A stretch of DNA of 64,000 nt from Giardia intestinalis (lineage: Eukaryota), in the NCBI GenBank assembly GCA_000002435.2, contig CM018790.1; one strand, 5' to 3'. The position numbers and the translations under genes were made by a program. The notes beneath the pieces are model-generated. The model did no database searches and was not told the origin of the DNA. It saw nothing but the letters and a program-made list of their open reading frames with translations. Each line of letters starts with the position of its first letter. Position 1 is the first letter of the stretch. Positions 1 through 64,000 of the stretch are shown here, one piece after another.

Positions 1-1748
1 GAGTACTGCATGGCTTCTGTTAAGCTAGGCATAAGGCAGTATTTCTTATCCAAAGATGAAGGGATGGAGAGACTGAAGCCTGCCAGCACCTTATTAAGCG
101 ACGGCGTCAAAGGCACTGGCTTGAGAACAGATGTCGTCTGGGAAACCTGAAAATATTGCTGAATAGGTCGCAGAAGTCCAAAAAAGTACTGCATAAGTTC
201 TGTGGCCAGCGGCATCCCGGATTCATCTATTGCGTTCACCAAGGAAAAAATAAAGCTATAGCACTGCTTGAAGTCACGAGCATACAATAGAGACGAGAAT
301 GATACGTAATTCTCAACAAACTCAGCACTATACTGGCGACAAGCGCAGAGTACCTTATCGTATATCACCTGCATACTGGACGCTCCCCGGAGGAATGACG
401 TGATAACCTTCCTTGTCCACTTGGGGTAGTTCACCCCTAGGGATTCAAAGATAAGCTTGTTGTTATCGAGACCGTACCAGAGACTGAGGGGCTGTGCGGG
501 GGCTATGCAATGAATACCCCCTGCAATGATTGAGACAAATTGCGGGGCTGTAAACTGTGCCATAATGACTAGGGAAAATACATATTGACAGATCATGATC
601 TTATGTCTGGATGAGACAGAAAAGACATCCGGCTGGAGCGAGCTGAAGGAGAGGGAGGTGATAGGGAGGGAGGAGAGTAAGGTAGAAAAGATGGGCTGTT
701 CTGACTTTAGTGACATAACAAGGAGCTGACCCTGATTTGTGCCCAGCAACCAGTAGTCTGCTACAAACGGTGACACCGCCACCGCCGTAACGTAGGCCAA
801 CGAGTCGCGAGACACCGGTTGTGAAAGTGAAAATGTTCGTGTGTCCGACTTGGGTGAGCCAGTGTCAAGTCCAGTGACTTTGACAATGGAGCAGATAGAT
901 CCAGAACTGACGACAAGCGTTACGTCCTTCGGCCCATCGGATAATATGTATAGAGAGTTAATTTCAGACGAAAAACCACGCTTCAATACGATTGCAGGCA
1001 TGCCGCACGAAGAGGTGTCTAAGATCCGTACTAAATAAAAGAACTTATCGATGGAAAATGCCAAAAACTCCCTTCCAATTGCACAAGAACATAGATGCTC
1101 GGCAATATCCTCCTTGGACTTGGCCGCAGGAAACTTTGACGAAATGTTGCTTTGGTAGGATGCGACGAGCGTATCAAGAATATCGTGTGTGTCGGAAGTC
1201 CCGCATGTGTCTGGCCCTTTGCCGCTCACAGCAGCCACCGGATTGGTAGCGTCAGCCACTTCACTCCGGGTCGTCTGATTCTCAGAACAGCTCTGTCCTG
1301 CGTCGGACCTGACGCCCATCAAATATCCAGTCAGAGAAAGCATACCTTTCTTGATAAATTGCTTGTTTTCCAGTCTATACACTAGTAACTCGTTGGTTGT
1401 GCTGAGCAGGGCTATGTTATCCCCCAGATGCTCCAAGGGGTTTACTGCAAGAGTAGCAAACCGTATCTTTTTCTCAAATATTCCTGTGTCTATTGCTCCC
1501 AGGCAATAGGTGTTATCCTTGTATGATGCTTCTAAAAGGGAGTACCCAGACGGTGTAATAGTCATGATACCCCCCGTGTGTGTCTTGAAGGCAACAATGC
1601 CTGAGTCACCCTCCAAAAAAGCTTGAGTGGTAACAAAGATGCTGTGGAGGCTTTGTGTGGAAGTACGTAGATGCTCTGCACGGAAGAAGTCGTCATAAGG
1701 CGTCTCTGTTGCTGCCACAGAGCGGACTTGATGGGTGATAATGGACAT
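1..1748 (-). CDS. Hypothetical protein, partial (C-terminus beyond window start). ATG at 1748-1746; the frame stays open to position 3 (about 582 codons). Not in the ORF track because no stop lies inside the window.
   Basis: I translated the minus strand codon by codon from the ATG at 1748 down to position 3 and found no stop (N-terminus MSIITHQVRSVAATETPYDDFFRAEHLRTSTQ...). An in-frame upstream stop lies at 1835-1833. 1749-1877 is an AT-rich spacer before the next minus-strand gene. All plus-strand ORFs in 1-1800 are shorter than 90 aa. I recognise no domain. Confidence 0.55.
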   Translation of the reverse strand, partial: MSIITHQVRSVAATETPYDDFFRAEHLRTSTQSLHSIFVTTQAFLEGDSGIVAFKTHTGGIMTITPSGYSLLEASYKDNTYCLGAIDTGIFEKKIRFATLAVNPLEHLGDNIALLSTTNELLVYRLENKQFIKKGMLSLTGYLMGVRSDAGQSCSENQTTRSEVADATNPVAAVSGKGPDTCGTSDTHDILDTLVASYQSNISSKFPAAKSKEDIAEHLCSCAIGREFLAFSIDKFFYLVRILDTSSCGMPAIVLKRGFSSEINSLYILSDGPKDVTLVVSSGSICSIVKVTGLDTGSPKSDTRTFSLSQPVSRDSLAYVTAVAVSPFVADYWLLGTNQGQLLVMSLKSEQPIFSTLLSSLPITSLSFSSLQPDVFSVSSRHKIMICQYVFSLVIMAQFTAPQFVSIIAGGIHCIAPAQPLSLWYGLDNNKLIFESLGVNYPKWTRKVITSFLRGASSMQVIYDKVLCACRQYSAEFVENYVSFSSLLYARDFKQCYSFIFSLVNAIDESGMPLATELMQYFFGLLRPIQQYFQVSQTTSVLKPVPLTPSLNKVLAGFSLSIPSSLDKKYCLMPSLTEAMQY

Positions 1749-1877
1749 CGGTAGCAACCAGCTTTCTAATCTTTCTAGATTAAAAAATCCCCTTTTAAAT
1801 AAAAGGGTATCAGTGTTGTTCCTTTGTAGCTCTTACTCCTTCGCCTCTCTCAACTATCTGTAAGGACACCACTCAGT
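1749..1877 (-). promoter_or_regulatory. Short AT-rich spacer between two minus-strand genes; presumed core promoter/initiator of the 1748 gene plus the 3' end of the helicase gene
   Basis: 'ttaaaaaatccccttttaaataaaagggtat' lies between the stop at 1878 and the ATG at 1748. Diplomonad promoters are short AT-rich elements adjacent to the start codon (established knowledge). Confidence 0.3.
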
Positions 1878-4082
1878 TTACTCGACACCTTCTGCTGCCC
1901 AAGAGTCTAGATCTTCTGGGAAAAGTATCACTCCGTTATTCATTAGGTGATTGCAGTAGGCCTTGAGGGTCGGATCTTTCTCTAAAGTGATGGAGTTGCC
2001 TATGATTACCACAAGACGCTTCGCACGCGTAATCGAAACGTTCAGCCTGCGGATATCGCTTAAAAACCCAACGTCACCCTCATCATTGGAACGAACAAAG
2101 CTAATGATTATTATTTCTTTTTCCCTGCCCTGAAAGCCATCGACAGTGCTTACCTCTAGGCCTTTTGTCACATGCGCCTCCATGCGTCCTGCAAGCAGGC
2201 TCACTTGGGCTGTGTATGGACTGATGCATCCTATGACCGTCTGGGGAGTGCCCACCTTGGGCGAGCTGGAAAGAAGGGAAACGAAATAGTCTACCAATCT
2301 GACCACAATGTCTGCCTCGCCGTGGTTTAAAATACTGAGTTGGGGAAGCAGGGTTTGGCCGTCCTCTTCGCGAGTTTCCAAGAGGTTCATGCTGCAGGTA
2401 TCTACGAACAATTCCGTTGGATTCTTTGGGAGCGCATCGTCATCAACACAATTGAACCAATCTTCACCTAGAAAGTCTGCTAGTGAAATGTTTCTAACGG
2501 ATTCAGCTGGTACCAAGCGTCCCAGATAGAACTCTTCACTAGGAAAACGACATATTTGATGACAAAATCGATACTGCTGCTCGAGCATGACAAGAGGGCT
2601 TATCTTTGCTTCCTCGGAGACAATCTCCTCTGCCCTCTGAACTAGATTGCTGGTTATCCTGTTTAAAAAGGGCAGCGAAAACGTTTTGGAGTGCATGGCT
2701 CTGTCTGAGATGACTGTGGGTGGTAGCTGATTGGGGTCACCAGCCAGGACAAGCTTTCCCTTTGTGAGGAGTATCGCTCCCAAAAGAGAGACATCCAAGG
2801 CCTGGCTTGCCTCATCTACAAGCACAAAGTCAAATCCACCTGAGCTTTCTGCAGCACGAAGACATAGAGAGGTGGATGTCCCATTGAGTGTGCAGGCGAC
2901 TAAGCGAGCAGTAGCGAGAACCTGCTTCCCACAATCGCGTTGGCCAGAAAGCATATTATTTCTTGCAGCGTAAAACTCAGAGCGTGCCTCATACAGGGCC
3001 TTCTTATCTCCTGTTGTCTTAGTTTTAGCGCGAACTCGCTTATATGCTTGCTCAGCCTTTTGGAAATCAATCTTTGCACTGTGTAATTCTGACGCATAAT
3101 CAGTGAGTAGTTTGCTATCAAATAGAAATGGATAGACAGCTTCCGTTGTAGCGCGCGCCGGGGATCCCAGACGGAGAACCAAATCTGTCTTGCTCCCCAG
3201 CTTGCGGAGAGCAGCGCAAATACCCAATAGGAGATTGTCGGTGGCCGTGTTAGATGGGGCGCACACCAAGATTCGTATTTGCGGATTGTTAAGTAAACAG
3301 AGCGCAACACCTGCCGAAAGAGTTGTTGTCTTGCCGGTTCCGGCCGGCCCCCAAATTACGGAGAGAAAAGAGGATGCAGCCATACACCGCACCGCTTCCT
3401 TCTGCTTGCAATTCAACAACAAAGAGTCGGGAATACACAGCTCATGGCCCCACTGCTTAGGCGAAAGAGGCTCCAATTCCCTCTCTCCCAACAGAATTTC
3501 TGTGATCTTCCTGCGCACATGTCTCATCTCTGAAGACATCTCTACTCCTTTGTCCCAGGGCGCTCTGGATGCCTTAAAGTGCTCTATGTTGGCATGCAAG
3601 TACTTGAAGGTTAGATCGCTTCCGGCTCTAAAAACGACCAAGGGCTCAGCTGCCTCCAGATCTGCGATATCTATTTTGTCTTCAAGGCTGATTCCCACAG
3701 CTTTATCAGTGAAGGAAACAACGATGCCCTGGCAAATAAGTCTCAAACGCCCATCCAGAACAGCCACAATATCTCGCGGGTGGAACCCGCTAGCATCTGG
3801 TCCCAGGGGTGAGTTATGGCGACCCAGCTGGGCCACTGGAGTTCTACTACTCGCCATCACCTGGGATTGAAGAACTGTCAATCCCTTGACGGCATATCCC
3901 GCCTTTTGAAGAAGTCTCAATGGGGCGGTAGGCGCTGCTTGGAGAGAGGTAGCGAAAGCCTGAGACCCCTTATAAAAATCATAGCTAATTCCTGCGGGAG
4001 CCGGACAACGCTGGACCTCTTCTACTCGCTCTGCATCAATGCAAGCTTTCTGCTTGTCAATCCACTTATCCATCACATCCAT
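1878..4082 (-). CDS. Superfamily-1 helicase of the Upf1/IGHMBP2 (Smubp2)/Sen1 clade (AAA_11/AAA_12 type)
   Basis: 734-aa ORF starting at a true ATG. Walker A 'IWGPAGTGKTTTL' is preceded by 'LNCKQKEAVRCMAA' (the LNxSQxxAV motif of Upf1-like helicases). Also present: 'CAPSNTATDNLL' (Ia), Walker B 'VLVDEASQ', 'QYRFCHQICRFPSEEFY' (motif IV, QYRM-type) and 'TVDGFQGREKEIIIISFVRSN' (motifs V/VI). No Cys-rich CH domain, so it is not Upf1 itself. Confidence 0.8.
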   Translation of the reverse strand: MDVMDKWIDKQKACIDAERVEEVQRCPAPAGISYDFYKGSQAFATSLQAAPTAPLRLLQKAGYAVKGLTVLQSQVMASSRTPVAQLGRHNSPLGPDASGFHPRDIVAVLDGRLRLICQGIVVSFTDKAVGISLEDKIDIADLEAAEPLVVFRAGSDLTFKYLHANIEHFKASRAPWDKGVEMSSEMRHVRRKITEILLGERELEPLSPKQWGHELCIPDSLLLNCKQKEAVRCMAASSFLSVIWGPAGTGKTTTLSAGVALCLLNNPQIRILVCAPSNTATDNLLLGICAALRKLGSKTDLVLRLGSPARATTEAVYPFLFDSKLLTDYASELHSAKIDFQKAEQAYKRVRAKTKTTGDKKALYEARSEFYAARNNMLSGQRDCGKQVLATARLVACTLNGTSTSLCLRAAESSGGFDFVLVDEASQALDVSLLGAILLTKGKLVLAGDPNQLPPTVISDRAMHSKTFSLPFLNRITSNLVQRAEEIVSEEAKISPLVMLEQQYRFCHQICRFPSEEFYLGRLVPAESVRNISLADFLGEDWFNCVDDDALPKNPTELFVDTCSMNLLETREEDGQTLLPQLSILNHGEADIVVRLVDYFVSLLSSSPKVGTPQTVIGCISPYTAQVSLLAGRMEAHVTKGLEVSTVDGFQGREKEIIIISFVRSNDEGDVGFLSDIRRLNVSITRAKRLVVIIGNSITLEKDPTLKAYCNHLMNNGVILFPEDLDSWAAEGVE

Positions 4083-4274
4083 TCAAGCAGGCCGAACAGT
4101 ATTTGCAGTCCCCACAAGCACACGGTGCAGTCGCTCTGGGCAATAACTCTGAACGGAAATTTAAATGTGCATATTATTATATGCCACTATAGTTTTAACA
4201 ATAACTCTATATCATCGCAGTGAACCGCAGCGCCTTTGACCGGGTATCAGTGATATCAACTCTACTGCACACTG

Positions 4275-5882
4275 ATGACAGACAAGCAATATACCGTTGT
4301 AATAGAGGAACCAACTGCGAAGCTGTATCGCATTACAAATCCGGGAATTCAAATGAAGCCTCACGACTTCACGCTGGTCAAGCAAGAAGATGGCGACCGA
4401 CAGTTGATCTCCACCAACAAGCTTTATGAGGCAGCAAGCTGTGATTCAGTTGCCACTGGATATGAGTTCGATTACTACGTTGTGCGGATAAATGACGGAG
4501 ACAGCACAGTGACTCTTACACCAACTGTTCCTGTGTCTCTTTATTTGAACCCGGTGCACGAAGAAACCATAAAGCCTGTACTGCAGCGCACAGCTGACAA
4601 TAAGCTTCGGTCAAGTTGTTCGCTTCGCGAGGCGGTCAACTTCTTCACGACTCGCCAAGGGACCTTCAGTCAAAGTAAGCTTCAAGGAATGATAACAAGC
4701 ACCATGCTTTCGACGAGTAGCATTGCAGAGGCTGGCGGAGCCATCATTGCTCAGGAAAAGGCTAGGGGTTTCTGTAACGAGTATACAAATTATCCTCCAT
4801 TCAATCTTTCAGCTAGCCTGGCTAGTGATGTCTTCCCCATTCGCGGGCTATTGTGCATAAGTATCATAGACTACTGCAAAACGCACACCGGCTCTCTCTC
4901 GCGTGAGTATTGGAGCAACTATGTAAGAGAGGTATCGATGCCTAGGGATTTATCTGTGACTGCAAACTCAGACGCTACGCCCTCAGCTTCCGCACAAGGC
5001 GATAAGGCCGCTGCCACTGGTAGCTCAACCTCTAGCAGCTCTGACTCTGATGAAGACATCACTGTATCTGCTCTTCACAGCGCTGATCCTTCCGCCAAGG
5101 ACACGGACTCTATGCTAGAGCTTACCGAATTTGCTAAAAATGAACGAGAAAGGCTTTCTGTGTTAGGCTGCAACCAATTCGATGATACATTGAACAGACC
5201 ATTGTACATGAACAACATACACTATCAGGAAGAAGGTGGGGTATACTACTACACTATTACAGGGATTGTGAAAACCTGGAAACGTCGGGGTGCCATTGAC
5301 TATGACACCACCATCGAATCAAAGGATATAGTTCGCTTCTTGCGCGAGTTTGATTTCCGTTTCACCTATACTCGGTCCAGTATCGACGTATCCGATGGAC
5401 TTGCCATACAGCTACTAGAGCGGTACAGAGCAAACCTTTTGGCGTACGCAGCTGTTCCTGGCTATGACAGGTGTCGCCTCCACGACTTAGCATCTCTCTT
5501 ACTAGTCCTCTATGAGATGCTCTTGTATATAGCAGGCGCTGATAGATACTCTGTCCCCATTACAGAGTTCATCAGTGGTCGACTTGGGTGCAGCTTCAAG
5601 CCATCTACTGGCAGGGCTCGGGCTGTGAGAGACATACTGCCGCCATATGCATGTGCAATCATTTTGCATTTTGAGAACTATACAGTTGACCCGCAGGTAC
5701 TGTCCAAAGTCCTGCAGATTGACATCTTTGCTATCTGTAGACTTTGCACCAGCCTCTTCTGTAAGCGAACGGGCAAGGACAATCAGAGGTATCAGTTGAA
5801 GGCACCGGTTGTTAAGAGCGGAGAGATAATTAAAAAACGGCGTGGTTTACAGAGTATAGCACTCAAGAGATCAATGGTATAG
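4275..5882 (+). CDS. Hypothetical protein, 535 aa, with an internal Ser/Asp-rich acidic stretch
   Basis: Clean ATG ORF bounded by AT-rich spacers. No motif I can assign from sequence. Confidence 0.5.
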   Translation: MTDKQYTVVIEEPTAKLYRITNPGIQMKPHDFTLVKQEDGDRQLISTNKLYEAASCDSVATGYEFDYYVVRINDGDSTVTLTPTVPVSLYLNPVHEETIKPVLQRTADNKLRSSCSLREAVNFFTTRQGTFSQSKLQGMITSTMLSTSSIAEAGGAIIAQEKARGFCNEYTNYPPFNLSASLASDVFPIRGLLCISIIDYCKTHTGSLSREYWSNYVREVSMPRDLSVTANSDATPSASAQGDKAAATGSSTSSSSDSDEDITVSALHSADPSAKDTDSMLELTEFAKNERERLSVLGCNQFDDTLNRPLYMNNIHYQEEGGVYYYTITGIVKTWKRRGAIDYDTTIESKDIVRFLREFDFRFTYTRSSIDVSDGLAIQLLERYRANLLAYAAVPGYDRCRLHDLASLLLVLYEMLLYIAGADRYSVPITEFISGRLGCSFKPSTGRARAVRDILPPYACAIILHFENYTVDPQVLSKVLQIDIFAICRLCTSLFCKRTGKDNQRYQLKAPVVKSGEIIKKRRGLQSIALKRSMV

Positions 5883-6003
5883 CAATTTTGGTATCTCACT
5901 CTCATTTTTTACAAAACATGTCACCAGTGAGTCAATCTTGATTGTGTTTAACGAATAAAGTACTGTGAATAAATTCTTTTAGCAGGTGGTGGACGACTGA
6001 AAG

Positions 6004-6468
6004 TCATCCCAATCTTATGTAGATTTCGTGCTCCATGATATGGAAGAAGAAAATGCCAAGAGCGATGCCCAGTGCCAGTCCTGCGTGGAGAGTTTTCATG
6101 ATCTTAAAGTATAGAGGCGGGCGAATCCGACCCCTGCATCGCCTGATCAGCACGGGCATAACCATGATTCCAATGCCTGTCAAGGCGTCCAAGATCATCA
6201 TGATGAACGACCACCAACCGGCGTTAAATAGAGACTTCAAAGTAATCGCCTTATATGCCTTAACATCATAGATGTGATAAGTAGCTGCGACAAGAGCAAA
6301 TGCCGCCGCAATAATATGTATTGTTAAGAACGAAATTCGCAAGCCTTTGGCTCGGTGAGAAAGACACGGAACCCGAGTGAAGTGAATGTGAAGCTTTAGC
6401 CCCAAAAACACTCCTGTTAAGAGGACTAACACCGTACTTATGGCTGCCAACAACGATGAGACCTTCAT
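6004..6468 (-). CDS. Small multi-pass membrane protein (about 4 predicted TM helices), hypothetical
   Basis: 154-aa ATG ORF with four hydrophobic 20-25-aa segments (LLAAISTVLVLLTGVFLGL; ISFLTIHIIAAAFALVAATY; WWSFIMMILDALTGIGIMVMPVL; AGLALGIALGIFFFHI). It sits divergently opposite the ABCA gene across a 600-bp AT-rich spacer. Confidence 0.4.
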   Translation of the reverse strand: MKVSSLLAAISTVLVLLTGVFLGLKLHIHFTRVPCLSHRAKGLRISFLTIHIIAAAFALVAATYHIYDVKAYKAITLKSLFNAGWWSFIMMILDALTGIGIMVMPVLIRRCRGRIRPPLYFKIMKTLHAGLALGIALGIFFFHIMEHEIYIRLG

Positions 6469-7077
6469 TACTGCTCGTTAGATATTGGGTCTGGCTTGTA
6501 AGGGAGCAGGTGCCACCAATATTCCAAGTACGAGTATCAAATAATTAATTATAATTTTTACTCAACCAAAACACATCCAGGCTTCACAACTTAGCAATTG
6601 TGCACAGCAGCAATGCATCCCAGCTATGGATGAGAGCACTCTTCAATGTCAATACATAATTGAGAAAGCTCCTGAGAGGATGCCGGAACATAGGTCCATC
6701 ACTAGAGTGCACTAGTAAGGAAAAGGATTGTCAGCTATAGTACTCTATAGCTTTGCAAGTGTTCTTCTATGAAAGCAATAGACGAGGTAGAATAAGCAAT
6801 AAGTAGCTGGATATATCTCCTGGTAGCAATCACATTAGTACCTAGCAACTAATAATAAGTCCTTGTCTAACTTAGATAAATCTTGCTTTATGTACAGTTA
6901 TACAAACAATCACTATCTACATTAACAAGTGGCGTGTGATCACATTGACAACATGAAGACTATATAGCGGCAATAGACCATTACACGCAGTACTATTGCT
7001 TAGCTATTACGCCTACCAGTTCTTTGGATTGTCAATCCAGCCTTCAAATAGTTTCAAAATCTGTTATTTCAAAAATA

Positions 7078-10000
7078 ATGTACCCAGTGCTCCGGCTGTA
7101 TCTCAAGACGGCCAGAGCCCACCTTTGTCTCTACATCTGCATGATTGTCATGCCGGTCGTTGTGATGGCCGCTGTCGCGCTCTTCTTCTCGTTCGAGGAT
7201 AGACTGCAAAGCCCTAGCAGCGGCCTAGGCGAAGGGACTCTCCCGCGCCTCCCGTTGTGCAGGGACCTGCCTGGTTGCACGAGCCAGACCGTGTACCTTG
7301 CATTCTCCCCCGACACGATCGAAGCGCGCCGGGTCGTTGACAGACTCGCCCAACAGAACGGATTAGAGTCGGAGCGGATTGTTGCCGTAAAAGACCGCGC
7401 AACGATGCAGAGGCTTGTGGCCGGGAAGAATCTCGGCCCGAGCTTTGTCGATGACGTGATTGCGGCCAACCTGGGAGAGACGGTGCGGGGGCACCTCCTA
7501 GGCGCCGATGGCTCCCTTGCTTCAATCCTCACCCCGCGGGAGGTCCTTGCAGACAGGGGCGTCGTTGCAGAGATGCTTGACACAGCGTATGGGCTTAATG
7601 ACAGAACCCTGGATGCGTTCGATGACGAGTGGGCCGCGAGCATGGGACCGGCCGACAGCGTCTTCCTCGCGCTCGACCTAAACATCTCAAACCGGGAAGC
7701 GTCAGACATCCCGCAGGCCGTCCAGTACTCGCTCTGGTACAGCCAGGAGATGATGACCTGGTACGCTGTCAAACACCCTAGTCCACGGACAAGGTCCTCA
7801 ACGCCTAACTCGTACGCCATGTCGTATGTGTGGAGCCCGGTGTCCTTCAGCATTTTCGAGGCGATTCACAACGCCCTGACGGAAACCTTTATTGGCAAAA
7901 CCATTTCGTACAGCCTGGGAGAGTATCCGTTGCAAGGCTCGACGACCACCCTTGCTGGGATGCAGGCGTACATGATTCTCCAGCTTTCTATCTTCCTCGA
8001 GTGCATCCTGACCCTCATCTTCGCAGCGCACTTTCGCGGGCCCTTTCAGACCACGCTCCGCCGATTGGGTGTCTCGGAGTTCTGCATGTACGGGTTCACG
8101 TTTGGCACACTTTTGATCGCCAACCTCTTGGCATACGGACTTCTCTTTGGTGCTGGCTCGCTCTTCAAGTTGTTTCCCTTCTCGAGCTACACTCCTTCTC
8201 TTAACGCCCTTGTCAGCATCACCTTCGCCCTCATCACCACCGCCTCCGTGCTGCTCCTGCACATGCTCTTCTACAACACGTCGGTGGCAATTGCCTTTGG
8301 GACGGTGGCCCTGATTCTGCTCGTGGCGTTCCCCTTCCTGATCCTCCTCGAGCAACCAGACTACCCCACGATCTGGACACAACTTGCTATTCCAACCTGG
8401 CTGACAAAGGTCTTCTACGTCCTGTTTCCTCCCCTGGGGCTCGTTGCCATCTGCGACATGATGATAACGTTGAGACCGGAGCGTATGCTGACTCTTCTTG
8501 TTGGACAGAGCGCCAGCACGTACGGCCTTGAGCTCCTGTTTAATGACATAGATGGATATCATTCAAAGCACTTTTCGTGTCTAGGTACAATATTTATTGG
8601 TGTATCTGAGTGTACTTTTCAGCTTCCTTACCTTGGATCTCTTGTCGTCACGTCCCTGGTTCAGAGCACCCTAGCTCTTCCGCTGTTAACTCTGGTTCTC
8701 CTCTTCTGCAAGCATGAGCCAGGCTCACAAGGACTTCCCCTCAGCTTCCTCTGCAGCCGCAAGTTCTACCGTACAAGGCGCCCCAAGGACAACCCGGAGT
8801 TCCCCTTTCTGTCTGTCTCAGGGCTTCGGAAGACATACCGTAAGGCAAAGAGATGCACGGTCGTCAAGGAGGAGGCGCTGTGCGGGCTGGACTTGCACCT
8901 TGAGCAGGGAGAGGTCACGGGCCTCGTCGCGACAAGCGGCGGGGGAAAGTCCACAGCCCTGGGGATCATGGCTGGCGAACTGGCGCCCTCCGGCGGGCAG
9001 TGCGCAGGGCTCGGGCACGATCTCCTCTGTCCGTACACCGCACGGTCCCTGCGGGGGTTCATCTCGCTCTGTCCCCAGGAATGGAACAACATCTGGATCA
9101 ACCTCACTGTCAGGGAGAACGTTCTTCTGTGCGCAGAGATCCGGGCCAGGGTCACGGGCCGCCTCGGCGAGCTCCAGCACAGAAGCGAGTCTCTCGACGG
9201 ATACGTCGACGAACTCCTGAAGCGCCTCGGGTTGCACGACCACGCGCACAAGCAGGCGTCTGCCCTGTCTGGGGGGATGCTTCGTCGCCTGGCCCTTGCA
9301 AACGCAACGGCGGGAGGTCCGCGGCTGATACTTCTCGACGAGATTACGGTGGGCGTGGACCCGATCCTGAAGCGCCAGATCTGGGCGTACGTTCGCGCAC
9401 TGGTCACAGAAGGCGCCGCAGCAGTCCTGTCCTCCCACGACGCCAACGAGATAGCAGAGCTAGCCACTCGCGTTGTCGTGCTCAAGGCCGGTCGGACGCA
9501 GGCCGATGCCCCTGTCGTGCAACTCCTTGAGGAGCATGGAGACTACGTGGTCTCAGTGACGTCGGAAAGCCGCGACGCCATTTCACGAGTAGCGCTGCTG
9601 CTCTCGACGGAGCTAGGGACTCTGCTCGGAGTTGGCGCTAAAGAGCTAGGTGTTACAATGGACCCACGGCGTGCCAGCATATCCATCCCTGCAGCACTAG
9701 TCCCAGATGCACATGCTCTGGCGGGTCTGATACAGCACTGCCGCGCCTTCGAGAAACGAGAGGGCGTCCAGGTTGCCGTCTCACGGGCCCGGCTGGAGGA
9801 TGTCTTCGAGCACCTGCTGGATGGCGAAGACGACGCGCAGCCGGAGCCTCTGCGCTCAGTAACTCTGGACGAGGACAGAAAGCCCTCCGTGACGCGCCAC
9901 CTGCTGCTCCTCTTCCTCTCCCTGGACCTTCAAGAGCACTGCAGAAGCTTTGTTTCCATACTTGCTGCACTGACCGCCCTGTTTGTGCTAATTTGGATGG

Positions 10001-13000
10001 GGGTCCATTATACTCTTACTAGCGTCAAAAGTGCTATTGAGTTGGTAGAGGCAGCGCAACTTAGCGAGTGGTCTCTGTCGTGCCTTGCTGACTGCATCAA
10101 CACCAATCCCGATGCAGACCCCTTGCTGACAGACGCCAATGTCACAACTGAAAACGTAAGCGAGTTTTTGAAGGCCAACCCAGGAGTCGATGCCCTTCAG
10201 GTCATGGAGCGCTGCCTGGTGAAGCGTCCTCGGCGACTCTTCGAGCCAATGCTTCAGTATCCAAATGGATTCTCCGCCTGTCTTAGCTACATGAATCGCT
10301 TGGGCCTCGACACATATCGCTACGATTACTTGACCGTTGGAGATCGTCAGACAGGATCCCTGGGAACCAACGAGACACAGTTCAGTTGGTACTACATTGG
10401 CGTAGTAGGTGACGCCTCGAAGGTCGAGACCTCAGACAGCGTATCATTGAGCCTGTCTCTGGACGACCCTCTTATAGCAAGCTCTCCAACGGGAGGGCTT
10501 GACTATTATGTCGCAAACGAGCCCCAGCAGATCTCTTTCTCTCCCCAGAACTTTGGGGATGTGTGGAGGAGGGGCGTGGAGGCAGGCCTCAGACACCCCT
10601 TGGACTCCGATGACCTGTTCTCGCTTGTGGCCCCCCGCATGACTGTACCTCAGTATCTTCGCAGTGACACATCTCCGCCCCCGAAGGATACAGAGAATCG
10701 CACACTTCTGCTTGAGGAGACAATTCTTCGCCAACCCACGGCAAGTGACTTCTTCGAGGGGATTACGTCCACAATTGGCAGTACATTTACCAAGCCAGAC
10801 TGCTTCGATTCACAGCCGGCTGTACAAGCACGTGTGGTTCGCAGGGTGTTCAGAAGCATCCCTGCGGTTATCTTTCAACCAGGCCAGCACGAGGCAGGCA
10901 GTGCGTTGCTTCTTAAGATGTATGCTATGCTTCCTCCTCTCGGGCCACAACGCAAGGCCTATCGTGATTGGGTCATTACCTTTACTCCATCGAAAGAGCG
11001 GGCCGATACGCCAGCATATACTTCGAAATATTTCATCCCTACTTTGTTTCAATATCTGTACAAATATCCTAACAATGCCATTGATATCACGAAAACCGAT
11101 CGTGTCAGATTCACATTCACGACGATTGGGGCGGATGCGATGGCCAAGATGACCGGCGCTCTCTTCCGTCAGCACCTCGTAGAGTCTCTTCGGGACACGC
11201 TCGGCGTAGAGGAGGCGTGGCGCCAAGGGACAGAATTCACCTATGACGGGTCCGTGATGAGTATCCCTAGGCGGTATCTGAACAGAGATCTCATATTCGA
11301 AACTCCGGGGGCAGCCCTGCAATCGATGGAGATAATGAGTGACTACTACTTAGTGTTCCTCTTATTGCTAGGAAGCGTTATCGTAGCCGGTCGCGCTGCC
11401 CGGGAATTTCAGCAGCGCACCGTGACCCTTCTTCACCTCCACGGGGCCTCTGAAATGCGCGTTGTCATGGTTCTTATCCTGTACTTCAGCATCTGGACCA
11501 TCATCCCCACAATACTGATTGCAGCGGCCTTGACAGCACTCTTTAAGGACGCCTTCTTCATCCACGGTCCTGCAGTGGCCGCTGTCGCATATACCTGCCT
11601 GGGAATGATAGCTCTTTCCAGCGTGTTCAATGCAGTCCTAGTGGCCGTGCTCCTTCGCTCTCAGCAGAACGCCATGCTGACCGTGGTTCTCCAGATCCTC
11701 GTCGCTGTCTTTGTCTCCGGCTCTCTCAGGGCCGAGGGAGCAGTGGCCGCCGTCCTGGGCCTTCTGGCTCCCGGCGCGGGGTACATGCCCGTGCTGCGAA
11801 ACGCCATAGGACTTAGCCGCATTAGCTGGGGGTCTCTTGCCCTCTCGTTTCTGATATCGCTGCTAGAGGTGCTTGCCTCGCTTGGCGTGCTGCTGCTCAG
11901 GAAGATTCGGGTCCGCCAGAGGATCAAAGACAGGACCCCTGACGGATCAGATTCAGAGGAGTCTGGACTGCTGAGCGGGCTATCAGAAACAACTTCCATG
12001 ACCAGCCTCAATTTGGAGAGGAAGGATGCACCTCCCGGACACCCTGACAACCACCTCAGCGTGCAGGGGATCTCGCACAGCTATCGCAAGGGCGTCCACG
12101 CGCTCGACAACGCCTCGTTTTCGGTGCCGGCGGGGAGCATCTTCGCCCTGCTCGGCGCCAACGGGGCCGGGAAGTCCACGATGATGCACGCCCTGACCGG
12201 AGTCCTGAGGCCGACTGCTGGAAGCGCTCTCTGCGTGCGTAACGAGGCCGACAGCAGATGGGTTGACCTCTTCCGGCGGGTCCACCACAGCCGGTACATC
12301 ACAGTTGTTCCCCAGCACGACCTTTACTGGCCGCAGCTCACGGTCCGCGACCACGTGAAGATCATCCGAGGGCTCACGCCCAGGGCACTTCGGCCAAACA
12401 TCAAGTCGACGGACCACGTGCTCCGCCTGGTGGGGCTGGCCGAGCACGCCAACAAGAGGGCCGGTGCGCTCTCGGGCGGGATGCGGCGGCGCCTCACGCT
12501 CGCGATGGTCCTAGTTTCGTCTCCCTCGCTCATCTGCCTCGACGAGGCGACGACGAGCTTCTCGGGGCGCCTGAGGAAGCGGGTCTGGGACGCCATTCTT
12601 GCCAGCAAGGGCGTCAACAAGACGCTCATCGTCACGAGCCACGACATGGCCGAGGTGGAGGCCCTGGCAGACACATGCTGCGTCCTCCGGAAGGGCCGGG
12701 TCATCGCCAGCGGGTCTGTCGACGATCTCTCTGCACAGAGCCGCGTGGCCTACACGCTCACCGTCGCGTGCGGATCATTAGAGGCGTTCGACGCCTACCT
12801 TGCTGGCCCCCACAAGTGCGCCTGTGAACTCTCTGGTGGGCTGCTTGCAAACGCCGAAGTCAACAGCGTTGCACGGCTAGTCAAGTACAGGATCCCTCAA
12901 GGTGTGGACCTCGAGACGGCCATCTCCTCTCTGTCCTCGGCCGGGTGCCTAACGCACGCCTGGGCGCTGACGCATGCACGCCTGGAGGAGGCGTTCGTTG

Positions 13001-13017
13001 ATCTAACAGGGTGCTAA
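7078..13017 (+). CDS. ABC transporter, ABCA-like full transporter (TMD-NBD-TMD-NBD)
   Basis: The track ORF starts at 7024, but that codon is TTG. The first ATG in frame is 7078 (MYPVLRL...), preceded by 'tttcaaaaataATG'. NBD1 has Walker A 'GLVATSGGGKST', signature 'LSGGMLRRLALA' and Walker B 'ILLDEITVGVDP'. NBD2 has 'GANGAGKSTMMHAL', 'LSGGMRRRLTLA' and 'ICLDEATTS'. Two multi-helix hydrophobic blocks precede each NBD, with a large loop after the first TM helix as in ABCA proteins. Confidence 0.85.
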   Translation: MYPVLRLYLKTARAHLCLYICMIVMPVVVMAAVALFFSFEDRLQSPSSGLGEGTLPRLPLCRDLPGCTSQTVYLAFSPDTIEARRVVDRLAQQNGLESERIVAVKDRATMQRLVAGKNLGPSFVDDVIAANLGETVRGHLLGADGSLASILTPREVLADRGVVAEMLDTAYGLNDRTLDAFDDEWAASMGPADSVFLALDLNISNREASDIPQAVQYSLWYSQEMMTWYAVKHPSPRTRSSTPNSYAMSYVWSPVSFSIFEAIHNALTETFIGKTISYSLGEYPLQGSTTTLAGMQAYMILQLSIFLECILTLIFAAHFRGPFQTTLRRLGVSEFCMYGFTFGTLLIANLLAYGLLFGAGSLFKLFPFSSYTPSLNALVSITFALITTASVLLLHMLFYNTSVAIAFGTVALILLVAFPFLILLEQPDYPTIWTQLAIPTWLTKVFYVLFPPLGLVAICDMMITLRPERMLTLLVGQSASTYGLELLFNDIDGYHSKHFSCLGTIFIGVSECTFQLPYLGSLVVTSLVQSTLALPLLTLVLLFCKHEPGSQGLPLSFLCSRKFYRTRRPKDNPEFPFLSVSGLRKTYRKAKRCTVVKEEALCGLDLHLEQGEVTGLVATSGGGKSTALGIMAGELAPSGGQCAGLGHDLLCPYTARSLRGFISLCPQEWNNIWINLTVRENVLLCAEIRARVTGRLGELQHRSESLDGYVDELLKRLGLHDHAHKQASALSGGMLRRLALANATAGGPRLILLDEITVGVDPILKRQIWAYVRALVTEGAAAVLSSHDANEIAELATRVVVLKAGRTQADAPVVQLLEEHGDYVVSVTSESRDAISRVALLLSTELGTLLGVGAKELGVTMDPRRASISIPAALVPDAHALAGLIQHCRAFEKREGVQVAVSRARLEDVFEHLLDGEDDAQPEPLRSVTLDEDRKPSVTRHLLLLFLSLDLQEHCRSFVSILAALTALFVLIWMGVHYTLTSVKSAIELVEAAQLSEWSLSCLADCINTNPDADPLLTDANVTTENVSEFLKANPGVDALQVMERCLVKRPRRLFEPMLQYPNGFSACLSYMNRLGLDTYRYDYLTVGDRQTGSLGTNETQFSWYYIGVVGDASKVETSDSVSLSLSLDDPLIASSPTGGLDYYVANEPQQISFSPQNFGDVWRRGVEAGLRHPLDSDDLFSLVAPRMTVPQYLRSDTSPPPKDTENRTLLLEETILRQPTASDFFEGITSTIGSTFTKPDCFDSQPAVQARVVRRVFRSIPAVIFQPGQHEAGSALLLKMYAMLPPLGPQRKAYRDWVITFTPSKERADTPAYTSKYFIPTLFQYLYKYPNNAIDITKTDRVRFTFTTIGADAMAKMTGALFRQHLVESLRDTLGVEEAWRQGTEFTYDGSVMSIPRRYLNRDLIFETPGAALQSMEIMSDYYLVFLLLLGSVIVAGRAAREFQQRTVTLLHLHGASEMRVVMVLILYFSIWTIIPTILIAAALTALFKDAFFIHGPAVAAVAYTCLGMIALSSVFNAVLVAVLLRSQQNAMLTVVLQILVAVFVSGSLRAEGAVAAVLGLLAPGAGYMPVLRNAIGLSRISWGSLALSFLISLLEVLASLGVLLLRKIRVRQRIKDRTPDGSDSEESGLLSGLSETTSMTSLNLERKDAPPGHPDNHLSVQGISHSYRKGVHALDNASFSVPAGSIFALLGANGAGKSTMMHALTGVLRPTAGSALCVRNEADSRWVDLFRRVHHSRYITVVPQHDLYWPQLTVRDHVKIIRGLTPRALRPNIKSTDHVLRLVGLAEHANKRAGALSGGMRRRLTLAMVLVSSPSLICLDEATTSFSGRLRKRVWDAILASKGVNKTLIVTSHDMAEVEALADTCCVLRKGRVIASGSVDDLSAQSRVAYTLTVACGSLEAFDAYLAGPHKCACELSGGLLANAEVNSVARLVKYRIPQGVDLETAISSLSSAGCLTHAWALTHARLEEAFVDLTGC

Positions 13018-13290
13018 GTTGCAGAAGGCAACCAGGTCACCTCTACGAAGCTTGTGATTCTAGTGAAGCGAATAAGCCCGCCTCTAATCATCTTCCCAAC
13101 CGCAATTCTGTCTCAATGGCTGCAGGCACCGGAACACGGCCCATTGTGTTGCTGCTCACACGCGGCCCAGTCTCTGGGCAAGGGATGCCTCTATCTGGTG
13201 CAGTGATCCTGCAGTATTTACTGTGGTAGAACAGAGTTGTCACGTCTGATCCAGCGACCAGCAGGCTAAGGCGCTGACAAGGCGTGCTAT

Positions 13291-16152
13291 TCAGTGCCTG
13301 CCCTCGGATCGGGCAGGGCGTTTGGTTGAGACAACGCGGACGACGGGTTGCGCGCCCTCTTGCAGAGGCTTAAGTTCCAGATTAGCCAGGGGATAAAGGG
13401 TGTTGAGCCCACCGTAGTCAATTGCGTCTCCAAGGGCTGCCGCTTGCCGTGCACGAGTTTTGTTTGCAATGGCGATGCTGTGTCTTAGGGTGGCAACGGC
13501 AATGTCGTCGTTCTTTTCAACGTAGTTGGAGTAGTAGCCTACCTCTGAATCATTTAACAGATAGCAGCCACACGCCACATAGATCCGCTTGACTAGCATA
13601 TCTGTGCTTCTGGCTGCCCGGGATCTGAAGACATTCGCTGTGGAGCGTTGCACAAACAGAAGTTCACGAGAAAACCGCTGGAGGATACTATCTAGGGTGT
13701 CGCACACCTCCACGCTGAGGCGCATGTTGCCCTCTTGCAGCGGGAAGAGGGTGTATATCTCAGGCTTGTACAATGATGTGCGAGCCGAGAAACCGCTGGC
13801 GGACTCGCTGGTGAGCGAGCTCAGTGTCTTTGAAAGCAGAGCAGCTAACCCTTGGACTGAACCGAGGGTAAGGGGAGGACATTGTAAATACAGGTGATTG
13901 CTTGTCTTCGCAATGGTGTCTCCGCTTCCTTTACGGTCGGTCCCGAACAGGCGGGTCAGCTCCTGCATATGTTTCAAGTCATATAGTTGATGGATGTATT
14001 CGCACAGCAGAGGAGTGAAGTCAAGATTGAGTACAGGTGGGTGATCGGTGCAAGGGATAAAGCAAGTTCCTTGGTTGAACAGCGCGCGGAGAAAGGTTAG
14101 GATGGTGTCATTGGCTACTCCATTGATGGTGCAAAACTTTATTGCTAGATCTGTAACATGAATGGCAAAGACAGTAAACGCACGAATAGGGACACAATCG
14201 TACACTATGTCCTTGGCGTCTGTGTCACTTTTCTGATTGGTATTGCCAGTGCCATCGTCTTTATCCTTAACTTGCGTGCCAGATGTATTTATAACATTAT
14301 AATAATGGTACAGAACCGCGCTATTAAGCAAAGAGTCACAGCATCCAAACACAACTGCTGCGGTGTTAAATTTAGTGCTGTTGCTTTCCACACGTTCAGC
14401 TATCAAAGAGTGCTTGATATAGGCCCCACACGCAAGAAAATTAAGAGATGTAAACGCATATGCATACAAGCATCTAAGTAAGAAAGTGTAGAGGGGGGTC
14501 TTGACTCGATTTGACTCGGCCAGAAAGTCAAGGATCAATACAATAAGATTCGAAATAGTGTTATTCTGCATACATGGGTGTGGCGAGTAAAACTCCTCTG
14601 GTATAGAGTCTGTCAATGGTATACCTTGACATCTCTGTAGAGTAGATAGAGTCCATGTCGGCTTTTTAACATAACATCCAGATCGCCTATAGACGTTATC
14701 AAAGTCCTTTTGGGCCGATTCTTGGTGCTCATAGGTATCTGAGTCGTCTGAATCATGGTCCATATGGCCTGCATCTACGCCTTGTTCTGTAGAGAGAGTA
14801 GGAAGCAGACCAGGGAAGTCAAAGACACCGTACGGTGTTGGCTCACCTTGCTGTGATTTAAGAGAAATGACCTGCTGAGCCTTTGGAATAAGAGCACAAA
14901 CAGCTTCACCCAGATGCCTCCGCAGTCTGTGCCACAGGTTAGCGGGTCGGCCTCCAACAAGCCCTTGCAATGCTCCTAGCTCTGCCTCGTCCCAGTGGTC
15001 TGAGCTAACTAAGTTAACAAGTTCAGTGAAACATTGCCCTTCTGTGTCGTTGTTATCGTATGCCAAAGATTCATGTCCTAATCTGAGCAATCCTAGGATA
15101 TAGGATAAAAGAGAAAAGTAGGTTATGCCTGATGGCTGGTACTGAATCACTGTCTCAAGGCAAAACAAAACTCGTCTTGCCGCCTCTAATTCGCTGATTA
15201 TAGCTTGATTGACCAAAAGGGCAGATACCTTCATTTCAAAGTCAACCACCTCGTTCCAGAGAAGATTTGCAAGAAGCTGCTTCTGCTTATCAGACGTAGT
15301 ATGAACATAATTCATGCCTGGGATGCTATTATTCGGCCATCTACCCGGTGCTTTGGAGCTAAAAGAACTTCCATGGGCTAGCTGCTGAATATTACTGGGA
15401 ACGCCCATGGCGTTACACATAGTTACATGACGTTTTAGCAAGAATTTAACGATCAGGCTGTAATTCTTGACGATTGTACAAAAACGTGTAAGCTGGTTCA
15501 AAGTGGGTATAAAGTCTAGGGGCTGTCCCTGTGCATCGATCGTGGGAAGGGAAGAGTCATCTGCGTATAGCCTTAACCCCTCCTCAGGTTGAGAGCTGTC
15601 GATATTTGCAATGCGACAGTAATTTGTTAGCTGGCTATAAAGCCTGAGGTCCGGTAGCGCAATGGTAGCCAGGGGGATGGTACTCAAAAACTCCATTATC
15701 AGAAGAGAAAGGTCTATTTCTTTGTTAGTGTATGTCACGTTGCACAACACTTTCCATGCTATGTTTCCTAGAGGATCATACGGAGCAAATAGCACGGCCA
15801 GCGCAGCTAGAGACATGACCTGCGGAATTCCTGTCCGACTTGTATCGGTTGCATTTATCTTAGAGAAGGAATGCCGAATAAGAGGGGCAAAAACAATTGC
15901 TGTGGGTGCTATCTGGATCACTTTGCAGAGCTCAGCATACAGCAGAGGATCTTTCTTAGCGAGGAGAGTCTCAATGAAGATGGCCCCCATTTCGGGATCA
16001 GTAGGGAAGATGGAAAGATAGGTGCGTATCAAGCCACAGTGTTGGTTTGTGCTCATTAGTTTTTCAAGACTTCCTGATCGGAGAGGCTCCCAGGAAGATA
16101 GAGAGTCTGGGTTCTGAGTAACATTCGAAAGAAACTCCGTCAGAGAGGCCAT
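13291..16152 (-). CDS. Hypothetical protein, 953 aa
   Basis: Long ATG ORF convergent with the ABCA gene. No motif I can assign. Confidence 0.5.
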   Translation of the reverse strand: MASLTEFLSNVTQNPDSLSSWEPLRSGSLEKLMSTNQHCGLIRTYLSIFPTDPEMGAIFIETLLAKKDPLLYAELCKVIQIAPTAIVFAPLIRHSFSKINATDTSRTGIPQVMSLAALAVLFAPYDPLGNIAWKVLCNVTYTNKEIDLSLLIMEFLSTIPLATIALPDLRLYSQLTNYCRIANIDSSQPEEGLRLYADDSSLPTIDAQGQPLDFIPTLNQLTRFCTIVKNYSLIVKFLLKRHVTMCNAMGVPSNIQQLAHGSSFSSKAPGRWPNNSIPGMNYVHTTSDKQKQLLANLLWNEVVDFEMKVSALLVNQAIISELEAARRVLFCLETVIQYQPSGITYFSLLSYILGLLRLGHESLAYDNNDTEGQCFTELVNLVSSDHWDEAELGALQGLVGGRPANLWHRLRRHLGEAVCALIPKAQQVISLKSQQGEPTPYGVFDFPGLLPTLSTEQGVDAGHMDHDSDDSDTYEHQESAQKDFDNVYRRSGCYVKKPTWTLSTLQRCQGIPLTDSIPEEFYSPHPCMQNNTISNLIVLILDFLAESNRVKTPLYTFLLRCLYAYAFTSLNFLACGAYIKHSLIAERVESNSTKFNTAAVVFGCCDSLLNSAVLYHYYNVINTSGTQVKDKDDGTGNTNQKSDTDAKDIVYDCVPIRAFTVFAIHVTDLAIKFCTINGVANDTILTFLRALFNQGTCFIPCTDHPPVLNLDFTPLLCEYIHQLYDLKHMQELTRLFGTDRKGSGDTIAKTSNHLYLQCPPLTLGSVQGLAALLSKTLSSLTSESASGFSARTSLYKPEIYTLFPLQEGNMRLSVEVCDTLDSILQRFSRELLFVQRSTANVFRSRAARSTDMLVKRIYVACGCYLLNDSEVGYYSNYVEKNDDIAVATLRHSIAIANKTRARQAAALGDAIDYGGLNTLYPLANLELKPLQEGAQPVVRVVSTKRPARSEGRH

Positions 16153-16279
16153 TTTTTACAGTGCCCTTAGTAATGAAAAAGCCACCTGGATCTGACGTGA
16201 AGGAAGTGATACTGCTATTAGGTCTTCTAGTTGAGGCGCAAAAGGGTCGGTATGCTTGTGTGCATGGACTGTATTATCC

Positions 16280-16309
16280 TTGCCGTGAATTAAGCTTCAA
16301 ATAAAAATG
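16280..16309 (+). promoter_or_regulatory. AT-rich initiator-like element abutting the TyrRS start codon
   Basis: 'gaattaagcttcaaataaaaATG'. Similar A-rich contexts occur at 7060-7080 (ABCA: tttcaaaaataATG) and 25225-25248 (coiled-coil gene: ggaatccaaaaaaggATG). Confidence 0.3.
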
Positions 16310-17470
16310 ACGACTCTTGCTACACTCCCGCCTCTCACCCCTGCGCAGAAACAGCATCTCCTGGAGAAGCTTGCTGAAGATATCATGTGCCCAGAGGAGC
16401 TTCACGCCCTCTTACATGCTGATGGAAACAAGCGCTTGACATGTTATGACGGTTTTGAACCCAGTGGAAGGATACATATTGCGCAAGGAATTGCAAAGGC
16501 CATTAATGTTAACAGGTTATTGAGGTCAGGTATTGACTGCGTCTTTTATGTGGCAGATTGGTTTGCTGCTTTAAATAATAAATGCGACGCAGAGCTCTCA
16601 AAGATCCAAATTTTAGGGCGCTACTTTGTGGAGGTTTGGAAAGCGTGCGGGATGCTGGGTGTCTCTAAACCGGTTGTGTTTAGTACGGGCCAAAAAGCGT
16701 CTGTCAGGTTTGTGTGGGCAAGTGAGTTCATCAGGCAGAACTCTTCCTCGTACTGGATGCGCGTAATGAATATTGCACGTAGCTTTACGGTGCCTCGTAT
16801 GCAGCGATGCTCAACTATAATGGGCCGAACAGAGGGTGATGATCAGCCAATTTCTCAAATACTATATCCCTCAATGCAATGTGCGGATATCTTTGAGCTA
16901 AAGCTGGATCTGGTTGAGATGGGACTTGATCAGCGTAAGGTAAATGCCTTAGCCCGGGATTACTGCGATAAATCTGTAGAGCTAAGGCACCATAAGCCTG
17001 TTATTCTCATGCACCACATGCTGCTTGGCCTTGTGGGTGACGGTAAAATGAGCAAGTCTGTTCCTGACTCTGCTATTTATATGGACGATTCCTTCGAAGA
17101 AATTCAGCGAAAGATCATGAACGCTTCTTGTCCAGAACCAGGAGCCGAGAGCGGCAATCCTATTCTTGAGTACTACAAGTACATTGTGTTTGGCGCAATA
17201 GAGCAGGAGATGATATCAACAGAGTGTTTAGGATCAGTTGTTGTCCTACCATACGACCGGGACGGTAGTGCCGCTGACTGCAGTCAATTCGCTAATTATG
17301 AGGAGCTGGAGACGGCATATGTGGAGGGAAGAATTGCACCACATGTTCTTAAGTCCTCGTTGGTTCACTATATAGACAGTCTTATCGCCCCCGTCCGTGC
17401 CCATTTCAAGTCGACCCCAGAGCTTTCTCGCTTACTCTCTGATGTGCACAACATACGATCTGTCCGCTAA
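16307..17470 (+). CDS. Tyrosyl-tRNA synthetase (class I aaRS, eukaryotic/archaeal type, no EMAP-like C-terminal extension)
   Basis: 'CYDGFEPSGRIHIAQG' is the HIGH-region variant typical of eukaryotic TyrRS. 'GLDQRKVNALARDY' matches 'GGIDQRKIFTFAEKYL', and 'KMSKS' is followed by 'MNASCPEP' (compare human 'KKAFCEPG'). The length, 387 aa, is that of a minimal TyrRS. Upstream context 'caaataaaaATG' is AT-rich. Confidence 0.85.
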   Translation: MTTLATLPPLTPAQKQHLLEKLAEDIMCPEELHALLHADGNKRLTCYDGFEPSGRIHIAQGIAKAINVNRLLRSGIDCVFYVADWFAALNNKCDAELSKIQILGRYFVEVWKACGMLGVSKPVVFSTGQKASVRFVWASEFIRQNSSSYWMRVMNIARSFTVPRMQRCSTIMGRTEGDDQPISQILYPSMQCADIFELKLDLVEMGLDQRKVNALARDYCDKSVELRHHKPVILMHHMLLGLVGDGKMSKSVPDSAIYMDDSFEEIQRKIMNASCPEPGAESGNPILEYYKYIVFGAIEQEMISTECLGSVVVLPYDRDGSAADCSQFANYEELETAYVEGRIAPHVLKSSLVHYIDSLIAPVRAHFKSTPELSRLLSDVHNIRSVR

Positions 17471-17557
17471 GCGTCCACTTACCCTGCGGGCGTGTGCTTA
17501 GAGCGGTCACCGAGACTAAAGCAAACATAGATTCACACACAACTAGAAAAGTGAACT

Positions 17558-20119
17558 CTACTTACTAGATGGTCTAGAAAATCCAGAAAAGCCGGAGAAG
17601 CCACTGCTAGCAGTGTCAGACATGGGTCCAGAGACTAAGCTGTCGAGATAGAGCTCGACAGCCCCTTGCGGAGTGACATTCTGAAGTCCGGCATGATTGA
17701 TGCGACGATAGATATCAGTTAGAGTCGTTTCGTGGCGCTTGAGGACGTTGATCTTCTTGACCTTCATGGCAGGGGTCAGGCATCCGTTCTCTGGAGTCCA
17801 CGGATCTCCCTCAACAACCAACGCCTTAGGGATCTCAAAAGATCTCAAAGAATTTTCCTTGCAGGTTTTCTGGATGGCCTGAAGGACCTGCATGAACAAG
17901 TCCTTCAACCTGGGATACGCACTCGGGTCTTGAAGGGTTATCTCAAGCTTTCCCTCTACATCTTTTGGTATTGCGTGGCCAAGCTCTTTTTGACACATGT
18001 CAACATTGAGAACGACCACACAGAGCACGCAGCTCTCGAAACGTGAGCCATGCATGATGCACTGCTCAACGTATTTGCAGCGGCTGATAGCGTTCTCGAT
18101 TGTGGTGGCGGAGATGTACTCCCCTTGAGCAAGCTTAAAGATTCCACGCTTACGGTCAATCAGACGCAGTTCTCCAAGAGACCTATCGTATTCCCCTATG
18201 TCTCCCGTCATGAACCAGCCGTCCTCGGTGAGCGTCTCCTTGGTCTTGGCGTCGTCGTTGTAGTAGCCACTGAAGACCGAGGGCCCCTTGATCCAGACCT
18301 CTCCGCGCGGGTTTGGCTTGTCCGTCACGAGATAGTCCATGTCAGGGACAGAGGTAAGGCGTATCTTAGTGGAACTATCCAGGGTCACACCGACAGTTCC
18401 CCAGTGTAACGTAGACGTTGGCTGCACCACACCATGTGCCGCTGTCTCAGACATTCCCCAGCCTTCAAAGACCTCCATGTCACATGCGATGCGTAGGAAC
18501 TCGCCAACTTTCTGTGAAAGAGGAGCAGACCCTGTCACGCAAAGAGAGCAGCGGCCCCCCAAAAGAGCTTTCGTAGAAGAGAATATCTTATTAGTAAGCC
18601 CAGGCCACGGCCTCCCAGCAAGAAGAGCCTTACGGCGAGAGCCATAGGCTGCAAAGAAAACAAAGCGCTTGAAACTCGAGAGGGCGCTGACCTTGGCCAT
18701 GATTCCATCAAATAGCTTGTTCAGAACGCGAGGCACAGCAACGAAGAAGGTGGGGCAAAGCATTTGGACGTCTTCAACCAGCATTTTGATATCTCCTTGC
18801 CAAAATCCCATACAGGCACCGGAGTGGATGGACACAAAATTGATTACACGCATAAATATATGAGCATTTGGAAGAAAGGAGAGAGTGTAATGCTGTTGGC
18901 CTTGAAGCGGAAGAAGGCGTGAGCACTGCATGGAGATAGCGGTGTGCATCACATTCCCGTGGCTTAGCTTTACGCCCTTTGGATTCCCAGTTGTTCCAGA
19001 CGTATATATAAGAGTCATCAAGTCGTCACGCTGCGAGACCTCCAGGTCCAGTGAGGGGAAGCTAGTGATTGGGAAGTCATCTGAATACAGGTAGGAGTAT
19101 CCAGCAAGACCGGTGGCCGAGCTCTGTGCATACTTTGAAAACATAGCCTTGTATCTATCAGTCTCCCTCCCGAGGGTAGTAACCTGGTGGTAGGTCCCCG
19201 AGACAAGCTTCATGAGTTGTTGCACGGTTTCAGGCTGCCCATATTTCCCTTTGTCCATAGTGAACAATTGGTGTCCCAAATGAGGAATGTCCTTCTTGTC
19301 CGGTAGGTAGAAATGTGCCCCATGGCTACCGCTAGCAGTGTCACAAGCCGTACTGATAATGCGCGAATAGCGAGACTTTGTGCCCTCCACGGCATTCTGC
19401 TCTTCTGGTGTACGTCGTCGAGGATTGTGGCATCCATATTTACGGTCTCCCTCGTCGAATTCCTCCATGCGGCGCGGAACAGTAGAGGTGTGCGTTGGCA
19501 TAGCGAGGCTTACTGTTTTACCGTCCGGACACGAGAATGAGTTAGCAAACTGGGAATAGTAGTCCGACACAAGCGCCCTATCATCCAAACGGTCATCGAA
19601 GATAATGACCGCCTTAACCGAAGGACACCTTGAAGCAGCGTCAGCCCACTTTGGAAGCCTATCTGGGGCTACAAAGAGAATGGAAATCTGAGAGTCATTT
19701 GCCACCAGTATAACTTCCTCTGTGCTCTGCGTATCATAAATCGGGACAAGTACTGCGCCTAGCGCAATGCACGCAAGATCCAGCACAACCCACTCTACAC
19801 GGTTAGTGGATATAACACCAACCTTACTTCCTTTGGTAATGCCCAGAGCCTGAAGACCAAGGGCCAACTCGACGGTCATCTTGTACACCTGGGCGTATGA
19901 GTACCACTCAAAGTCACCACGTGACCCCTTGTAAGGTGGGTCGAACTTAGAGCTCTTCAGAACAGGAGGGGCCGTCATGGGCCGAAGAAACTCACGAGTC
20001 CCAAGAAAACGCAAACCAGGAGTGACTAGGGTCGTCTTCTGCATAATCCGCAGACCTGTGCAGGCATCGCCAGAGACGTCAAGCCCGGGAGCGTCAAAGG
20101 GGCAGATGAAATCCGACAT
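17558..20119 (-). CDS. Long-chain fatty-acid-CoA ligase (acyl-CoA synthetase, ANL/AMP-binding superfamily)
   Basis: AMP-binding signature 'LIYTSGTTGNPKGVKLSHGNV'. 'GWFMTGDIGEYDRSLGELRLIDRKRGIFKLAQGEYI' is the ACSL motif block (TGDIG...DRKK..KL.QGEYV). An N-terminal 'FEWYSYAQVY' type fatty-acid-binding region is present. It contains a low-complexity insert of about 150 aa between the N-terminal domain and the AMP motif. Confidence 0.85.
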   Translation of the reverse strand: MSDFICPFDAPGLDVSGDACTGLRIMQKTTLVTPGLRFLGTREFLRPMTAPPVLKSSKFDPPYKGSRGDFEWYSYAQVYKMTVELALGLQALGITKGSKVGVISTNRVEWVVLDLACIALGAVLVPIYDTQSTEEVILVANDSQISILFVAPDRLPKWADAASRCPSVKAVIIFDDRLDDRALVSDYYSQFANSFSCPDGKTVSLAMPTHTSTVPRRMEEFDEGDRKYGCHNPRRRTPEEQNAVEGTKSRYSRIISTACDTASGSHGAHFYLPDKKDIPHLGHQLFTMDKGKYGQPETVQQLMKLVSGTYHQVTTLGRETDRYKAMFSKYAQSSATGLAGYSYLYSDDFPITSFPSLDLEVSQRDDLMTLIYTSGTTGNPKGVKLSHGNVMHTAISMQCSRLLPLQGQQHYTLSFLPNAHIFMRVINFVSIHSGACMGFWQGDIKMLVEDVQMLCPTFFVAVPRVLNKLFDGIMAKVSALSSFKRFVFFAAYGSRRKALLAGRPWPGLTNKIFSSTKALLGGRCSLCVTGSAPLSQKVGEFLRIACDMEVFEGWGMSETAAHGVVQPTSTLHWGTVGVTLDSSTKIRLTSVPDMDYLVTDKPNPRGEVWIKGPSVFSGYYNDDAKTKETLTEDGWFMTGDIGEYDRSLGELRLIDRKRGIFKLAQGEYISATTIENAISRCKYVEQCIMHGSRFESCVLCVVVLNVDMCQKELGHAIPKDVEGKLEITLQDPSAYPRLKDLFMQVLQAIQKTCKENSLRSFEIPKALVVEGDPWTPENGCLTPAMKVKKINVLKRHETTLTDIYRRINHAGLQNVTPQGAVELYLDSLVSGPMSDTASSGFSGFSGFSRPSSK

Positions 20120-20221
20120 GCCTCAATTAATTTTTGGCACTTAACATAAGTTTATACCTTTACTTATTAATTTCTGACTTCTAGATCTCGGGGTTTCGAG
20201 TTCACATTCCCATGGTTACGC

Positions 20222-20974
20222 TTAGCTGCGGACTGGGAGCCTCTCTCTTACGACGGGCCCTTCTAACTGCGTCGATGAGACGGATGCAGACCGGGTATTA
20301 GCCCCCGTTTTAGTGTTTGTGAGCCCTGTGAAGACATACTTCATCCCCCACTTGGTCCCGTCGACACCCTTTGGTACCGCAGGCATCTGAACAATCTCCA
20401 TACTCTCCGTAAGAGTCAGGTGTATCCATATTCCTTTTAACTGATAGTAGTACTCCTTGTAATCATCTGCCGTGAGGAAGTATGCGTACTCGAGGTCACG
20501 GCTTATGAGGCGCTCCATCAGGTTGAGGTCGCGGAGAGAAAAGTCGCTGGCACACAGGGCAAAGGATCTAGAGCTACAGGATATGTCGTCCCATACCTTG
20601 CTTGCTATCATGATGCAGGTGAATACAAGCCTTTCCCAGGTCTCGCTAGAAATAGTGACCCTGCAGGGATTCAGGTTGATGAACATGTCAAGATATATGA
20701 CAGAGGCTACAAGGCACTCTGGCTCTACCTGGGCCTTTCGGAAAAGTCGATAGATGAAGGTGTACACCTCTTCGAATTTTGGGAGTCTGTTGTAGTACAA
20801 GAAATTTGAGGTCTTGAAGATGCTGTATGGAGCAGTATCAACTTTGTATGGGAAAGGCATGGCATGGGTGGCAAGAATCATTCCGTAGACAGCCGCTGAA
20901 ACGCCCTTGACTGTCATATTCAGCTTTAAACTAGATCCTTGAGCGCCACCATGTGACGCTGCAGCAACGTTCAT
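20222..20974 (-). CDS. Cyclin, PHO80-like / P-type (cyclin-U-like)
   Basis: 'LVASVIYLDMF...WERLVFTCIMIASKVWDDISCSS' matches the PHO80-type cyclin box, including the conserved 'ASKxxDD' element. Size of 250 aa is typical. Confidence 0.6.
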   Translation of the reverse strand: MNVAAASHGGAQGSSLKLNMTVKGVSAAVYGMILATHAMPFPYKVDTAPYSIFKTSNFLYYNRLPKFEEVYTFIYRLFRKAQVEPECLVASVIYLDMFINLNPCRVTISSETWERLVFTCIMIASKVWDDISCSSRSFALCASDFSLRDLNLMERLISRDLEYAYFLTADDYKEYYYQLKGIWIHLTLTESMEIVQMPAVPKGVDGTKWGMKYVFTGLTNTKTGANTRSASVSSTQLEGPVVRERLPVRS

Positions 20975-21131
20975 GATTATATTTTCACCTGGTAGCGTTC
21001 TACGAGCGTAGTAAACAGTACTGAGGCAAAGGTGATAAACAACCTCTACGTTAGTAAACGGAATAAGAGGCGGGTAGCGGTGCCTGCACGCGGCGGAGAG
21101 GGCGGCCGCACAATGCTAAAGAAAAAATTGC

Positions 21132-21845
21132 ATGGCCCGGGTGAAACAAGACTACGTGGTTGTCGATCCCAAGGGGAAGCACACAACGCTTACAATTGAG
21201 AATGTGGGGCTAATACCAATCATGGCTCGGGTGCGGTCTGTGAATGTCACCGCATACTCAATTAACCCGACCTATTACCTGATCCATCCCAACGGATCAC
21301 AGGACGTCAACATAGAGATTCATATACCACGCCATATTGATCCCCTACACGACGCGTTCAAGGTTGCCACATTGACGCTGCCTCAGAAGTTTCTAGAGAG
21401 AGTTAAAACAGAGGTAGAGACCAGAAAAAGCCCCAGCGACACCGTGTGCAGGACCCTTTGGGAAGAAGTTGTTGCAACATACAATCCTATTACAAAGGAT
21501 ATCATCGTTCCTACACGGAGCGTAGGGGTATTAGGGACGTATCAAGCAAAGCTGGCGCAGGACACAGATGACCTAAATATCCTCAAGGAGGAAATAGAGC
21601 GTCTGATAGCCATGCGGAAAAAGAACGAGAAGCTGCTGCAAGACATGGAGACAAAGGGAATCGTCATCCAATCAAGGAAAAACAATCTCACGGAGAGACT
21701 AAAATATCTGCAGGCTCAGCTGGATTCTCTAGGTGTTTCGCGCGTAATGGGACAGATGAACAAGTCCAAGCGTATACTGGCCCACTACTTATTTATAATT
21801 TTCTTACTCCTGGCGTCTACCCTTGGGGGGTACGCCCTCTTGTAA
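21132..21845 (+). CDS. VAP-like protein: N-terminal MSP domain, coiled coil, C-terminal transmembrane anchor
   Basis: The N-terminus 'VVVDPKGKHTTLTIENVGLIPIMARVRSVNVTAYSINPTYYLIHPNGSQDVNIEI' has the pattern of an MSP beta-sandwich. The central 'EEIERLIAMRKKNEKLLQDMETK' is coiled-coil. The C-terminal 'YLFIIFLLLASTLGGYALL' is a hydrophobic tail anchor. Together this is the VAP architecture. Confidence 0.6.
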   Translation: MARVKQDYVVVDPKGKHTTLTIENVGLIPIMARVRSVNVTAYSINPTYYLIHPNGSQDVNIEIHIPRHIDPLHDAFKVATLTLPQKFLERVKTEVETRKSPSDTVCRTLWEEVVATYNPITKDIIVPTRSVGVLGTYQAKLAQDTDDLNILKEEIERLIAMRKKNEKLLQDMETKGIVIQSRKNNLTERLKYLQAQLDSLGVSRVMGQMNKSKRILAHYLFIIFLLLASTLGGYALL

Positions 21846-21986
21846 ACACGTTGCTTCATATGTTTGCTGCAGTGCATGTACTAATCTGCATGGTGAGTAA
21901 GTTATTAGGTCCACAAGTTAGTTTTCTGGCTTCGCTCCAAAAGATGGATAACGATCTCATAATTTTATTTAAGGTTTTTAATAGCT

Positions 21987-23330
21987 ATGGACGGTACTCC
22001 AGTGGAGCAAGCTGTTGATGGGATGTCAGGAATGGAGCTTCTCTGGCTCGGCCTGGTCGAATATAAAGAGCTGCGGAGGCTAGGAAAAGATGAGCGCGAG
22101 AAGGCTCTCAAGGGCGTTTTGCAGAGATTTGAGCTTCTGACTACTAGAGGATCGGCTGAGCAGCGGTTAAGCAAAAACGAGAGCTCTAAAGAGCTAAACG
22201 AGACAAATATTCCGTTTCTGCTTGGCTACTACTACGTTGGGAAGATACTGAATGACTACGTCCATGAAAACCGTTTAAAGGCTCTTACTGTTGCATCCAA
22301 TAACTTTGTCATCTTCCTAGAGATCCTCACCGATTATGGCATGCTGTCGCCCGACGAGGCTGCAGAGGTTGTTGTGATGCAGCAGGAGGCCGGACTTGGG
22401 GGAGAAAAGGATGAAGTAGACGAGATGATAGAACACGTAAAGCCTCAGCAGGGAATAATGAAGGCCCTGGCTACTCGCCAACGCGCCCAGCAAGAATTTC
22501 GAGTTCAGCAGGAGGCAGAGGCGATGCACGAGGAGATAGCCAAGCTAATGCAATCGACCAAGCGCGCAGATTATGACGCCGCTCGCGATCTTCTAGAGAA
22601 ATATCTCCGTGCTCTCGTGCTTTCTGCGAAGTTTGGTGCGCTGAAAGAGCTCAAGTACCTTTACGAAGAAACGCGGATGCTATCATTTGAGAAGAACAAC
22701 CCGGAAGAGGCGGAGCGCATCCGAAAAGATCGTATGCGATATGGGGCTCCCGAGAATACTGCAAAGAAGAGCATCAACATGGTGTCACTGACCGAACAGG
22801 ACATTGCAGTCATCGACAAGAACAAGCCCATTCAAATATCGAACGCCGAGGATCTGAAAAGGCTAGAGGTCATCAAGCAAGAGGCCCGGAAGCAGGGTGC
22901 GTTTGTGCCGAAGGACTGCATCGAACTTCTTAGGGAAGGCAATGAGGCTGCTGCAGTTGCTATGGGGCCTACCAAAGCGGGCCTCAGCGGGATTGCTACG
23001 GCTTCCAACCTCACAACGCAAGACGTGCTAGGTCAGGCAGACGGGCTCCGCCTTAACGCAGAGCAGTTTACTGGCTTGAATCTTGTCTATGGGGGTGGGA
23101 ATCCTTATACAGGCCAAATACCCGGTGACCCTAACGGGGACCATCGCAACGTGGTCTATAAGGTGTCCAGGACAGAGACAATGCAGCCAGGGACGAAAGA
23201 CGAAGAGCCTGATGAAGATAAGCCTCCTTCAGACTACTCGGATGACGAGGAGGTGCACAGACAGCGTAAAGACGATGACGAGAACGATGGAAGGAAGAGA
23301 GGCTGGGGGAATCGCTATAGGCGCATGTAA
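21987..23330 (+). CDS. Hypothetical helical/acidic protein (possibly TAP42/alpha4-like, very tentative)
   Basis: 447-aa ATG ORF, helical in the first 250 aa and with an acidic disordered tail. The TAP42 resemblance is a weak impression only. A possible AGTAAAC motif lies directly after the stop. Confidence 0.4.
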   Translation: MDGTPVEQAVDGMSGMELLWLGLVEYKELRRLGKDEREKALKGVLQRFELLTTRGSAEQRLSKNESSKELNETNIPFLLGYYYVGKILNDYVHENRLKALTVASNNFVIFLEILTDYGMLSPDEAAEVVVMQQEAGLGGEKDEVDEMIEHVKPQQGIMKALATRQRAQQEFRVQQEAEAMHEEIAKLMQSTKRADYDAARDLLEKYLRALVLSAKFGALKELKYLYEETRMLSFEKNNPEEAERIRKDRMRYGAPENTAKKSINMVSLTEQDIAVIDKNKPIQISNAEDLKRLEVIKQEARKQGAFVPKDCIELLREGNEAAAVAMGPTKAGLSGIATASNLTTQDVLGQADGLRLNAEQFTGLNLVYGGGNPYTGQIPGDPNGDHRNVVYKVSRTETMQPGTKDEEPDEDKPPSDYSDDEEVHRQRKDDDENDGRKRGWGNRYRRM

Positions 23331-23369
23331 GTAAACGTAGGGCTTTCTGTTAAACGTCGCTATCGACTG

Positions 23370-24209
23370 CTAATCCATGAGATTGTGCAGTATATTAGCT
23401 TTACCCCGTATGAGAGCGAGCTCCCCCTCTGTGAGCGTGCACTGGAGGTATGTCTTGCTTTGCGTTGGGCCCCTTGTGCAAGCAATACATCGGGAGTTGA
23501 TCAAGCTCATAATTGTGTCATCAATATCAACAGCAGACAGCAGCGTATCAGTTTGCAGACAGCTGTACGCTTGAAAACATGCCTTGAGTCTTGCCACAGA
23601 CACACGAGAGGACCTAGTACGACCGTTAGTTGTTGTGTGGCTTAGGCTCTGCTTGAAGCTCTGGCCCTTTCGCTTGAGGGTTGTCCTTCCGAAGCGGTAC
23701 TCGTCCTGGCTGGGACTACTGTGCATGCAAATGTGCAAGATTGATAATAGAATACACTGGACACGGGTCATATGACCGCAATACGGAGAGATAGGGGAGC
23801 AAAAGGAGATGACATTTTCGTTAATGCTAGCAGTGATGAACCGAGGAGCTTCCAAAGTAATGTAGTCACATCTTTCATCAGTTGGGCGTCTTGAAGCTGC
23901 GATGAAAGATTTTCCACTAGCCTGTAAGGCCAATATCAGCTCATTGAGATTGAAAACACATACATCATCGAGGAGAAGAACACAGGTACACGGGGCAGCA
24001 AGCACATGGGCCTCTAATTCCTGGATGCTGCGGTACATGGCGCAATATAGCATTTCTGTACAAGCAACACGTGCATGGACCGCCTGGAGAACTGTTGTCT
24101 TTCCACTAGAAGCTTTACCAACCAAGACCATCTGTAGCAGGATGCCGCTACGAGCAACCTCAGATGTGAGGATCTCTAGATGCCGCACTGCCTCGCTAGC
24201 AGTCAACAT
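23370..24209 (-). CDS. P-loop NTPase (AAA-like), hypothetical
   Basis: Walker A 'LVGKASSGKTTVL' and a Walker-B-like 'CVLLLDDVC'. No further family assignment is possible by eye. Confidence 0.4.
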   Translation of the reverse strand: MLTASEAVRHLEILTSEVARSGILLQMVLVGKASSGKTTVLQAVHARVACTEMLYCAMYRSIQELEAHVLAAPCTCVLLLDDVCVFNLNELILALQASGKSFIAASRRPTDERCDYITLEAPRFITASINENVISFCSPISPYCGHMTRVQCILLSILHICMHSSPSQDEYRFGRTTLKRKGQSFKQSLSHTTTNGRTRSSRVSVARLKACFQAYSCLQTDTLLSAVDIDDTIMSLINSRCIACTRGPTQSKTYLQCTLTEGELALIRGKANILHNLMD

Positions 24210-24259
24210 ATATTTACTTTTCCATGCCTTACACCCAACACCCGTGTTTCTGGTTAGGT

Positions 24260-25072
24260 TTAAGACAGAGACGACCTAATGTGAAAAAGCGTGTTGCTTA
24301 CAAAGCCCAGCTCTTTCAGTGTCTTCCCGCTTAGAGAGGTACGAGAGTAGAGGACAGAGGCCGCGGGGTACCATAGGCTTTCCGTTTCCAGAAGTTCTAG
24401 GCTATCAAATAGAGCCTCCATGGTCTCGTCAACCCTTATGGAGACTTGCTTCGGGGCCCCACCGCTTGTTTTGATGGCCTTGACCTTTATAACACCTTCA
24501 ACGACAGCCACTGTTTGGAGATCTGATGTATTACGAACACAACAAGCAGACCCCGAGCATGCAGCGGTAGAGTCAGTGTGTTCTGGGAAAACATCCTCAG
24601 AGCTTCCCAAGGGACCGTCAGACTTCATAGCGGCTCTCATTTCTGTGTACTGCTGCTGCATACGCTTGCAAAGCTCCTCTGACTCATGCTTTCTGGCCTC
24701 CATCTCATAACGGATGCGGTCATGGAGCTGAGCCTTCATATTCTTTTCCCTCTGCTTTTCCCGCTTGATTTCCTCAAGCTCCGCTTTTTGTCGTCGTATT
24801 CTTAACTCCTCTGGTGAGAATGATTGGGTACCTGGAGAATGAGTCGAGACACTGTTCTGCGTAACTCCCGAAGCAAGCGGGCTTCCGCTAAGCTTTGGAT
24901 CCTCAGGGGCTGGCTCCTTCTGAACCTCGTCACCCATCTCTGTAGGCTGCTGTGCGGCTATATAGTCTAAGATGGAGTCTACGTCATCACCTGCAGACGC
25001 TACTGCGTCGCGAACCAGCTCCAAAGGGAAGCCGTATGTCTCATGAATCGTGTTTATCAGCTCCTCGGACAT
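24260..25072 (-). CDS. UBA domain protein with coiled coil and a C-terminal UBX-like domain (SAKS1/UBXN1-like architecture)
   Basis: The track start at 25102 is a TTG; the first ATG gives MSEELINTIHETYGFPLELVRDAVASAGDDVDSILDYI, a UBA-like three-helix motif. The central region is K/E/R-rich coiled coil. The C-terminal roughly 80 aa (VAVVEGVIKVKAIKTSGGAPKQVSIRVDETMEALFDSL...KTLKELGF) has beta-grasp/UBX-like periodicity. Assignment by architecture only. Confidence 0.5.
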   Translation of the reverse strand: MSEELINTIHETYGFPLELVRDAVASAGDDVDSILDYIAAQQPTEMGDEVQKEPAPEDPKLSGSPLASGVTQNSVSTHSPGTQSFSPEELRIRRQKAELEEIKREKQREKNMKAQLHDRIRYEMEARKHESEELCKRMQQQYTEMRAAMKSDGPLGSSEDVFPEHTDSTAACSGSACCVRNTSDLQTVAVVEGVIKVKAIKTSGGAPKQVSIRVDETMEALFDSLELLETESLWYPAASVLYSRTSLSGKTLKELGFVSNTLFHIRSSLS

Positions 25073-25245
25073 GGGGAATTTTTGGTTGGCAAGGAAGGCC
25101 AAAAGGAGTTTTTTCGCCGACAGCGTTCACATGTAATTGCAAAAAGTTGCAGAAAATTAACGTGAATCCGCGCAGACCCTTGCTTTGCAATTTCAGATGA
25201 TGTGTTCAAAAGTTTGTTTCAAAATGTTGCGGAATCCAAAAAAGG

Positions 25246-28200
25246 ATGAACCCGTTCGACCTTACTCCTGCATCGATTCCCTTCGTCCATGCGAGTGACA
25301 AGGCGGCCATGCTTCAGAGCGTGATACCGTTAGCAGTGGCTAAGGGCGTGGCATCTAATGCAGACACTCTTTCGGCGACAGACATCGCCATTGCGGCACG
25401 TGAGCCGCTACGCAACGCAAATCCGAATCCAGATGCCAGTTACATACTTACCCTGACACGCTACTATAAGCTTATGCGTCCAATTGCAGAGCACGCAAAT
25501 GACCACGACGTTCTGCGCGCCACCGTGGCTAACCCCAGCAAGTGGGTCTCTGAGAACGTATCTCTCGAGTGCTCCTCCATTGCCGGTGAAGCAGTTGCTG
25601 CTGCAATTAATCTAGCTGCAGCAAAGATTTTTAGTGGAATAGGAAATCACTACGACGCGACTAGGTTCTTCTCGGAGGCCGAGGCTATTCTGCAGGAGGC
25701 TGCTACGCTAGCAGAAAGCGGCCACCTATGTGGATTTTTAGGCCCTACTCATCTCCGGGCGCTGGCTTTGTTTGCCCAAGCACAGTCTCTCGAGAGCACT
25801 GCCGTGAGCAAGATCAACAAATTGGGTGCAGAGGAAATAGAGTCAACTGAACTGCAGACAGCCCTGCGTACGCTCACCGAGGCTAGTGCTCTTTACGATC
25901 GAGTTTTCAAAGACCTGGCTCCGACAGCCTCTTCTTCTACCGTTGTTGCAAGCACGTCTCTCTTTAAGGCTAAGCTTCTCCCTGCTCTTGCCAGATACGT
26001 CGTTGCGAATGCCTACTTTAATGGGAACAGGCTTTCTAATACCGCTACTGAATGCCGCAGGGCCTCTGAACTTCTTACCGTCGCACAAGCCGCGCTGGAG
26101 CTTACTCCTGACCAAGAACGCATGACTTCTGAGCTGGCCACGGCAATTATCGGCATACAGAGCAACCTACCCGTGGCCGGTGTCGATGACGAGGCACAGT
26201 TATATGATCTTCAGAGGATGACAGAGCAAGATTTCCGTGAATTCAAGCAAGCATACGGCGCACCAACAGATGTTCTACCTCCGTGGAGAAACGATTCTTC
26301 TCAAGACACTGCGGCTCTTAACGAATTACGCCGCATTGTGGCCAGCAAGGACGATGAAATTCAGGCACTTAACATCTCGTTACGAAACGCGCAGCTGGAG
26401 CTTCTCCAGGTATCTTCTGGAAGCGTTCTCAACACAGAAGTCACGTATCTTAAGGGTCTTTTGGAGAAGGAACATGAAACCGTGAAGTCACTTCAAGAAG
26501 CAGCAGAACTTAAGAACAAAGAGGTGGATGCATTGAACGAAGCCCTTAAGCAACAAGAGGAGATGGTCAAGTCCCTCTGTGAAAGTATCTCTCCATCTGC
26601 ATCCCGCAAGAATCTCAAGAGCCCAGCTGCGGGGGATGCGTCCACCCGCGAGGCAGACAGGCGAGAGCGCATGATAAAGAAACTTCAGATGCAGGTTATG
26701 AGTAAGGACATTGAGATTAATGAGTTGAAGTCTTCTCTTGAGCTAGCGAACAGCGGCATGTTAGCCTCTACCACCGGTGCGACGACAGACGAGGTCGACG
26801 CTCTCCGAAGGGACATTGCGGCTCTTCAGAATGCTATTGATGATAAGGACAAAGAGGTAAAGTGGCTAGAAGACGAGATTCGGCAAAAGGATGATACGAT
26901 GATAGAATTGCGGGGCCGCACGGAAAGTGAGATAGAGTCCCTCCAGGAGACAGCCGCCAGCAAAGACCAGGAAATTGCAAAGCTCGAGGCAGAATTGAAG
27001 AGTACCTTGCAAATGATCCAGGCCCTCAAGAACTCTGAGGCTGATGGCGCTGGTGCAACAAACATACTGCAGCGTGAGAAGGCACACCTAGAGGATAAGT
27101 TGCAAGAAAAGGAAAATATCGTAGCAGAATTAAACGAGGCCTTAAGAAAAAAAGATTTAACGATTGCTGAGCTGCATGAGAGCGCTGCAGCTCAGCAACG
27201 GAAGGAACAGGAGACAATCGACTTCTACGAAAACCTCAAAAGAGAGCAGAATCAAGTTATCTCTGATCTGCGAAGCTCGCTCTCGGCTAAGCAGGCCACT
27301 TTAGCCATGGCAGAGGAGACTGCAAAGACACTAGAAAGTGAAGTCCAGTCGCTAAAGAGTGAAGTGGACGCTAAGACTATGGAGATAGAAAGCCTCCTTG
27401 CTATGTCGACGAGCAAGGCCAACGATATGGACCAGACCATGGAAGAGCTCCAGTCATTGAGGACCGAACTGCTGGCCAAAGAAGGAGAAATTCAAACCCT
27501 TAGGAACCTAATCGAAGAGAAGGAAGCAATAATTACTGATTTACGGATGACAGAAAGCGAACACCAGAACAAGTATACTACTCTCCAAACCACACTTCAG
27601 CGGCTGAATGAAGACCTTCAGAGCAGAGACCGTCAGATCGTTGCACTTTTAGAAGAAGCAGAGGCAGCAGCTGAGCGTCAAAAGGCGAGTCAACATCTTC
27701 AGGAACAGCTCCAGAGGCAGATTTCTCAGCAAGATATTGTAAGCAAAAGCGTCCAAGAACAAGTCTGTATGATGAGCGATGCTGCCTGTCGGGCCCGCTA
27801 TTTAGAGGATAAATTGGCCACCAAAACATACGACGAAGAAGTTTTGCGTACTATGATACAACGTGTAGAAGATGCCGACCGAGACAAGGGGAGGACTATC
27901 GAGAGTCTGAGAACGGAGATTGAGTTTTTGCGCAGTGAACCTAAGTATCAGCCAGACGACAGATCGGGTCAAATAGAAGCACTGGAAGACAAGATCGTAG
28001 CGTTGAACACACATATTCGGTATCTTACTAACGAGCTACTTCAAAAGGAGCAAGAGCTAGTGCACTTAGCTAATGACGATAAATCAGCTGAGACAGACCG
28101 TCTGAAGAAGCTTCTTATTAGTCAGGATGATGAGCTGAATGAGCTAAAGGAGAACCTGTTCCTTCTTAGAGAAAAGGGAATAAGCGATGGAATTCTTGAC

Positions 28201-31200
28201 GGAGAACCCACGATGGTTCCTGCAAGCATGCTTGTTAGCAAGCAAGAGGAGATCGATAGATTAAAAGAAGCCTTAGAGTCTCTTAGCGCAGAGGAGCCGA
28301 TTATAGTTACCCGGCACGAAGAGCCAGAAGAGGATATCTCTAGTCTTAAGAAGCAGCTTACTGAGCTCACCGGACTGGTTGCCAGTCAAGCCGTCCAGAT
28401 TGAGGGTTTGAATGCTCAATTAGCCGATAAAACACGTGACCTTGACACTGCCTTGTATGATGTCGCAGTCTTAAGACGTGCATTGCGCGTCATTGAGGAT
28501 GACTACAGAGATTCTGAGCGCAGTCTTGACCAACTCGAACAACAAGCTGTCAACATGAAGGATGCTTATGAGTTATCTCTTGCAGCGCAGGTAAGTCCTA
28601 TTGGCGTTCTTGAAAACGAGCTCCGAGCACTCAGTACGCATAATCAGCAATTGATAGACGTCATTGATGAAAAGGACGGTGAGATTTCACGGCTTCATGC
28701 TTCTGTTATCGATGCTATTTCTGCTAGCCAAGTTGTAGTTGCTCCTCCCGATTTCTCCAATTTGCTCACCGATAAAGACGCCGAGCTCGAGCGCCTCCGC
28801 ACGCTCCTCGACCATCCCCCGGTTGAGCAGCCCGTAGACGACTCCCAGAAGTACCGGGACGCGATCGGCTTCCTCAAGGAGGAGCTTGCCTACAAGGACC
28901 ATGAGATCCGCCGCATGAGGGCTGACAGCGCGCCCTCCGAGGTCGCGCAGATCGTTGACGCCTCCCTCAAGCAGGCCCTGGCACAGAAAGAGGAAGAGGT
29001 GGCGCGCCTCAAGAGCGCCCTGGAGGATCTCGCCTCGGACCACATCGGCCAGAAGACCGGCGAGCCCGACACAGCCGCTCTCAAGGCCCTGCAGCAGGAG
29101 ATCAGCACAAAGGACGACGAGATCCAGAAGCTCACCGCTGTCATCGCTGCCATGCCGCGCACCCATGAGCCGCAGGACATCACTGACGCCGCAGAGCTGG
29201 TGCGCATCCTTGAGTCCAACCTCGAGAGGGAGAAGGATGACACGGCTGCTCTTCGCGACGCCCTGCGCAACGCAGAGGAGAAGAACAATGAGCAGCTTCG
29301 CGAAATAGATGATCTTCGTCGGGAGCTCGACGCGCTTCGCAGGGCGGCTCCCGTCGAGCCTCTTGCGGCTGCAGCCCCGGCCGACGACGACCTTCTCCGG
29401 TCGCTGCGCGCAGACAACGAGATGCTGATGGAGGATGTCCATGATAAGCGCCAAGACATCAAGGTTCTGGAGCGCAAGCTTCTTCAGGCCAAGGACGTCA
29501 TCGAGGATCTCAAGGACGCGCTCGTCCGCGTCGAGCCCGCCGAGCTGACGGCCATTGCAGACGGCGACGCGGAGGACATCGGCCGCCTCCAGGACCTCCT
29601 CGAGAACATGAAGCAGCGCGAGAAGGAGCTCAACCGCTTCTACACCGACCTGCTGAAGCAGACCCAGCCGGCACAGGCACCAGAGCCCCTCACCCAGGCA
29701 GACTTCGAGCGGATCCTCTCCGAGAAGGACGCCGAGCTCGAGCGCCTCCGCACGCTCCTCGACCATCCCCCGGTTGAGCAGCCCGTAGACGACTCCCAGA
29801 AGTACCGGGACGCGATCGGCTTCCTCAAGGAGGAGCTTGCCTACAAGGACCATGAGATCCGCCGCATGAGGGCTGACAGCGCGCCCTCCGAGGTCGCGCA
29901 GATCGTTGACGCCTCCCTCAAGCAGGCCCTGGCACAGAAAGAGGAAGAGGTGGCGCGCCTCAAGAGCGCCCTGGAGGATCTCGCCTCGGACCACATCGGC
30001 CAGAAGACCGGCGAGCCCGACACAGCCGCTCTCAAGGCCCTGCAGCAGGAGATCAGCACAAAGGACGACGAGATCCAGAAGCTCACCGCTGTCATCGCTG
30101 CCATGCCGCGCACCCATGAGCCGCAGGACATCACTGACGCCGCAGAGCTGGTGCGCATCCTTGAGTCCAACCTCGAGAGGGAGAAGGATGACACGGCTGC
30201 TCTTCGCGACGCCCTGCGCAACGCAGAGGAGAAGAACAATGAGCAGCTTCGCGAAATAGATGATCTTCGTCGGGAGCTCGACGCGCTTCGCAGGGCGGCT
30301 CCCGTCGAGCCTCTTGCGGCTGCAGCCCCGGCCGACGACGACCTTCTCCGGTCGCTGCGCGCAGACAACGAGATGCTGATGGAGGATGTCCATGATAAGC
30401 GCCAAGACATCAAGGTTCTGGAGCGCAAGCTTCTTCAGGCCAAGGACGTCATCGAGGATCTCAAGGACGCGCTCGTCCGCGTCGAGCCCGCCGAGCTGAC
30501 GGCCATTGCAGACGGCGACGCGGAGGACATCGGCCGCCTCCAGGACCTCCTCGAGAACATGAAGCAGCGCGAGAAGGAGCTCAACCGCTTCTACACCGAC
30601 CTGCTGAAGCAGACCCAGCCGGCACAGGCACCAGAGCCCCTCACCCAGGCAGACTTCGAGCGGATCCTCTCCGAGAAGGACGCCGAGCTCGAGCGCCTCC
30701 GCACGCTCCTCGACCATCCCCCGGTTGAGCAGCCCGTAGACGACTCCCAGAAGTACCGGGACGCGATCGGCTTCCTCAAGGAGGAGCTTGCCTACAAGGA
30801 CCATGAGATCCGCCGCATGAGGGCTGACAGCGCGCCCTCCGAGGTCGCGCAGATCGTTGACGCCTCCCTCAAGCAGGCCCTGGCACAGAAAGAGGAAGAG
30901 GTGGCGCGCCTCAAGAGCGCCCTGGAGGATCTCGCCTCGGACCACATCGGCCAGAAGACCGGCGAGCCCGACACAGCCGCTCTCAAGGCCCTGCAGCAGG
31001 AGATCAGCACAAAGGACGACGAGATCCAGAAGCTCACCGCTGTCATCGCTGCCATGCCGCGCACCCATGAGCCGCAGGACATCACTGACGCCGCAGAGCT
31101 GGTGCGCATCCTTGAGTCCAACCTCGAGAGGGAGAAGGATGACACGGCTGCTCTTCGCGACGCCCTGCGCAACGCAGAGGAGAAGAACAATGAGCAGCTT

Positions 31201-34200
31201 CGCGAAATAGATGATCTTCGTCGGGAGCTCGACGCGCTTCGCAGGGCGGCTCCCGTCGAGCCTCTTGCGGCTGCAGCCCCGGCCGACGACGACCTTCTCC
31301 GGTCGCTGCGCGCAGACAACGAGATGCTGATGGAGGATGTCCATGATAAGCGCCAAGACATCAAGGTTCTGGAGCGCAAGCTTCTTCAGGCCAAGGACGT
31401 CATCGAGGATCTCAAGGACGCGCTCGTCCGCGTCGAGCCCGCCGAGCTGACGGCCATTGCAGACGGCGACGCGGAGGACATCGGCCGCCTCCAGGACCTC
31501 CTCGAGAACATGAAGCAGCGCGAGAAGGAGCTCAACCGCTTCTACACCGACCTGCTGAAGCAGACCCAGCCGGCACAGGCACCAGAGCCCCTCACCCAGG
31601 CAGACTTCGAGCGGATCCTCTCCGAGAAGGACGCCGAGCTCGAGCGCCTCCGCACGCTCCTCGACCATCCCCCGGTTGAGCAGCCCGTAGACGACTCCCA
31701 GAAGTACCGGGACGCGATCGGCTTCCTCAAGGAGGAGCTTGCCTACAAGGACCATGAGATCCGCCGCATGAGGGCTGACAGCGCGCCCTCCGAGGTCGCG
31801 CAGATCGTTGACGCCTCCCTCAAGCAGGCCCTGGCACAGAAAGAGGAAGAGGTGGCGCGCCTCAAGAGCGCCCTGGAGGATCTCGCCTCGGACCACATCG
31901 GCCAGAAGACCGGCGAGCCCGACACAGCCGCTCTCAAGGCCCTGCAGCAGGAGATCAGCACAAAGGACGACGAGATCCAGAAGCTCACCGCTGTCATCGC
32001 TGCCATGCCGCGCACCCATGAGCCGCAGGACATCACTGACGCCGCAGAGCTGGTGCGCATCCTTGAGTCCAACCTCGAGAGGGAGAAGGATGACACGGCT
32101 GCTCTTCGCGACGCCCTGCGCAACGCAGAGGAGAAGAACAATGAGCAGCTTCGCGAAATAGATGATCTTCGTCGGGAGCTCGACGCGCTTCGCAGGGCGG
32201 CTCCCGTCGAGCCTCTTGCGGCTGCAGCCCCGGCCGACGACGACCTTCTCCGGTCGCTGCGCGCAGACAACGAGATGCTGATGGAGGATGTCCATGATAA
32301 GCGCCAAGACATCAAGGTTCTGGAGCGCAAGCTTCTTCAGGCCAAGGACGTCATCGAGGATCTCAAGGACGCGCTCGTCCGCGTCGAGCCCGCCGAGCTG
32401 ACGGCCATTGCAGACGGCGACGCGGAGGACATCGGCCGCCTCCAGGACCTCCTCGAGAACATGAAGCAGCGCGAGAAGGAGCTCAACCGCTTCTACACCG
32501 ACCTGCTGAAGCAGACCCAGCCGGCACAGGCACCAGAGCCCCTCACCCAGGCAGACTTCGAGCGGATCCTCTCCGAGAAGGACGCCGAGCTCGAGCGCCT
32601 CCGCACGCTCCTCGACCATCCCCCGGTTGAGCAGCCCGTAGACGACTCCCAGAAGTACCGGGACGCGATCGGCTTCCTCAAGGAGGAGCTTGCCTACAAG
32701 GACCATGAGATCCGCCGCATGAGGGCTGACAGCGCGCCCTCCGAGGTCGCGCAGATCGTTGACGCCTCCCTCAAGCAGGCCCTGGCACAGAAAGAGGAAG
32801 AGGTGGCGCGCCTCAAGAGCGCCCTGGAGGATCTCGCCTCGGACCACATCGGCCAGAAGACCGGCGAGCCCGACACAGCCGCTCTCAAGGCCCTGCAGCA
32901 GGAGATCAGCACAAAGGACGACGAGATCCAGAAGCTCACCGCTGTCATCGCTGCCATGCCGCGCACCCATGAGCCGCAGGACATCACTGACGCCGCAGAG
33001 CTGGTGCGCATCCTTGAGTCCAACCTCGAGAGGGAGAAGGATGACACGGCTGCTCTTCGCGACGCCCTGCGCAACGCAGAGGAGAAGAACAATGAGCAGC
33101 TTCGCGAAATAGATGATCTTCGTCGGGAGCTCGACGCGCTTCGCAGGGCGGCTCCCGTCGAGCCTCTTGCGGCTGCAGCCCCGGCCGACGACGACCTTCT
33201 CCGGTCGCTGCGCGCAGACAACGAGATGCTGATGGAGGATGTCCATGATAAGCGCCAAGACATCAAGGTTCTGGAGCGCAAGCTTCTTCAGGCCAAGGAC
33301 GTCATCGAGGATCTCAAGGACGCGCTCGTCCGCGTCGAGCCCGCCGAGCTGACGGCCATTGCAGACGGCGACGCGGAGGACATCGGCCGCCTCCAGGACC
33401 TCCTCGAGAACATGAAGCAGCGCGAGAAGGAGCTCAACCGCTTCTACACCGACCTGCTGAAGCAGACCCAGCCGGCACAGGCACCAGAGCCCCTCACCCA
33501 GGCAGACTTCGAGCGGATCCTCTCCGAGAAGGACGCCGAGCTCGAGCGCCTCCGCATCCTGACTTCAGATAATGCCACCTTTTTCAGGAAGAAGCTGGCA
33601 GCCAAGGACGCGGAGATAAGAAGGCTTATGTCGGCTGCATCTCAGCCAGATGAGGCGTCACATGGAACAGAGTACGATGTTGCCGTATTGCAGAGTGCTT
33701 TGACTGTGGCTGACGACATCATCAATGATAAGACGCGAGAAACTGAAGAACTCCAGAAGCTCCTTGATGACTTACAAGAAAAGCTTCGAGATGTGGATGA
33801 GAATAAGCTTTATGAAACCATCGACATGCTTAGGAACGATGTTGACCGTTTAGAAAGATGTCTCAACGAGCGTACTAAGGAACTGAACTCATTCAAATCT
33901 GCGATGCCTCATGATAATGTTCTTGCCAATGCAGTGCAGAGAGAGAAGGAGATCGAAAGGTTCTACAGAAACCTCATTGATAGCAAAGACGTTATGATTA
34001 ACCAGCTTAAAGCTCTTCTGTCTGCCGACACTGACGATCTCCTAAGGGCTCTTCGAATGGACAATCAGACTCTGGCTGAGGACGTGCGAGACAAGGCCAA
34101 CAGTCTGCAAGATACTACAAGAAAACTCCGAGATGCCATGAACACCATTGACAGGCTTCAGTCTGAACTAGCTCATGCACGTACTGATGAACTGGACGAC

Positions 34201-34926
34201 TCTCGTCCTTCAGAACAGGACTCACAATCTGATGGCTTACAAGAGCTACAAAGAATTATCCAGGCCAAGGATGAGGTCATTTCGGACCTGCGGCAACAGC
34301 TAGATACAGCAACTGATACAACCGTGGACACTGCTGAGCGTATACGCGTGCTTGAGAGCAGTCTAGCAGAGGGCTCTGCTCGCGAAAGAGAAGCACCGGC
34401 GATCATATCAGATGACGTTACGTCTCTTACACAGAAGATAGCGCTTCTTCAGGACGAGATTGACGAAAAGCAGAACACAATCGAGGCTCTTGTCGGAGCA
34501 ATCAAGGACTTTAATGAGGCTAATGCTTCTCTAAGACAGTCCAAGATAGAGATGGAGGATCAGGTCAGATATATGCGGCAGGCTCTTGAAAACACCCAGG
34601 GTGCCATGAATCACATGCTTACGTCTGCAATTGGCCAGAACAGCGAAGTGGCAGCCGTGCTGAGCCCTCAGCTAAGCGCAATCGACGCAACGACCAACAT
34701 GAGCGCTCTCGATATGCAGCAGAAGATTAAGTATTTGACCGACGAATTGAACAAATCTCGCCAGGAGGTTGACGACATGAAGAAGGCCTTTCAGGAGTCA
34801 GGCTCTGTTGGGGGGAGCAGCTATGAGATTGCAACGCTACGGAAGGAAATCAATCGTCTCAACAAGGAGTTGGATAGATACCGTAGCGGATCCGTTGTTA
34901 CACCGTCGTTCAGTAGAATCCAGTGA
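25246..34926 (+). CDS. Giant coiled-coil protein (3226 aa) with an internal array of five identical 317-aa repeats
   Basis: Single ATG ORF. Nearly the whole length shows heptad-like E/K/L/R/Q-rich sequence. Residues encoded by 28777-33556 repeat exactly. The flanking regions contain diverged versions of the same motifs (for example LRALRMDNQTLAEDVRDKANSLQD versus LRSLRADNEMLMEDVHDKRQDIKV). Confidence 0.85.
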   Translation: MNPFDLTPASIPFVHASDKAAMLQSVIPLAVAKGVASNADTLSATDIAIAAREPLRNANPNPDASYILTLTRYYKLMRPIAEHANDHDVLRATVANPSKWVSENVSLECSSIAGEAVAAAINLAAAKIFSGIGNHYDATRFFSEAEAILQEAATLAESGHLCGFLGPTHLRALALFAQAQSLESTAVSKINKLGAEEIESTELQTALRTLTEASALYDRVFKDLAPTASSSTVVASTSLFKAKLLPALARYVVANAYFNGNRLSNTATECRRASELLTVAQAALELTPDQERMTSELATAIIGIQSNLPVAGVDDEAQLYDLQRMTEQDFREFKQAYGAPTDVLPPWRNDSSQDTAALNELRRIVASKDDEIQALNISLRNAQLELLQVSSGSVLNTEVTYLKGLLEKEHETVKSLQEAAELKNKEVDALNEALKQQEEMVKSLCESISPSASRKNLKSPAAGDASTREADRRERMIKKLQMQVMSKDIEINELKSSLELANSGMLASTTGATTDEVDALRRDIAALQNAIDDKDKEVKWLEDEIRQKDDTMIELRGRTESEIESLQETAASKDQEIAKLEAELKSTLQMIQALKNSEADGAGATNILQREKAHLEDKLQEKENIVAELNEALRKKDLTIAELHESAAAQQRKEQETIDFYENLKREQNQVISDLRSSLSAKQATLAMAEETAKTLESEVQSLKSEVDAKTMEIESLLAMSTSKANDMDQTMEELQSLRTELLAKEGEIQTLRNLIEEKEAIITDLRMTESEHQNKYTTLQTTLQRLNEDLQSRDRQIVALLEEAEAAAERQKASQHLQEQLQRQISQQDIVSKSVQEQVCMMSDAACRARYLEDKLATKTYDEEVLRTMIQRVEDADRDKGRTIESLRTEIEFLRSEPKYQPDDRSGQIEALEDKIVALNTHIRYLTNELLQKEQELVHLANDDKSAETDRLKKLLISQDDELNELKENLFLLREKGISDGILDGEPTMVPASMLVSKQEEIDRLKEALESLSAEEPIIVTRHEEPEEDISSLKKQLTELTGLVASQAVQIEGLNAQLADKTRDLDTALYDVAVLRRALRVIEDDYRDSERSLDQLEQQAVNMKDAYELSLAAQVSPIGVLENELRALSTHNQQLIDVIDEKDGEISRLHASVIDAISASQVVVAPPDFSNLLTDKDAELERLRTLLDHPPVEQPVDDSQKYRDAIGFLKEELAYKDHEIRRMRADSAPSEVAQIVDASLKQALAQKEEEVARLKSALEDLASDHIGQKTGEPDTAALKALQQEISTKDDEIQKLTAVIAAMPRTHEPQDITDAAELVRILESNLEREKDDTAALRDALRNAEEKNNEQLREIDDLRRELDALRRAAPVEPLAAAAPADDDLLRSLRADNEMLMEDVHDKRQDIKVLERKLLQAKDVIEDLKDALVRVEPAELTAIADGDAEDIGRLQDLLENMKQREKELNRFYTDLLKQTQPAQAPEPLTQADFERILSEKDAELERLRTLLDHPPVEQPVDDSQKYRDAIGFLKEELAYKDHEIRRMRADSAPSEVAQIVDASLKQALAQKEEEVARLKSALEDLASDHIGQKTGEPDTAALKALQQEISTKDDEIQKLTAVIAAMPRTHEPQDITDAAELVRILESNLEREKDDTAALRDALRNAEEKNNEQLREIDDLRRELDALRRAAPVEPLAAAAPADDDLLRSLRADNEMLMEDVHDKRQDIKVLERKLLQAKDVIEDLKDALVRVEPAELTAIADGDAEDIGRLQDLLENMKQREKELNRFYTDLLKQTQPAQAPEPLTQADFERILSEKDAELERLRTLLDHPPVEQPVDDSQKYRDAIGFLKEELAYKDHEIRRMRADSAPSEVAQIVDASLKQALAQKEEEVARLKSALEDLASDHIGQKTGEPDTAALKALQQEISTKDDEIQKLTAVIAAMPRTHEPQDITDAAELVRILESNLEREKDDTAALRDALRNAEEKNNEQLREIDDLRRELDALRRAAPVEPLAAAAPADDDLLRSLRADNEMLMEDVHDKRQDIKVLERKLLQAKDVIEDLKDALVRVEPAELTAIADGDAEDIGRLQDLLENMKQREKELNRFYTDLLKQTQPAQAPEPLTQADFERILSEKDAELERLRTLLDHPPVEQPVDDSQKYRDAIGFLKEELAYKDHEIRRMRADSAPSEVAQIVDASLKQALAQKEEEVARLKSALEDLASDHIGQKTGEPDTAALKALQQEISTKDDEIQKLTAVIAAMPRTHEPQDITDAAELVRILESNLEREKDDTAALRDALRNAEEKNNEQLREIDDLRRELDALRRAAPVEPLAAAAPADDDLLRSLRADNEMLMEDVHDKRQDIKVLERKLLQAKDVIEDLKDALVRVEPAELTAIADGDAEDIGRLQDLLENMKQREKELNRFYTDLLKQTQPAQAPEPLTQADFERILSEKDAELERLRTLLDHPPVEQPVDDSQKYRDAIGFLKEELAYKDHEIRRMRADSAPSEVAQIVDASLKQALAQKEEEVARLKSALEDLASDHIGQKTGEPDTAALKALQQEISTKDDEIQKLTAVIAAMPRTHEPQDITDAAELVRILESNLEREKDDTAALRDALRNAEEKNNEQLREIDDLRRELDALRRAAPVEPLAAAAPADDDLLRSLRADNEMLMEDVHDKRQDIKVLERKLLQAKDVIEDLKDALVRVEPAELTAIADGDAEDIGRLQDLLENMKQREKELNRFYTDLLKQTQPAQAPEPLTQADFERILSEKDAELERLRILTSDNATFFRKKLAAKDAEIRRLMSAASQPDEASHGTEYDVAVLQSALTVADDIINDKTRETEELQKLLDDLQEKLRDVDENKLYETIDMLRNDVDRLERCLNERTKELNSFKSAMPHDNVLANAVQREKEIERFYRNLIDSKDVMINQLKALLSADTDDLLRALRMDNQTLAEDVRDKANSLQDTTRKLRDAMNTIDRLQSELAHARTDELDDSRPSEQDSQSDGLQELQRIIQAKDEVISDLRQQLDTATDTTVDTAERIRVLESSLAEGSAREREAPAIISDDVTSLTQKIALLQDEIDEKQNTIEALVGAIKDFNEANASLRQSKIEMEDQVRYMRQALENTQGAMNHMLTSAIGQNSEVAAVLSPQLSAIDATTNMSALDMQQKIKYLTDELNKSRQEVDDMKKAFQESGSVGGSSYEIATLRKEINRLNKELDRYRSGSVVTPSFSRIQ
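28777..33556 (+). repeat. Tandem direct repeat, 951-bp unit in about 5.03 copies, apparently 100% identical, in frame (3 x 317 codons) inside the coiled-coil gene
   Basis: The landmark 'gacgccgagctcgagcgcctccgc' recurs at 28777, 29728, 30679, 31630, 32581 and 33532, a spacing of exactly 951. The antisense ORFs 28890-29477, 29841-30428, 30792-31379, 31743-32330 and 32694-33281 have identical 195-aa translations, confirming nucleotide identity. Copy 1 diverges upstream of 28777, and copy 6 diverges after about 25 bp. Confidence 0.9.
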
Positions 34927-34985
34927 TAACTTGAGTCCTGGATGCTACTTTTTGTGAATGTATGCTGTAGCTTCTGTTTACAGTC

Positions 34986-35747
34986 TCAGTTTACGCTTTC
35001 TATGGTGGGGCGCGTGTTAGGGGCTCTGCTCATTGTGTATGCAACCCTCTCTGCTTGTTCGTCAATGATTGCTGGCCCGCGAGGAAGAACCTCGTTGGAG
35101 CTATTCTTCACCGTCCCGGCCCCAGTAATGATAGCCATTACACGCGCCTCGATGTCCTGCATGCTCAAATCTGTGCAGTCAATGACACGGATACAGTACT
35201 CGAATACCTTGAAGTACGCTGGTCGGTTTATTTTGTAGACATCGTAGCGCTTCTTCAGTTGATCACGCTCCAGCTCACTTGCAGATCGGGAAAGCACTGT
35301 GTCCAGCGGAAGCTGAAGGTCTATTACCACCGTGGGCAGACAATCTGGGCTGATACGCAACGAAAAGGCCTCCAGCTCAGAGGAGGGAAAGTCATCTAGG
35401 ACCCAAGAATCGTTTGAGCACTGCTGGAGCTGGGTTCGAACGGACTCGATAACCTCTGTGCTTCCTAGAGTCTGGTTATTCCGTTCAGCGCAGATCAAGC
35501 GGCCCCCAAGCCTCTTCGACAAAAGGCTGCACATCGTGCTCTTTCCAGAGCATGGCGGGCCCAGTATAATGACTCTGTGCGTTGTCTTGCAGGTTGTCTT
35601 CGCAGGATCAAAGTAATTCTTCAAAAATCCGCATGGGTTGTCAGGCTTATGTATGGCGAGGGCCTCCATCGCTTGCTGGAGCTTGATGTAGATCTGCCGC
35701 TCCTCTAGATATTCGACGATAGCGTCATCTGTAATTTTGGCAGCCAT
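34986..35747 (-). CDS. Adenylate/nucleoside-monophosphate kinase-like P-loop protein with an N-terminal Dpy-30/RIIa-like docking motif
   Basis: 'VIILGPPCSGKSTMCSLL' is an AK-type P-loop and 'WVLDDFPSSELEA' resembles the NMP-binding 'GFLIDGFPR..QA'. The N-terminal 'AIVEYLEERQIYIKLQQAMEALAIHKPDNPCGFLKNYF' fits the Dpy-30 motif found in flagellar adenylate kinases (AK7-like). Confidence 0.5.
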   Translation of the reverse strand: MAAKITDDAIVEYLEERQIYIKLQQAMEALAIHKPDNPCGFLKNYFDPAKTTCKTTHRVIILGPPCSGKSTMCSLLSKRLGGRLICAERNNQTLGSTEVIESVRTQLQQCSNDSWVLDDFPSSELEAFSLRISPDCLPTVVIDLQLPLDTVLSRSASELERDQLKKRYDVYKINRPAYFKVFEYCIRVIDCTDLSMQDIEARVMAIITGAGTVKNSSNEVLPRGPAIIDEQAERVAYTMSRAPNTRPTIESVN

Positions 35748-35850
35748 TTTTGTTTTCTGTCAACTTCTCCCTGTACAGCGGGCAATACTCGGTGCCTCAG
35801 AAAAAAGCACCCGCACAGTTTACAAGACTCAAACAGGTGGTAGAAGAATG

Positions 35851-36111
35851 TCAATCATCCGCATTGTTCTTGGCCTCTAGACGCATCCTTAACTCAGCGT
35901 TTTCCTTCTTTAGCTCATTGATCTGATTTGTAAGACTAACAATACGGTCTTCGCCAGAGCATCCAAGGTATTGTGCAATGTACTCCAACGCATTTGGTGG
36001 CTTCTCGGCCTCTTCATAAAGAGCCACAAACGCCTTTGTAATAGCGTCAGACACGCCGGTCCTTTGAAGGAAGCGACGGAATTCTGCGCGGCGTAGATCA
36101 GTGTCAGACAT
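35851..36111 (-). CDS. c-Myc-binding protein (MYCBP/AMY-1) homolog, a small coiled-coil protein
   Basis: The 86-aa protein 'RRAEFRRFLQRTGVSDAITKAFVALYEEAEKPPNALEYIAQYLG' aligns closely with metazoan MYCBP 'KREQFRRYLEKSGVLDTLTKVLVALYEEPEKPNSALDFLKHHLG'. A C-terminal coiled coil follows. MYCBP orthologs are ciliary central-apparatus components in Chlamydomonas (FAP174). Confidence 0.6.
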   Translation of the reverse strand: MSDTDLRRAEFRRFLQRTGVSDAITKAFVALYEEAEKPPNALEYIAQYLGCSGEDRIVSLTNQINELKKENAELRMRLEAKNNADD

Positions 36112-36157
36112 TTTAAAAATATTTTAGATTCCAGGCCCACGCACCAAGATCACTCGC

Positions 36158-39100
36158 TCAACGATTCGATAGATGGACATAAATGCCGTTTAGTGTTACC
36201 ATCTCATCTACCTCTTTGCTATAAGCAGACATCTTGACATGCATGACCTCTATGCCAGCTACCCGTGACTCTCTAAGTTGGTCCACATAGAATGGAACTA
36301 TTGCAGACGAGGAGAGGTGCGCCTCGTTGTCAGCCGAGTACACATAAATATTCTCCAGTTGGTCGCTTTCCACATTCAAATCGATGAGGGTCCGCAACGA
36401 ACAGCCCTGAAGAACACAGCTTCCAGCCTTAAGCGTTATTACTGGATGAGCACGCTTATTGCAAGCTTGAGATGAGGCGACCAACTTGATACTATTGAGC
36501 TCTTGGCCCATAGCTATGCCTTCATATCTACGAATAGCCTCAATGAATGCGGCGGGTCGTGGCATGTCTGACAGAGCGAGTTCGATCTGCGTCATGGTAC
36601 TTGACTCATTGACACTCTGTCTGCAAGACTCATATGCGCTGGCTATGCTCGAGGATGCGCTTGTCAAAAAGGTACTCAAGTACTCGAAGGGATCGCCACT
36701 GCGAAGAGTAGCTAGCTCAGGAGAGTCGTGTGGTGCTGTTGGGCAGGGCACAGCAGTTATTCCCACGCACCATCGTTCTGGTAGAATTCTACTCAGGATA
36801 AGAGAGGCAATGGCCTTGATCCGTGTGCTGGCAAGGAGATAATTGCTATGCGCCGCAGCTGCTTCCTTGAAGTCGCTTTCCAGGACCTTTCCGATTGACA
36901 TTATCACATTCCCTTGTAGATGAAGCTCATCAATAATCGGAATAATCCGCGCAATAGCTGGATCTGTTTGTTGAGCTTCGTTCAGAAAGGCTCCCATCTC
37001 CTTAAGTTTAGTGGCAAACACAGTCAGCTTGGGCTTAACGTCTTTCTCATAGATAGATGACAGTTGTAAAATTGTGTCATATATGCTGGCGATCGCGTTC
37101 CCGTCTGATGCACTTTCCTGAGTACCACTCTGTATACTTATTCGTGCCAACAGCGACCTAGTTGTTATGCTATTCTTTAAGCTCTGAGTTAGGAGGGCAT
37201 TGGTGGGCAATCCAAGATAGTTTGGAACAGGTTTCTCGGGATAACACTGCTGCACGTAGAGCGCGATTCCGTCAATTAACTGTGCTGCATCGAAGCAGCT
37301 GCTACCTGCCAAGAGACTTTTGTTACAAAGAACATGTGCAGGCGGAAGTAAGTATTGGATAACGGGAATGCTGTTAATAGCAGAAACTATATCGCGCGCT
37401 CCATACGATTGAGCATTGCCTTCAACTGAAACAGTGGCTGGAATAGCTTTTTCTCCCTTATCAATAAGCTCAAATATCGCCGTTATCGCCTTGCTATTAT
37501 AGGATATCTTAGTAAACTCCAACAACAAAGCATTGTCTGAGGAGTCCTTCGTGGCTACACCATATATTGCATCGAGTAGCAAGCCACTCAGCCGCTTTGA
37601 GAATCCGAGTAAGTAAACATTTTCGTCCTGGCTTGCTGGAAGCCCGCGAACCATACAGTCCTGAATAATGGAAATGATAGCCGTAAGGTCGTTCTGAGAC
37701 CAGCCCGGGTCTAGCGCAACACCGCGGGGGGCATAGAGGCGGCGGGCGTCCAGGATGATATGGAGTGCAGTGGAGATGTAGAGCAGGGCGTAAAGCTTTC
37801 TAATAAAGCTCTCTGTTTTGTTCTGTGAAGGGACGGTTGTTGGCCATCTCCGAACAGCATCCAGGAAGGCTTCTTTGGGAGAGCTATCAACTACCAGACA
37901 TACGCGCCACCCGACCCGGCCTAAACTCTGAGGAATGTATGGCTTTGGCTCGAGAAGAAGAACAATCTTCACGTGAGAGAGCAACTCTTCGTTATATTTC
38001 AGTTTGAAGCTAACCGAGCTCTCCATGAGCCAGCTGGGGAGAACAGAGAGCCAGTTGGCGCAGAGGTGGGCACCTTTTATAACAATCGTATGCATAACCG
38101 CAGAACTCATGGTGTCAATAGATTGCTCGCTTTTCCATGATTCGTATCTTCCCCCGAGATCTTCTAGTACGGTTTCAATAGCTTTGTTGGCCGCTTTTTC
38201 TTGGCCGGGATTTATGGTTATGGGGGTAGAGTTGGGGATGGTACTTGTAGGGTCCTGGCCTTGCAGCGTGTACAAAATGACAGGCTGGAGAAAACCGGCA
38301 GAGTGCCGTATAGCAGCAGCAATACTGTCCAGAAATTGCAGCTCCTTAGCATAATCATTCTTGAGGAGGGTCCTACTCACTGCGAGCTGTAAAGCAGTGG
38401 AAATCAGGTCCTTTCGACACGCAGAGACAAGAGCTGCCATTTCAACGTAAGTTAAGCGTCCTGCTGCATCTGGGAAAAGTTGGTTTATGTCGTTAAGGTT
38501 GTTGCACACCTTCACCTTGGCAGGAAAGTTGCTCCAGACAGAGCTGTTTGTAATGGAAATAGTAGACAGACGTGCCGAAGAAAAGCATGACAGGACCAAT
38601 CGAAACTCTTGTGTAAGGTTGGCGGGAACCCAGGTGGGAACAGATATAGAGGCATTAGAGTCAGCACGCCCTGTAAAGTACTTGAAGAGACTATCCGTGA
38701 AAATATCGGGGCAATAATTGCGCAATAAAAGAGCAGAAGCGGCGACCACATCGCTTGAGAACACGGATGTCTGGAGCCTGAGTAGAGTGTCTGAACGGAA
38801 CTGTTGTTGAGTTGCAAGAACTAGATCTGCAGTGATCTCCGACGGATTAGCAGTCGAGGGCTTATTACTTTGTAAGGCTTTAATCAGCAGCGGCATCACT
38901 GAACACTGATCTCCGATATATAAGCTATTTGCCGGTTGTAATGAAGAAAATGTTGAGACACAAGTGTCCATGTCTCTTGCCAATGGAAGAATGCGCTCTT
39001 TTACAGCATCAAGCTCCTTTTGAATGGTTTCAACCCCTTCTTGTGCTTTTTGTATTTCGAGTGTTTGCTGCTCTGCTTGCTTGAGCACGTTCATAAGAGT

Positions 39101-42100
39101 CACATTATCAATTATTGACAATGACTCTGAAGTTGTGGCAGAGTCGGTTGCAGCACTCAGGGCCGTGAGAAGGTTCTGCTCTACTTTGAAGAGTTGCTCG
39201 TTGAACGCCAGCTGAGAGTCCCTCAACTCCTCTATTTTCTTTAAGCTTTCTGGAGACCACTCAGCTAGAATACGATCAGTGTACAGATTAGCCTGAGACT
39301 TTCGTGTGGGTGCATAGGATAGTATCAGAACATGCTGAGAAAGATCTGACGGCACAAACACATCCAAAGACGAAACCAGAATCATGCGGAACGATGGAGA
39401 CACTTCACTGAACTTGAAGGATTGGACTGGCATGATGGTTGTTGCTGTCGAGAGAAGGTAAGACGTATTCACGTACCCGGTTCCTGCAGGTGTGTCTGCT
39501 GCTGCACTCTCAGAGGCTCTATATCCACCTCCAGAATATCTTATGTATGGGAATAGAACAGAGGGAATAGACCCACTGTCGCAGTTTAGGACGACAATTG
39601 TTTTGCCAAACCTGGCTGCAATACTAACAAGATTCGCTAGATTCTCCGAGGCAGCACTTACAAAAGTGGTTCCCTCCACAGAGACGTCTTGGTTCTTCGT
39701 TTGGTCGAAATAGTTACGTAAAAATGTGAGAACTCCTGTGGCTTCGGTGACATGAGAAAGCACTATGGTTGTGATTAGATTATAATTCCTCATGTCACGC
39801 ATGTCACGAGCGTCATCGTCAGCGGCACCTCGAGGGGCACTGTTTCGCGGAAGCTTGCTACTACTGTATAGCATGTCAAAAATGGCCGTATTCTCCAACG
39901 AACTAGTTGATGCAACAAGCCCATAACTAACATATCTATTCACGGTAACAGAATCATAAAGTAACGCGCCAAAGGCAGCTCTGACGGTCAGTCCTTTATC
40001 ATCATCTTTTGCCGATACAGGGCTCCCGAAAAAGCTCTCACGCATGTCATCTGTGCTGGCACCAGCTACTACGAACAGAATGGCTGCATTAACGGCACAC
40101 TTGTCGATAATATCTAGCTGCTGACTTGCTTGCTTGTACCCCTCTTCCCAGCGCAGCTTCTCTGCCCGGAGCCCGTGGAGCATCTCTTGGCCCTTCCGCT
40201 GCTTGGCTTGAATCTGCTGTAGCTCCTGCTTATACTTGACAAGCTGCTCTGTTTTCGCATTGAAGTCATCGCGGAGGCCTGCTATCTGAGCCTCTATGGC
40301 AGCGACCTCATCATTAATCGTTTGAATCTCTTTACGCATACTATCGAGGCTTCTGTTGGCGCTTTCCACGGCCTTCATCAGAGGCTCCATCTTAGTGCAC
40401 ACCTCGGCGTATTTGATATTGGCCTGAATCCACTTGGCAAGCGGTGCTGCTGCCCTGGACACGCGGCGGATGCGCTCCTGCTCAAAGCAGTCGGCGTTGT
40501 TCCTCACAACCTTGTTCACGGCATGTATGGATGCTTTGCTGGCCGTCTTCATGTCAAAGTTCGCAATTGTGCGGAGAACGCCAGACTGTGAAAGAAACGC
40601 CTTCATGCCCTTCCACGAGAGATCCTGGTGACCAAGCAGCACCAGGACTGCCTCCAGGACTACAGATACTGCAGGAGGCGGAGATTGGAAGGACTTGATC
40701 TCAGTAAGGGCGTCTGACGGGATCGCCTGGACGGCCTTTGTTGCCTCTTGAAGGACGGGCATAACAGTGCTTAGCTCGGCATCTGCTTGCTCCTTGTCCT
40801 TCATGATTCCCTGCTCTCTCTCGCTCAGTTCCTTCTGCAGAGCGTGAGCGGCCAGCTTCCTGTCGTTTGCTTCTGACATACGGCTTGAGATGTTTTCTAG
40901 CGCCTGGTTTGCCTCTTTCTGGGAAAACTCCACCTGTTTTGTGCGTTCCTGCGCCTGGGCAGCCAGAGCATCGACCTCGCTCTGCGCCTTCTGTAGCTGC
41001 TTCAGCCCCTTGGACAGGCGCTCACGCTTCCTATTTAGCATGAACGTCCACCTAGACTTGAGGAGATGGTAGATGACATAGATTTTGGTGTAGTATGATA
41101 TCTGGACGGTATTGTGTGGCTTGTAGACAGACAGGTACTTACTTACGTATCCCGATGCAATCTTCAGTATCTGCTCGATCGTGTTGAGCGGCTTGAGGTT
41201 CCTACCTTCATTCGAAGCCATAGAGGCGCCAGAAATGATCGAAACAGTTTTTGTAGGCAGCGTATGAGCAATACTTCTTATGGGTGCCTTCAGAATATCG
41301 TCGGTAGTGCTTAACTGAATAGAGGAGGAGTCGAGGTAGAGCAGTTCAAAACTGACCAACTGTATGTTGCGACGCAGGGCGGGAACGAGGGAGAAGATGC
41401 CGTCGGTGCTCCTGCGCTCTGGGTTCAGCAAGATGACAGGCTGAACGGCTCGCACAAACAGGTTCAGAAAGAGCGTAGCCAACTCTGACTCAGACATAGA
41501 GTCGCCGTTCGGCACGCTTGACACCTCGGTAAACGTAGCAACCAAGCTCCTAAGATCTGCAGCAGAAAGTCGATTTCGGAAGTAGAGGATGTCACGGCTC
41601 GACAGCGCAGAAAGCAGGGCGTACCATTCTGGGTCTGCTTCCAAGGTGTTGCAGTCCATGAAGTAAGCAATGTGATGGTGGCCATGGGCAACCCTGTCGG
41701 CCAGGAAGCGCAGTACAAGAGGAGTAGCGTGGTCAGTGCCTGCAAACATGACCGTGCACCCTATACTTAGCGCCCCTGCAAGGGCAGTCTCCATTGAGAA
41801 ATTGTGTGGCTGAGATAAGATAATAACACCTGCCGAAGACCTAAGGAAAATCTCCACAGCAGAGAGAAGCTTCAAGTATTCGTGGATGACGGTATCAATG
41901 AGTGGGGGACTCCACTGCATCATGTTCAGATAGGCATAATAGAGGCGAAGGCCGTTGTAGGTGTCTCCAAGAGAGGATACAAGCTCTTTAAGCAGGCCGA
42001 TCCGCATCTTATTTGTGACTAGCTCTAGGGAGAGGTCGGAAAAATAGGCGTCGGGTATGCCTTCATCAGACTGCAATGCGCGCTGGAGCGTCTGCGCTGT

Positions 42101-45100
42101 CGTCCCAAGCTTGGCATAGGTTAAAACCTTCTCGTCCGAAACTTGGCTTATTGTCTTGAGACACGCGCGTGCTGCCGACTTACCCTGGGAATAGGGGATT
42201 GGTACCTCAAGGAAGATCTCCAGCAGCTTTGTTATCTTTTCCAAACTCACTTCGGACTTCTCGGTGGCAAGCAACGCCTTGATCGACGATATGGAAAACA
42301 AGGTGAGAGACCCCACTGATTTCAGGAGCTCTGGTAGAGCGATCACCTCTTGCAGATTCATGGTCCTAGTTTTGAGCTTTGCTGTCTCTGCTTCGGAAAC
42401 CATTCGCATCTGCCAAGTCTGAAGGCTAGTGGAGGCCTTCATTAAGGAGGAGTACAGCTTAAATAGGTCAGGGCCGCACACAAGCTCAGCGTCTCGGGGA
42501 TCTTCGTCCATGAAAACGATCCCCATTCTACGCCGCAAGCGGGCGGGGATCGCGTCCAGTGTCTTTGTGGTAAGTGCTACTTGAATGTCGGAGATATGAA
42601 GACAGGTGCCGCCCCTAGTATAGAACTTCCCGTGGGCCACCAGGGACCAGAGGAACGTGAGCGTCTCGATATGGGCGAACTCATCCGGAGCAACTATGTC
42701 GCAATCCCGCAGGATCAGCAGGATTTTTGTGCTGACGCTCCGAGGCTTTAGGTATCTATTCCCGTCTGCACCCTGCGTCTCGGCGCACTCTGATAAGAGC
42801 AGGTCTACTATACTCTGACGCGTGGTTAGCTGGGAACAGTCAAGTGTTAAGGCCTTATATCTCTGCCCTCTGCTGTTAGTGGTCTCTGCCACTGCTTGAA
42901 GAAGAGCCGTGTACTTCCCACATGTCTTTGAGCCCGTAACGATTATCTGTACTCCAGCTGTCAGAAAGTTCCTGACGGACAAGACGGCCCAGTGGAAGTG
43001 GGGGGCCTGGCCCGAATCCCCGTGCTTCGGCGTTGCCAATGTCCCGCGAAGATCGATGCTTCTGCCAGCAAGAACCGACGCAGCAGAACCCAGAGTGAGC
43101 TCGTTGAGTTCACCAGGGAGGCCTGCAGCCAGACAGATCTTCATCTCGGAGAAAAACGAACGTATGCACCCCGCAACGAAAGCAGTCTGAAGGTCCGATC
43201 CACTGTTCGCCATAAGAGCCGCACCCACTCCAGAATGGAACATGTGTGTACAGACGTCGATGGCAGCTGTGCCTCTCTTCATGGACGCAGGCAGACCGGT
43301 TCTAAAAAACGCCTCGAAGCCGGCAAGACTTAGCTTGCCAGACAGATCCGTGTTAGTGTCAAGCTGATAGCGTAAATGTGCGAGTGTGTCGTCAATGGAC
43401 GTATCCGGAACAACAATGATGGCAAGACGACTGATCGTAGCAGGTGACGCATGAGCAAGCGAGTCTGTCTCAAAAAGGAACGACAAAGGCATTTGCAACG
43501 GAGCAGATAGCCTCCCGTCTACTTCTCGTGAGTTGAAGTACGCCTCCAGTGGGTTCATATTTACCGGGAAGCGGAGCCGCTCGCCGGAGCTCATTGTGAG
43601 GAGCCGGTTATCGTCCAAGACGGAATTCAAGGCCTCTATCCAAAGAGGGTCGATCGATCCATCCAGCATAATAATCGGCCACGTACATGGAAGCTCTCTG
43701 CTGTTCAACAGCTGAACAGAGAGACGGGCAGCGCTAGATAAGGCACCATCGTTCCACTCGCCGGTTGCAGGATCGACATAACCAAGAAGCTCCTGGCGAG
43801 ACATCGACTTGGGGGCAATGAGAAACTCTTGGATGACAATATTTCCCTTGGTAAGCTTGAAGACTGCGTCCTTCAGCAGAGAAAAGATGTACGACTTACC
43901 GCTTCCGGTGCCTCCAAGAAGTGCTACGCCCATCTTTGTAGTAAGTGCTCTGTAGAGCTGCAACACCGCAATGCCGTGCGGCTCACGTAGATCTGGAGGA
44001 AGAGCGCCAACCAGCTCTTCTTCGAGACTGCTCACGGCCCCAAACTTCTTTATGGTGGACTCTGATTGCTTAATAGCCCTGGATCCGAAAACGCCGGTCA
44101 GGATCTCCTTGAAGATTTCAACCGACTTCCCTGTAATGCGAGAAAGAGTTGCGTCTGAGATGCACTTAATTATGACGTTACTTTCCATGCCATACAGCGC
44201 TTCAGCGCTTGAGTCGGAAAGCATCTTGAATGAGGAAGCGCGTACTATTGCTGCCTGACGCAAGATAGCCTGTAAGCTACGAAGACCCCAGTCCAGATGA
44301 ACTTGTTTCGGAATTCGACGAGCGCACAGGACATATGAAAGGTCGCATTTCTCCGCTAGCTCCTTGCAATTGACAAAGCCGGATGTGGAGAGAATCGTCT
44401 CGATGATAAGGCTGGTGTCTGCTCTGCCCATGAAGCACCCGCGCAAGAGCTTGGTCAACGAAAAGGGGAGCTCAGAGCGGCCACGGTACTCGCGCGATGC
44501 AGGATTCATTGTGACGTAGATCGAGGCATAGGGAGATATGGCCCGTATAGGAACGGTGATCTCAGAAAGAGTAAAGGTGTTCTCATCGAGGTTTATGTTC
44601 CGACAATCCCCGAATGCACAGAGGCTTGTTTTTCCAGAGCGGAGGAGGATCACTTTTTGGATTGCCTCGATGTCTGTAGCAACGGCGCTCAGCACTGAGC
44701 TATCCAAGCGATTGATTTCATCAAAGCAGCCCATGGACCCCGAGAGAATTATCCCTATGAGAAGCCTGGATAAATCTGACCGCTCGATGGATGTATCACA
44801 GTTGAAGCACACGACGGTGCGGCCAAGCTTTCCTCCAAGCGCCTTCGTGGACTCTGTTTTCCCCGTCCCAGCAGGGCCCTGGAGGACACCTCCAAGCTGA
44901 AGTGCAATAGCCTCTGATATCGTATTGTAGCAGCGAAAAGTTAGAGGCGTGTGAATGAGTTTCGCTTGGAGGCCCTGGTAGTCATAGGAGTATGGCGTTA
45001 TGGAGTCTAGCGCAAAGACATACAAGTCATCGGAGTCTTTGTGTATGCGATACTTAAGTTCTCTGGTCCAGATCCACCGCCGTGAGTCAAAGCAATCTGG

Positions 45101-48100
45101 CGCCGACTCGTCCACGGCAAGGAGAGACCCTAAGACGTTGAGATACTGATAGATATCGACAAGGAGGCCCTTTATCTTTAGTCCCAGGAGAAACTCGGGG
45201 GTTCCAAAGTTCGCTAGCGCAATCTTAGCCTCGAAGAGCTTGCTGGAAAACTTAGAAAGATACTGGTCGACACGACTCTTGCAGGCGGCCAGGGCCTGGG
45301 TCGATGCGGTGGCGTCCTTCACCTGGTAAAGGGCATAGTCAATCTGCGCAGTCATCATGACGGCGAAAGAGATGCAGAGCATTTCTCCGGAGAGCGCGCT
45401 GATGGGAAGGGACTCAGAGATTGCCGCTTGGAAGTCTTTGAAGCCATAGAAGTCCTTGTCAGAGTAGCTATATGGAGACACCGATGCCTGCACCGAAACA
45501 CACGAGGTGATAATATCAAAAGGCGAGGCTTCCGAAAGCGCAGATTGAACCATCGAGGCGTTGCTCTGTGCGGGGAACACAAGCTCATTAATAGGGAGCG
45601 AGGCAATAGGCTTGAGGCAGCCGTCGCCCCGAATCTTCAAGGCCTTCAAAAGCTGGTTGCGAAGAGTTTCTCTATGGGCGGTATCGAAACGATTCAGCCA
45701 GAGCTCCGGCTGGTCTGTAGGCAATATGGAGACTGCGGTGGATAAACTAATGTGCTCACCCTCCGAAGAAACAAAACCCTTTATGAAGTTCTGCTTTTGT
45801 CCAGTTGCCATAACCAGTGGCTCTCCAAAGACCAACGTTTCAATGGCAGAAAAGAGCTTTTTGATGTGCGGGCGGAGGGTCTCTTCTGGCTTGGCGCTTC
45901 CAGTGGAAAGGATCTCGAGCACATCCGAGTCTGCCAGGAAGTAGAACCGGGGAAACAAAATGCGCTTTTGCTCCAGGTACTTGCGCAAGCTAGTTTGAAT
46001 GTCGGCAAGGAGACAGCTGACAAGCTCAATGGTGACAATGACGTCCTTATAGAGCCCAAGGAATGCATTGTCTGCGGTAGAAGGTGAGAGCCCAGCGGCA
46101 TGTGATTGCAAGGCCCCAGCAGAGTAGGGAACCGGGGCCTTAATAATGCTGATGAGTGACAGAGTAACACCGCGAGAATGCGGAAGTTGGGCAGATGATG
46201 GGTCCTGCTCGCTGGGTGCAGAAAATGAAGACCCACAGCATGCCACCTCAACTAGTTCGTCGCAGTCGGCTAAGAGAATGCTGTACAAAACACGCAGGCT
46301 GTCGTAGAACTTCTTCTCCTCTGCAACAAGCACCCTTCGCCCCATTACAGGCTCCAGAATACTTATCTGCTTGGCTATTGTGACCATGACATGACCCAGG
46401 CGCGTGTAGCTATCAATTATGGCGGTGCAGTCGTCGATCTGGTTCTTCAGTGACTTGGAATATGGATTGGTCGAAACAGCCATGATTATTGCTCTTTTCT
46501 CGACCAGCTGCGAAAAGAGGTGCTTCCAGACCGCAGACAGAGGGATCAGTGTTAGACCCGTCTTCTTGTTCAGACCAAGCTCAACCGAGCACAGCTCCTC
46601 TTGCGCCAAAGGCGTTAGCTCGTGGAGGGCAAAGAGGAGCTTTGCCTCCGATGCAAGCCAGTAGGAGGTCTCCTCGACCGCCGCTCGAATGCTGGTCTCA
46701 TTTTCGGCACGAACACATACCTCACGAATTATGCTTATGGTCTTCTTGTACTCCGTTGTTTGAGGATTCTCTGCGGAGATATTTCCTCGGTTTGTAAACA
46801 AGCAAACTGCGGCTAGGAAAAGAACCTGGCACCCATTCATGGTGTCCACAATTGAGGCTGCGACAGTATCGGCCTTCAAGGCAAAGTACTTTATTATGGA
46901 GCCAAGATTGGTCTTTTCGATGATCTCACGGTAATGGGCTTGGGTCAAGGAGTTGCTACGGAGGGCTTTGAATACACTTAGTGACTGGCTAAACAATGCC
47001 GCCACAAAGGTGAGGTAGAGAGTCGCGGCCTGCTTCAAGCTGCTGATGGACTCAAGCGTCAATGCACTCCCTCGCAGGTCCACAGCCCCTAGGAGGTCGG
47101 AGATATCTGTTATCTCAGAAAGGAACTTCTCCCGGCATGCCAGGGCCTTTGTCTGGATAAAGTCTGCCATGTCAAGTCTATTTTTGACGATGCTCCACTC
47201 CAGCCGCATGAATGCAGAGCACCCCGCCTCCAGTTCAACTAGTATGGGAAGAAAGCCAGAAAACGCGTCCTTGAAGGCAGAAATTATTGCAACGCTGTTC
47301 TTGAGCTGCTTAGCGCTTTCCGTGGGAAGCATGGACATGTAGTCGACGTTGAAGATGGAGAGAGCCTCGGACGAGAGGGTTTGCATAGTGGCAAGTATCT
47401 CGGCCACGTTCTGGCGGACCTCATCGAAGAGCAACGAGTAAGCACACGCCGCTTTTCCGCCATAGATGACTCCATTTTCTGCGTCGGTCCTGGTGAAAAA
47501 GAGCACTTTGAAGAAGGAATTAAACTCAGCAAGATCGGCAGGAGCACGCACGCTAGTGTTTGCATCGCAGTAGGCGGTGAACTCCTGAATGCCCGCAGTT
47601 AGCTGCGCCAGAACATCCTTGGACTTGCTCAGGAGAGAGGCCTCGCCGCTGCCGGCTAGCTTGTCCACTAAAATGTCCCAGAACTCCTTCTTCTTCGCCT
47701 CCAGCTCTGACTCGATGTTGTTCAGCCTGTTAGACAAAGAGAGAAATGAGGCGTCTGCGGCGTCAATGAGAGAGAGCACATTTTCATAGAAGGCGCTAGA
47801 AAGCAGGATAACAGCCTTAAATCCCAGCATCTCCTCGTGCACTTTCTTCAACTTACCTTTCAGCAGGGTATGGGCGTCCTGGAAGAAGGCCGTGAAGTCT
47901 GTGAAGTCATCAGAGCTGGCAAAAGCCCCGTGAATAGCGTCGCAACGCTTCGTGAAGCCAGAGCACTCCGTGCTTATCTTGTCGGCTGCCTGCTCAGCAA
48001 AGTAGCTCGCCGCGGCTACGGCGACGTCTAGGATGGCTGCAGGCTTCTTATTCACGAGGCGGATTGCATGCTCTATGTTAACCGTGATCACCCCGTTGGA

Positions 48101-50479
48101 AGGAGACACGTTGTAGATGTGCTTCTCTGACCCTGGCTGCGGGATCAGAAAAGGCAGGTTGGCAAGAAGAAGATCCTCGGGCTGGCTTACTTGTGACATG
48201 TAAGATTGACTCAGGTCTGCCAGCCGTTTGCAGTTTTCTAGAGTCTGGAGTCTTTCTGCACAGGCCTTCGGGTTTTGGGCGCCAGAAAGCAGGACCAGCG
48301 CGCATTCTCTTTGGATAAAAGCCTCCATTTGGTGGAGGTGCGCGGCTATCTTGCTGATATTCACCAAAGCCCCCGGAAGCGTGTTAACGGATAACGCGCG
48401 CATGTCGCTGATGAGTTTCACTAGCGCGGGGTCATCCGACAGGTGGAAGTTCGAGTTGGCAGGAAGGTCCACGACAGACATTAGCTGCCTGAGCAAATAT
48501 TCCTTGACACTGTCTGGAGAGAGGGTGAGAGCACCGGTTGTCTGGTTGATTCCGATCGGGGTGGGCAAGGGGGTTAGCAGAGAAAGGTCAGAAGACAGCG
48601 CGCCACAATACTTGGCTGCAAGTACCTTCGCCACGCATCCAGTCCAATACTGCACAACCGTGAAACCGCACGGCTCCGGTAAGTTGGCAATGAAGCCCGA
48701 GATGAGGTTTTTCAGAGAAGACATTGCCTCGGTCCAGCGCAACTGCCCAGAGATCAGGGACACTCTGGATATAGACACGAGGATATCCATACCCTTCTTG
48801 TGGAAGTCGTCTAGTTTTCCCAGGCTCTCCTTAAACCGGGCATGGATCTTCCGGATGTGCTCACTAATCTTAGCAAAACGAGGTACAGGGTTAGAGGGAT
48901 CCTGCGAGCTCTCGGCAGATGCAATGTCACATGTGATCTGCTGGAACGGCTGGATGTTTGATTGTTGGATTGCCTTCTGTAACTCCGTGTCATAGACCTG
49001 AGCGGCTTTAAGAATGGTGGGCTTTTGATACGGACGGATGATCTGAGAAAGTTCGTTGTAGAAGGCTGCCGCGCTCTGCAAAGTAGCGACATAGGGCGTG
49101 AGATAGGTGACGAGCTGCATGCAAGAAACAACCTCCGCGGGAAGCGCAAGCTTCTGCGGATCATACCCCAGGCCAGAAAGGAAAGTGACGAGGGCGTGGA
49201 CACCCAGCATCTTCTCAGGAAACTGGGCCACCATGTGCTTTTCCTTATTCATGTAAAGAAGCAGAATGCAATTAGGCTGCGCAGACATGGTTGAAAACCC
49301 GTTTCCAGGAGACTCGGCAAAGAGCGCGATGGATCCTTGTATGGACTTCATATATGCAGAGAGCAGCTGTCGGGCACTACGCACCGCGTCCTCTTCTGCA
49401 GTCTTGAAAAACTCAACACTCGACTGGACAGACGAGGAGAAACTTGCCAGGCTAGATACATCGGCTCCGCAGAGATCCTCCATGAATGGAAGGAGATTGG
49501 TGCTACAGGCGTTTAGGATCGATCTAGTCTGTCTTATCGTATTCAGCCTCACCATAGTGTCTGCATGGGTCCCCTCACTTAGAGAACCAAGGGTATTCCT
49601 CGCGCTGGCCATCATGTCATTAAAGGACTGGATTATGTTGGCGACGATAGTGCTGTTTGCGGGCCGCAGTGCGTCCCTGATCGACGGGCGCTTAAAGAGA
49701 AAAGAGATCTCCGGAAATATGAAAAAGTGAGAACCAAGTGTATTCGGGTTCACAGAAGAAAGGAGCGCTAATATCTTCGTGGCAACGGGGCCTTCAAGCT
49801 TCTCCAGCCTTTTATCAAAGTCTTGCAGGATGGCAGTCAAGGTCTCTGTATGCGAGAAGAATGTGTCTGGAATAAAAAGGGACTCTAGCGCCGGTTGCTC
49901 TTCGGGCAGGAGCTTGTTGATCGCGCTCACGGTACCGTGGAGAGCGTTAAGTCCGTCGACTCTGGCCTGAATGTCTTGAATGTCCGCATCCAGGCCCGCA
50001 TCACTGACAAAGGATTGAAACGCCGGGTCACTGAAGAACAGAACTGATTGCTCGATGAGAGTAGCGCTTTGACTCAGCAAGGAGCCTGCGAAGACAGACC
50101 CCAAATAGGTCCGCAGTCCTCGGACAAGCTGCGGGGCAAAGACACGCCGCAGGAAGTCGGCCTTTCGTGCATAGGGCGGGTCCAGAGCCGAGAGAGAATT
50201 GGAGGCCTCAGTGGCGGCTGGGAGGGAGGTCAGAGGCGTCTTGCAGGCCTCTTCCATGATCTTAAGAGTCCGCAGTATTAACTGTGCTCGCTCGCCGGCA
50301 AAACCCGGCTGTTTGCTCAGGTTCGTGTAGAGACGATACTCGCTCTGAAAGGAGACCGGAGACCCGTCAGACTCCGATGTCGGCACCCTTTCGGCTTGTT
50401 CCAGGAAAGCCATGATCTCCTCGTCAGGCTCCTGGCCGCCTGCACGAACTTGGGAAAGATACTTCGAGAGAAGATCCAT
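36158..50479 (-). CDS. Dynein heavy chain (4773 aa); the AAA1 region is most similar to cytoplasmic dynein-1 heavy chain
   Basis: Single ATG ORF. AAA1 reads '[98 protein letters not shown]'. This tracks human DYNC1H1 'TPLTDRCYLTMTQAL...[43 protein letters not shown]...[26 protein letters not shown]' better than axonemal 'GTGKTETTKDLAKALAK'. AAA2 has the P-loop 'GGTGSGKS'. A tail of about 1950 aa precedes AAA1. The total length fits the family. Confidence 0.85.
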   Translation of the reverse strand: [4773 protein letters not shown]

Positions 50480-51304
50480 GGTATTTTTTAGGGAATTTTG
50501 CCTATGCCTCTTTCGGCTGGCTCTGTGGTAAGATCGCTCAGCCTAGTGGCAAGCGGGGAGCCACAAGGTAAAGAAAGGTAGGTGCGGGATGCTCTGGTAG
50601 CCCTAATGTTGAGGACGGAAGCGTTGCAGGGCTTGCTTGCAAGAAAGATCGAGTAGCAGCTCTGCTCTAGTGGGACACATGTTATGGCATGCTAAAGGCT
50701 GAATTCAATAAACCGATCATCGTGTGTACTGATGGTGGTTTGTATGTAAGTATATGCAAACTGCGGTTCACTATAGAAGTCAGCGCGTGGAAGCATCTAG
50801 AACGCGATCCGATGTTTCAATACGGTTCGCTCCAGACTGAATCAATGTCCCCCTTAATCACTGAACGAATTCCATACCGCAGGCGTGCCGTTGCCTCCCA
50901 GTTTCTACTGGGTCTTATGCTGTTCACCTTCGGAGTAAACTCGGAAATGCCATGATCTAGGCAGCTGACTGTCGAAATACCTGAATGAAAGCCCTTGTGT
51001 TCTTCGAGCGAGACCGACGCTGCAACACAATGAGATGCTTAGTGCGTGTTGTAAGGCTCCACTCTGACAGTAGGAGCTGCTGTGATAAGTACAGACCCTC
51101 GGGCAGCTGTCAGGCCTCTAGGTAACAGCGAGCGACCAAATGTTGGCGGATGGACATCCGCTGCTGCCTTGTCGACTCCTCGTCGGTATAGGGGAGATGG
51201 ACCGATCGGGTGACCCATAGGAGCGGCCAGGTCGCAACGGCGAGTGTACCAATCGTGTGCTTCTCAATCGGTTAAATAATCTCTTTGTTTTGCTATCCAG
51301 GGTT

Positions 51305-52945
51305 ATGGAATCGGACGATCTGCAAGGTACATGGAGCGGTGTGATCGAGGAGAAAGAGAGGGATGGCATCCTGAACGCCATGGGGTCGCCGTGTGGGCAG
51401 GGAGCTTGCTCTGTCATCTACACCCTCGACGCTCTCCCCGGCGAGGTACTAAAGGAGATTCGCACTGATATGCTTCCGAGTCATGTCCTAGAGGGCATGG
51501 AAGCGGCACTCTGCACACTGTCCCGTCTGAAACACCCCAACCTTCCTGAGTGCAAGAGGGCATTCAGGGTCTCCGACTACCTTTATCTTCAGGTGACACG
51601 CTATCACGGGTCTCTGGAGTCGCTCATGAGACTCTACAGACGCAGGAAGCAGTCCATGCCTCGCAGACTGATCCTGGAGGTGGTTCATCAGATTTCCTCT
51701 GCGCTTGCATACCTTCATGATCCAGACAAGACCGATCCAACTGGTGCTTACTTGCCGATGCTTGTCCACGGAGGCATCAAGCCTGCAAACATTCTGGTCG
51801 ATCGAGCCGAAACGCACTTTGTCCTTGCAGATACGTGTGTCTCAACAGAGGCGTTTCGCAGGCACTTATCTATGTATGCGCCACCAGAGGTCCTACTGGG
51901 GGAAGAGCCCACTCCAGCTTCCGATCTCTGGAGCCTTGGAGCGGTGCTTTACGAGATGAGCACAGGCAGCAAGCCCGTTGCTCCAGACGGTAGACGGGTC
52001 AATGAACTCCTTGAGAAGGGGTTGACACCAGACCTCTCGGGGGTCAAGGACGTGGTTATCCGCGGAATCCTCGAGCATATTCTTGTGCTCGATCCAAGGG
52101 AGCGGATCTCCGCCCGGGAACTCGCATGCATCGTTGATCTGGATGCCAAAGAGCTTGCGCTAGTGAGCCTTCTAGAAACCAGGTCTTTGAAGAAGGAGGT
52201 GCGCGTGTTCCAGGAGCAGCTCGCCGTCATGCAGCGCTCGACTGCCTCAAAAACTGCTTCTCGCCCAGTTATCTCCAGTCTGCTTGGAATGACCGAACTG
52301 ATGCAGGCCTCCGCGAACGGAGACACGAACGCTGTGCGTGCACTGGTCGACGCTGGCTCAGATCTCCGTGCGAAGGGACCCTCGGGGATGACTGCCCTCA
52401 TGCATGCCTCCAGCCATGGCCATGTGGCAGTGGTGAGGCTCCTTGTGGACCACGAGGCCCAGATGCAGGACGATAAGAGCAGGACCGCTCTAATGCTGGC
52501 CGCGCAGAACGGGCGCGTCAATGTCCTGCGCATTCTGTTAGAGCACGAGAGTTGCATGCAGGATAGTGACGGCTGGACCGCTCTGATGTACGCGGCTCAC
52601 TGGGGGCACCTAGAGGCCGCACAGCTGCTTCTGAGACACGAGGCCAAGATGAAAGATAGGCGCTGCCAGACCGCTCTCATGCTCGCAGCCGGCAATGGGA
52701 ATATCCCCCTTGTGCGTCTCCTTGACCCTCTGGAGGCGGGATTCCAGGACAAGGCCGGTCAGACTGCCCTTATGAGGGCTGCAAGCAAAGGACATGTTGG
52801 TGCGGTTCAGCTGCTACTGGAGCACGAGAAGGGGCTGTGTGATGCTACTGGGAAGACGGCCTTGGGATGGGCGAGCGAGTTCAACCGCAGCGATGCTGTC
52901 CGCATCCTTGAACTGTGTCTCCAGGAGAGCACTGCGCCGCCCTAG
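51305..52945 (+). CDS. NEK-like protein kinase domain fused to C-terminal ankyrin repeats; predicted catalytically inactive (pseudokinase)
   Basis: The track start at 51257 is a GTG; the first ATG is 51305 (MESDDLQ). Kinase features are 'VLKEI' (beta3 Lys), 'HGGIKPANILVD' in place of HRDxKPxNIL (catalytic Asp lost), 'ADTCVS' in place of DFG, and 'APPEVL'. At least six ankyrin repeats follow (ALMHASSHGHVAVVRLLVDHEA; ALMLAAQNGRVNVLRILLEHES; ALMYAAHWGHLEAAQLLLRHEA; ...). Kinase-plus-ankyrin is the characteristic Giardia NEK architecture. Confidence 0.75.
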   Translation: MESDDLQGTWSGVIEEKERDGILNAMGSPCGQGACSVIYTLDALPGEVLKEIRTDMLPSHVLEGMEAALCTLSRLKHPNLPECKRAFRVSDYLYLQVTRYHGSLESLMRLYRRRKQSMPRRLILEVVHQISSALAYLHDPDKTDPTGAYLPMLVHGGIKPANILVDRAETHFVLADTCVSTEAFRRHLSMYAPPEVLLGEEPTPASDLWSLGAVLYEMSTGSKPVAPDGRRVNELLEKGLTPDLSGVKDVVIRGILEHILVLDPRERISARELACIVDLDAKELALVSLLETRSLKKEVRVFQEQLAVMQRSTASKTASRPVISSLLGMTELMQASANGDTNAVRALVDAGSDLRAKGPSGMTALMHASSHGHVAVVRLLVDHEAQMQDDKSRTALMLAAQNGRVNVLRILLEHESCMQDSDGWTALMYAAHWGHLEAAQLLLRHEAKMKDRRCQTALMLAAGNGNIPLVRLLDPLEAGFQDKAGQTALMRAASKGHVGAVQLLLEHEKGLCDATGKTALGWASEFNRSDAVRILELCLQESTAPP

Positions 52946-52951
52946 TCCATA

Positions 52952-55900
52952 ATGTGTTCTGTCAGGATGTCTCCTCTCCCGTTTATCGTCCTTTGCACGC
53001 GAGAGCCCCTCTTCATCGTCTTTTCGCTCACCGGAAACATGGCCATCTCCGATCCCTTCCGGCTCCAGTCCCCTGGGACGTGTCTGTTCTGGCACGAAGC
53101 ACGGTCCCGGCTCTACATAGGCCACGCATCTGGCAATGTTAGCATTTACGCGCTGGCCTACGAAAGGGACCCAGACGCCCCACAGTTTGCTGACGGGATA
53201 AACCTTTCAGAAGACCCCAGCAACACGGGGAACTCCAGGCAGCCCTCTCTGGCCAGCACCACCGTAGATGCTGCCATGCAGATCCTCGGAAAGAGCCGCT
53301 CCTTCGACTCGCTGACGCGGGAGGAGCTCTTGAAGGTGTACCCGGAGCTCCGGTCGTCGTTGATAGACGTCTCCAAGAGCACCGCGGAGGCGCTGCAGAG
53401 GTCCTCCCAGGAGAAGGAGCGGCTCCGAGGGAAGTCCAAGCAGCTCATCGCCATGGCCTCCGAAGACCTTGAGGTCGTGAGCCTCATCACATCGCAGATC
53501 TTTGACGCCGGGCAGAGCACGCTTCTCAGCCACGGGATCAAGGAGACGCAGCTCATCGCCGACGACCCCCTGGCCTTTGTCAAGGCGACCGTGGCCCCAG
53601 ACCCCGTCGCCGCGGCAACGCACGAGAAGCGCCACGGGGGCGTGCATCTGACGATCCGTGCCGAGTTCGTCACCACCAAGTATGTGGTCGCGGGGAGCGT
53701 CAGGTGCATGGACGCCGGGCGCGGCCAGTGGGAGGAGGCCATGGCAGACGACCTGTTTCGACTGGCCGTCGTGGGCTCCGATGCCGCGCTCGTCATTCTG
53801 GACGAGGACCTGGGGGTCGTCTGCACGTTCTCGGACTTGCACCCGGAGGGGATCATGCGGTGCTACGTCGTCATCGATCACATCACAACCATTGGCTTCA
53901 GCAACGTCTACCAGATTGGCCCGGAGGCGGTCCGCTCCTGCCACTTGGGGATGGCCGTGACAAAGGAGGAGCTCGAGGACGACCCTGCCCGGGTGGACGG
54001 CGAGGACGATAGGCGCGGGAAGAGGAGGCGCGAGGCCGTGCAGGTCTCTGACAAGAGGCTCGTGAAGGCCAACCTCGTGAAGTCCGCGCACCTGATCACC
54101 CTTGTCCAGCCGCCCAGGCCGGGCAAGCCTATTCTGGCGTCGTTCGCTTTCGGGAACGTTATTGGCGTTATTGACCACGACAACGTGGTGACCCTCATCC
54201 ATGCACTGACGGGCGCGCACATCACGCGGATCGACATCGCCATCAACCTGCACGGAGTCAAGGTCGGCACCGGGGTCTATAGCCGCAAGCACGACTTCGG
54301 CTACATCCCCTTCGGGCGCCGGCTGTTCGTCCTCAAGGTGGTTGCCAACGAGGAGCTGGCCAAGGAGCAGGTGGTCTGGGACTTTGAGGACGCGAAGCGC
54401 GAGGAGGAGCAGCGGGCACTGGGCAAGCGCAGGCCGAAGGAGCTGATCAAGCACGCGCCCGAGCATCTTCCCCTGGGGTCTATCAGCAAGGAGTGCGCCG
54501 GCGTTGTCGTCAACCAGCGCATGAACGAGCTTGGCGCCGTCACAGGCCCTGGGGAAGTGACGATCTTTTCGCTCCTTACCGGCCGGCCGTCCAGGATCTA
54601 CGACATTGCAAGGATCTCCAAGACGCTTCTGGAGGGCCGAGACGGCACAGGCAGCGGTGGCGATGACCCACAGGATTCCGTACTGGGTTCGGAGTATGCA
54701 AGCATCGAGACGTGCGACCTCTCGAAATTCTACGCAGAGGGCCAGAGCGAGGTGACGGAGGCCGATCTCCACTTTTCCACTCCAGACGACGAAGCCCGAT
54801 ACAGGACGCTCCACAAGCCACCGCAGATCCTCAGCCAGATCCCCAGCGCCCCCGACGCCCCCCAGTCTCTGCTCGACGCCCTCGGGCGGCGGATTCTGTC
54901 CCTCGCCGTCGACAGCAAGGGACGCGTTCTTTACGTCATAGGAACCCACGGTGCAGTGACACTTTACTGGAAGACCGGCTCTCTCTTCGACATATCCAAC
55001 GTTGGGATTACCGGCCGGAGGACATGCGAAGACGACATTGACATCGTCGACAACCCGTTTGATGGCCAAAGACTGGGCGACGCACAGAGGGAGCCTTCTG
55101 CAGGGGCCGACTCGCACATGTCGTCCGGAGCTTCTTCGTACAGCCTGGGGCTCAATCTGTCTCAGATCATCGTCAAGGCCAACAACGCAGCCTTTGTGAG
55201 ACAGCTGCTTTCCGACAAGTCGATAATGCGCGCGCAAATCTTAGCCACCGACAGAGCGCGCGGCCTTCTCTTCCTCTGCGACAACCTCAACCCGCAAATT
55301 GTGCGCGCCATAGACATGAAGCCGAGCCACGAGTACGTGAACAGGATAGGGCTGTCGAGGCAGCTGACAACCTTCGACATCTTTTTTGCAGGAGGAGCAG
55401 ACCACTTTGCAAGGGCACGGCAGCAGCTCGCGGCGTTCTTTTCGTCGAAGCCCGTATTTGTAGGCGCAGACGACCTCTCTTCAAAGCCGGAGGTTGTAAG
55501 ACGCTTTTGCCCCGAGTTCCTGTGGGCCCGAGATGTCTCTTCAGCAGGACAGCCGAATCAGGCGCCGTCTCCGATCCAGAAACTGCTCTGCGACGTTCTC
55601 TACACCGGGCATGCAAAGAAGGCTCGAAGTGACTCGTACGTGACGTGCATTGATGCCTCGGAGGAGCTGTCTCTGCTGGCCATAGGCACGTCTGACGGCC
55701 GGATTCTCGTCCACGACACGATGTCTGTCAAGCTGCTGCAGCAGGGGGTGATCCAGCCCCCGACAATCCCGTCTGTTGGCTCCCCCATAACGGCCCTCTG
55801 CTTCCTGGGACAGTGGCCCCTTCTGTTTTCTGCGTCGGCCTCTGGCGCCTGCTACATCCACGCGGTCCGCTCGCTGTACCCGAACTTTTCGCTCGTCTGC

Positions 55901-57901
55901 GCGTTTTACCACGGAAGCTACCATCCCCTGGGCTATCCACTGAATGCAGACTTTCAGGCCGGCTGGGTCCAGACAGCTGGATTCTTGAAGCACGCCCTTC
56001 TGCCCCTCTCTGATTTCAACTCAGACGTCCAACTGTATGGGAGTAGATACGAGGACGTGGTTCGCTACCTGATAGAAAACTTTTCTCCAGATCTCCTCCA
56101 CACAAAGTACTGCCCCGAACGCAAGGGCCCTGCGCCCGGGGACGAGGCTCTGCGGTCGATTGACGGGGAGTTCCGTGCCAATCGTCTGCTTTCCACGAAA
56201 ACGGCCTACGGGGCGCGAGTCGGAGACCTCCAGGCGTCGACTGCAACGCCCTCCATGGACGCCTCGATGACAACCGATAGGGAGGGAGAGGCCGCTTCCG
56301 GAATGATCCAGCCTCCATCGATGTTTGAGAGGCATACTGCTTCCAATCGCTATGCGTACATCATGGTCCAAGAATCCACAGCGGCTACTGAAGAAGGCCA
56401 ACCTCTGTGCCATCTCCAGCAGGAGACCGTCGGTGTACAGGACGACTTGGAAGAAAGGTCAGAGCGTGCGCACACCAGAATGCCGGGTCCGTCTTACCAA
56501 GAGATTGTCTCTGCAACAATGGCACTCCTTCGCCGATACGTCCCCATTTCCCAGAACTTCCGAGGCCTTCAAGCCCGTCGGCGCAGAACGCTTATGAAGA
56601 TTCGGGCTGCTGCTCAGGTGATAATGCTTGTTTCTTTCTACTTCACGCGCTTCTTAGCTGTTCCTCGGAGGGTCTACGTTGACTTCCTTCCTGTTCCGCT
56701 GGGCACCAGTCAGCCAAGGCAGGCCGCCTCTCGCCGCAAAGTGCCTCAGGGAGCGGTGAAGCTCTCCGACAAGTCCAGCAAGGTGATCGAGGACTTTTCT
56801 AAGTCGCGCTTTAAGACGTCCGGCGTTGACGTGGAGAGCCCGGCGGCTGCGCAATACGCAGACGCCCATGCGTCTCTTTATGGCACCATGATGGGGTCCT
56901 CTGTGACGCGGCCCGGGATGGAGGACGTAGAAGCGGAGGAAAACGGCATTCTCTACCAGTACGTCTTCAGGGACAGAACCAAGGTGAGAGTGCCAGTCCG
57001 GAAGGAGTCCGTTCTTGCTCTCTCCGCTCGCACCATGCCGACAGCTGTCTGCTTTGTGGACGGCGCCCACTCTATCCTGGTCGGGGACGACGCAGGCTTT
57101 GTGACCCTCTACAAGATTCAGAATCTGATAGCTGCTCTGGGGATCACACGCAGTCTCGACACGCAGCAGCTCCCTAAGGGTCTTCTTCATGCCCCGAGCT
57201 CTGGGAAGACGTCGCCAGTCGTTCCGTCTTCGTATCTCCGGGTACGGTACGTCCACCGTGCTCACGCCGCCCCCATTAGCCTGCTTTCTCCAGCTGGTTC
57301 CAACAGCCAGGCATACATTTCGATAGGCGGGGACAAACGAGTAGCGCTGTGGGGCTTGGACGGGGCCCAGCTCCTCGGCATTGTTCAGAGAGTCAATCTT
57401 GACCCGCCTCCGAAGGGATGGGACTCTCTTTTCGGCGTGCCTCTTACCGCACGCTCCGGGCAAAAGTCCTCAGAGAGTGGACTGGCAGATACAGCAAGGC
57501 TGTCCATCGAAGACCTCGAAGATGTGCCCAGTCAAGTCTTCCAGGACCCCCCTCCACCTATGCGTCTTGAGGCCCCGCCTGCGTGCGCATACCCGTGGAC
57601 ATATGCGCCGGAGAGCTCTGCAGGGGATCGCGTAGACACAGTCATTCTTCAAAGCATGCAGCAGACAGGGACGCTGGGTAACAGTGTGGAAGAGGCGGAC
57701 CTGCTCGGTGTGACCCGCCAGCTTCTGGCATCGCGGCGGCCAGTCATTGCGCCTACGTCCCAGGGCGATCCTGGAACCCTCCTCAAAGCCACAGGCCTCA
57801 CGGGTCGCCTGCTTGAGCGGAAGGGGGACTCGTGGACGGTTCGGGCCATGAAGCTTCGCGCGGCGCAGCAGCCCCTGGGATGGAGTGCAGGACCCCAATG
57901 A
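52952..57901 (+). CDS. Large hypothetical protein (1649 aa) with probable WD40-like repeats; GC-rich
   Basis: ATG ORF. WD-like strands end in W/Y/H-D/K: 'SGNVSIYAL', 'HGAVTLYWKTGSLFD', 'SDGRILVHDTMS', 'DAGFVTLYKIQN', 'GGDKRVALWGLDGA'. Dense antisense ORFs reflect GC-rich codon usage, not genes. Confidence 0.5.
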   Translation: MCSVRMSPLPFIVLCTREPLFIVFSLTGNMAISDPFRLQSPGTCLFWHEARSRLYIGHASGNVSIYALAYERDPDAPQFADGINLSEDPSNTGNSRQPSLASTTVDAAMQILGKSRSFDSLTREELLKVYPELRSSLIDVSKSTAEALQRSSQEKERLRGKSKQLIAMASEDLEVVSLITSQIFDAGQSTLLSHGIKETQLIADDPLAFVKATVAPDPVAAATHEKRHGGVHLTIRAEFVTTKYVVAGSVRCMDAGRGQWEEAMADDLFRLAVVGSDAALVILDEDLGVVCTFSDLHPEGIMRCYVVIDHITTIGFSNVYQIGPEAVRSCHLGMAVTKEELEDDPARVDGEDDRRGKRRREAVQVSDKRLVKANLVKSAHLITLVQPPRPGKPILASFAFGNVIGVIDHDNVVTLIHALTGAHITRIDIAINLHGVKVGTGVYSRKHDFGYIPFGRRLFVLKVVANEELAKEQVVWDFEDAKREEEQRALGKRRPKELIKHAPEHLPLGSISKECAGVVVNQRMNELGAVTGPGEVTIFSLLTGRPSRIYDIARISKTLLEGRDGTGSGGDDPQDSVLGSEYASIETCDLSKFYAEGQSEVTEADLHFSTPDDEARYRTLHKPPQILSQIPSAPDAPQSLLDALGRRILSLAVDSKGRVLYVIGTHGAVTLYWKTGSLFDISNVGITGRRTCEDDIDIVDNPFDGQRLGDAQREPSAGADSHMSSGASSYSLGLNLSQIIVKANNAAFVRQLLSDKSIMRAQILATDRARGLLFLCDNLNPQIVRAIDMKPSHEYVNRIGLSRQLTTFDIFFAGGADHFARARQQLAAFFSSKPVFVGADDLSSKPEVVRRFCPEFLWARDVSSAGQPNQAPSPIQKLLCDVLYTGHAKKARSDSYVTCIDASEELSLLAIGTSDGRILVHDTMSVKLLQQGVIQPPTIPSVGSPITALCFLGQWPLLFSASASGACYIHAVRSLYPNFSLVCAFYHGSYHPLGYPLNADFQAGWVQTAGFLKHALLPLSDFNSDVQLYGSRYEDVVRYLIENFSPDLLHTKYCPERKGPAPGDEALRSIDGEFRANRLLSTKTAYGARVGDLQASTATPSMDASMTTDREGEAASGMIQPPSMFERHTASNRYAYIMVQESTAATEEGQPLCHLQQETVGVQDDLEERSERAHTRMPGPSYQEIVSATMALLRRYVPISQNFRGLQARRRRTLMKIRAAAQVIMLVSFYFTRFLAVPRRVYVDFLPVPLGTSQPRQAASRRKVPQGAVKLSDKSSKVIEDFSKSRFKTSGVDVESPAAAQYADAHASLYGTMMGSSVTRPGMEDVEAEENGILYQYVFRDRTKVRVPVRKESVLALSARTMPTAVCFVDGAHSILVGDDAGFVTLYKIQNLIAALGITRSLDTQQLPKGLLHAPSSGKTSPVVPSSYLRVRYVHRAHAAPISLLSPAGSNSQAYISIGGDKRVALWGLDGAQLLGIVQRVNLDPPPKGWDSLFGVPLTARSGQKSSESGLADTARLSIEDLEDVPSQVFQDPPPPMRLEAPPACAYPWTYAPESSAGDRVDTVILQSMQQTGTLGNSVEEADLLGVTRQLLASRRPVIAPTSQGDPGTLLKATGLTGRLLERKGDSWTVRAMKLRAAQQPLGWSAGPQ

Positions 57902-58576
57902 AATAACTGGGCAAGAGATAGAGGGACACTGGGTGCTGAGCGCGGGACAGATCTGAGCATCTGCTTGGAGTAATTCGCTCAACCTAACGGCTGCTCTAGC
58001 GCTGTGCCGCTGACTTTTTGTAGGTGTGGCTCGAGCATCATTATAGACCGCTTGGTGGTCAACTGTGCCCGACAACGAGGAATGGACAAGAGGCCACGAA
58101 CCGAGCAGTTCGGCCCATCCCTGATCGAGGAACGCCCAGGAGCTCTGCGGCCGTCAATGTTGCTGGCTCGGAAACGAATGCCCAACGAAGCTCGTCGGGT
58201 GACGCTCGAGAGCCGGCCACTCGCTGCCTTCCAAGCGACGCTTCCAGCCAACCTCTGTGGTCCTTGTCAAGCAGATGAGACCAATTGAGGAGAGAGCGGC
58301 CGATCAAGGTCAGCGTGACTCTAGCGCGGCGGAAAGGATGGAGACCAAGCGTTCTGACACGCACGTATCGATTGGACAGAAACAACCCAGAGATTCCAGC
58401 AGCATGCTGACGCCAGTGTGGAGCATTGATGAAGAACCCCGGCCCTGAAGGGCGACACCCCTGTCTCTGAAGAGGCAGCCATGCTTGTGTGCGCCTCGAC
58501 TACACCCGCAGAGGGCCCTATAACATAGCCTTGCAAGTACTAGTGGGCAGAGTGAACGATTTTTGAAACAAACTTC

Positions 58577-58825
58577 ATGGCCGACGGCGATGACCACACA
58601 GCCAGCTCCCCAGCAGTAGCCCCCGCCATCCCACAATTCACTCGTAAGAAGCTCCACAGGCGGTTGGATGACGTGCTAGGAAGAGATGCCACAGATACAG
58701 TCTACTCTCTCAAGGGTTATCCAGACCTCGCTGTGAAGGAGATCCCTCTCGACGGCCTGGACAAGGGTAACATGGACGCCATCAGAATAAGATTGACCGG
58801 GGTGAGGCTGTCGCCTGCCACCTGA
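58577..58825 (+). pseudogene. Fragment resembling the N-terminus of a NEK-type (pseudo)kinase; possible 5' remnant of a gene disrupted by the downstream retroelement
   Basis: 'TVYSLKGYPDLAVKEIPLDGLDKGNMDAIRIRLTGV' parallels NEK subdomain I-III, (G)xV..V.....LVxKEI.L.GL.KKE.E. Only 82 aa, then a stop and a GC-rich non-kinase sequence. Confidence 0.3.
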
Positions 58826-59379
58826 CTGGTCCCCCATGCGAGCCACCGCCGCCCTGGGCACGCTTCTCGCATGCACGGCTGGGACCAGACGTCTGAGAGC
58901 CGAATCTCCTCGGATCCCTGCAGAAGAAGCCCGGACGAGGGGCTGAGGGCCCCGGTACTCAGCCCAGCAAGCAGCAGACCCGCGACTGCCCGATGAGGGA
59001 ACCACCGAGGAGGGCTCGCGGGGGCCCGAAGAAGAGAGTCTAGAGAGCAGCCGATAGAGTGAGCAGGGGGCCCGCACCTCCCTGTCATGGAGAGCGGCGC
59101 ATGGTGGCAGGCCCCAGTGGCCATTCCTCTAGGAGACCACCTGGCCCCACAGGATCGATTACTAACTACACGAACTGGCTCAAGAACGCCGAGGTTCACT
59201 CAAGGGGCTGCACCCTTGGGGACCTCCTACGCGATCCACAGCACAAGGAGTCGCCACACCTCTTTCACCTCACCAGAGGGCCTCGAGCAGCACGTCTCGG
59301 GAACTCTCTCCCGTCCGGGCTCCTTCTGCAGCCTTGCGACAGACAGACGGTGCCAGCTCACGCGGGCCCTCGCCGTTGC

Positions 59380-59600
59380 CTGCCGTGATGCCCCGGACCA
59401 GTGGGTGCCGCTGGGGCCTGCCTGGAAGTATGATCCAAAGATCTCACAGGTAAGCCTCGCTCAGTCCCTGGCCAGCCCGGAGGCGGGGGCTGGCCACGGG
59501 TCGCAGTGATAGCCACAGTGGTGATAGGGAAGAGCTCCCTCCGTTTGTGGATCTGGGGCCTGTGCGTTCCTCGGCTGTTCTGCGGATGTGCACAGCTGGA
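59380..59600 (-). repeat. Inverted copy (about 70-75% identity, with indels) of the retroelement 3' tail found at 62270-62465
   Basis: The reverse complement of 59380-59600 aligns with 62270-62465. Shared blocks are 'ccgcagaaca[g/c]ccgaggaacgca', 'ct[c]ttccct..caccactgtgg', 'ttacc[t/a]gt[g/a]agatct[t/c]tgga' and 'caggcaggccccagcggcac'. The translations also match: minus ORF 59358-60083 ends '...HPQNSRGT...LPVRSLDHTSRQAPAAP', and plus ORF 62270-62497 reads '...HPQNTRGT...LPVRSLDSARRQAPAAH'. Confidence 0.6.
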
Positions 59601-60249
59601 CTTGAGGCGAAGGAGAGCCCGCGAGGACCAGATCCGTATTACGAACGCAAGATCATACCTTTGGGCCCCAGAGAGCAAGCCGTGAGTCTCTACTCGGAGG
59701 ACCACTTCGAAGACGCTTGCCCTCTCGGCAGGACACACACGCTGGCTCTGTGGCCTGCCGTGCGAGAGCGCCAAGCAACCAACCGAGCACCTGAGAGAAG
59801 CAAACGATGACAGACACAGAGTGCTGGGCGACGACAAGCTGATCCTTCCGGCCCACATACCGAACCAGACAGCTGCCATGCTCATCCACCAGGGTGCGCG
59901 CATGATCGCGAGCATCGAGCAGGCCGGGACTGGGGTCGCGCTCCCCGCAATCAGGGGCCTAGACGCCCTGGTGGGAAGCTGCCAGAGGGCCCCTCTGCCA
60001 GACAACACCACGGAGCAGTCCCAGAGCAAGGCAGACCCAGACCCCGAGAAGGCGAGGCGCCGGATAGCAAACAGGGTGAACAACGCGCTGAGCTTTAATA
60101 GCTGCCAGGTCCTCTGTTCCTTGACACACCCACGATAGACAAGCCAGAGAAGGCCAAGGCCCCCTCAGCGCGCTACACCCGTGCGTCCCCCCGAAGGCTG
60201 CGTTGGCCTTGACTACCCTCCATCGATGAACTCGACAGGGCTGGAGTGG

Positions 60250-61260
60250 CAACCGAGGAGGAAATGAGGAAGGCCCTGTTTGGAACTCTCAACAAGAAGG
60301 CCTCGGGCGTGTCTGGTCTCGGGCCGGTCCAGCTCAGGCGATGAAGCAGAACGACAGCTTTGTGAAATACCTCACGCAGGCGTACAACGAGCTGACCACT
60401 CACCCCGAGGCGATACCCGAGGTGACGACCATGTTCGAGTTCCGGGCGATCCTCATCCCGAAGGAGTCCGACGGATACCCCCGATCGCGATAGGCGGACG
60501 GTCACGAACACCTTCCACCGCGTCCTGCTGAAGGGCTGATCAGGCATGCCAACTACCTCTCATGCGAGCAGATCGCCTTCAAGCAGAACGCATACGCGGT
60601 AGGCGTGAGGAGGGCCCACGAGCTCATCAGCGGGCGGGGATGCACGCCGTCTCCCTCGACACAAAGAACGCCCTCAACTCGCTCCCGAGGGCAGAGGTCG
60701 TCAGAGCCCTGAACGAGGCGGGCGTCCCGAAGGTCCTGGTCGACTACATCAGGAACTTCCTCGACCTGAGGCACAGCAAGGACGTGAAGTGCGAGGTCTG
60801 CGGCGTCCCCCAGGGCGACCCGCTCAGCACGTTCCTCTTCTGCATGGCCACCGAGCGCCTCCTGAGACGCCTCGAGGAGAGGGGCATCGCCTTCCTTGCC
60901 TATGCAGACGACATCGTGGGGTTCCACGACGAAGGGTACCCAGCAGGTGTGATAACACAGCAGACCATGGACCTGACGATCAGGAGCGACAAATGCAAGT
61001 CCACCATGGCGGGCGAGGAGGTGACCTTCCTCAACCACCCGGCGTCCCCCACTCCTGCTAGTCTCGCCCCAAAGGCCATCGCAGGTGCCGAGACTGCCTT
61101 GAAGAAGATCGAGAATGCCCCAATAACCATCCACCAGAAGCTCATCCTGGTGTCACTCTGTGTGGTCCCGATGGTGAGCTACGCCCCCCTGGTCGAAGTA
61201 ACATCGGACAAGGCGGACTACGAGGAGTTCGACAGACGTCGCACAAGGCATCAGCACTAA
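60250..61260 (+). pseudogene. Reverse-transcriptase domain of the retroelement, interrupted by at least 2 frameshifts
   Basis: See RT motifs 1, 2, A, B and C above. Motifs 1-2 and A-C lie in different reading frames. Confidence 0.65.
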
Positions 61261-62269
61261 CCAACAGAAGCTGCGATCGCCTGGTCGACTTCCTAGCGTA
61301 CCCGAAGGAGAAGGGCGGCCTGGACCTGCTCATGCCTGGATTCTACCACGACGAGCTGCGGAGGGTATGGGCCTCCTTGGACGTCAACAAGGGGGCCAGA
61401 GACCCGGTGGAGCTGTCGGTGGGCGGCCAGGCACTGCAGGGGAAGGGGCCTACTTCAACCGCCTCCTCACGCGCACACACCAGCTTCCGGACAGAGCGGC
61501 GACGTACTGTCTGCAGATGTGCGGCGTGCTGACCGAGGAGGAAAGGGCCCTGAAGGAGAAGGGCGGCTCGATCATGGCGCAGAAAGAGGCACCTGCCCGG
61601 GCTGCCACGAGGCACGACATGATCGTCGCGTGCCTGTACCTCCGCGTCTCGGGGAAGCTCAGCGCAGAGCTGGAAGTCAAGACCCACAGCCACCTCAGCG
61701 ACCAGAACCAGAAGCCCGACATCTGGCTCGTCGACAAGTGCAAGGCAGTGGACGTGGGTGTCATCCAGCCCCGCCAGATGGATACCACAGCGAGAAGGCC
61801 AAGAAGTACAGGGACGGGACGCTCCCGATCATCTACGGGACGGACGGATCCCTCCACCCCAGTCCAAGGGGCACCTCAAGGAGCTCCACGTGGACCTCTG
61901 TCCGGGCTGCCTTCGCCATCGCCCACATGGCTGCAGAGGCGAACGAGCACCTGACGGGGCTGATCAGACGGGCCGGGCCGAAAGCCTGGCCACCCAGAGC
62001 GACCGTCTCCTGTCATCCTACTTCTGACAACCGAATGAGTCCATCCCCGGGACCTGTCGACAACGACCGAGAAGGGGCGCAAGACTGGACACACAACCGA
62101 GTTGAATCCCAACCAGAAGAGAAAGCCCCGCTAGCTGCTGCTGATATACATGGACAGTATTGAGAATGACAACAAAGACCAGAGCTTCACCAACCGTAAA
62201 GGGAGAACAAGGAGAGGCACCCTAGTAGACCAGCGAGCCTGCAGGACGGCGTGATCTCCAAAAGGATCT

Positions 62270-62465
62270 ATGTGCACTCTTAGACCGAGCACACACCCGC
62301 AGAACACCCGAGGAACGCAGATAGCTCCTCCCTTCCACCACTGTGGTCTTTATATTGATACACGACCAACCCTCGTCTCCGGACATCACCAAAAATTGAG
62401 CGGGAATTTACCAGTAAGATCTCTGGACAGCGCCCGCAGGCAGGCCCCAGCGGCACACCACACAC
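62270..62465 (+). repeat. 3'-terminal segment of the retroelement; partner of the inverted copy at 59380-59600
   Basis: As above. Confidence 0.6.
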
Positions 62466-64000
62466 TCAGTATACCTCTTTGGCAAAAGTATTCTTAATGA
62501 TATCATTGGTGTTAAGACCGATTGCTCCGGAAATTCCTTGCTGCACAAGGCCGCTCTGGAGTGCAGTGGCCTTGAAGCTAAAGCGCTTAGCTCGTCACTA
62601 GCCTACCTTTGCCGATTACGCAATACTTCTGGAGAGACAGCCTTACAATTGGCGATAAAACATGGAAATTTGGAGCTCGCCAAACTTCTGATTGATGAGG
62701 AAGCAGGTAGCTATTCTGACACAAAAGAATCTGCAGTGGAGCTGGCCCTTCTTCGGGGTTCATGCGAAGTAGCCAGGCTATTAATTCCATTTGAAGGGAA
62801 GATACTTACTGAGCGGGGGTATACGCAGCTGATGTTAGCGGCTTCGTTTGGTGAGAGACGACTCGTTGAGAAGTACATCCAACGACAAGCAAAGAGGCAG
62901 GCAAAGAATGGGGTCACTGCGATGCATTTGGCCGTTATATCTGCAATCTCGCTTCATAAGTCTATCAAGCTTCTGCTGCAAGAAAGAGATCGCTTGGCAA
63001 CTGACAGCGGCCACCTTATAGTAGAGGCAGAAGTTCCGCTGACCCACAGCTCTGTGACACCACGAAACACACGATCTCCACGGTCTATTAGTATCCTAAC
63101 CAAGTCTTGCGGTAGGGGTGACTTGTTTGCGCAGACAGCTGAAAAGGAATCAGCCTACTCTAGGCCACGTGTCACTTCGTCTAGACGCCCAATAACATCG
63201 GTACGATATCCAAGACAGACGCCGGCTCTATCTGCTAGTACACGTGTAGGAACACCAAAAAGCAGCTTCAGCTCACGAGGAGGCCAGCAAATATCTCCTA
63301 GCATTACCGTACCATCGATGCTATCCTCCTCTCCAAGAAAGAGGAGCGGAAGATGCGCGGCTTCGCGGTCTGGAGGCTCTAAAACATCTCCCATGGCGCG
63401 ACCGCGCACAACCCAAATCACAGCCCAAAAGCTTCCTGCTGAAGTTACTAAGCACCGGGCCCAGAGCACGTACGGAACCCAGCTTGACGGGAGCATAAAG
63501 GTACCAGTGCTTCAGCTTGATAACCTGAGCGGAAAGCATGTGTCATTTCCAGATACTCTCAGGATAAAGGACGATGCCAGCGTTGTAGAGTGTAGAATTA
63601 GAAAGCTCAGATCTCTGTTTCAAGCCTTCGTCGAGATTATCCTGCTCCTTATACCACTAGAAAAACAGATCTCCCAAAGGAATGGCCTCACGGTGCTCAT
63701 GATAGCTGCGAAGGCTGATGTTGTAGAACTAGTTAGACTGCTTGTCAATGACGAGAAGTTGATGGTAGATGCACGCGGAGAGACTGCCTTGATGATAGCA
63801 GTTAGGAACAATGCAGCAGCATCTGTCAAAGGGCTGCTTAGCCACGAGGCAACCCGTGCATCTGCCAATCGTGAACGCTATACCGCATTGCACCTAGCAG
63901 TGCAAACGAATAACAGCATTCTTGTTGAGCAGCTAGCAACTCTAGAGAATAATATTCCACAGGCATGCTACACGTTAAAAGACTTTCCTAACAGCAGGAA
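62418..64000 (+). CDS. Ankyrin-repeat protein ('protein 21.1'-like), partial: no in-frame ATG before the first ankyrin repeat, and the ORF runs off the right edge
   Basis: I translated this frame by hand from the stop at 62415-17 to 64000 without meeting a stop. Ankyrin motifs include 'GNSLLHKAALECSG', 'GETALQLAIKHGNLELAKLLIDEE', 'GYTQLMLAASFGERRLVEKYI', 'GVTAMHLAVISAI', 'GLTVLMIAAKADVVELVRLLVNDE', 'GETALMIAVRNNAAASVKGLLSHEA' and 'RYTALHLAVQTNNSILVEQL'. A Ser/Arg/Pro-rich linker is in the middle. The ankyrin-like sequence begins at about 62484, immediately after the retroelement tail, and the first in-frame Met is only at about 62831. Confidence 0.55.

What the first reader, a model, noticed from the sequence alone, without database searches (positions are those of the whole stretch)
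28777..33556. Five perfectly identical 951-bp in-frame tandem repeats inside a 9.7-kb coiled-coil gene
A 317-aa unit is repeated about 5 times with no visible nucleotide differences. Older, diverged copies of the same motif flank the array on both sides (25.2-28.7 kb and 33.6-34.9 kb). Perfect identity over 4.7 kb implies very recent expansion, ongoing concerted evolution or gene conversion, or an assembly artefact where the true copy number is collapsed or mis-estimated. Repeat-number variation would directly scale the length of a rod-like cytoskeletal protein. In diplomonads such proteins are typically axoneme, median-body or disc associated. The organisation is unusual and a good candidate for strain-to-strain length polymorphism.
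Basis: seen in the sequence. Interest (0 to 1): 0.7.

Follow-up and report, generated by a model that had tools for sequence, protein, structure and literature searches.

The report
Identical tandem repeats in Giardia coiled-coil gene
A giant Giardia coiled-coil protein gene carries five letter-perfect 951-base repeats that are real, were collapsed to two in the older reference genome, and look like an old array kept uniform by ongoing recombination, which is a familiar kind of gene evolution.

Summary
Window 28777-33556 matches itself exactly at offset 951 (5.03 in-frame copies, no mismatches) inside ORF 25246-34926 (3226 aa). That protein is exactly XP_001705883.2/KAE8302545.1, "Coiled-coil protein", of Giardia intestinalis WB in the PacBio reference. 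Version .1, from the 2007 Sanger assembly, is identical except that it has three fewer units, so the older assembly most likely collapsed the array. Short-read assemblies of other assemblages also collapse it (P15) or break inside it (DH, GS_B).

The array does not look like a one-off recent expansion. Units are identical within a genome, but the WB and P15 units differ at 85 of 951 nt. Third-codon-position GC jumps from about 0.35-0.5 to 0.85-0.95 exactly at the array edges in assemblages A, E and B. The G. muris orthologue has no DNA repeat and no GC3 step. I read this as long-term concerted evolution, probably with GC-biased gene conversion.

Clearly diverged copies exist only in the roughly 300 aa next to each edge. 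The first ~350 aa form an unrelated helical domain found only in Giardia. Localisation and between-isolate copy-number variation remain untested. In kind this is an ordinary coding tandem repeat, with a modestly interesting compositional footprint.

The parts
25246..34926 (+). Complete gene for the 3226-aa 'Coiled-coil protein' (XP_001705883.2 / KAE8302545.1, Giardia intestinalis WB C6), 362.6 kDa
   Evidence: ORF list; translation; exact-sequence look-up; molecular weight
25246..26295 (+). N-terminal all-helical domain (aa 1-350). It is not coiled coil and not related to the repeat unit. It is conserved in G. muris (42% identity) and found only in Giardia.
   Evidence: Alignment; exhaustive HMMER search; shuffle test z = 0.4; AF2 model with pLDDT 54; weak Bro1-like fold hits; no Pfam or PDB sequence hit
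27958..28776 (+). Diverged unit-like copy directly upstream of the array (aa 905-1177). It ends ...DFSNLLTDK, which is homologous to the unit end ...DFERILSEK. GC3 is about 0.35-0.5.
   Evidence: z = 9.1; GC3
28777..29727 (+). Unit 1 (951 bp, 317 aa, 35.9 kDa; GC 0.64, GC3 0.83)
29728..30678 (+). Unit 2, identical to unit 1
30679..31629 (+). Unit 3, identical to unit 1
31630..32580 (+). Unit 4, identical to unit 1
32581..33531 (+). Unit 5, identical to unit 1
33532..33556 (+). First 25 nt of a sixth unit (DAELERLR). Exact identity stops here, and GC3 falls to about 0.4 within roughly 20 codons.
33557..34506 (+). Diverged unit copy directly downstream (aa 2771-3087; about 30% identity to the unit, sharing for example DDLLRALRMDNQTLAEDVRDK), GC3 about 0.5
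   Evidence: z = 10.3
34507..34926 (+). C-terminal coiled-coil tail and stop codon
28687..33258 (-). Antisense 1523-aa open frame, codon-aligned with the sense frame. It is a by-product of sense codon usage, not a gene.
   Evidence: The unit contains no TTA, CTA or TCA sense codons, against 39 in the N flank, so no stops arise in the aligned antisense frame. Its product is 23% Leu and low in complexity.

Best explanation
The array is a real in-frame tandem repeat in a single-copy Giardia gene. The gene encodes a very large, Giardia-specific protein made of a ~350-aa helical N-terminal domain followed by about 2900 aa of segmented coiled coil.

The coiled-coil part is built from an old ~300-aa module, which G. 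muris also carries as diverged copies. In the Giardia intestinalis lineage one stretch of that modular region became a tandem DNA array. The array is kept uniform by concerted evolution, meaning unequal exchange or slippage plus gene conversion between 951-bp units. New variants are therefore either lost or spread to every unit, and copy number can go up or down.

Repeated heteroduplex repair in the array has probably been GC-biased. That would have driven third codon positions to about 85% G+C strictly inside the homogenised segment. The edge copies escape homogenisation and decay.

Shown here: the array; 5 units in the long-read WB assembly against 2 in the old one; identity within a genome against divergence between lineages; the GC3 island in three assemblages; and its absence in G. 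muris. Inferred: the recombination mechanism, the GC bias of repair, and the consequence for the protein. Each unit would add 35.9 kDa and up to about 40 nm of helix if fully extended. The protein's cellular role is unknown.
For: 1. Array and copy number. There is an exact offset-951 match across 28777-33556. The protein equals XP_001705883.2, and version .1 becomes identical once three units are removed. The PacBio data are 200x with read N50 12.7 kb, polished with Quiver (PMC7000408).

2. Concerted evolution.
- The two P15 units differ from each other by 1 nt at the edge, but from the WB unit at 85/951 nt (53 synonymous and 23 non-synonymous codons).
- Fourfold-site divergence is 0.21 in the unit against 0.26 in the N flank, so the units have diverged between lineages about as much as single-copy DNA.
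- DH (assemblage AII) and P15 both carry Ala at unit residue 20, while all five WB units carry Val. A derived change has therefore been fixed across the whole WB array.

3. An old array.
- The left edge is shared by WB, DH and P15.
- The right edge is shared by WB, P15 and GS_B.
- The DH and GS_B contigs end or start inside a unit.

4. GC3 island.
- GC3 is 0.83 in the WB unit against about 0.5 in the flanks. The step takes no more than 20 codons at both edges, and GC at codon positions 1+2 hardly changes.
- In the last 100 codons of the unit, GC3 is 0.89, 0.82 and 0.88 in WB, P15 and GS_B. In the C flank it is 0.51, 0.52 and 0.48.
- WB-GS_B fourfold divergence is 10/45 in the unit part against 88/143 in the flank (Fisher p = 5e-6).
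- The G. muris orthologue, from a long-read genome, has no DNA self-repeat and a flat GC3 of 0.44-0.71.

5. Protein. The AF2 model of the unit is about 83% helix in 8-9 segments split at Pro-rich linkers. Fold hits are generic coiled coils only.
Against: - Copy number and intra-array identity in P15 come from a short-read assembly that may itself be a collapsed consensus. Only WB gives independent evidence that units are truly identical.
- No raw reads were available. Heterogeneity among the four genome copies, or rare variant units smoothed out by consensus polishing, cannot be excluded.
- GC-biased conversion is not demonstrated. Polarised WB/P15 changes in the 100 codons with an outgroup are mostly S>W (11 against 3 W>S). 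That is expected when GC3 is near saturation, but it gives no positive support.
- G/C-ending codons may also be favoured by translational selection in Giardia.
- Non-repeated genes in the window reach GC3 0.69-0.73, so high GC3 is not exclusive to repeats.
- The GS_B comparison rests on only 100 codons.
Confidence: 0.72

Rival explanations
1. Assembly artefact in the present sequence: the true WB array has a different number of units, or units that are not identical, and the assembler or polisher produced five perfect copies.
For: The same accession changed from 2 to 5 units between assemblies, so assemblers do mishandle this locus. Consensus polishing can homogenise repeats. Giardia is tetraploid, so the consensus may hide alleles with different copy numbers.
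Against: The array is 4.8 kb. The reads had N50 12.7 kb, 10% were longer than 20 kb, and coverage was 200x. The authors report no misassemblies from split-read checks or optical maps (PMC7000408). Spanning reads anchor every unit, so real differences between units should survive Quiver. The Illumina correction changed only 50 SNPs genome-wide.
Confidence: 0.08
2. A very recent expansion from one or two units in the WB lineage, with separate recent duplications in other lineages and no long-term homogenisation. The units would be identical simply because they are young.
For: There are zero differences among the five units. A WB-specific substitution (Val at unit residue 20) is present in all units, which a burst from one unit after the AI/AII split would also produce.
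Against: The same unit-to-unit junction and the same array edges occur in WB, P15 and GS_B. DH and GS_B contigs break inside the unit, as expected of multi-copy arrays. A GC3 island co-extensive with the repeated segment exists in all three assemblages and is absent in G. muris. A recently duplicated ordinary gene segment would be expected to have flank-like GC3 of about 0.5.
Confidence: 0.15
3. The GC3 island comes from selection (translational or mRNA-level) or from a local mutational bias on this segment, not from biased gene conversion. Repetition and composition would then be independent, or GC-rich DNA would itself promote duplication.
For: Third positions in the unit are 45% C and 37% G, which is compatible with a preference for G/C-ending codons. 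Non-repeated genes in the window also reach GC3 0.69-0.73. Synonymous divergence is reduced in the unit, as selection would also predict.
Against: Expression level is the same for all parts of one mRNA, yet GC3 steps by about 0.4 within 20 codons exactly at both array edges in three lineages. The adjacent diverged copies of the same module have ordinary GC3. G. muris modules, which are not homogenised, show no such step.
Confidence: 0.25

Closest known systems
Coding tandem-repeat arrays with near-identical large units and variable copy number, such as human LPA kringle IV-2 and Giardia VSP genes with tandem repeats (vspA6/CRP170). This comparison is from my own knowledge and was not checked here.
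   Same: Head-to-tail, in-frame units are kept nearly identical within a genome. Copy number sets protein size. Short-read and Sanger assemblies collapse them.
   Different: The unit here is a 317-aa piece of a cytoplasmic-type coiled coil, not a secreted or surface domain. Copy-number polymorphism among isolates has not been shown. Between the two WB assemblies the difference is most simply an assembly collapse.
Concerted evolution with GC-biased gene conversion in tandem or multicopy genes. Examples are rDNA arrays (Escobar et al. 2011, invoked for the GC-rich Giardia rRNA genes in PMC10123126) and polyubiquitin repeats (PMC10457151, listed).
   Same: Units are identical within a genome and diverged between lineages. 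G+C is elevated only in the homogenised DNA. Edge copies are degenerate.
   Different: This is an intragenic array of only about 5 units in a protein-coding gene in the chromosome interior. The GC effect is seen at synonymous sites only, and the direction of the bias could not be demonstrated here.
Giant repetitive coiled-coil cytoskeletal or tethering proteins of parasitic protists. Examples are Giardia-specific coiled-coil proteins at peripheral vacuoles (GL50803_10167, 15591 and 17249 in PMC9928461) and Giardia head-stalk or median-body coiled-coil proteins (from my own knowledge).
   Same: The protein is large, lineage-specific and mostly heptad-type helix with a small non-coiled head. It is annotated simply as 'Coiled-coil protein'.
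   Different: I could not map this protein to a GL50803 gene number or to any localisation experiment, so no functional equivalence is claimed.
Bro1-domain proteins (ALIX, BROX, HD-PTP, yeast Bro1)
   Same: The best structural matches of the N-terminal domain model are Bro1 domains (2oew E = 0.0099, TM 0.44 over 227 columns; also 3zxp, 3rau, 1zb1). ALIX and HD-PTP also follow Bro1 with a coiled-coil region.
   Different: The model is of low confidence (pLDDT 54). No match reaches E <= 0.001, and there is no Pfam or PDB sequence match. This is a lead only.

Membership tests
Coding tandem-repeat array under concerted evolution | Head-to-tail units of constant period, in frame with the host ORF | tested here: met
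   Five units at 951-bp spacing, in frame 0 of ORF 25246-34926
Coding tandem-repeat array under concerted evolution | Units more alike within a genome than orthologous units are between lineages | tested here: met
   WB units are 100% identical. The two P15 units differ by 1 nt. WB and P15 units differ at 85/951 nt. Caveat: the P15 assembly may be a collapsed consensus.
Coding tandem-repeat array under concerted evolution | Degenerate copies at the array edges that escape homogenisation | tested here: met
   The adjacent flanks are related to the unit at z = 9.1 and z = 10.3, with about 27-30% identity
Coding tandem-repeat array under concerted evolution | Copy-number variation among individuals, isolates or alleles | not testable with these tools
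   Only WB has a long-read sequence available here. P15 (2 units) and the old WB assembly (2 units) are the minimum a collapsing assembler gives. DH and GS_B contigs break in the array.
GC-biased gene conversion tract | G+C at silent sites raised in the converted DNA relative to immediately flanking DNA | tested here: met
   GC3 is 0.83 against about 0.5, with a sharp step at both edges and unchanged GC at codon positions 1+2. The same holds in P15 and GS_B.
GC-biased gene conversion tract | Excess of W>S over S>W fixed changes on polarised branches | tested here: inconclusive
   With GS_B as outgroup, over 100 codons: 11 S>W, 3 W>S and 1 W>W. The sample is small and GC3 is already near saturation.
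GC-biased gene conversion tract | The effect is absent where the homologous DNA is not homogenised | tested here: met
   The G. muris orthologue has no DNA self-repeat and a flat GC3 of 0.44-0.71. The diverged flanking copies in G. intestinalis have GC3 of about 0.35-0.55.
GC-biased gene conversion tract | The effect is visible at non-coding sites too, which excludes codon selection | not testable with these tools
   The array is entirely coding
SMC proteins (the DH and GS_B orthologues are named 'Chromosome segregation protein SMC' in NCBI) | N- and C-terminal ABC-type ATPase head halves and a central hinge domain | tested here: not met
   A Pfam scan of the full protein at E <= 0.1 shows no SMC_N or SMC hinge, only sub-threshold coiled-coil-type hits. 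The N-terminal domain has no Pfam hit. The SMC name is most likely an artefact of coiled-coil similarity.
Bro1-domain proteins | Sequence match to the Bro1 family profile | tested here: not met
   There is no BRO1 hit in Pfam at E <= 10, and none in a PDB profile search at E <= 10
Bro1-domain proteins | Bro1 fold (boomerang-shaped TPR-like helical solenoid) | tested here: inconclusive
   Foldseek top hits are Bro1 domains, but with E = 0.01-0.3 and TM about 0.4, from a model with pLDDT 54
Giardia disc-, median-body- or axoneme-associated coiled-coil proteins | Experimentally shown localisation to those structures | not testable with these tools
   No paper in the library cites the accession numbers, and the GL50803 gene number could not be recovered

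The most novel reading that the evidence does not exclude
Tandemly repeated coding DNA in Giardia may be subject to frequent intra-array recombination with GC-biased repair. If so, the sharp GC3 island is a quantitative footprint of recombination in an organism whose sexual or recombinational biology is still debated. The same process would generate alleles or isolates with different unit numbers, changing the length of a Giardia-specific giant coiled-coil protein in steps of up to about 40 nm. That protein might carry a cryptic Bro1-like head.
Probability: 0.3. Interest if true: 0.55.

Novelty: new member of a known kind. Interest (0 to 1): 0.35.

Why it matters
Practical consequences:
- The gene model for this protein differs by 951 aa between the two WB reference versions, and it is truncated or collapsed in the DH, GS_B and P15 assemblies.
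- Proteomic, transcript-mapping, knock-down and comparative analyses of this locus, and probably of other repeat-bearing Giardia genes, should use long-read models.
- Short-read mapping inside the array will be ambiguous.

Biological consequences:
- The locus gives a clean natural contrast within one gene. The homogenised units have GC3 of about 0.85, and their decayed sister copies have about 0.45.
- That contrast could be used to measure gene conversion and its bias in Giardia.
- If copy number varies among isolates, the array would be a simple length marker and a test of whether the length of this coiled coil matters.

The general phenomenon, concerted evolution of coding tandem repeats, is well known.

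Tried and rejected
- TRF returned nothing because its period limit is 500. I replaced it with a direct offset comparison.
- A homology search with the N-terminal 360 aa found nothing even though identical proteins are in the collection. I treat this as a limit of the word index. The exhaustive HMMER search found only Giardia relatives plus two marginal TPR/HEAT-type hits.
- The window protein is not indexed for contig look-up.
- Literature searches for the accession numbers, for Giardia coiled-coil tandem repeats, for long-read structural variation and for concerted evolution in Giardia gave nothing on this gene.
- I tried to link the protein to the PV/PEC-associated coiled-coil proteins of PMC9928461 through sequence length in the supplements. 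This failed.
- The Bro1 lead from the fold search got no support from sequence profiles. The Giardia ESCRT paper PMC8394649 does not mention Bro1 or ALIX.
- A fold search with the unit model gave only generic coiled-coil matches, all with E > 0.1.
- I considered whether the other GC-rich parts of the window (8-14 kb and 52-62 kb) were related repeats. They are not.
- I considered the 1523-aa antisense ORF as a possible gene and rejected it as a codon-usage by-product.
- I considered the SMC annotation of the orthologues and rejected it.


Full report
**1. The observation**

Comparing the window with itself at an offset of 951 bases gives one unbroken run of identities from 28777 to 32605, pairing with 29728-33556. 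This means five complete 951-bp units (28777-33531) and the first 25 nt of a sixth, without a single mismatch. The repeat finder independently reports five copies spaced 951 bp apart. Tandem Repeats Finder returned nothing only because its longest period is 500. The array lies in frame in the ORF 25246-34926 (+), which is 3226 aa, and occupies aa 1178-2770. A self-BLAST of the whole 64-kb window finds no other repeat.

**2. What the gene is**

The translated ORF is exactly KAE8302545.1 / XP_001705883.2, "Coiled-coil protein" of Giardia intestinalis WB clone C6, on a 1.54-Mb record. The earlier version of the same RefSeq accession, XP_001705883.1, is 2275 aa. It becomes identical to the window protein, residue for residue, once three units are deleted.

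The current WB reference was built from 200x PacBio RS II data with read N50 12.7 kb and 10% of reads longer than 20 kb. It was assembled with HGAP3, polished with Quiver, checked with optical maps, and had only 50 SNPs corrected from Illumina data. The old reference was an 11x Sanger/ARACHNE assembly (PMC7000408). A 4.8-kb array is easily spanned by such reads, so five units is well supported for WB. The two-unit model is most simply a collapse, because two units is the minimum that still contains a unit-to-unit junction. I could not inspect raw reads, so allelic copy-number differences among the four genome copies remain possible.

**3. Other lineages**

- P15 (assemblage E), EFO64579.1, has 2276 aa with two units in a syntenic locus.
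- In DH (assemblage AII) the contig ends 377 nt into the first unit.
- In GS_B (assemblage B) the contig begins about 300 nt before the end of the last unit.

Every short-read assembly therefore collapses or breaks at this array. This is the behaviour expected of a multi-copy repeat, and it makes their copy numbers uninformative. The G. muris orthologue (2335 aa, 35% identity) comes from a long-read genome. It has unit-like modules at the protein level but no DNA-level self-similarity.

**4. Concerted evolution rather than a one-off burst**

The two P15 units differ from each other by one edge nucleotide, yet they differ from the WB unit at 85 of 951 nt (53 synonymous and 23 non-synonymous codon differences). 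Fourfold-site divergence between WB and P15 is 30/142 = 0.21 in the unit against 122/475 = 0.26 in the N flank. Orthologous units have thus drifted apart about as much as single-copy DNA, while paralogous units within a genome stay identical.

At unit residue 20, DH and P15 have Ala and all five WB units have Val. A change that arose after the AI/AII split now occupies the whole WB array. The left edge (...DFSNLLT[D/G]K|DAELERLR...) is shared by WB, DH and P15. The right edge (...FERIL[S/T]EK DAELERLR[T/I]L|...) is shared by WB, P15 and GS_B.

**5. A compositional island that coincides with the array**

G+C at third codon positions is 0.83 in the WB unit, against 0.50 in the N flank and 0.51 in the C flank. 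In 20-codon windows it goes from 0.35 to 0.85 at aa 1177/1178. At the other end it goes from 0.95 through 0.70 to 0.40 across aa 2770-2810. G+C at codon positions 1 and 2 hardly changes. P15 shows the same island, with GC3 0.70-0.82.

Over the last 100 codons of the unit, GC3 is 0.89 in WB, 0.82 in P15 and 0.88 in GS_B. In their C flanks it is 0.51, 0.52 and 0.48. WB-GS_B divergence at fourfold sites is 10/45 in the unit part but 88/143 in the flank (Fisher p = 5e-6). The G. muris gene shows no island, with GC3 between 0.44 and 0.71 in 100-codon windows.

All parts of one mRNA share an expression level. The decayed copies of the same module next to the array have ordinary composition. The simplest reading is therefore that being part of the homogenised array is what makes this DNA GC-rich, through GC-biased repair of the heteroduplexes formed during intra-array conversion. 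This is the explanation commonly given for GC-rich rDNA arrays, and it has been invoked for Giardia rRNA genes (PMC10123126). The island is shared by three assemblages, and building it needs on the order of a hundred third-position changes. The array must therefore be old, which argues against a purely recent expansion.

This step remains an inference. The few changes I could polarise (11 S>W, 3 W>S) are uninformative at such high GC3. Selection for G/C-ending codons cannot be excluded. Non-repeated genes in the window reach GC3 0.69-0.73.

**6. The protein**

- The first ~350 aa form an all-helical domain that is not coiled coil and is not related to the unit (z = 0.4).
  - It is 42% identical in G. 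muris.
  - An exhaustive HMMER search of 1.8 billion representatives finds it only in Giardia.
  - It has no Pfam or PDB sequence match.
  - Its AF2 model is poor (pLDDT 54). The best Foldseek matches are repeatedly Bro1 domains of ALIX, BROX, HD-PTP and yeast Bro1, but at E = 0.01-0.3 and TM about 0.4. I record this as a lead only.
- The rest of the protein is charged, Leu/Ala/Glu/Asp-rich helix.
- The 317-aa unit is predicted about 83% helical, in 8-9 segments of 10-57 residues interrupted at Pro-rich linkers. Its fold matches are generic coiled coils such as SMC arms, HlyD and BAR domains, none significant.
- Each unit adds 35.9 kDa and at most about 40 nm if every helix were extended in line. 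The linkers mean the "rod" may be jointed.
- The ~300 aa immediately before and after the array are clear old copies of the unit (z = 9.1 and 10.3). Farther segments score only z = 4-5, which heptad periodicity alone might give.
- The "Chromosome segregation protein SMC" name carried by the DH and GS_B fragments is not supported, because no SMC head or hinge is detected.

**7. The other strand and the surroundings**

The 1523-aa antisense frame (28687-33258) is codon-aligned with the sense frame. It is open only because the unit has no TTA, CTA or TCA codons, against 39 in the N flank. It is a by-product, not a gene.

The neighbouring genes are ordinary Giardia genes: a TAP42 homologue, a cyclin, an AMP-binding enzyme, a class-I tRNA synthetase, an adenylate-kinase-like protein with a Dpy-30 motif, and a 4773-aa dynein heavy chain. 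Nothing in the neighbourhood bears on the function of the coiled-coil protein.

**8. Comparison with what is known, and verdict**

In-frame tandem repeats kept identical by unequal exchange and conversion, with decayed edge copies and assembler collapse, are a well-known kind of gene structure. The sequence itself is already in the public reference and annotated. I found no paper in the library that describes this array, its 2-to-5 correction, or a GC3 island in a Giardia coding repeat.

I therefore class it as a new member of a known kind. It is real, it is correctly observed, and it is best explained by long-term concerted evolution with probable GC-biased conversion. Function, localisation and isolate-to-isolate copy-number variation all remain untested.

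Noticed in passing
window 25246-26295: The N-terminal ~350-aa helical domain of the coiled-coil protein is found only in Giardia by sequence. A low-confidence AF2 model matches Bro1 domains best (ALIX 2oew E = 0.0099, TM 0.44). There is no support from sequence profiles.
   Followed up: partly
L002 (DH, AHGT01000111.1) 6001-9924; L003 (GS_B, AHHH01000147.1) 3-1679: The orthologue is cut at contig ends inside the repeat in both assemblies. It is named 'Chromosome segregation protein SMC' there, although no SMC head or hinge domain is detectable. This is probably a misannotation driven by coiled-coil similarity.
   Followed up: partly
window ~57900-62400 (RVT_1 match at 60532-61257, + strand): This is a GC-rich (0.62) stretch with no long ORF and with reading frames broken in all phases. 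It contains a reverse-transcriptase domain (Pfam RVT_1, E = 2.9e-16, with the YADD motif). It looks like a dead non-LTR retrotransposon copy.
   Followed up: partly
window 34986-35747 (-) and 36158-50479 (-): Immediately downstream of the coiled-coil gene lie an adenylate-kinase-like protein with a Dpy-30 motif and a 4773-aa dynein heavy chain. Both are of a type often associated with flagella. The adjacency is conserved in P15 and GS_B, and for the kinase also in G. muris. No functional link to the coiled-coil gene is implied.
   Followed up: no
window 7024-13017 (+) and 52952-57901 (+): Two non-repeated genes, an ABC transporter and a WD40-like protein, have raised GC3 (0.69 and 0.73) compared with 0.48-0.61 for most neighbours. 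Giardia therefore has gene-to-gene GC3 heterogeneity unrelated to tandem repeats.
   Followed up: no
window 28687-33258 (-): A long antisense ORF (1523 aa), plus five 195-aa ORFs in another frame, lie across the array. They are explained by the absence of TTA, CTA and TCA codons in the GC3-rich unit.
   Followed up: yes
window 51257-52945 (+) and 62418-64000 (+): The first is a kinase with ankyrin repeats (NEK-type architecture). The second is an ankyrin-repeat protein that runs off the window end. Both belong to the large Giardia NEK/ankyrin families.
   Followed up: no
tool behaviour: The word-indexed homology search with the N-terminal 360 aa returned no hit, although identical sequences (P0001, P0003, P0004) are in the collection. 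A negative result from that tool with short queries should not be trusted.
   Followed up: partly

What the first reader, a model, noticed from the sequence alone, without database searches (positions are those of the whole stretch)
34986..50479. Three consecutive minus-strand genes with cilium-linked domain signatures: Dpy-30-motif adenylate kinase, MYCBP/AMY-1 homolog, dynein heavy chain
The Dpy-30 docking motif and MYCBP are partners of AKAP/RIIa-type scaffolds in the flagellar central apparatus of other organisms (established for Chlamydomonas FAP174). A Dpy-30-tagged adenylate kinase is a classic flagellar ATP-regeneration enzyme. They sit back-to-back with a 14.3-kb dynein heavy chain whose motor domain looks cytoplasmic-dynein-1-like. 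These eukaryotes have no operons, so adjacency is not evidence of co-regulation. Still, the tiny MYCBP gene is easy to miss in annotation. The pair of docking-domain proteins suggests a conserved AKAP-anchoring module in diplomonad axonemes.
Basis: partly seen in the sequence, partly recalled or inferred. Interest (0 to 1): 0.5.

Follow-up and report, generated by a model that had tools for sequence, protein, structure and literature searches.

The report
Three Giardia flagellar genes, reclassified
Three neighbouring Giardia genes encode a very divergent heavy chain closest to dynein-2 (the intraflagellar-transport motor), a MYCBP/FAP174 homologue and an AK8-like docking-domain protein with a decayed adenylate-kinase domain; all three are already annotated, and the one new point is that the last two stay neighbours in distant relatives.

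Summary
The three minus-strand ORFs are real and sit exactly at the stated coordinates. The window is Giardia intestinalis of assemblage-A type. The 253-aa and 86-aa proteins fall in the clusters of GL50803_7009 ("adenylate kinase family protein") and GL50803_7007 ("hypothetical protein"), so both are already annotated. GL50803_7009 was localised to all flagella in a 2026 atlas.

- **86-aa protein:** a clear MYCBP/FAP174 homologue.
- **253-aa protein:** it has a genuine RIIa/Dpy-30-superfamily docking domain, closest to that of AK8. Its kinase domain lacks about 20 residues of the AMP-binding domain and the Arg of DGFPR, and orthologues elsewhere have also lost the P-loop Lys. The docking domain and a family-specific C-terminal motif are better conserved than the kinase core. 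It is therefore more likely a docked structural or nucleotide-binding subunit than an ATP-regenerating enzyme.
- **Heavy chain:** it is not dynein-1-like. Tail, AAA1 and stalk all match DYNC2H1 best, although margins are modest and the protein is very divergent.
- **Adjacency:** the dynein gene is adjacent only in G. duodenalis. The MYCBP and AK-like genes are adjacent in five further loci, with changed orientation and unrelated flanks, which suggests functional coupling.

Overall these are ordinary members of known families, with one modestly new observation.

The parts
34986..35747 (-). 253-aa AK8-like protein: N-terminal D/D docking domain, degenerate adenylate-kinase-like P-loop domain and a conserved C-terminal motif. 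Orthologue of GL50803_7009.
   Evidence: ORF. Pfam. Best solved-structure match is AK8 9fqr_G8, E 2.8e-15. 99% identical to the representative of the XP_001705882 cluster. Foldseek on a low-confidence model hits AK5 and AK8.
35607..35720 (-). D/D (RIIa/Dpy-30-type) docking domain, residues 10-47 (YLEERQIYIKLQQAMEALAIHKPDNPCGFLKNYF).
   Evidence: Profile A4 against PDB: AK8 3e-10, PKA RI-alpha D/D 1.2e-7, EFCAB10 6e-6, FAP385 1.8e-5, DPY30 8e-5. Pfam Dpy-30 scores 23.1 bits (cut-off 22) on the N-terminal 56 aa.
35535..35561 (-). P-loop GPPCSGKST (residues 63-71, Lys69 retained).
   Evidence: Alignments. The Lys is lost in the L008 protein (GPPGAGAGR), P0094 (GAGTGP) and P0096 (GVGQD).
35382..35396 (-). 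DDFPS (residues 118-122) in place of the adenylate-kinase DGFPR motif, so the catalytic Arg is Ser. Just upstream of it, about 20 residues of the AMP-binding domain are missing.
   Evidence: Alignments with E. coli Adk, human AK1, P0099, P0101 and an AK8-like domain.
34989..35105 (-). C-terminal family-specific motif NEVLPRGPAIID...YTMSRAPNTRPTIESVN (residues 215-253).
   Evidence: More conserved than the kinase core. Among the 150 best library hits it is found only in the six orthologues. No PDB relative.
35748..35850 (-). 103-bp spacer between the MYCBP and AK-like genes. It holds a GTAAAC poly(A)-like signal for MYCBP and an A-rich initiator (AGAAAACAAAAATG) for the AK-like gene.
   Evidence: Sequence read. 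Reading these as the Giardia promoter and poly(A) consensus is from my own knowledge.
35851..36111 (-). 86-aa MYCBP/FAP174 orthologue (GL50803_7007): N-terminal RII-like helix-turn-helix plus a C-terminal coiled coil.
   Evidence: 7som_T at E 5.8e-9 (single sequence) and 4.7e-11 (profile). UniRef names relatives 'c-Myc-binding protein'. The first 32 residues are almost invariant among diplomonad-type homologues.
36112..36157 (-). 46-bp spacer between the DHC stop and the MYCBP start. It holds AGTGATC just after the DHC stop and an AAAATATTTTTAAAATG initiator.
   Evidence: Sequence read.
36158..50479 (-). 4773-aa dynein heavy chain, very divergent and closest to cytoplasmic dynein-2 (DYNC2H1/DHC1b, the IFT dynein).
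43892..44992 (-). AAA1 module (Pfam AAA_6, residues 1830-2196) with the canonical Walker A GPAGTGKT at residue 1868.
   Evidence: (246 bits).
40115..41023 (-). Stalk and microtubule-binding domain (Pfam MT, residues 3153-3455).
   Evidence: In this region DYNC2H1 is again the best PDB match.

Best explanation
The region holds three separately transcribed Giardia intestinalis genes for axoneme-related proteins.

1. **Heavy chain.** A highly divergent dynein heavy chain descended from cytoplasmic dynein-2. It is most likely the retrograde intraflagellar-transport motor.
2. **86-aa protein.** The MYCBP/FAP174 orthologue. It is a small dimerisation/docking (D/D) protein that, by homology, clamps amphipathic helices of scaffold proteins in the central apparatus.
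3. **253-aa protein.** An AK8-related protein made of a D/D domain, one adenylate-kinase-like domain and a family-specific C-terminal motif. The kinase domain has lost most of its AMP-binding domain and the Arg of DGFPR, but in Giardia it keeps the ATP-side P-loop Lys and the lid Args. I infer that it acts mainly as a docked structural, or at most ATP-binding, subunit of the axoneme. It would be anchored through its D/D domain to an amphipathic helix, as AK8 is anchored on radial-spoke protein RSPH3B. It is unlikely to be a true ATP + AMP = 2 ADP enzyme.

Adjacency of the dynein gene is a G. duodenalis accident. The MYCBP/AK-like neighbourhood is conserved: tandem in Giardia, head-to-head with a shared short promoter region in three other loci. 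The most likely reason is co-expression. A further possibility is physical pairing of the two D/D domains, like the EFCAB10-AK8 heterodimer of mammals.

**Shown here:** the homologies, the loss of catalytic residues, the conserved linkage, and flagellar localisation of the WB orthologue (from the literature).
**Inferred:** loss of kinase activity, the docking site, co-regulation and heterodimerisation.
For: **Gene identity:**

**MYCBP:**. FAP174/MYCBP is a D/D protein of the central apparatus (PMC4901443, PMC13345628, PMC8175508).

**AK-like protein**
- The D/D profile hits AK8, RI-alpha, EFCAB10 and DPY30.
- The nearest relatives outside the family, among 1.84 billion representatives, are mostly 400-500-aa proteins that match from the D/D domain onwards. 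The three that were scanned have two ADK domains, which is the AK8 architecture.
- Motif losses are shown.
- The Pfam ADK score falls along the family: P0099 129, P0097 46, G. muris 34, G. intestinalis 25, P0094 20 bits.
- The D/D domain and C-terminal motif are more conserved than the core: 60/42/65% against G. muris and 42/23/50% against L008.
- GL50803_7009 is flagellar.
- AK8 and EFCAB10 pair through their D/D domains and dock on RSPH3B (PMC12541429).

**Conserved pair**
- G. muris: tandem, 3-bp gap.
- L007: head-to-head, 48 bp.
- L008: head-to-head, 246 bp.
- L013: head-to-head, 266 bp.
- The flanking genes of L007 and L008 are unrelated to those of Giardia.

**Heavy chain**
- DYNC2H1 is the best match for the full length, the C-terminal half and the tail.
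- The tail matches only dynein-2-type fragments (P0016 is confirmed as DYNC2H1).
- The neighbour-joining tree puts it with the dynein-2 clade in 72% of bootstraps and with dynein-1 in 0%.
- Giardia has an IFT dynein and no DHC1 according to PMC6992383 and PMC5100056.
Against: - No enzyme assay exists. Giardia keeps the P-loop Lys and three lid Args, so some nucleotide turnover, or a non-canonical kinase activity, cannot be excluded.
- In other organisms AK8 sits on radial spokes and MYCBP in the central apparatus. Homology therefore predicts two different complexes rather than one module.
- The pair is not linked in Spironucleus salmonicida or in the alternative-code genome GCA_963988835.2.
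- The dynein-2 assignment has modest margins. AAA1 class profiles give 358 (dynein-2), 348 (axonemal) and 331 (dynein-1) bits, whereas true members win by more than 150 bits. The tail hit to DYNC2H1 is only E 0.012. AAA3 and AAA4 lack canonical P-loops.
- Wickstead & Gull flagged two Giardia heavy chains as unstable in trees, and Kollmar mentions 'orphan' diplomonad dyneins. I could not compare this gene with the other Giardia heavy chains.
- The AlphaFold model is of low confidence (pLDDT 59).
Confidence: 0.68

Rival explanations
1. The 253-aa protein is an active, Dpy-30-anchored flagellar adenylate kinase that regenerates ATP. Together with MYCBP it forms an AKAP-anchored module in the central apparatus, and it lies next to a cytoplasmic-dynein-1-type motor.
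For: - P-loop Lys and lid Args are retained, and the fold is an adenylate-kinase fold.
- A D/D domain is present.
- The WB orthologue is flagellar.
- FAP174 is found near kinase-domain proteins in C1b of Chlamydomonas and Tetrahymena.
Against: - The AMP-binding domain is truncated by about 20 residues and the Arg of DGFPR is Ser or Ala in Giardia.
- Orthologues lose the P-loop Lys while keeping the D/D domain and the C-terminal motif.
- Pfam ADK is below its cut-off.
- The closest homologue, AK8, is a radial-spoke protein, not a central-apparatus protein.
- The heavy chain scores best with dynein-2 in every region and joins dynein-1 in 0 of 200 bootstraps.
- Giardia is reported to lack DHC1.
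Confidence: 0.12
2. The identities given above are right, but the MYCBP/AK-like adjacency is only a neutral remnant of ancestral gene order. The two proteins work in different complexes (central apparatus and radial spoke) and do not interact.
For: - By homology MYCBP belongs to C2a/C1b and AK8 to the radial spoke.
- The linkage is lost in Spironucleus and in GCA_963988835.2.
- G. duodenalis and G. muris still share the next gene on one side, so part of the conservation is plain synteny.
- In the window each gene has its own initiator and poly(A)-like signal.
Against: - The pair is kept in L007, L008 and L013. In L007 and L008 the flanking genes compared are unrelated to Giardia's, and one gene has been inverted relative to the other.
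- Spacers are tiny or shared: 3 bp in G. muris and 48 bp head-to-head in L007.
- Both proteins carry the same kind of dimerising domain, and a mammalian precedent exists for an AK8 D/D domain pairing with a small D/D protein.
Confidence: 0.4
3. The heavy chain is not the IFT motor. It is a lineage-specific 'orphan' dynein, a fast-evolving paralogue with a new, possibly axonemal or cytoplasmic-axoneme, role. Its resemblance to dynein-2 is residual or comes from long-branch effects.
For: - Margins in class-profile scoring are very small.
- Bootstrap support is only 72%.
- There are no Pfam hits to DHC_N1, AAA_8 or Dynein_C, and the AAA3 and AAA4 P-loops are degenerate.
- The literature notes unstable or orphan Giardia and diplomonad heavy chains.
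Against: - Four separate regions (tail, AAA1, stalk, whole protein) independently rank dynein-2 first.
- The tail hits only dynein-2 in the whole PDB.
- Giardia performs retrograde IFT and is said to encode an IFT dynein.
Confidence: 0.2

Closest known systems
Adenylate kinase 8 (AK8), a mammalian radial-spoke protein (PDB 9fqr chain G8)
   Same: N-terminal D/D domain directly followed by an adenylate-kinase-fold P-loop domain. AK8 is the best sequence match in the PDB (E 2.8e-15; D/D profile 3e-10). It is also the second-best structural hit, just behind AK5. The protein is axonemal (GL50803_7009 is flagellar).
   Different: It has one kinase-like domain instead of two. About 20 residues of the AMP-binding domain are missing and the Arg of DGFPR is replaced. 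It has an extra conserved C-terminal motif that is absent from AK8-like proteins. Its docking partner is unknown.
MYCBP (AMY-1) / Chlamydomonas FAP174, a central-apparatus D/D protein
   Same: Similar size (86 against 93 aa) and the same layout of an N-terminal RII-like helix-turn-helix followed by a C-terminal coiled coil. The alignment runs end to end, with E 4.7e-11.
   Different: Nothing notable in the sequence. Localisation and the AKAP partner in Giardia are untested. The gene is linked to the AK-like gene in the Giardia lineage; I did not examine other groups for such linkage.
Cytoplasmic dynein-2 heavy chain (DYNC2H1 / DHC1b), the retrograde IFT motor
   Same: Best match over the whole length, the C-terminal half and the tail. 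It groups with dynein-2 fragments in the tree. Walker A motifs of AAA1 and AAA2 are canonical.
   Different: It is extremely divergent, at about 29-35% identity in the best-conserved part. It is about 460 residues longer than human DYNC2H1 (about 4,300 aa, from memory). The Walker A of AAA3 is degenerate and none was found for AAA4. Several Pfam dynein modules are not detected.
EFCAB10-AK8 D/D heterodimer docked on RSPH3B (mouse radial spoke)
   Same: It offers a precedent for a D/D-tagged adenylate kinase being paired with, and anchored by, a small D/D protein (PMC12541429). The Giardia locus encodes one protein of each kind side by side.
   Different: The small partner here would be MYCBP, not EFCAB10. 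No interaction has been tested, and MYCBP is a central-apparatus protein elsewhere.

Membership tests
MYCBP / FAP174 | Significant full-length sequence similarity to a bona fide member | tested here: met
   7som_T (93-aa central-apparatus chain) at E 5.8e-9 as a single sequence and 4.7e-11 as a profile, covering residues 7-79. UniRef names the homologues c-Myc-binding protein. The chain label in the PDB table does not say FAP174; I infer that from its length and the entry.
MYCBP / FAP174 | N-terminal RII-like D/D helix-turn-helix followed by a C-terminal coiled coil | tested here: met
   Weak Dpy-30 hits over residues 4-49 (E about 0.3). Coiled-coil-type hits over residues 54-83. The layout matches that described for FAP174 (PMC4901443).
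MYCBP / FAP174 | Binds an AKAP amphipathic helix and localises to the central apparatus | not testable with these tools
   GL50803_7007 is not in the localisation atlas.
Adenylate kinase (EC 2.7.4.3) | P-loop GxxGxGK | tested here: met
   GPPCSGKST, Lys69. The Lys is lost in the orthologues from L008, P0094 and P0096.
Adenylate kinase (EC 2.7.4.3) | AMP-binding (NMPbind) domain with its Arg (E. coli R36) | tested here: not met
   A gap of about 20 residues relative to E. coli Adk, AK1, P0099, P0101 and AK8-like domain 1.
Adenylate kinase (EC 2.7.4.3) | DGFPR motif with the catalytic Arg (E. coli R88) | tested here: not met
   DDFPS in G. duodenalis, DGFPA in G. muris, EGFPL in L008.
Adenylate kinase (EC 2.7.4.3) | Lid-region Arg and Asp residues | tested here: inconclusive
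   R153, R186, D189 and R201 (alignment A1 numbering, one less than the full protein) are aligned and invariant. The lid is short and its alignment shifts.
Adenylate kinase (EC 2.7.4.3) | Pfam ADK at or above its gathering score | tested here: not met
   25.1 bits against cut-off 26.8. The fold is nonetheless AK-like (on a low-confidence model).
RIIa / Dpy-30 D/D domain superfamily | Sequence match to D/D domain models or structures | tested here: met
   Pfam Dpy-30 scores 23.1 bits (cut-off 22) on residues 1-56, against 19.4 on the whole protein. Profile hits to AK8, RI-alpha, EFCAB10, FAP385 and DPY30.
RIIa / Dpy-30 D/D domain superfamily | Dimerises and binds an amphipathic helix | not testable with these tools
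   No multimer prediction or binding assay was available.
AK8 | N-terminal D/D domain followed by two adenylate-kinase domains | tested here: not met
   The D/D domain and the first domain are present. There is no second kinase domain, since the protein ends after the C-terminal motif. It is AK8-related, not an AK8 orthologue in architecture.
Cytoplasmic dynein-2 heavy chain | Closer to DYNC2H1 than to any other class, in the motor and in the tail | tested here: met
   548 against 451 against at most 377 bits. C-terminal half 182 against 149 against 127. The tail hits only DYNC2H1 and dynein-2-type fragments.
Cytoplasmic dynein-2 heavy chain | Monophyly with dynein-2 in a phylogeny | tested here: inconclusive
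   Neighbour-joining on AAA1 gives 72% bootstrap with the dynein-2 fragments. The class-profile margin is only 10-27 bits. Other Giardia heavy chains were not available for comparison.
Cytoplasmic dynein-2 heavy chain | Drives retrograde IFT and associates with dynein-2-specific subunits | not testable with these tools
   The only support is the literature statement that Giardia encodes an IFT dynein (PMC6992383).
Cytoplasmic dynein-1 heavy chain | Closest class is DYNC1H1, or it groups with the dynein-1 clade | tested here: not met
   It ranks second in the PDB scores and has the lowest class-profile score. It joins dynein-1 in 0 of 200 bootstraps. Kollmar 2016 reports no DHC1 in Giardia.

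The most novel reading that the evidence does not exclude
In the Giardia lineage the MYCBP/FAP174 orthologue and the AK8-like pseudo-kinase may be obligate partners. Their D/D domains would form a heterodimer, the counterpart of mammalian EFCAB10-AK8, that docks a catalytically decayed kinase module onto an axonemal amphipathic helix. Selection for stoichiometric co-expression would then explain why the two genes have stayed adjacent through inversions and flank turnover. This would be a case of an axonemal enzyme turning into a structural subunit while its anchoring system is preserved.
Probability: 0.25. Interest if true: 0.5.

Novelty: new member of a known kind. Interest (0 to 1): 0.3.

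Why it matters
The finding corrects the dynein class. This is the candidate retrograde IFT motor of an organism reported to lack cytoplasmic dynein-1, which bears on how Giardia builds eight flagella with long cytoplasmic axonemes.

It also warns against reading the 'adenylate kinase' annotation of GL50803_7009 as an energy-homeostasis enzyme.

Finally, it gives a cheap, testable hypothesis: a conserved gene pair of two D/D-domain proteins, for which an interaction or co-dependence experiment in Giardia would be easy. None of this changes general understanding of cilia.

Tried and rejected
- **Exact look-up of the three window proteins:** not in the collection. Identity was obtained later through cluster members.
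- **Full-length DHC homologue search:** it timed out. The repeat with residues 1480-2700 returned only fragments of at most about 2,100 aa and no Giardia heavy chain, so I could not compare Giardia paralogues.
- **Kollmar 2016 supplements:** not held. The class he gave this gene is therefore unknown.
- **C-terminal motif as the AK8 inter-domain linker (S-x-A-P...):** rejected. The motif profile finds nothing in the PDB and finds only the six orthologues among the 150 best library hits.
- **AlphaFold model of the 253-aa protein:** low confidence (pLDDT 59, D/D domain about 50). I used it only for a coarse fold check.
- **Fused-chain heterodimer prediction:** not attempted.
- **Contigs for P0096 and P0099:** not on record.
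- **Literature searches for the gene identifiers:** nothing found.
- **The idea that the small gene is unannotated:** rejected.
- **Operon-like co-transcription in the window:** not supported, because each gene has its own A/T-rich initiator and poly(A)-like signal.
Full report
**Observation**

The three ORFs exist exactly as described: 34986-35747 (253 aa), 35851-36111 (86 aa) and 36158-50479 (4773 aa), all on the minus strand (translations).

The window is Giardia intestinalis/duodenalis of assemblage-A type.
- The 253-aa protein is 99% identical to the representative of a cluster that contains XP_001705882/A8BNB8, 'adenylate kinase family protein'. It is 88% identical to the assemblage-B protein.
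- The 86-aa protein is 98% identical to the representative of the cluster that contains XP_001705881/A8BNB7, 'hypothetical protein GL50803_007007'.
- Assemblage-A-type metagenome contigs show the same layout of a 4773-aa DHC, an 86-aa gene and a 253-aa gene.

So the genes are real and already annotated.

**The 86-aa protein**

Pfam has no family for it. It aligns end to end with the 93-aa Chlamydomonas central-apparatus chain 7som_T, at E 5.8e-9 as a single sequence and 4.7e-11 with a profile of ten diplomonad-type homologues. Databases call its relatives c-Myc-binding protein.

FAP174/MYCBP is a D/D (RII-like) protein that binds AKAP240. It sits in the C2a projection and probably also near C1b (PMC4901443, PMC13345628, PMC8175508). 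MYCBP homology is therefore supported.

**The 253-aa protein: docking domain and relatives**

On the whole protein the Pfam scores are borderline: ADK 25.1 against cut-off 26.8, Dpy-30 19.4 against 22, and RIIa 16.6. Several other results make the docking domain secure.
- The best solved relative is AK8 (9fqr_G8, E 2.8e-15), and the alignment begins in the N-terminal docking region.
- The N-terminal 56 residues alone pass the Dpy-30 threshold at 23.1 bits.
- A profile of this region from 15 homologues hits AK8 (3e-10), the PKA RI-alpha D/D domain (1.2e-7), EFCAB10 (6e-6), FAP385 and DPY30 (8e-5).

The docking domain is thus genuine. It is best described as an AK8-type member of the RIIa/Dpy-30 superfamily.

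A profile search of 1.84 billion representatives found only five full-length relatives outside G. duodenalis. These are G. muris P0093, P0014 (locus L007), P0094 (L013, close to L008), P0096, and P0097 from an alternative-code genome. After them come many proteins of 400-500 aa that match from the D/D domain onwards. The three I scanned have two ADK domains, which is the AK8 architecture.

**The 253-aa protein: decay of the kinase domain**

Alignment with E. coli Adk, human AK1 and canonical D/D-tagged kinases (P0099, P0101) shows three things.
- The Giardia protein lacks about 20 residues of the AMP-binding domain.
- It has DDFPS where the kinases have DGFPR.
- It keeps the P-loop Lys and the lid Args.

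Orthologues go further. The L008 protein has GPPGAGAGR, P0094 has GAGTGP and P0096 has GVGQD, so all three have lost the P-loop Lys. P0099 is fully canonical yet carries the same C-terminal motif.

The Pfam ADK score falls along the family: 129, 46, 34, 25 and 20 bits. The D/D domain and the C-terminal motif (E-[VI]-[LIV]-P-R-G ... [ST]-R-[AV]-P-N-T) are more conserved than the kinase core: 60/42/65% against G. muris and 42/23/50% against L008. This is the opposite of what an enzyme under selection for catalysis shows.

I therefore read the protein as a docked structural, or at most ATP-binding, subunit and not as an ATP-regenerating kinase. That reading is an inference and needs an assay.

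Its WB orthologue GL50803_7009 localises to all four flagellar pairs (PMC13322205 supplement). In mouse, the D/D domain of AK8 pairs with the D/D domain of EFCAB10, which fastens AK8 to RSPH3B on the radial spoke (PMC12541429). Foldseek also recovers AK8 from the bovine 96-nm repeat and AK7 from mouse RS3.

**The heavy chain**

Pfam confirms a dynein heavy chain but misses DHC_N1, AAA_8 and Dynein_C. Human DYNC2H1 ranks first against solved structures in every comparison.

| Region queried | DYNC2H1 | DYNC1H1 | Best axonemal |
|---|---|---|---|
| Whole protein | 548 bits | 451 bits | 377 bits |
| C-terminal half | 182 bits | 149 bits | 127 bits |
| Tail (residues 1-1480) | only hit, E 0.012 | no hit | no hit |

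Further results point the same way.
- The best named hit in the large protein database is DYNC2H1 of Ixodes.
- The tail matches only fragments carrying DHC_N1. The best of these, P0016 (E 1.4e-8, collinear), is itself DYNC2H1.
- A neighbour-joining tree of AAA1 places the Giardia protein with the dynein-2 fragments in 72% of 200 bootstraps. It never places it with the dynein-1 clade.

There are reasons for caution.
- Class-profile scoring of AAA1 gives only a 10-27-bit preference: 358.5 (dynein-2), 348.1 (axonemal) and 331.4 (dynein-1). True members win by more than 150 bits.
- AAA3 has a degenerate Walker A and none was found for AAA4.
- Wickstead & Gull reported unstable placement of two Giardia heavy chains and credited Giardia with a dynein-1.
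- Kollmar 2016 denies that dynein-1 and mentions orphan diplomonad dyneins.

A divergent dynein-2 is the best reading, at about 75-80% in my estimate. Because I could not obtain the other Giardia heavy chains, an 'orphan' status remains possible.

**Adjacency**

In the window each gene has its own A/T-rich initiator next to the ATG and an AGT[AG]A-type signal after the stop. The three genes are therefore separate transcription units.

The dynein gene is adjacent only in G. duodenalis-type loci. In G. muris an EGF-repeat gene lies there instead.

The MYCBP/AK-like pair behaves differently.

| Locus | Arrangement | Spacer |
|---|---|---|
| Window (assemblage-A type) | tandem | 103 bp |
| Other G. 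duodenalis-type contigs (L004-L006) | tandem | 136 bp |
| G. muris (L001) | tandem | 3 bp |
| L007 | head-to-head | 48 bp between the ATGs |
| L008 | head-to-head | 246 bp |
| L013 | head-to-head | 266 bp |

The other neighbours in L007 and L008 have no homologues around the Giardia pair. G. duodenalis and G. muris share only the large convergent gene downstream. The pair is split in Spironucleus salmonicida and in GCA_963988835.2.

Retention through inversion and flank turnover suggests selection for co-expression. Both proteins carry dimerising D/D domains, and AK8 is known to pair with a small D/D protein. A heterodimer is therefore an attractive but untested idea (probability about 0.25). 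The plain alternative is that the linkage is a relic and that the proteins serve different complexes, the radial spoke and the central apparatus.

**Verdict**

The three proteins are members of known families in an already annotated locus. The modestly new points are:
- the decayed kinase domain of the AK8-like protein;
- the conserved MYCBP/AK-like gene pair;
- the correction of the dynein class.

Noticed in passing
window 36158-50479 (-), residues 1868, 2189, 2516: Only AAA1 (GPAGTGKT) and AAA2 (GGTGSGKS) of the heavy chain have a canonical Walker A. AAA3 reads GSKTCGKY, and no P-loop was found where AAA4 should be. Pfam does not detect DHC_N1, AAA_8 or Dynein_C.
   Followed up: partly
window 25246-34926 (+): A 3226-aa ORF in a region of up to 64% G+C, with no Pfam family above cut-off. 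It is convergent with the AK-like gene and syntenic with a 2335-aa G. muris gene. Its called length is 1958 aa and 432 aa in two other assemblage-A-type contigs (L012, L011). It may be repeat-rich and collapsed in short-read assemblies; I did not test this.
   Followed up: partly
L003 (Spironucleus salmonicida CM035320.1) 557-2571 and 10723-12737: The MYCBP gene lies inside a mirror-image duplication. The same three gene sizes and domains (80 aa, Myb 152 aa, 306 aa) occur in inverted order on both sides.
   Followed up: no
L001 (G. muris) 9995-10262: Extreme compaction. The upstream gene stops 2 bp before the MYCBP ATG, and the MYCBP stop is 3 bp before the AK-like ATG (TAAAAAATG). The promoter and poly(A) signals must therefore lie inside neighbouring coding sequence, or the genes are co-transcribed.
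   Followed up: partly
window 51257-52945 (+): A protein kinase with five ankyrin-repeat blocks, which looks like a Giardia NEK-type kinase from my own knowledge. It is weakly similar to a G. muris kinase found on the other side of the G. muris locus.
   Followed up: no
L007 10001-10237: The gene call for the AK-like protein in this Logan contig (347 aa) carries a spurious 79-residue N-terminal extension. The extension overlaps the uncalled MYCBP gene on the opposite strand (10189 to 9935).
   Followed up: yes
P0099 (296 aa, source organism unknown): The only family member with a fully canonical long-type adenylate kinase (GKGT, GTMLR, DGFPR, lid) together with the D/D domain and the C-terminal E-V-V-P-R-G motif. 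It probably shows the ancestral, active form of the family.
   Followed up: partly

Follow-up and report, generated by a model that had tools for sequence, protein, structure and literature searches.

The window analysed here is a stretch of 64,000 nucleotides of Giardia intestinalis WB (contig CM018790.1 of assembly GCA_000002435.2). Positions 59401-62461 of its plus strand hold the remnant of a non-LTR retrotransposon, 3061 bp (3.06 kb) in length.

The element and its neighbours

Features are listed below with the evidence by which they were recognized.

52947-62200 (+): duplicated block of ~9.3 kb, right limit approximate; homology to DH L004, L011 and L009 and to WB L007/L008
58577-58825 (+): NEK kinase stub, the first ~76 codons; XP_001705874.1 'Protein kinase'
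58805-59400 (+): GC-rich spacer of ~600 bp between kinase stub and element; found only in sister blocks L004, L009 and L011
59401-62461 (+): whole degenerate copy of GilD/Genie 2 type; homology to four DH copies and one metagenomic copy
59401-59590 (+): 5' terminal inverted-repeat arm, degenerate; 70.5% identical, with gaps, to the reverse complement of 62289-62461
59689-60225 (+): N-terminal part of the ORF, mostly frame 1; collinear with the long N-terminal frame of copy L012
60226-61239 (+): reverse transcriptase (RT) domain in six frame-shifted pieces; Pfam RVT_1
60443-60463 (+): RAILIPK, frame 2
60652-60681 (+): RT motif A, SLDTKNALNS
60802-60828 (+): RT motif B, GVPQGDPLS
60901-60912 (+): RT motif C, YADD
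61260-61590 (+): thumb/linker between RT and CCHC, frames 0 then 2; aligns with diplomonad relatives
61591-61608 (+): C-x2-C half of a CCHC zinc knuckle, TCPGCH, frame 1; H..C half deleted
61607-61863 (+): restriction-like PD-(D/E)xK endonuclease remnant; profile A2 against R2 proteins, invariant columns kept
61607-61627 (+): TRHDMIV, frame 2, with RHD at 61610-61618
61712-61726 (+): KPDIW, with PD at 61715-61720
61745-61762 (+): AVDVGV, containing VD; a frameshift follows
61792-61809 (+): EKAKKY, the K..KY motif, frame 1
61863-62027 (+): C-terminal tail of the ORF in three more frame pieces, ending ...LLSSYF and stop
62028-62461 (+): 3' untranslated region, including the 3' arm of the inverted repeat (62289-62461)
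62462-64000 (+): ankyrin-repeat ORF, orthologue of Protein 21.1; Pfam Ank_2, E 8e-31

Nine ORFs of the window are exact matches to GL50803 (WB) proteins, and two are identical to WB GenBank entries (XP_001703964.1 and XP_001705872.1, 'reverse transcriptase/endonuclease'). The element is of an already known kind: the GilD/Genie 2 family was described in 2001-2002, and the WB annotation already calls the ORFs of this copy reverse transcriptase/endonuclease. The initial annotation placed it in the chromosome interior, and this stands; (TAGGG)n telomere repeats are absent from the window, and other window genes include those for dynein heavy chain, tyrosyl-tRNA synthetase and adenylate kinase. No VSP gene lies beside this copy, and the window holds no tandem second copy. 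A six-frame scan of the window for CRGKA returned a single match, which lies near 18 kb on the minus strand, ~41 kb upstream of the element. The GC content is 0.614 for the element and 0.532 for the window as a whole. The contrast proposed at first (~60% against ~50% for neighbouring genes) holds on the downstream side only, where the ORF has 0.489, and fails upstream, where the genes have 0.605 and 0.578.

The kinase stub is 55% identical to residues 1-76 of an intact 860-aa NEK/ankyrin gene (same position in P15), and on the WB chr5-type contig L007 the kinase continues intact. The ~600-bp spacer that follows the stub significantly resembles neither the kinase nor the flanks of other GilD copies. 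On the other side, the ankyrin-repeat ORF is already open within the element and extends past the end of the window, with no start codon near its beginning; it is 77% identical to P15 GLP15_2694 from 62685 onward, and no WB protein was found for it among the matches. The element is not present at the orthologous position in P15, and a ~54-kb difference in synteny relative to assemblage E falls at its edge.

Termini, sister copies and the duplicated block

The ends of the element were fixed by a survey of other copies and their flanks, a check that the initial annotation had recommended. Homology to the four DH copies and the metagenomic copy, at 87-93% identity, begins at the inverted repeat and stops at 62459-62461. 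The limits first assigned, 59360-62480, identified the right region and were inexact at both ends; the inverted repeat together with four other copies puts the termini at 59401 and 62461. Across five copies the inverted-repeat arms measure 165-202 bp with 64-95% complementarity, and examples better preserved than ours are found in L001 (202 bp at 94.6%) and L002 (~179 bp at 91.7%). The outer 28-33 nt at the ends of L001 and L002 are missing from the window copy. Its 3' end has no poly(A) tail, and the element has no direct terminal repeats (LTRs). The five copies have unrelated flanks, those of L003 and L004 including VSP genes. A 17-bp target-site duplication, TCTACAGTCAAACCATA, flanks sister copy L002; none was found around the window copy, L001, L003 or L004.

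Most of the element belongs to the duplicated block, which also contains GL50803_113673, the kinase stub and the spacer. GL50803_113673 (1649 aa) is a 5'-truncated paralogue of the chr5 gene GL50803_60028 (1906 aa). At the left edge of the block, homology to L004, L011, L009 and L007/L008 starts sharply at 52947. The right junction lies inside the 3' UTR of the element, where the specific kinship to L004 ends somewhere in the final ~300 bp, and this position argues that the block was most probably copied by recombination between GilD copies.

An alternative is that the block, counted to the end of the element (9.5 kb of host gene fragment, kinase stub, spacer and element), was itself retrotransposed from a read-through or chimeric transcript, so that GilD machinery duplicated host genes by 5' transduction. 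Homology between the window and L004 does span the element and stop at its last base, the left end falls at an arbitrary point in the upstream gene, resembling a 5' truncation, and DH contains at least three such blocks. Nevertheless, we regard this reading as improbable. The block has no flanking target-site duplication, and the mosaic pattern in which indels are shared among the copies suggests recombination. Moreover, over its terminal ~250-300 bp the window element falls with L001, and L004 falls with L003/L012; the specific relationship between window and L004 therefore ends inside the element, the remainder of the homology being only at family level.

Recombination between GilD copies remains our preferred account. 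The ~9.3-kb block was most probably copied in by homologous recombination or gene conversion between copies at different loci, and the left end, at 52947, would be a non-homologous join. Note that this account is drawn from a mosaic pattern of similarity in a small number of copies, and that the assembly of DH contig L004 may be chimeric. If the account is true, the window copy is chimeric, combining two GilD lineages, its last 250-300 bp being of a different sub-lineage from the remainder, and it marks a block copied from the chr5 locus. The same event would have created the truncated GL50803_113673 and left the Protein 21.1 gene without a start.

The coding region and its lesions

An intact element would have encoded one protein of ~800 residues, comprising an N-terminal region, reverse transcriptase, thumb/linker, CCHC zinc knuckle and R2-type endonuclease. 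RAILIPK and the RT motifs A to C were placed as listed above. The longest intact RT piece, the ORF at 60562-61260, bears motifs A, B and C, matches Pfam RVT_1 with an E value of 4e-16 and is identical to XP_001703964.1 ('Reverse transcriptase/endonuclease'). The frame-stitched translation matches RVT_1 with an E value of 6e-17. The thumb/linker has conserved NYGP and GGL..PG blocks in common with diplomonad relatives and a weak match to the R2 thumb region. Upstream of the RT, the N-terminal part includes a non-canonical C-x3-C...H...H stretch at 59734-59790. No Pfam domain was found in the N-terminal 180 residues of either the window copy or L012, and an R2-like N-terminal zinc finger/Myb DNA-binding domain was not detected; such a domain defines R2 proper and not the wider endonuclease group.

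To examine the C-terminus, a profile (A2) made from this region and diplomonad relatives was searched against the PDB. It matches the R2 proteins 9nl2, 9nl3, 9dou and 8gh6 with E values from 8.5e-12 to 7e-8, spanning CCHC-RH-PD-D-K..KY, which gives the GilD C-terminus direct, statistically supported homology to structurally solved R2 endonucleases. The window copy retains all invariant columns of the alignment (H, D, D, K and P). At the family level, the order RT, CCHC, restriction-like endonuclease holds true, and of the features of the restriction-like-endonuclease non-LTR group (R2/R4/NeSL/CRE/Genie), an RT with the YxDD box and a CCHC/PD-(D/E)xK module C-terminal to it were found. In the window copy itself, the module described initially is present for RH, PD, D and K..KY, whereas the CCHC has kept its C..C half only. 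The H..C half, retained in L012, was lost in a 59-bp deletion relative to that copy (removing ...TARTLDRDMNCPKAAWTRT, with CCAC microhomology at the edges; deletion point 61604/61605). An independent 40-bp deletion between GACC repeats occurs at the same spot in L004.

The description of the coding region as scattered over three frames is correct, because twelve pieces between 60226 and 62024 alternate in the order 1,0,2,0,2,1,0,2,1,0,1,0. Over the whole element the frame is broken into at least 12 pieces, with ~20 small deletions, mostly of 1-4 bp; deletions of 11 bp and 4 bp are also present. Comparison with the near-intact copy L012 yields 23 gap events, 22 of which shift the frame, in agreement with the original view that the copy is inactive. 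The longest coding-strand ORF in the actual element sequence has 232 codons. After correction of the indels the frame has zero nonsense codons, and its dN/dS relative to L012 is 0.33. With its ~20 frame-shifting deletions and half of the zinc knuckle removed, this copy is no longer able to make the protein.

Since single-base deletions predominate, a common type of long-read error, the frameshifts could be attributed to sequencing or assembly and the locus taken as intact and potentially active. This is effectively refuted. The ORF fragments are identical to earlier, Sanger-based WB proteins, and 14 of the 15 indels between 59872 and 61448 are also present in L004, from the independent DH assembly; the frameshifts are therefore not assembly errors. 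Deletions of 59, 11 and 4 bp are likewise not error-like.

Relation to known families and possible consequences for the genome

We consider it very probable that 59401-62461 is a dead GilD copy with an R2-type endonuclease and that the block was duplicated, most probably, via GilD-GilD recombination. GilD was reportedly named by Arkhipova & Morrison in 2001 and Genie 2 by Burke, Malik, Rich & Eickbush in 2002; we take these to be two names for one Giardia lamblia family. Burke et al. are said to have described Genie 2 inverted repeats of up to 172 bp. For the window copy the name is suggested by diagnostic features and by the annotation of the same ORFs. It agrees with the family in host, in ~3-kb length, in a single RT-CCHC-endonuclease ORF degenerate in every copy, in terminal inverted repeats (165-202 bp), in microhomology-flanked deletions and in dispersed, non-telomeric sites without target specificity, with sister copies that adjoin VSP genes or lie between them. 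These points bear out the GilD-type assignment made at the outset. The window copy is unusual in its decayed 5' arm (70%), in having no target-site duplication and in having housekeeping neighbours instead of VSP genes, and in nothing does it contradict membership. Published work describes two telomeric families and one dead family in Giardia (PMC10999387); GilD adjoins VSP genes and is disrupted by microhomology-mediated deletions (PMC2861651). In WB, RT remnants lie between VSP pairs and 6.9% of the genome is duplicated (PMC7000408). The GENIE clade has been placed with R2, R4 and NeSL (PMC2790886).

R2 elements (R2Bm, R2Tg and others; solved structures 8gh6, 8ibw, 9dou, 9nl2 and 9nl3) have the RT followed by CCHC and PD-(D/E)xK, with RH, PD, D and K..KY in the same order and spacing. 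They differ in being specific for 28S rDNA and in having 1100-1400 residues against ~800 in GilD. GilD, unlike R2, has terminal inverted repeats, no N-terminal zinc-finger/Myb domain was detected in it, and identity between the two is detectable by profile only. By homology to R2, and from the 17-bp duplication of the sister copy, we infer that GilD used target-primed reverse transcription, in which the endonuclease would nick the target DNA and the reverse transcriptase would use that nick to begin copying at the 3' end of the element RNA.

GilM and GilT (the Genie 1 lineage) share with GilD both the host and membership of an ancient group that bears this endonuclease, and with the same domain order the locus might be read as a displaced interior fragment of one of them; an 883-aa RT protein of Giardia assemblage B is indeed a distant relative. 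We find this very hard to sustain. That relative is only ~30% identical, in the thumb region only, and telomere repeats are absent. GilM and GilT are intact, ~5.5-6 kb long, with long 3' UTRs, and form head-to-tail arrays at chromosome ends (for GilM, PMC7000408 gives 5474 bp and arrays at the end of a chromosome). The window, by contrast, has a dead but complete unit of 3.06 kb, bounded by inverted repeats of its own, and dispersed copies share these termini. Domestication as a host gene, for which the corrected frame without nonsense codons and the dN/dS of 0.33 might speak, can practically be dismissed, as the coding strand has no ORF above 232 codons, a low dN/dS is expected if the lineages split while the family was mobile, and the copy is missing from the orthologous position in P15.

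The element itself adds little. Of modest value are the exact termini, frame map and lesion list of this copy, the homology of the GilD C-terminus to R2 endonucleases, and an indication that dead GilD copies offer patches of homology at which ectopic duplications and breaks in synteny arise in an otherwise repeat-poor genome. The last point bears on the rearrangement of multigene families (NEK kinases, Protein 21.1 and VSPs). Tentatively, what is left of GilD may still be remodelling the assemblage A genome by serving as a substrate for recombination, and the family was perhaps active later than 'dead' implies. The DH copies are fragmented, and a consensus of five copies still contains frameshifts. 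One metagenomic copy is nearly intact, with only two frameshifts; this and the dN/dS of 0.33 hint that the family was more recently active, or is still active, in some Giardia lineage.

Close homologues are all short Giardia 'reverse transcriptase/endonuclease' fragments. Relatives of the C-terminal region are rare, with only 103 matching representatives among 1.84 billion. The long named ones among these 103 are from Spironucleus, Hexamita and Giardia assemblage B, most with RVT_1 directly upstream of the matched region. The closest intact proteins found (Spironucleus salmonicida KAH0575584.1, Hexamita inflata CAL5981149.1 and relatives) are 24-31% identical over thumb-CCHC-endonuclease and conserve every catalytic column; they belong to other genera and are longer, some with N-terminal C2H2 fingers.

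Coding content and identity of the element

Nine window ORFs were exact matches to GL50803 proteins, in keeping with G. intestinalis WB as the source. The + strand of 59360-62480 contained no long ORF. Within this interval, ORF 60562-61260 matched Pfam RVT_1 (E 4e-16) and carried FLAYADDIV; the other small ORFs of the element gave no Pfam match when searched singly. Three-frame translation combined with tblastn using family fragments divided the coding region from 60226 to 62024 into 12 pieces, successively in frames 1,0,2,0,2,1,0,2,1,0,1,0. The RVT_1 match and this frame map thus bear out the initial annotation, which had described a reverse transcriptase (RT)/endonuclease element in scattered frames. 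The limits it proposed, 59360-62480, were corrected to 59401 and 62461, and the GC contrast that it drew with neighboring genes held downstream (element 0.614 versus ORF 0.489) but not upstream (genes 0.605 and 0.578). Features of the region are as follows.

Features of the element and its surroundings (window coordinates)
52947-58825: GL50803_113673, a 5′-truncated duplicate of GL50803_60028, with a kinase stub (upstream context 51305-52945)
58805-59400: GC-rich spacer
59401-62461 (+): degenerate GilD element
59358-60083 (−): opposite-strand ORF of 241 codons over the 5′ part of the element
62418-64000 (+): ankyrin ORF

No identical protein was found in the collection for the opposite-strand ORF, which most probably arose by chance in GC-rich sequence.

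Reported Giardia families comprise two that are telomeric (GilM and GilT) and one that is dead (GilD) (Arkhipova & Morrison 2001, by its title as cited in PMC5537684; PMC10999387), and GENIE has been classed as an ancient endonuclease-bearing clade beside R2, R4 and NeSL (PMC2790886). The element agreed with GilD (Genie 2) in all features that could be tested and did not show those of GilM and GilT, in agreement with the earlier GilD-type assignment. The element is correctly identified, already known and already annotated; only a proposed role of GilD in recombination and a near-intact metagenomic relative go beyond the textbook picture.

All proteins recovered by searching with the element were short sequences from Giardia duodenalis (73-97% identity), most of them annotated as reverse transcriptase/endonuclease. 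An exhaustive HMMER search using P0013, the most intact C-terminal fragment, as query yielded only 103 representatives among 1.84 billion; named long matches were from Spironucleus salmonicida, Hexamita inflata and Giardia assemblage B. RVT_1 was present in eight of the ten long matches scanned, mostly directly upstream of the matched region. The alignment of relatives contained C-x2-C...H...C, RH(D/N), PD, xVD, EK..K(Y/H) and P(I/V)(V/I), with invariant H, D, D, K and P columns. A profile of this alignment matched the solved R2 proteins 9nl2, 9nl3, 9dou and 8gh6 (E 8.5e-12 to 6.8e-8) over CCHC-RH-PD-D-K..KY, motifs that biochemical work has shown to make up the R2 endonuclease (PMC4838377); the match to the thumb was weaker. 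The initial annotation would have been refuted by a corrected translation unlike any non-LTR RT/endonuclease protein; given this similarity to R2, that is not the case, and the interpretation stands. Note that a profile was required, as a single-sequence PDB search gave weak R2 matches (E 0.02-0.09) and a group II intron RT as top match.

Decay of the window copy

The metagenomic copy L012 (ENA ERZ28627677, scaffold_2536, 2870 bp) is of GilD type and has two frameshifts only over about 810 codons, with a CCHC that is complete except for an arginine at the histidine position. All WB and DH copies seen are far more decayed. Aligned bases of the window copy and L012 are 93.2% identical, and the two differ by 23 gap events, 22 of them frameshifting and 21 being deletions in the window copy, mostly of 1-4 bp. 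A 59-bp deletion at 61604/61605, between CCAC repeats, removed the H..C half of the zinc knuckle, so that of the CCHC reported earlier as recognizable only the C-x2-C half is present in this copy. At the same place L004, a DH locus of the duplicated block, has independently lost 40 bp between GACC repeats. Microhomology-mediated deletion has been reported for GilD (PMC2861651), and these two deletions are decay of that type. The lesions are real, since element fragments are identical to the Sanger-era entries XP_001703964.1 and XP_001705872.1 and 14 of the 15 window indels in 59872-61448 are also found in L004.

A majority consensus of five copies was still frameshifted and did not restore an ORF; indels were therefore corrected with L012 as guide. 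The frameshift-corrected ORF called for in the initial annotation was obtained in this way and contained zero nonsense codons. Comparison of the corrected window copy with L012 gave a dN/dS of 0.33 at a dS of 0.116. From these values and the lack of nonsense codons, it follows that much of the divergence between copies predates decay, having arisen while the ORF was under selection, with indels accumulating later. The present window copy is inert.

Termini, inverted repeats and target sites

The copies compared were three DH (assemblage A2) loci (L001, L002 and L003), the DH block loci L004, L009 and L011, and L012. An inverted repeat, which in the window pairs 59401-59590 with 62289-62461, was found in all copies, as was the 3′ end ...GCACACCAC (at 62461 in the window).

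Identity of the inverted-repeat arms
L001: 202 bp, 94.6%
L002: about 179 bp, 91.7%
L003: about 172 bp, 87.4%
Window copy: only 70.5%

The element ends at ...CACCAC in the window copy, L003 and L004. Past this end, L001 (4544-4571 and 7647-7674) and L002 (7652-7684) have 28-33 extra terminal nucleotides (CGGAAGCAACCGGTGGGTGGAGTAAACG...), which in L001 lengthen the inverted repeat to 202 bp. Because only some copies carry this extension, the GilD family has two 3′-end variants. Flanks are unrelated among copies, indicating no target specificity. A perfect 17-bp direct repeat, TCTACAGTCAAACCATA, lies on both sides of L002 and is a target-site duplication; none was found in the window around either the element or the whole block. 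Homology to R2 and the duplication at L002 suggest that the ancestral element would have been mobile by target-primed reverse transcription. Nothing credible was found in 58400-62700 with Rfam, whose families include those of R2 and of ribozymes. As a guess, the inverted repeat might act as an RNA panhandle or a second-strand priming device.

In DH contig AHGT01000066.1, stretches of 60-80 bp (L003 1959-2021 and 8021-8097) match a portion of the GilD inverted-repeat arm at 76% identity, each lying ∼70 bp downstream of one of two convergent VSP genes. The GilD 3′ end (62177-62427) aligns with L003 7843-8097 at 67%. Judged from these alignments, the ends of the element and the 3′ flanks of VSP genes may have sequence in common. 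For WB, RT remnants have been described between paired VSP genes, and 6.9% of the genome is reported as duplicated (PMC7000408).

The duplicated block and its surroundings

In P15 (assemblage E) and on a WB-type contig, the chromosome 5 gene GL50803_60028 (1906 aa) has an intact NEK kinase/ankyrin gene as its downstream neighbor. Window homology to this locus starts abruptly at 52947, within the gene, leaving the 1649-aa paralogue GL50803_113673, and extends across the intergenic sequence into the kinase gene, of which ∼76 codons are covered from its start (58577-58804). Upstream, an unrelated NEK kinase gene, XP_001705876.1, ends with its stop codon 1 nt before the join. After the kinase stub come the unique spacer (∼600 bp, GC 0.63) and then the element. 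Relaxed tblastn of the spacer as a decayed NEK kinase found no significant match past codon 76, and a repeat search found no match outside the sister blocks L004, L009 and L011. In DH, L009 has the orthologous arrangement, and there are at least two more such blocks (L004 and L011).

Co-mobilization of the block by a read-through transcript (5′ transduction) was favored at first, as window homology to L004 stops with the final base of the element. However, sliding identity, indel sharing and inspection placed the last 300 bp of the window copy with L001 and those of L004 with L003 and L012, so that the specific relationship between window and L004 ends inside the 3′ UTR. Indel sharing and this sub-lineage analysis speak against 5′ transduction. 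The simplest account is recombination or gene conversion between GilD copies: a resident GilD copy and that of the block would have recombined homologously at ectopic positions or undergone gene conversion over a long tract, and the other end of the block, at 52947, would have been joined without homology. The L004 contig in this comparison may be chimeric.

The WB paralogues GL50803_113673 and GL50803_60028 are 97.6-99.2% identical over their coding part, slightly above the identity of the window to its DH orthologue; this closeness suggests gene conversion.

To the right of 62461, the ankyrin ORF is orthologous to P15 Protein 21.1 (GLP15_2694). It is open for >520 codons from inside the element, lacks a start codon near its beginning and has AAG at the position of the P15 ATG. 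A protein search with it returned no WB or DH protein, and it may be a gene missed in annotation or a pseudogene that has lost its start. In P15 (L010 6844-11884), only 1.6 kb separates the Protein 21.1 orthologue from an upstream 518-aa gene that is homologous to window 7078-8628; the corresponding WB regions, 7078-8628 and 62685-64000 (Protein 21.1), are 54 kb apart. This difference is either a P15 assembly artefact or a large synteny change edged by a GilD copy. In WB, an in-frame fusion joins the 518-aa region to an ABC-transporter ORF (7024-13017, 1997 aa).
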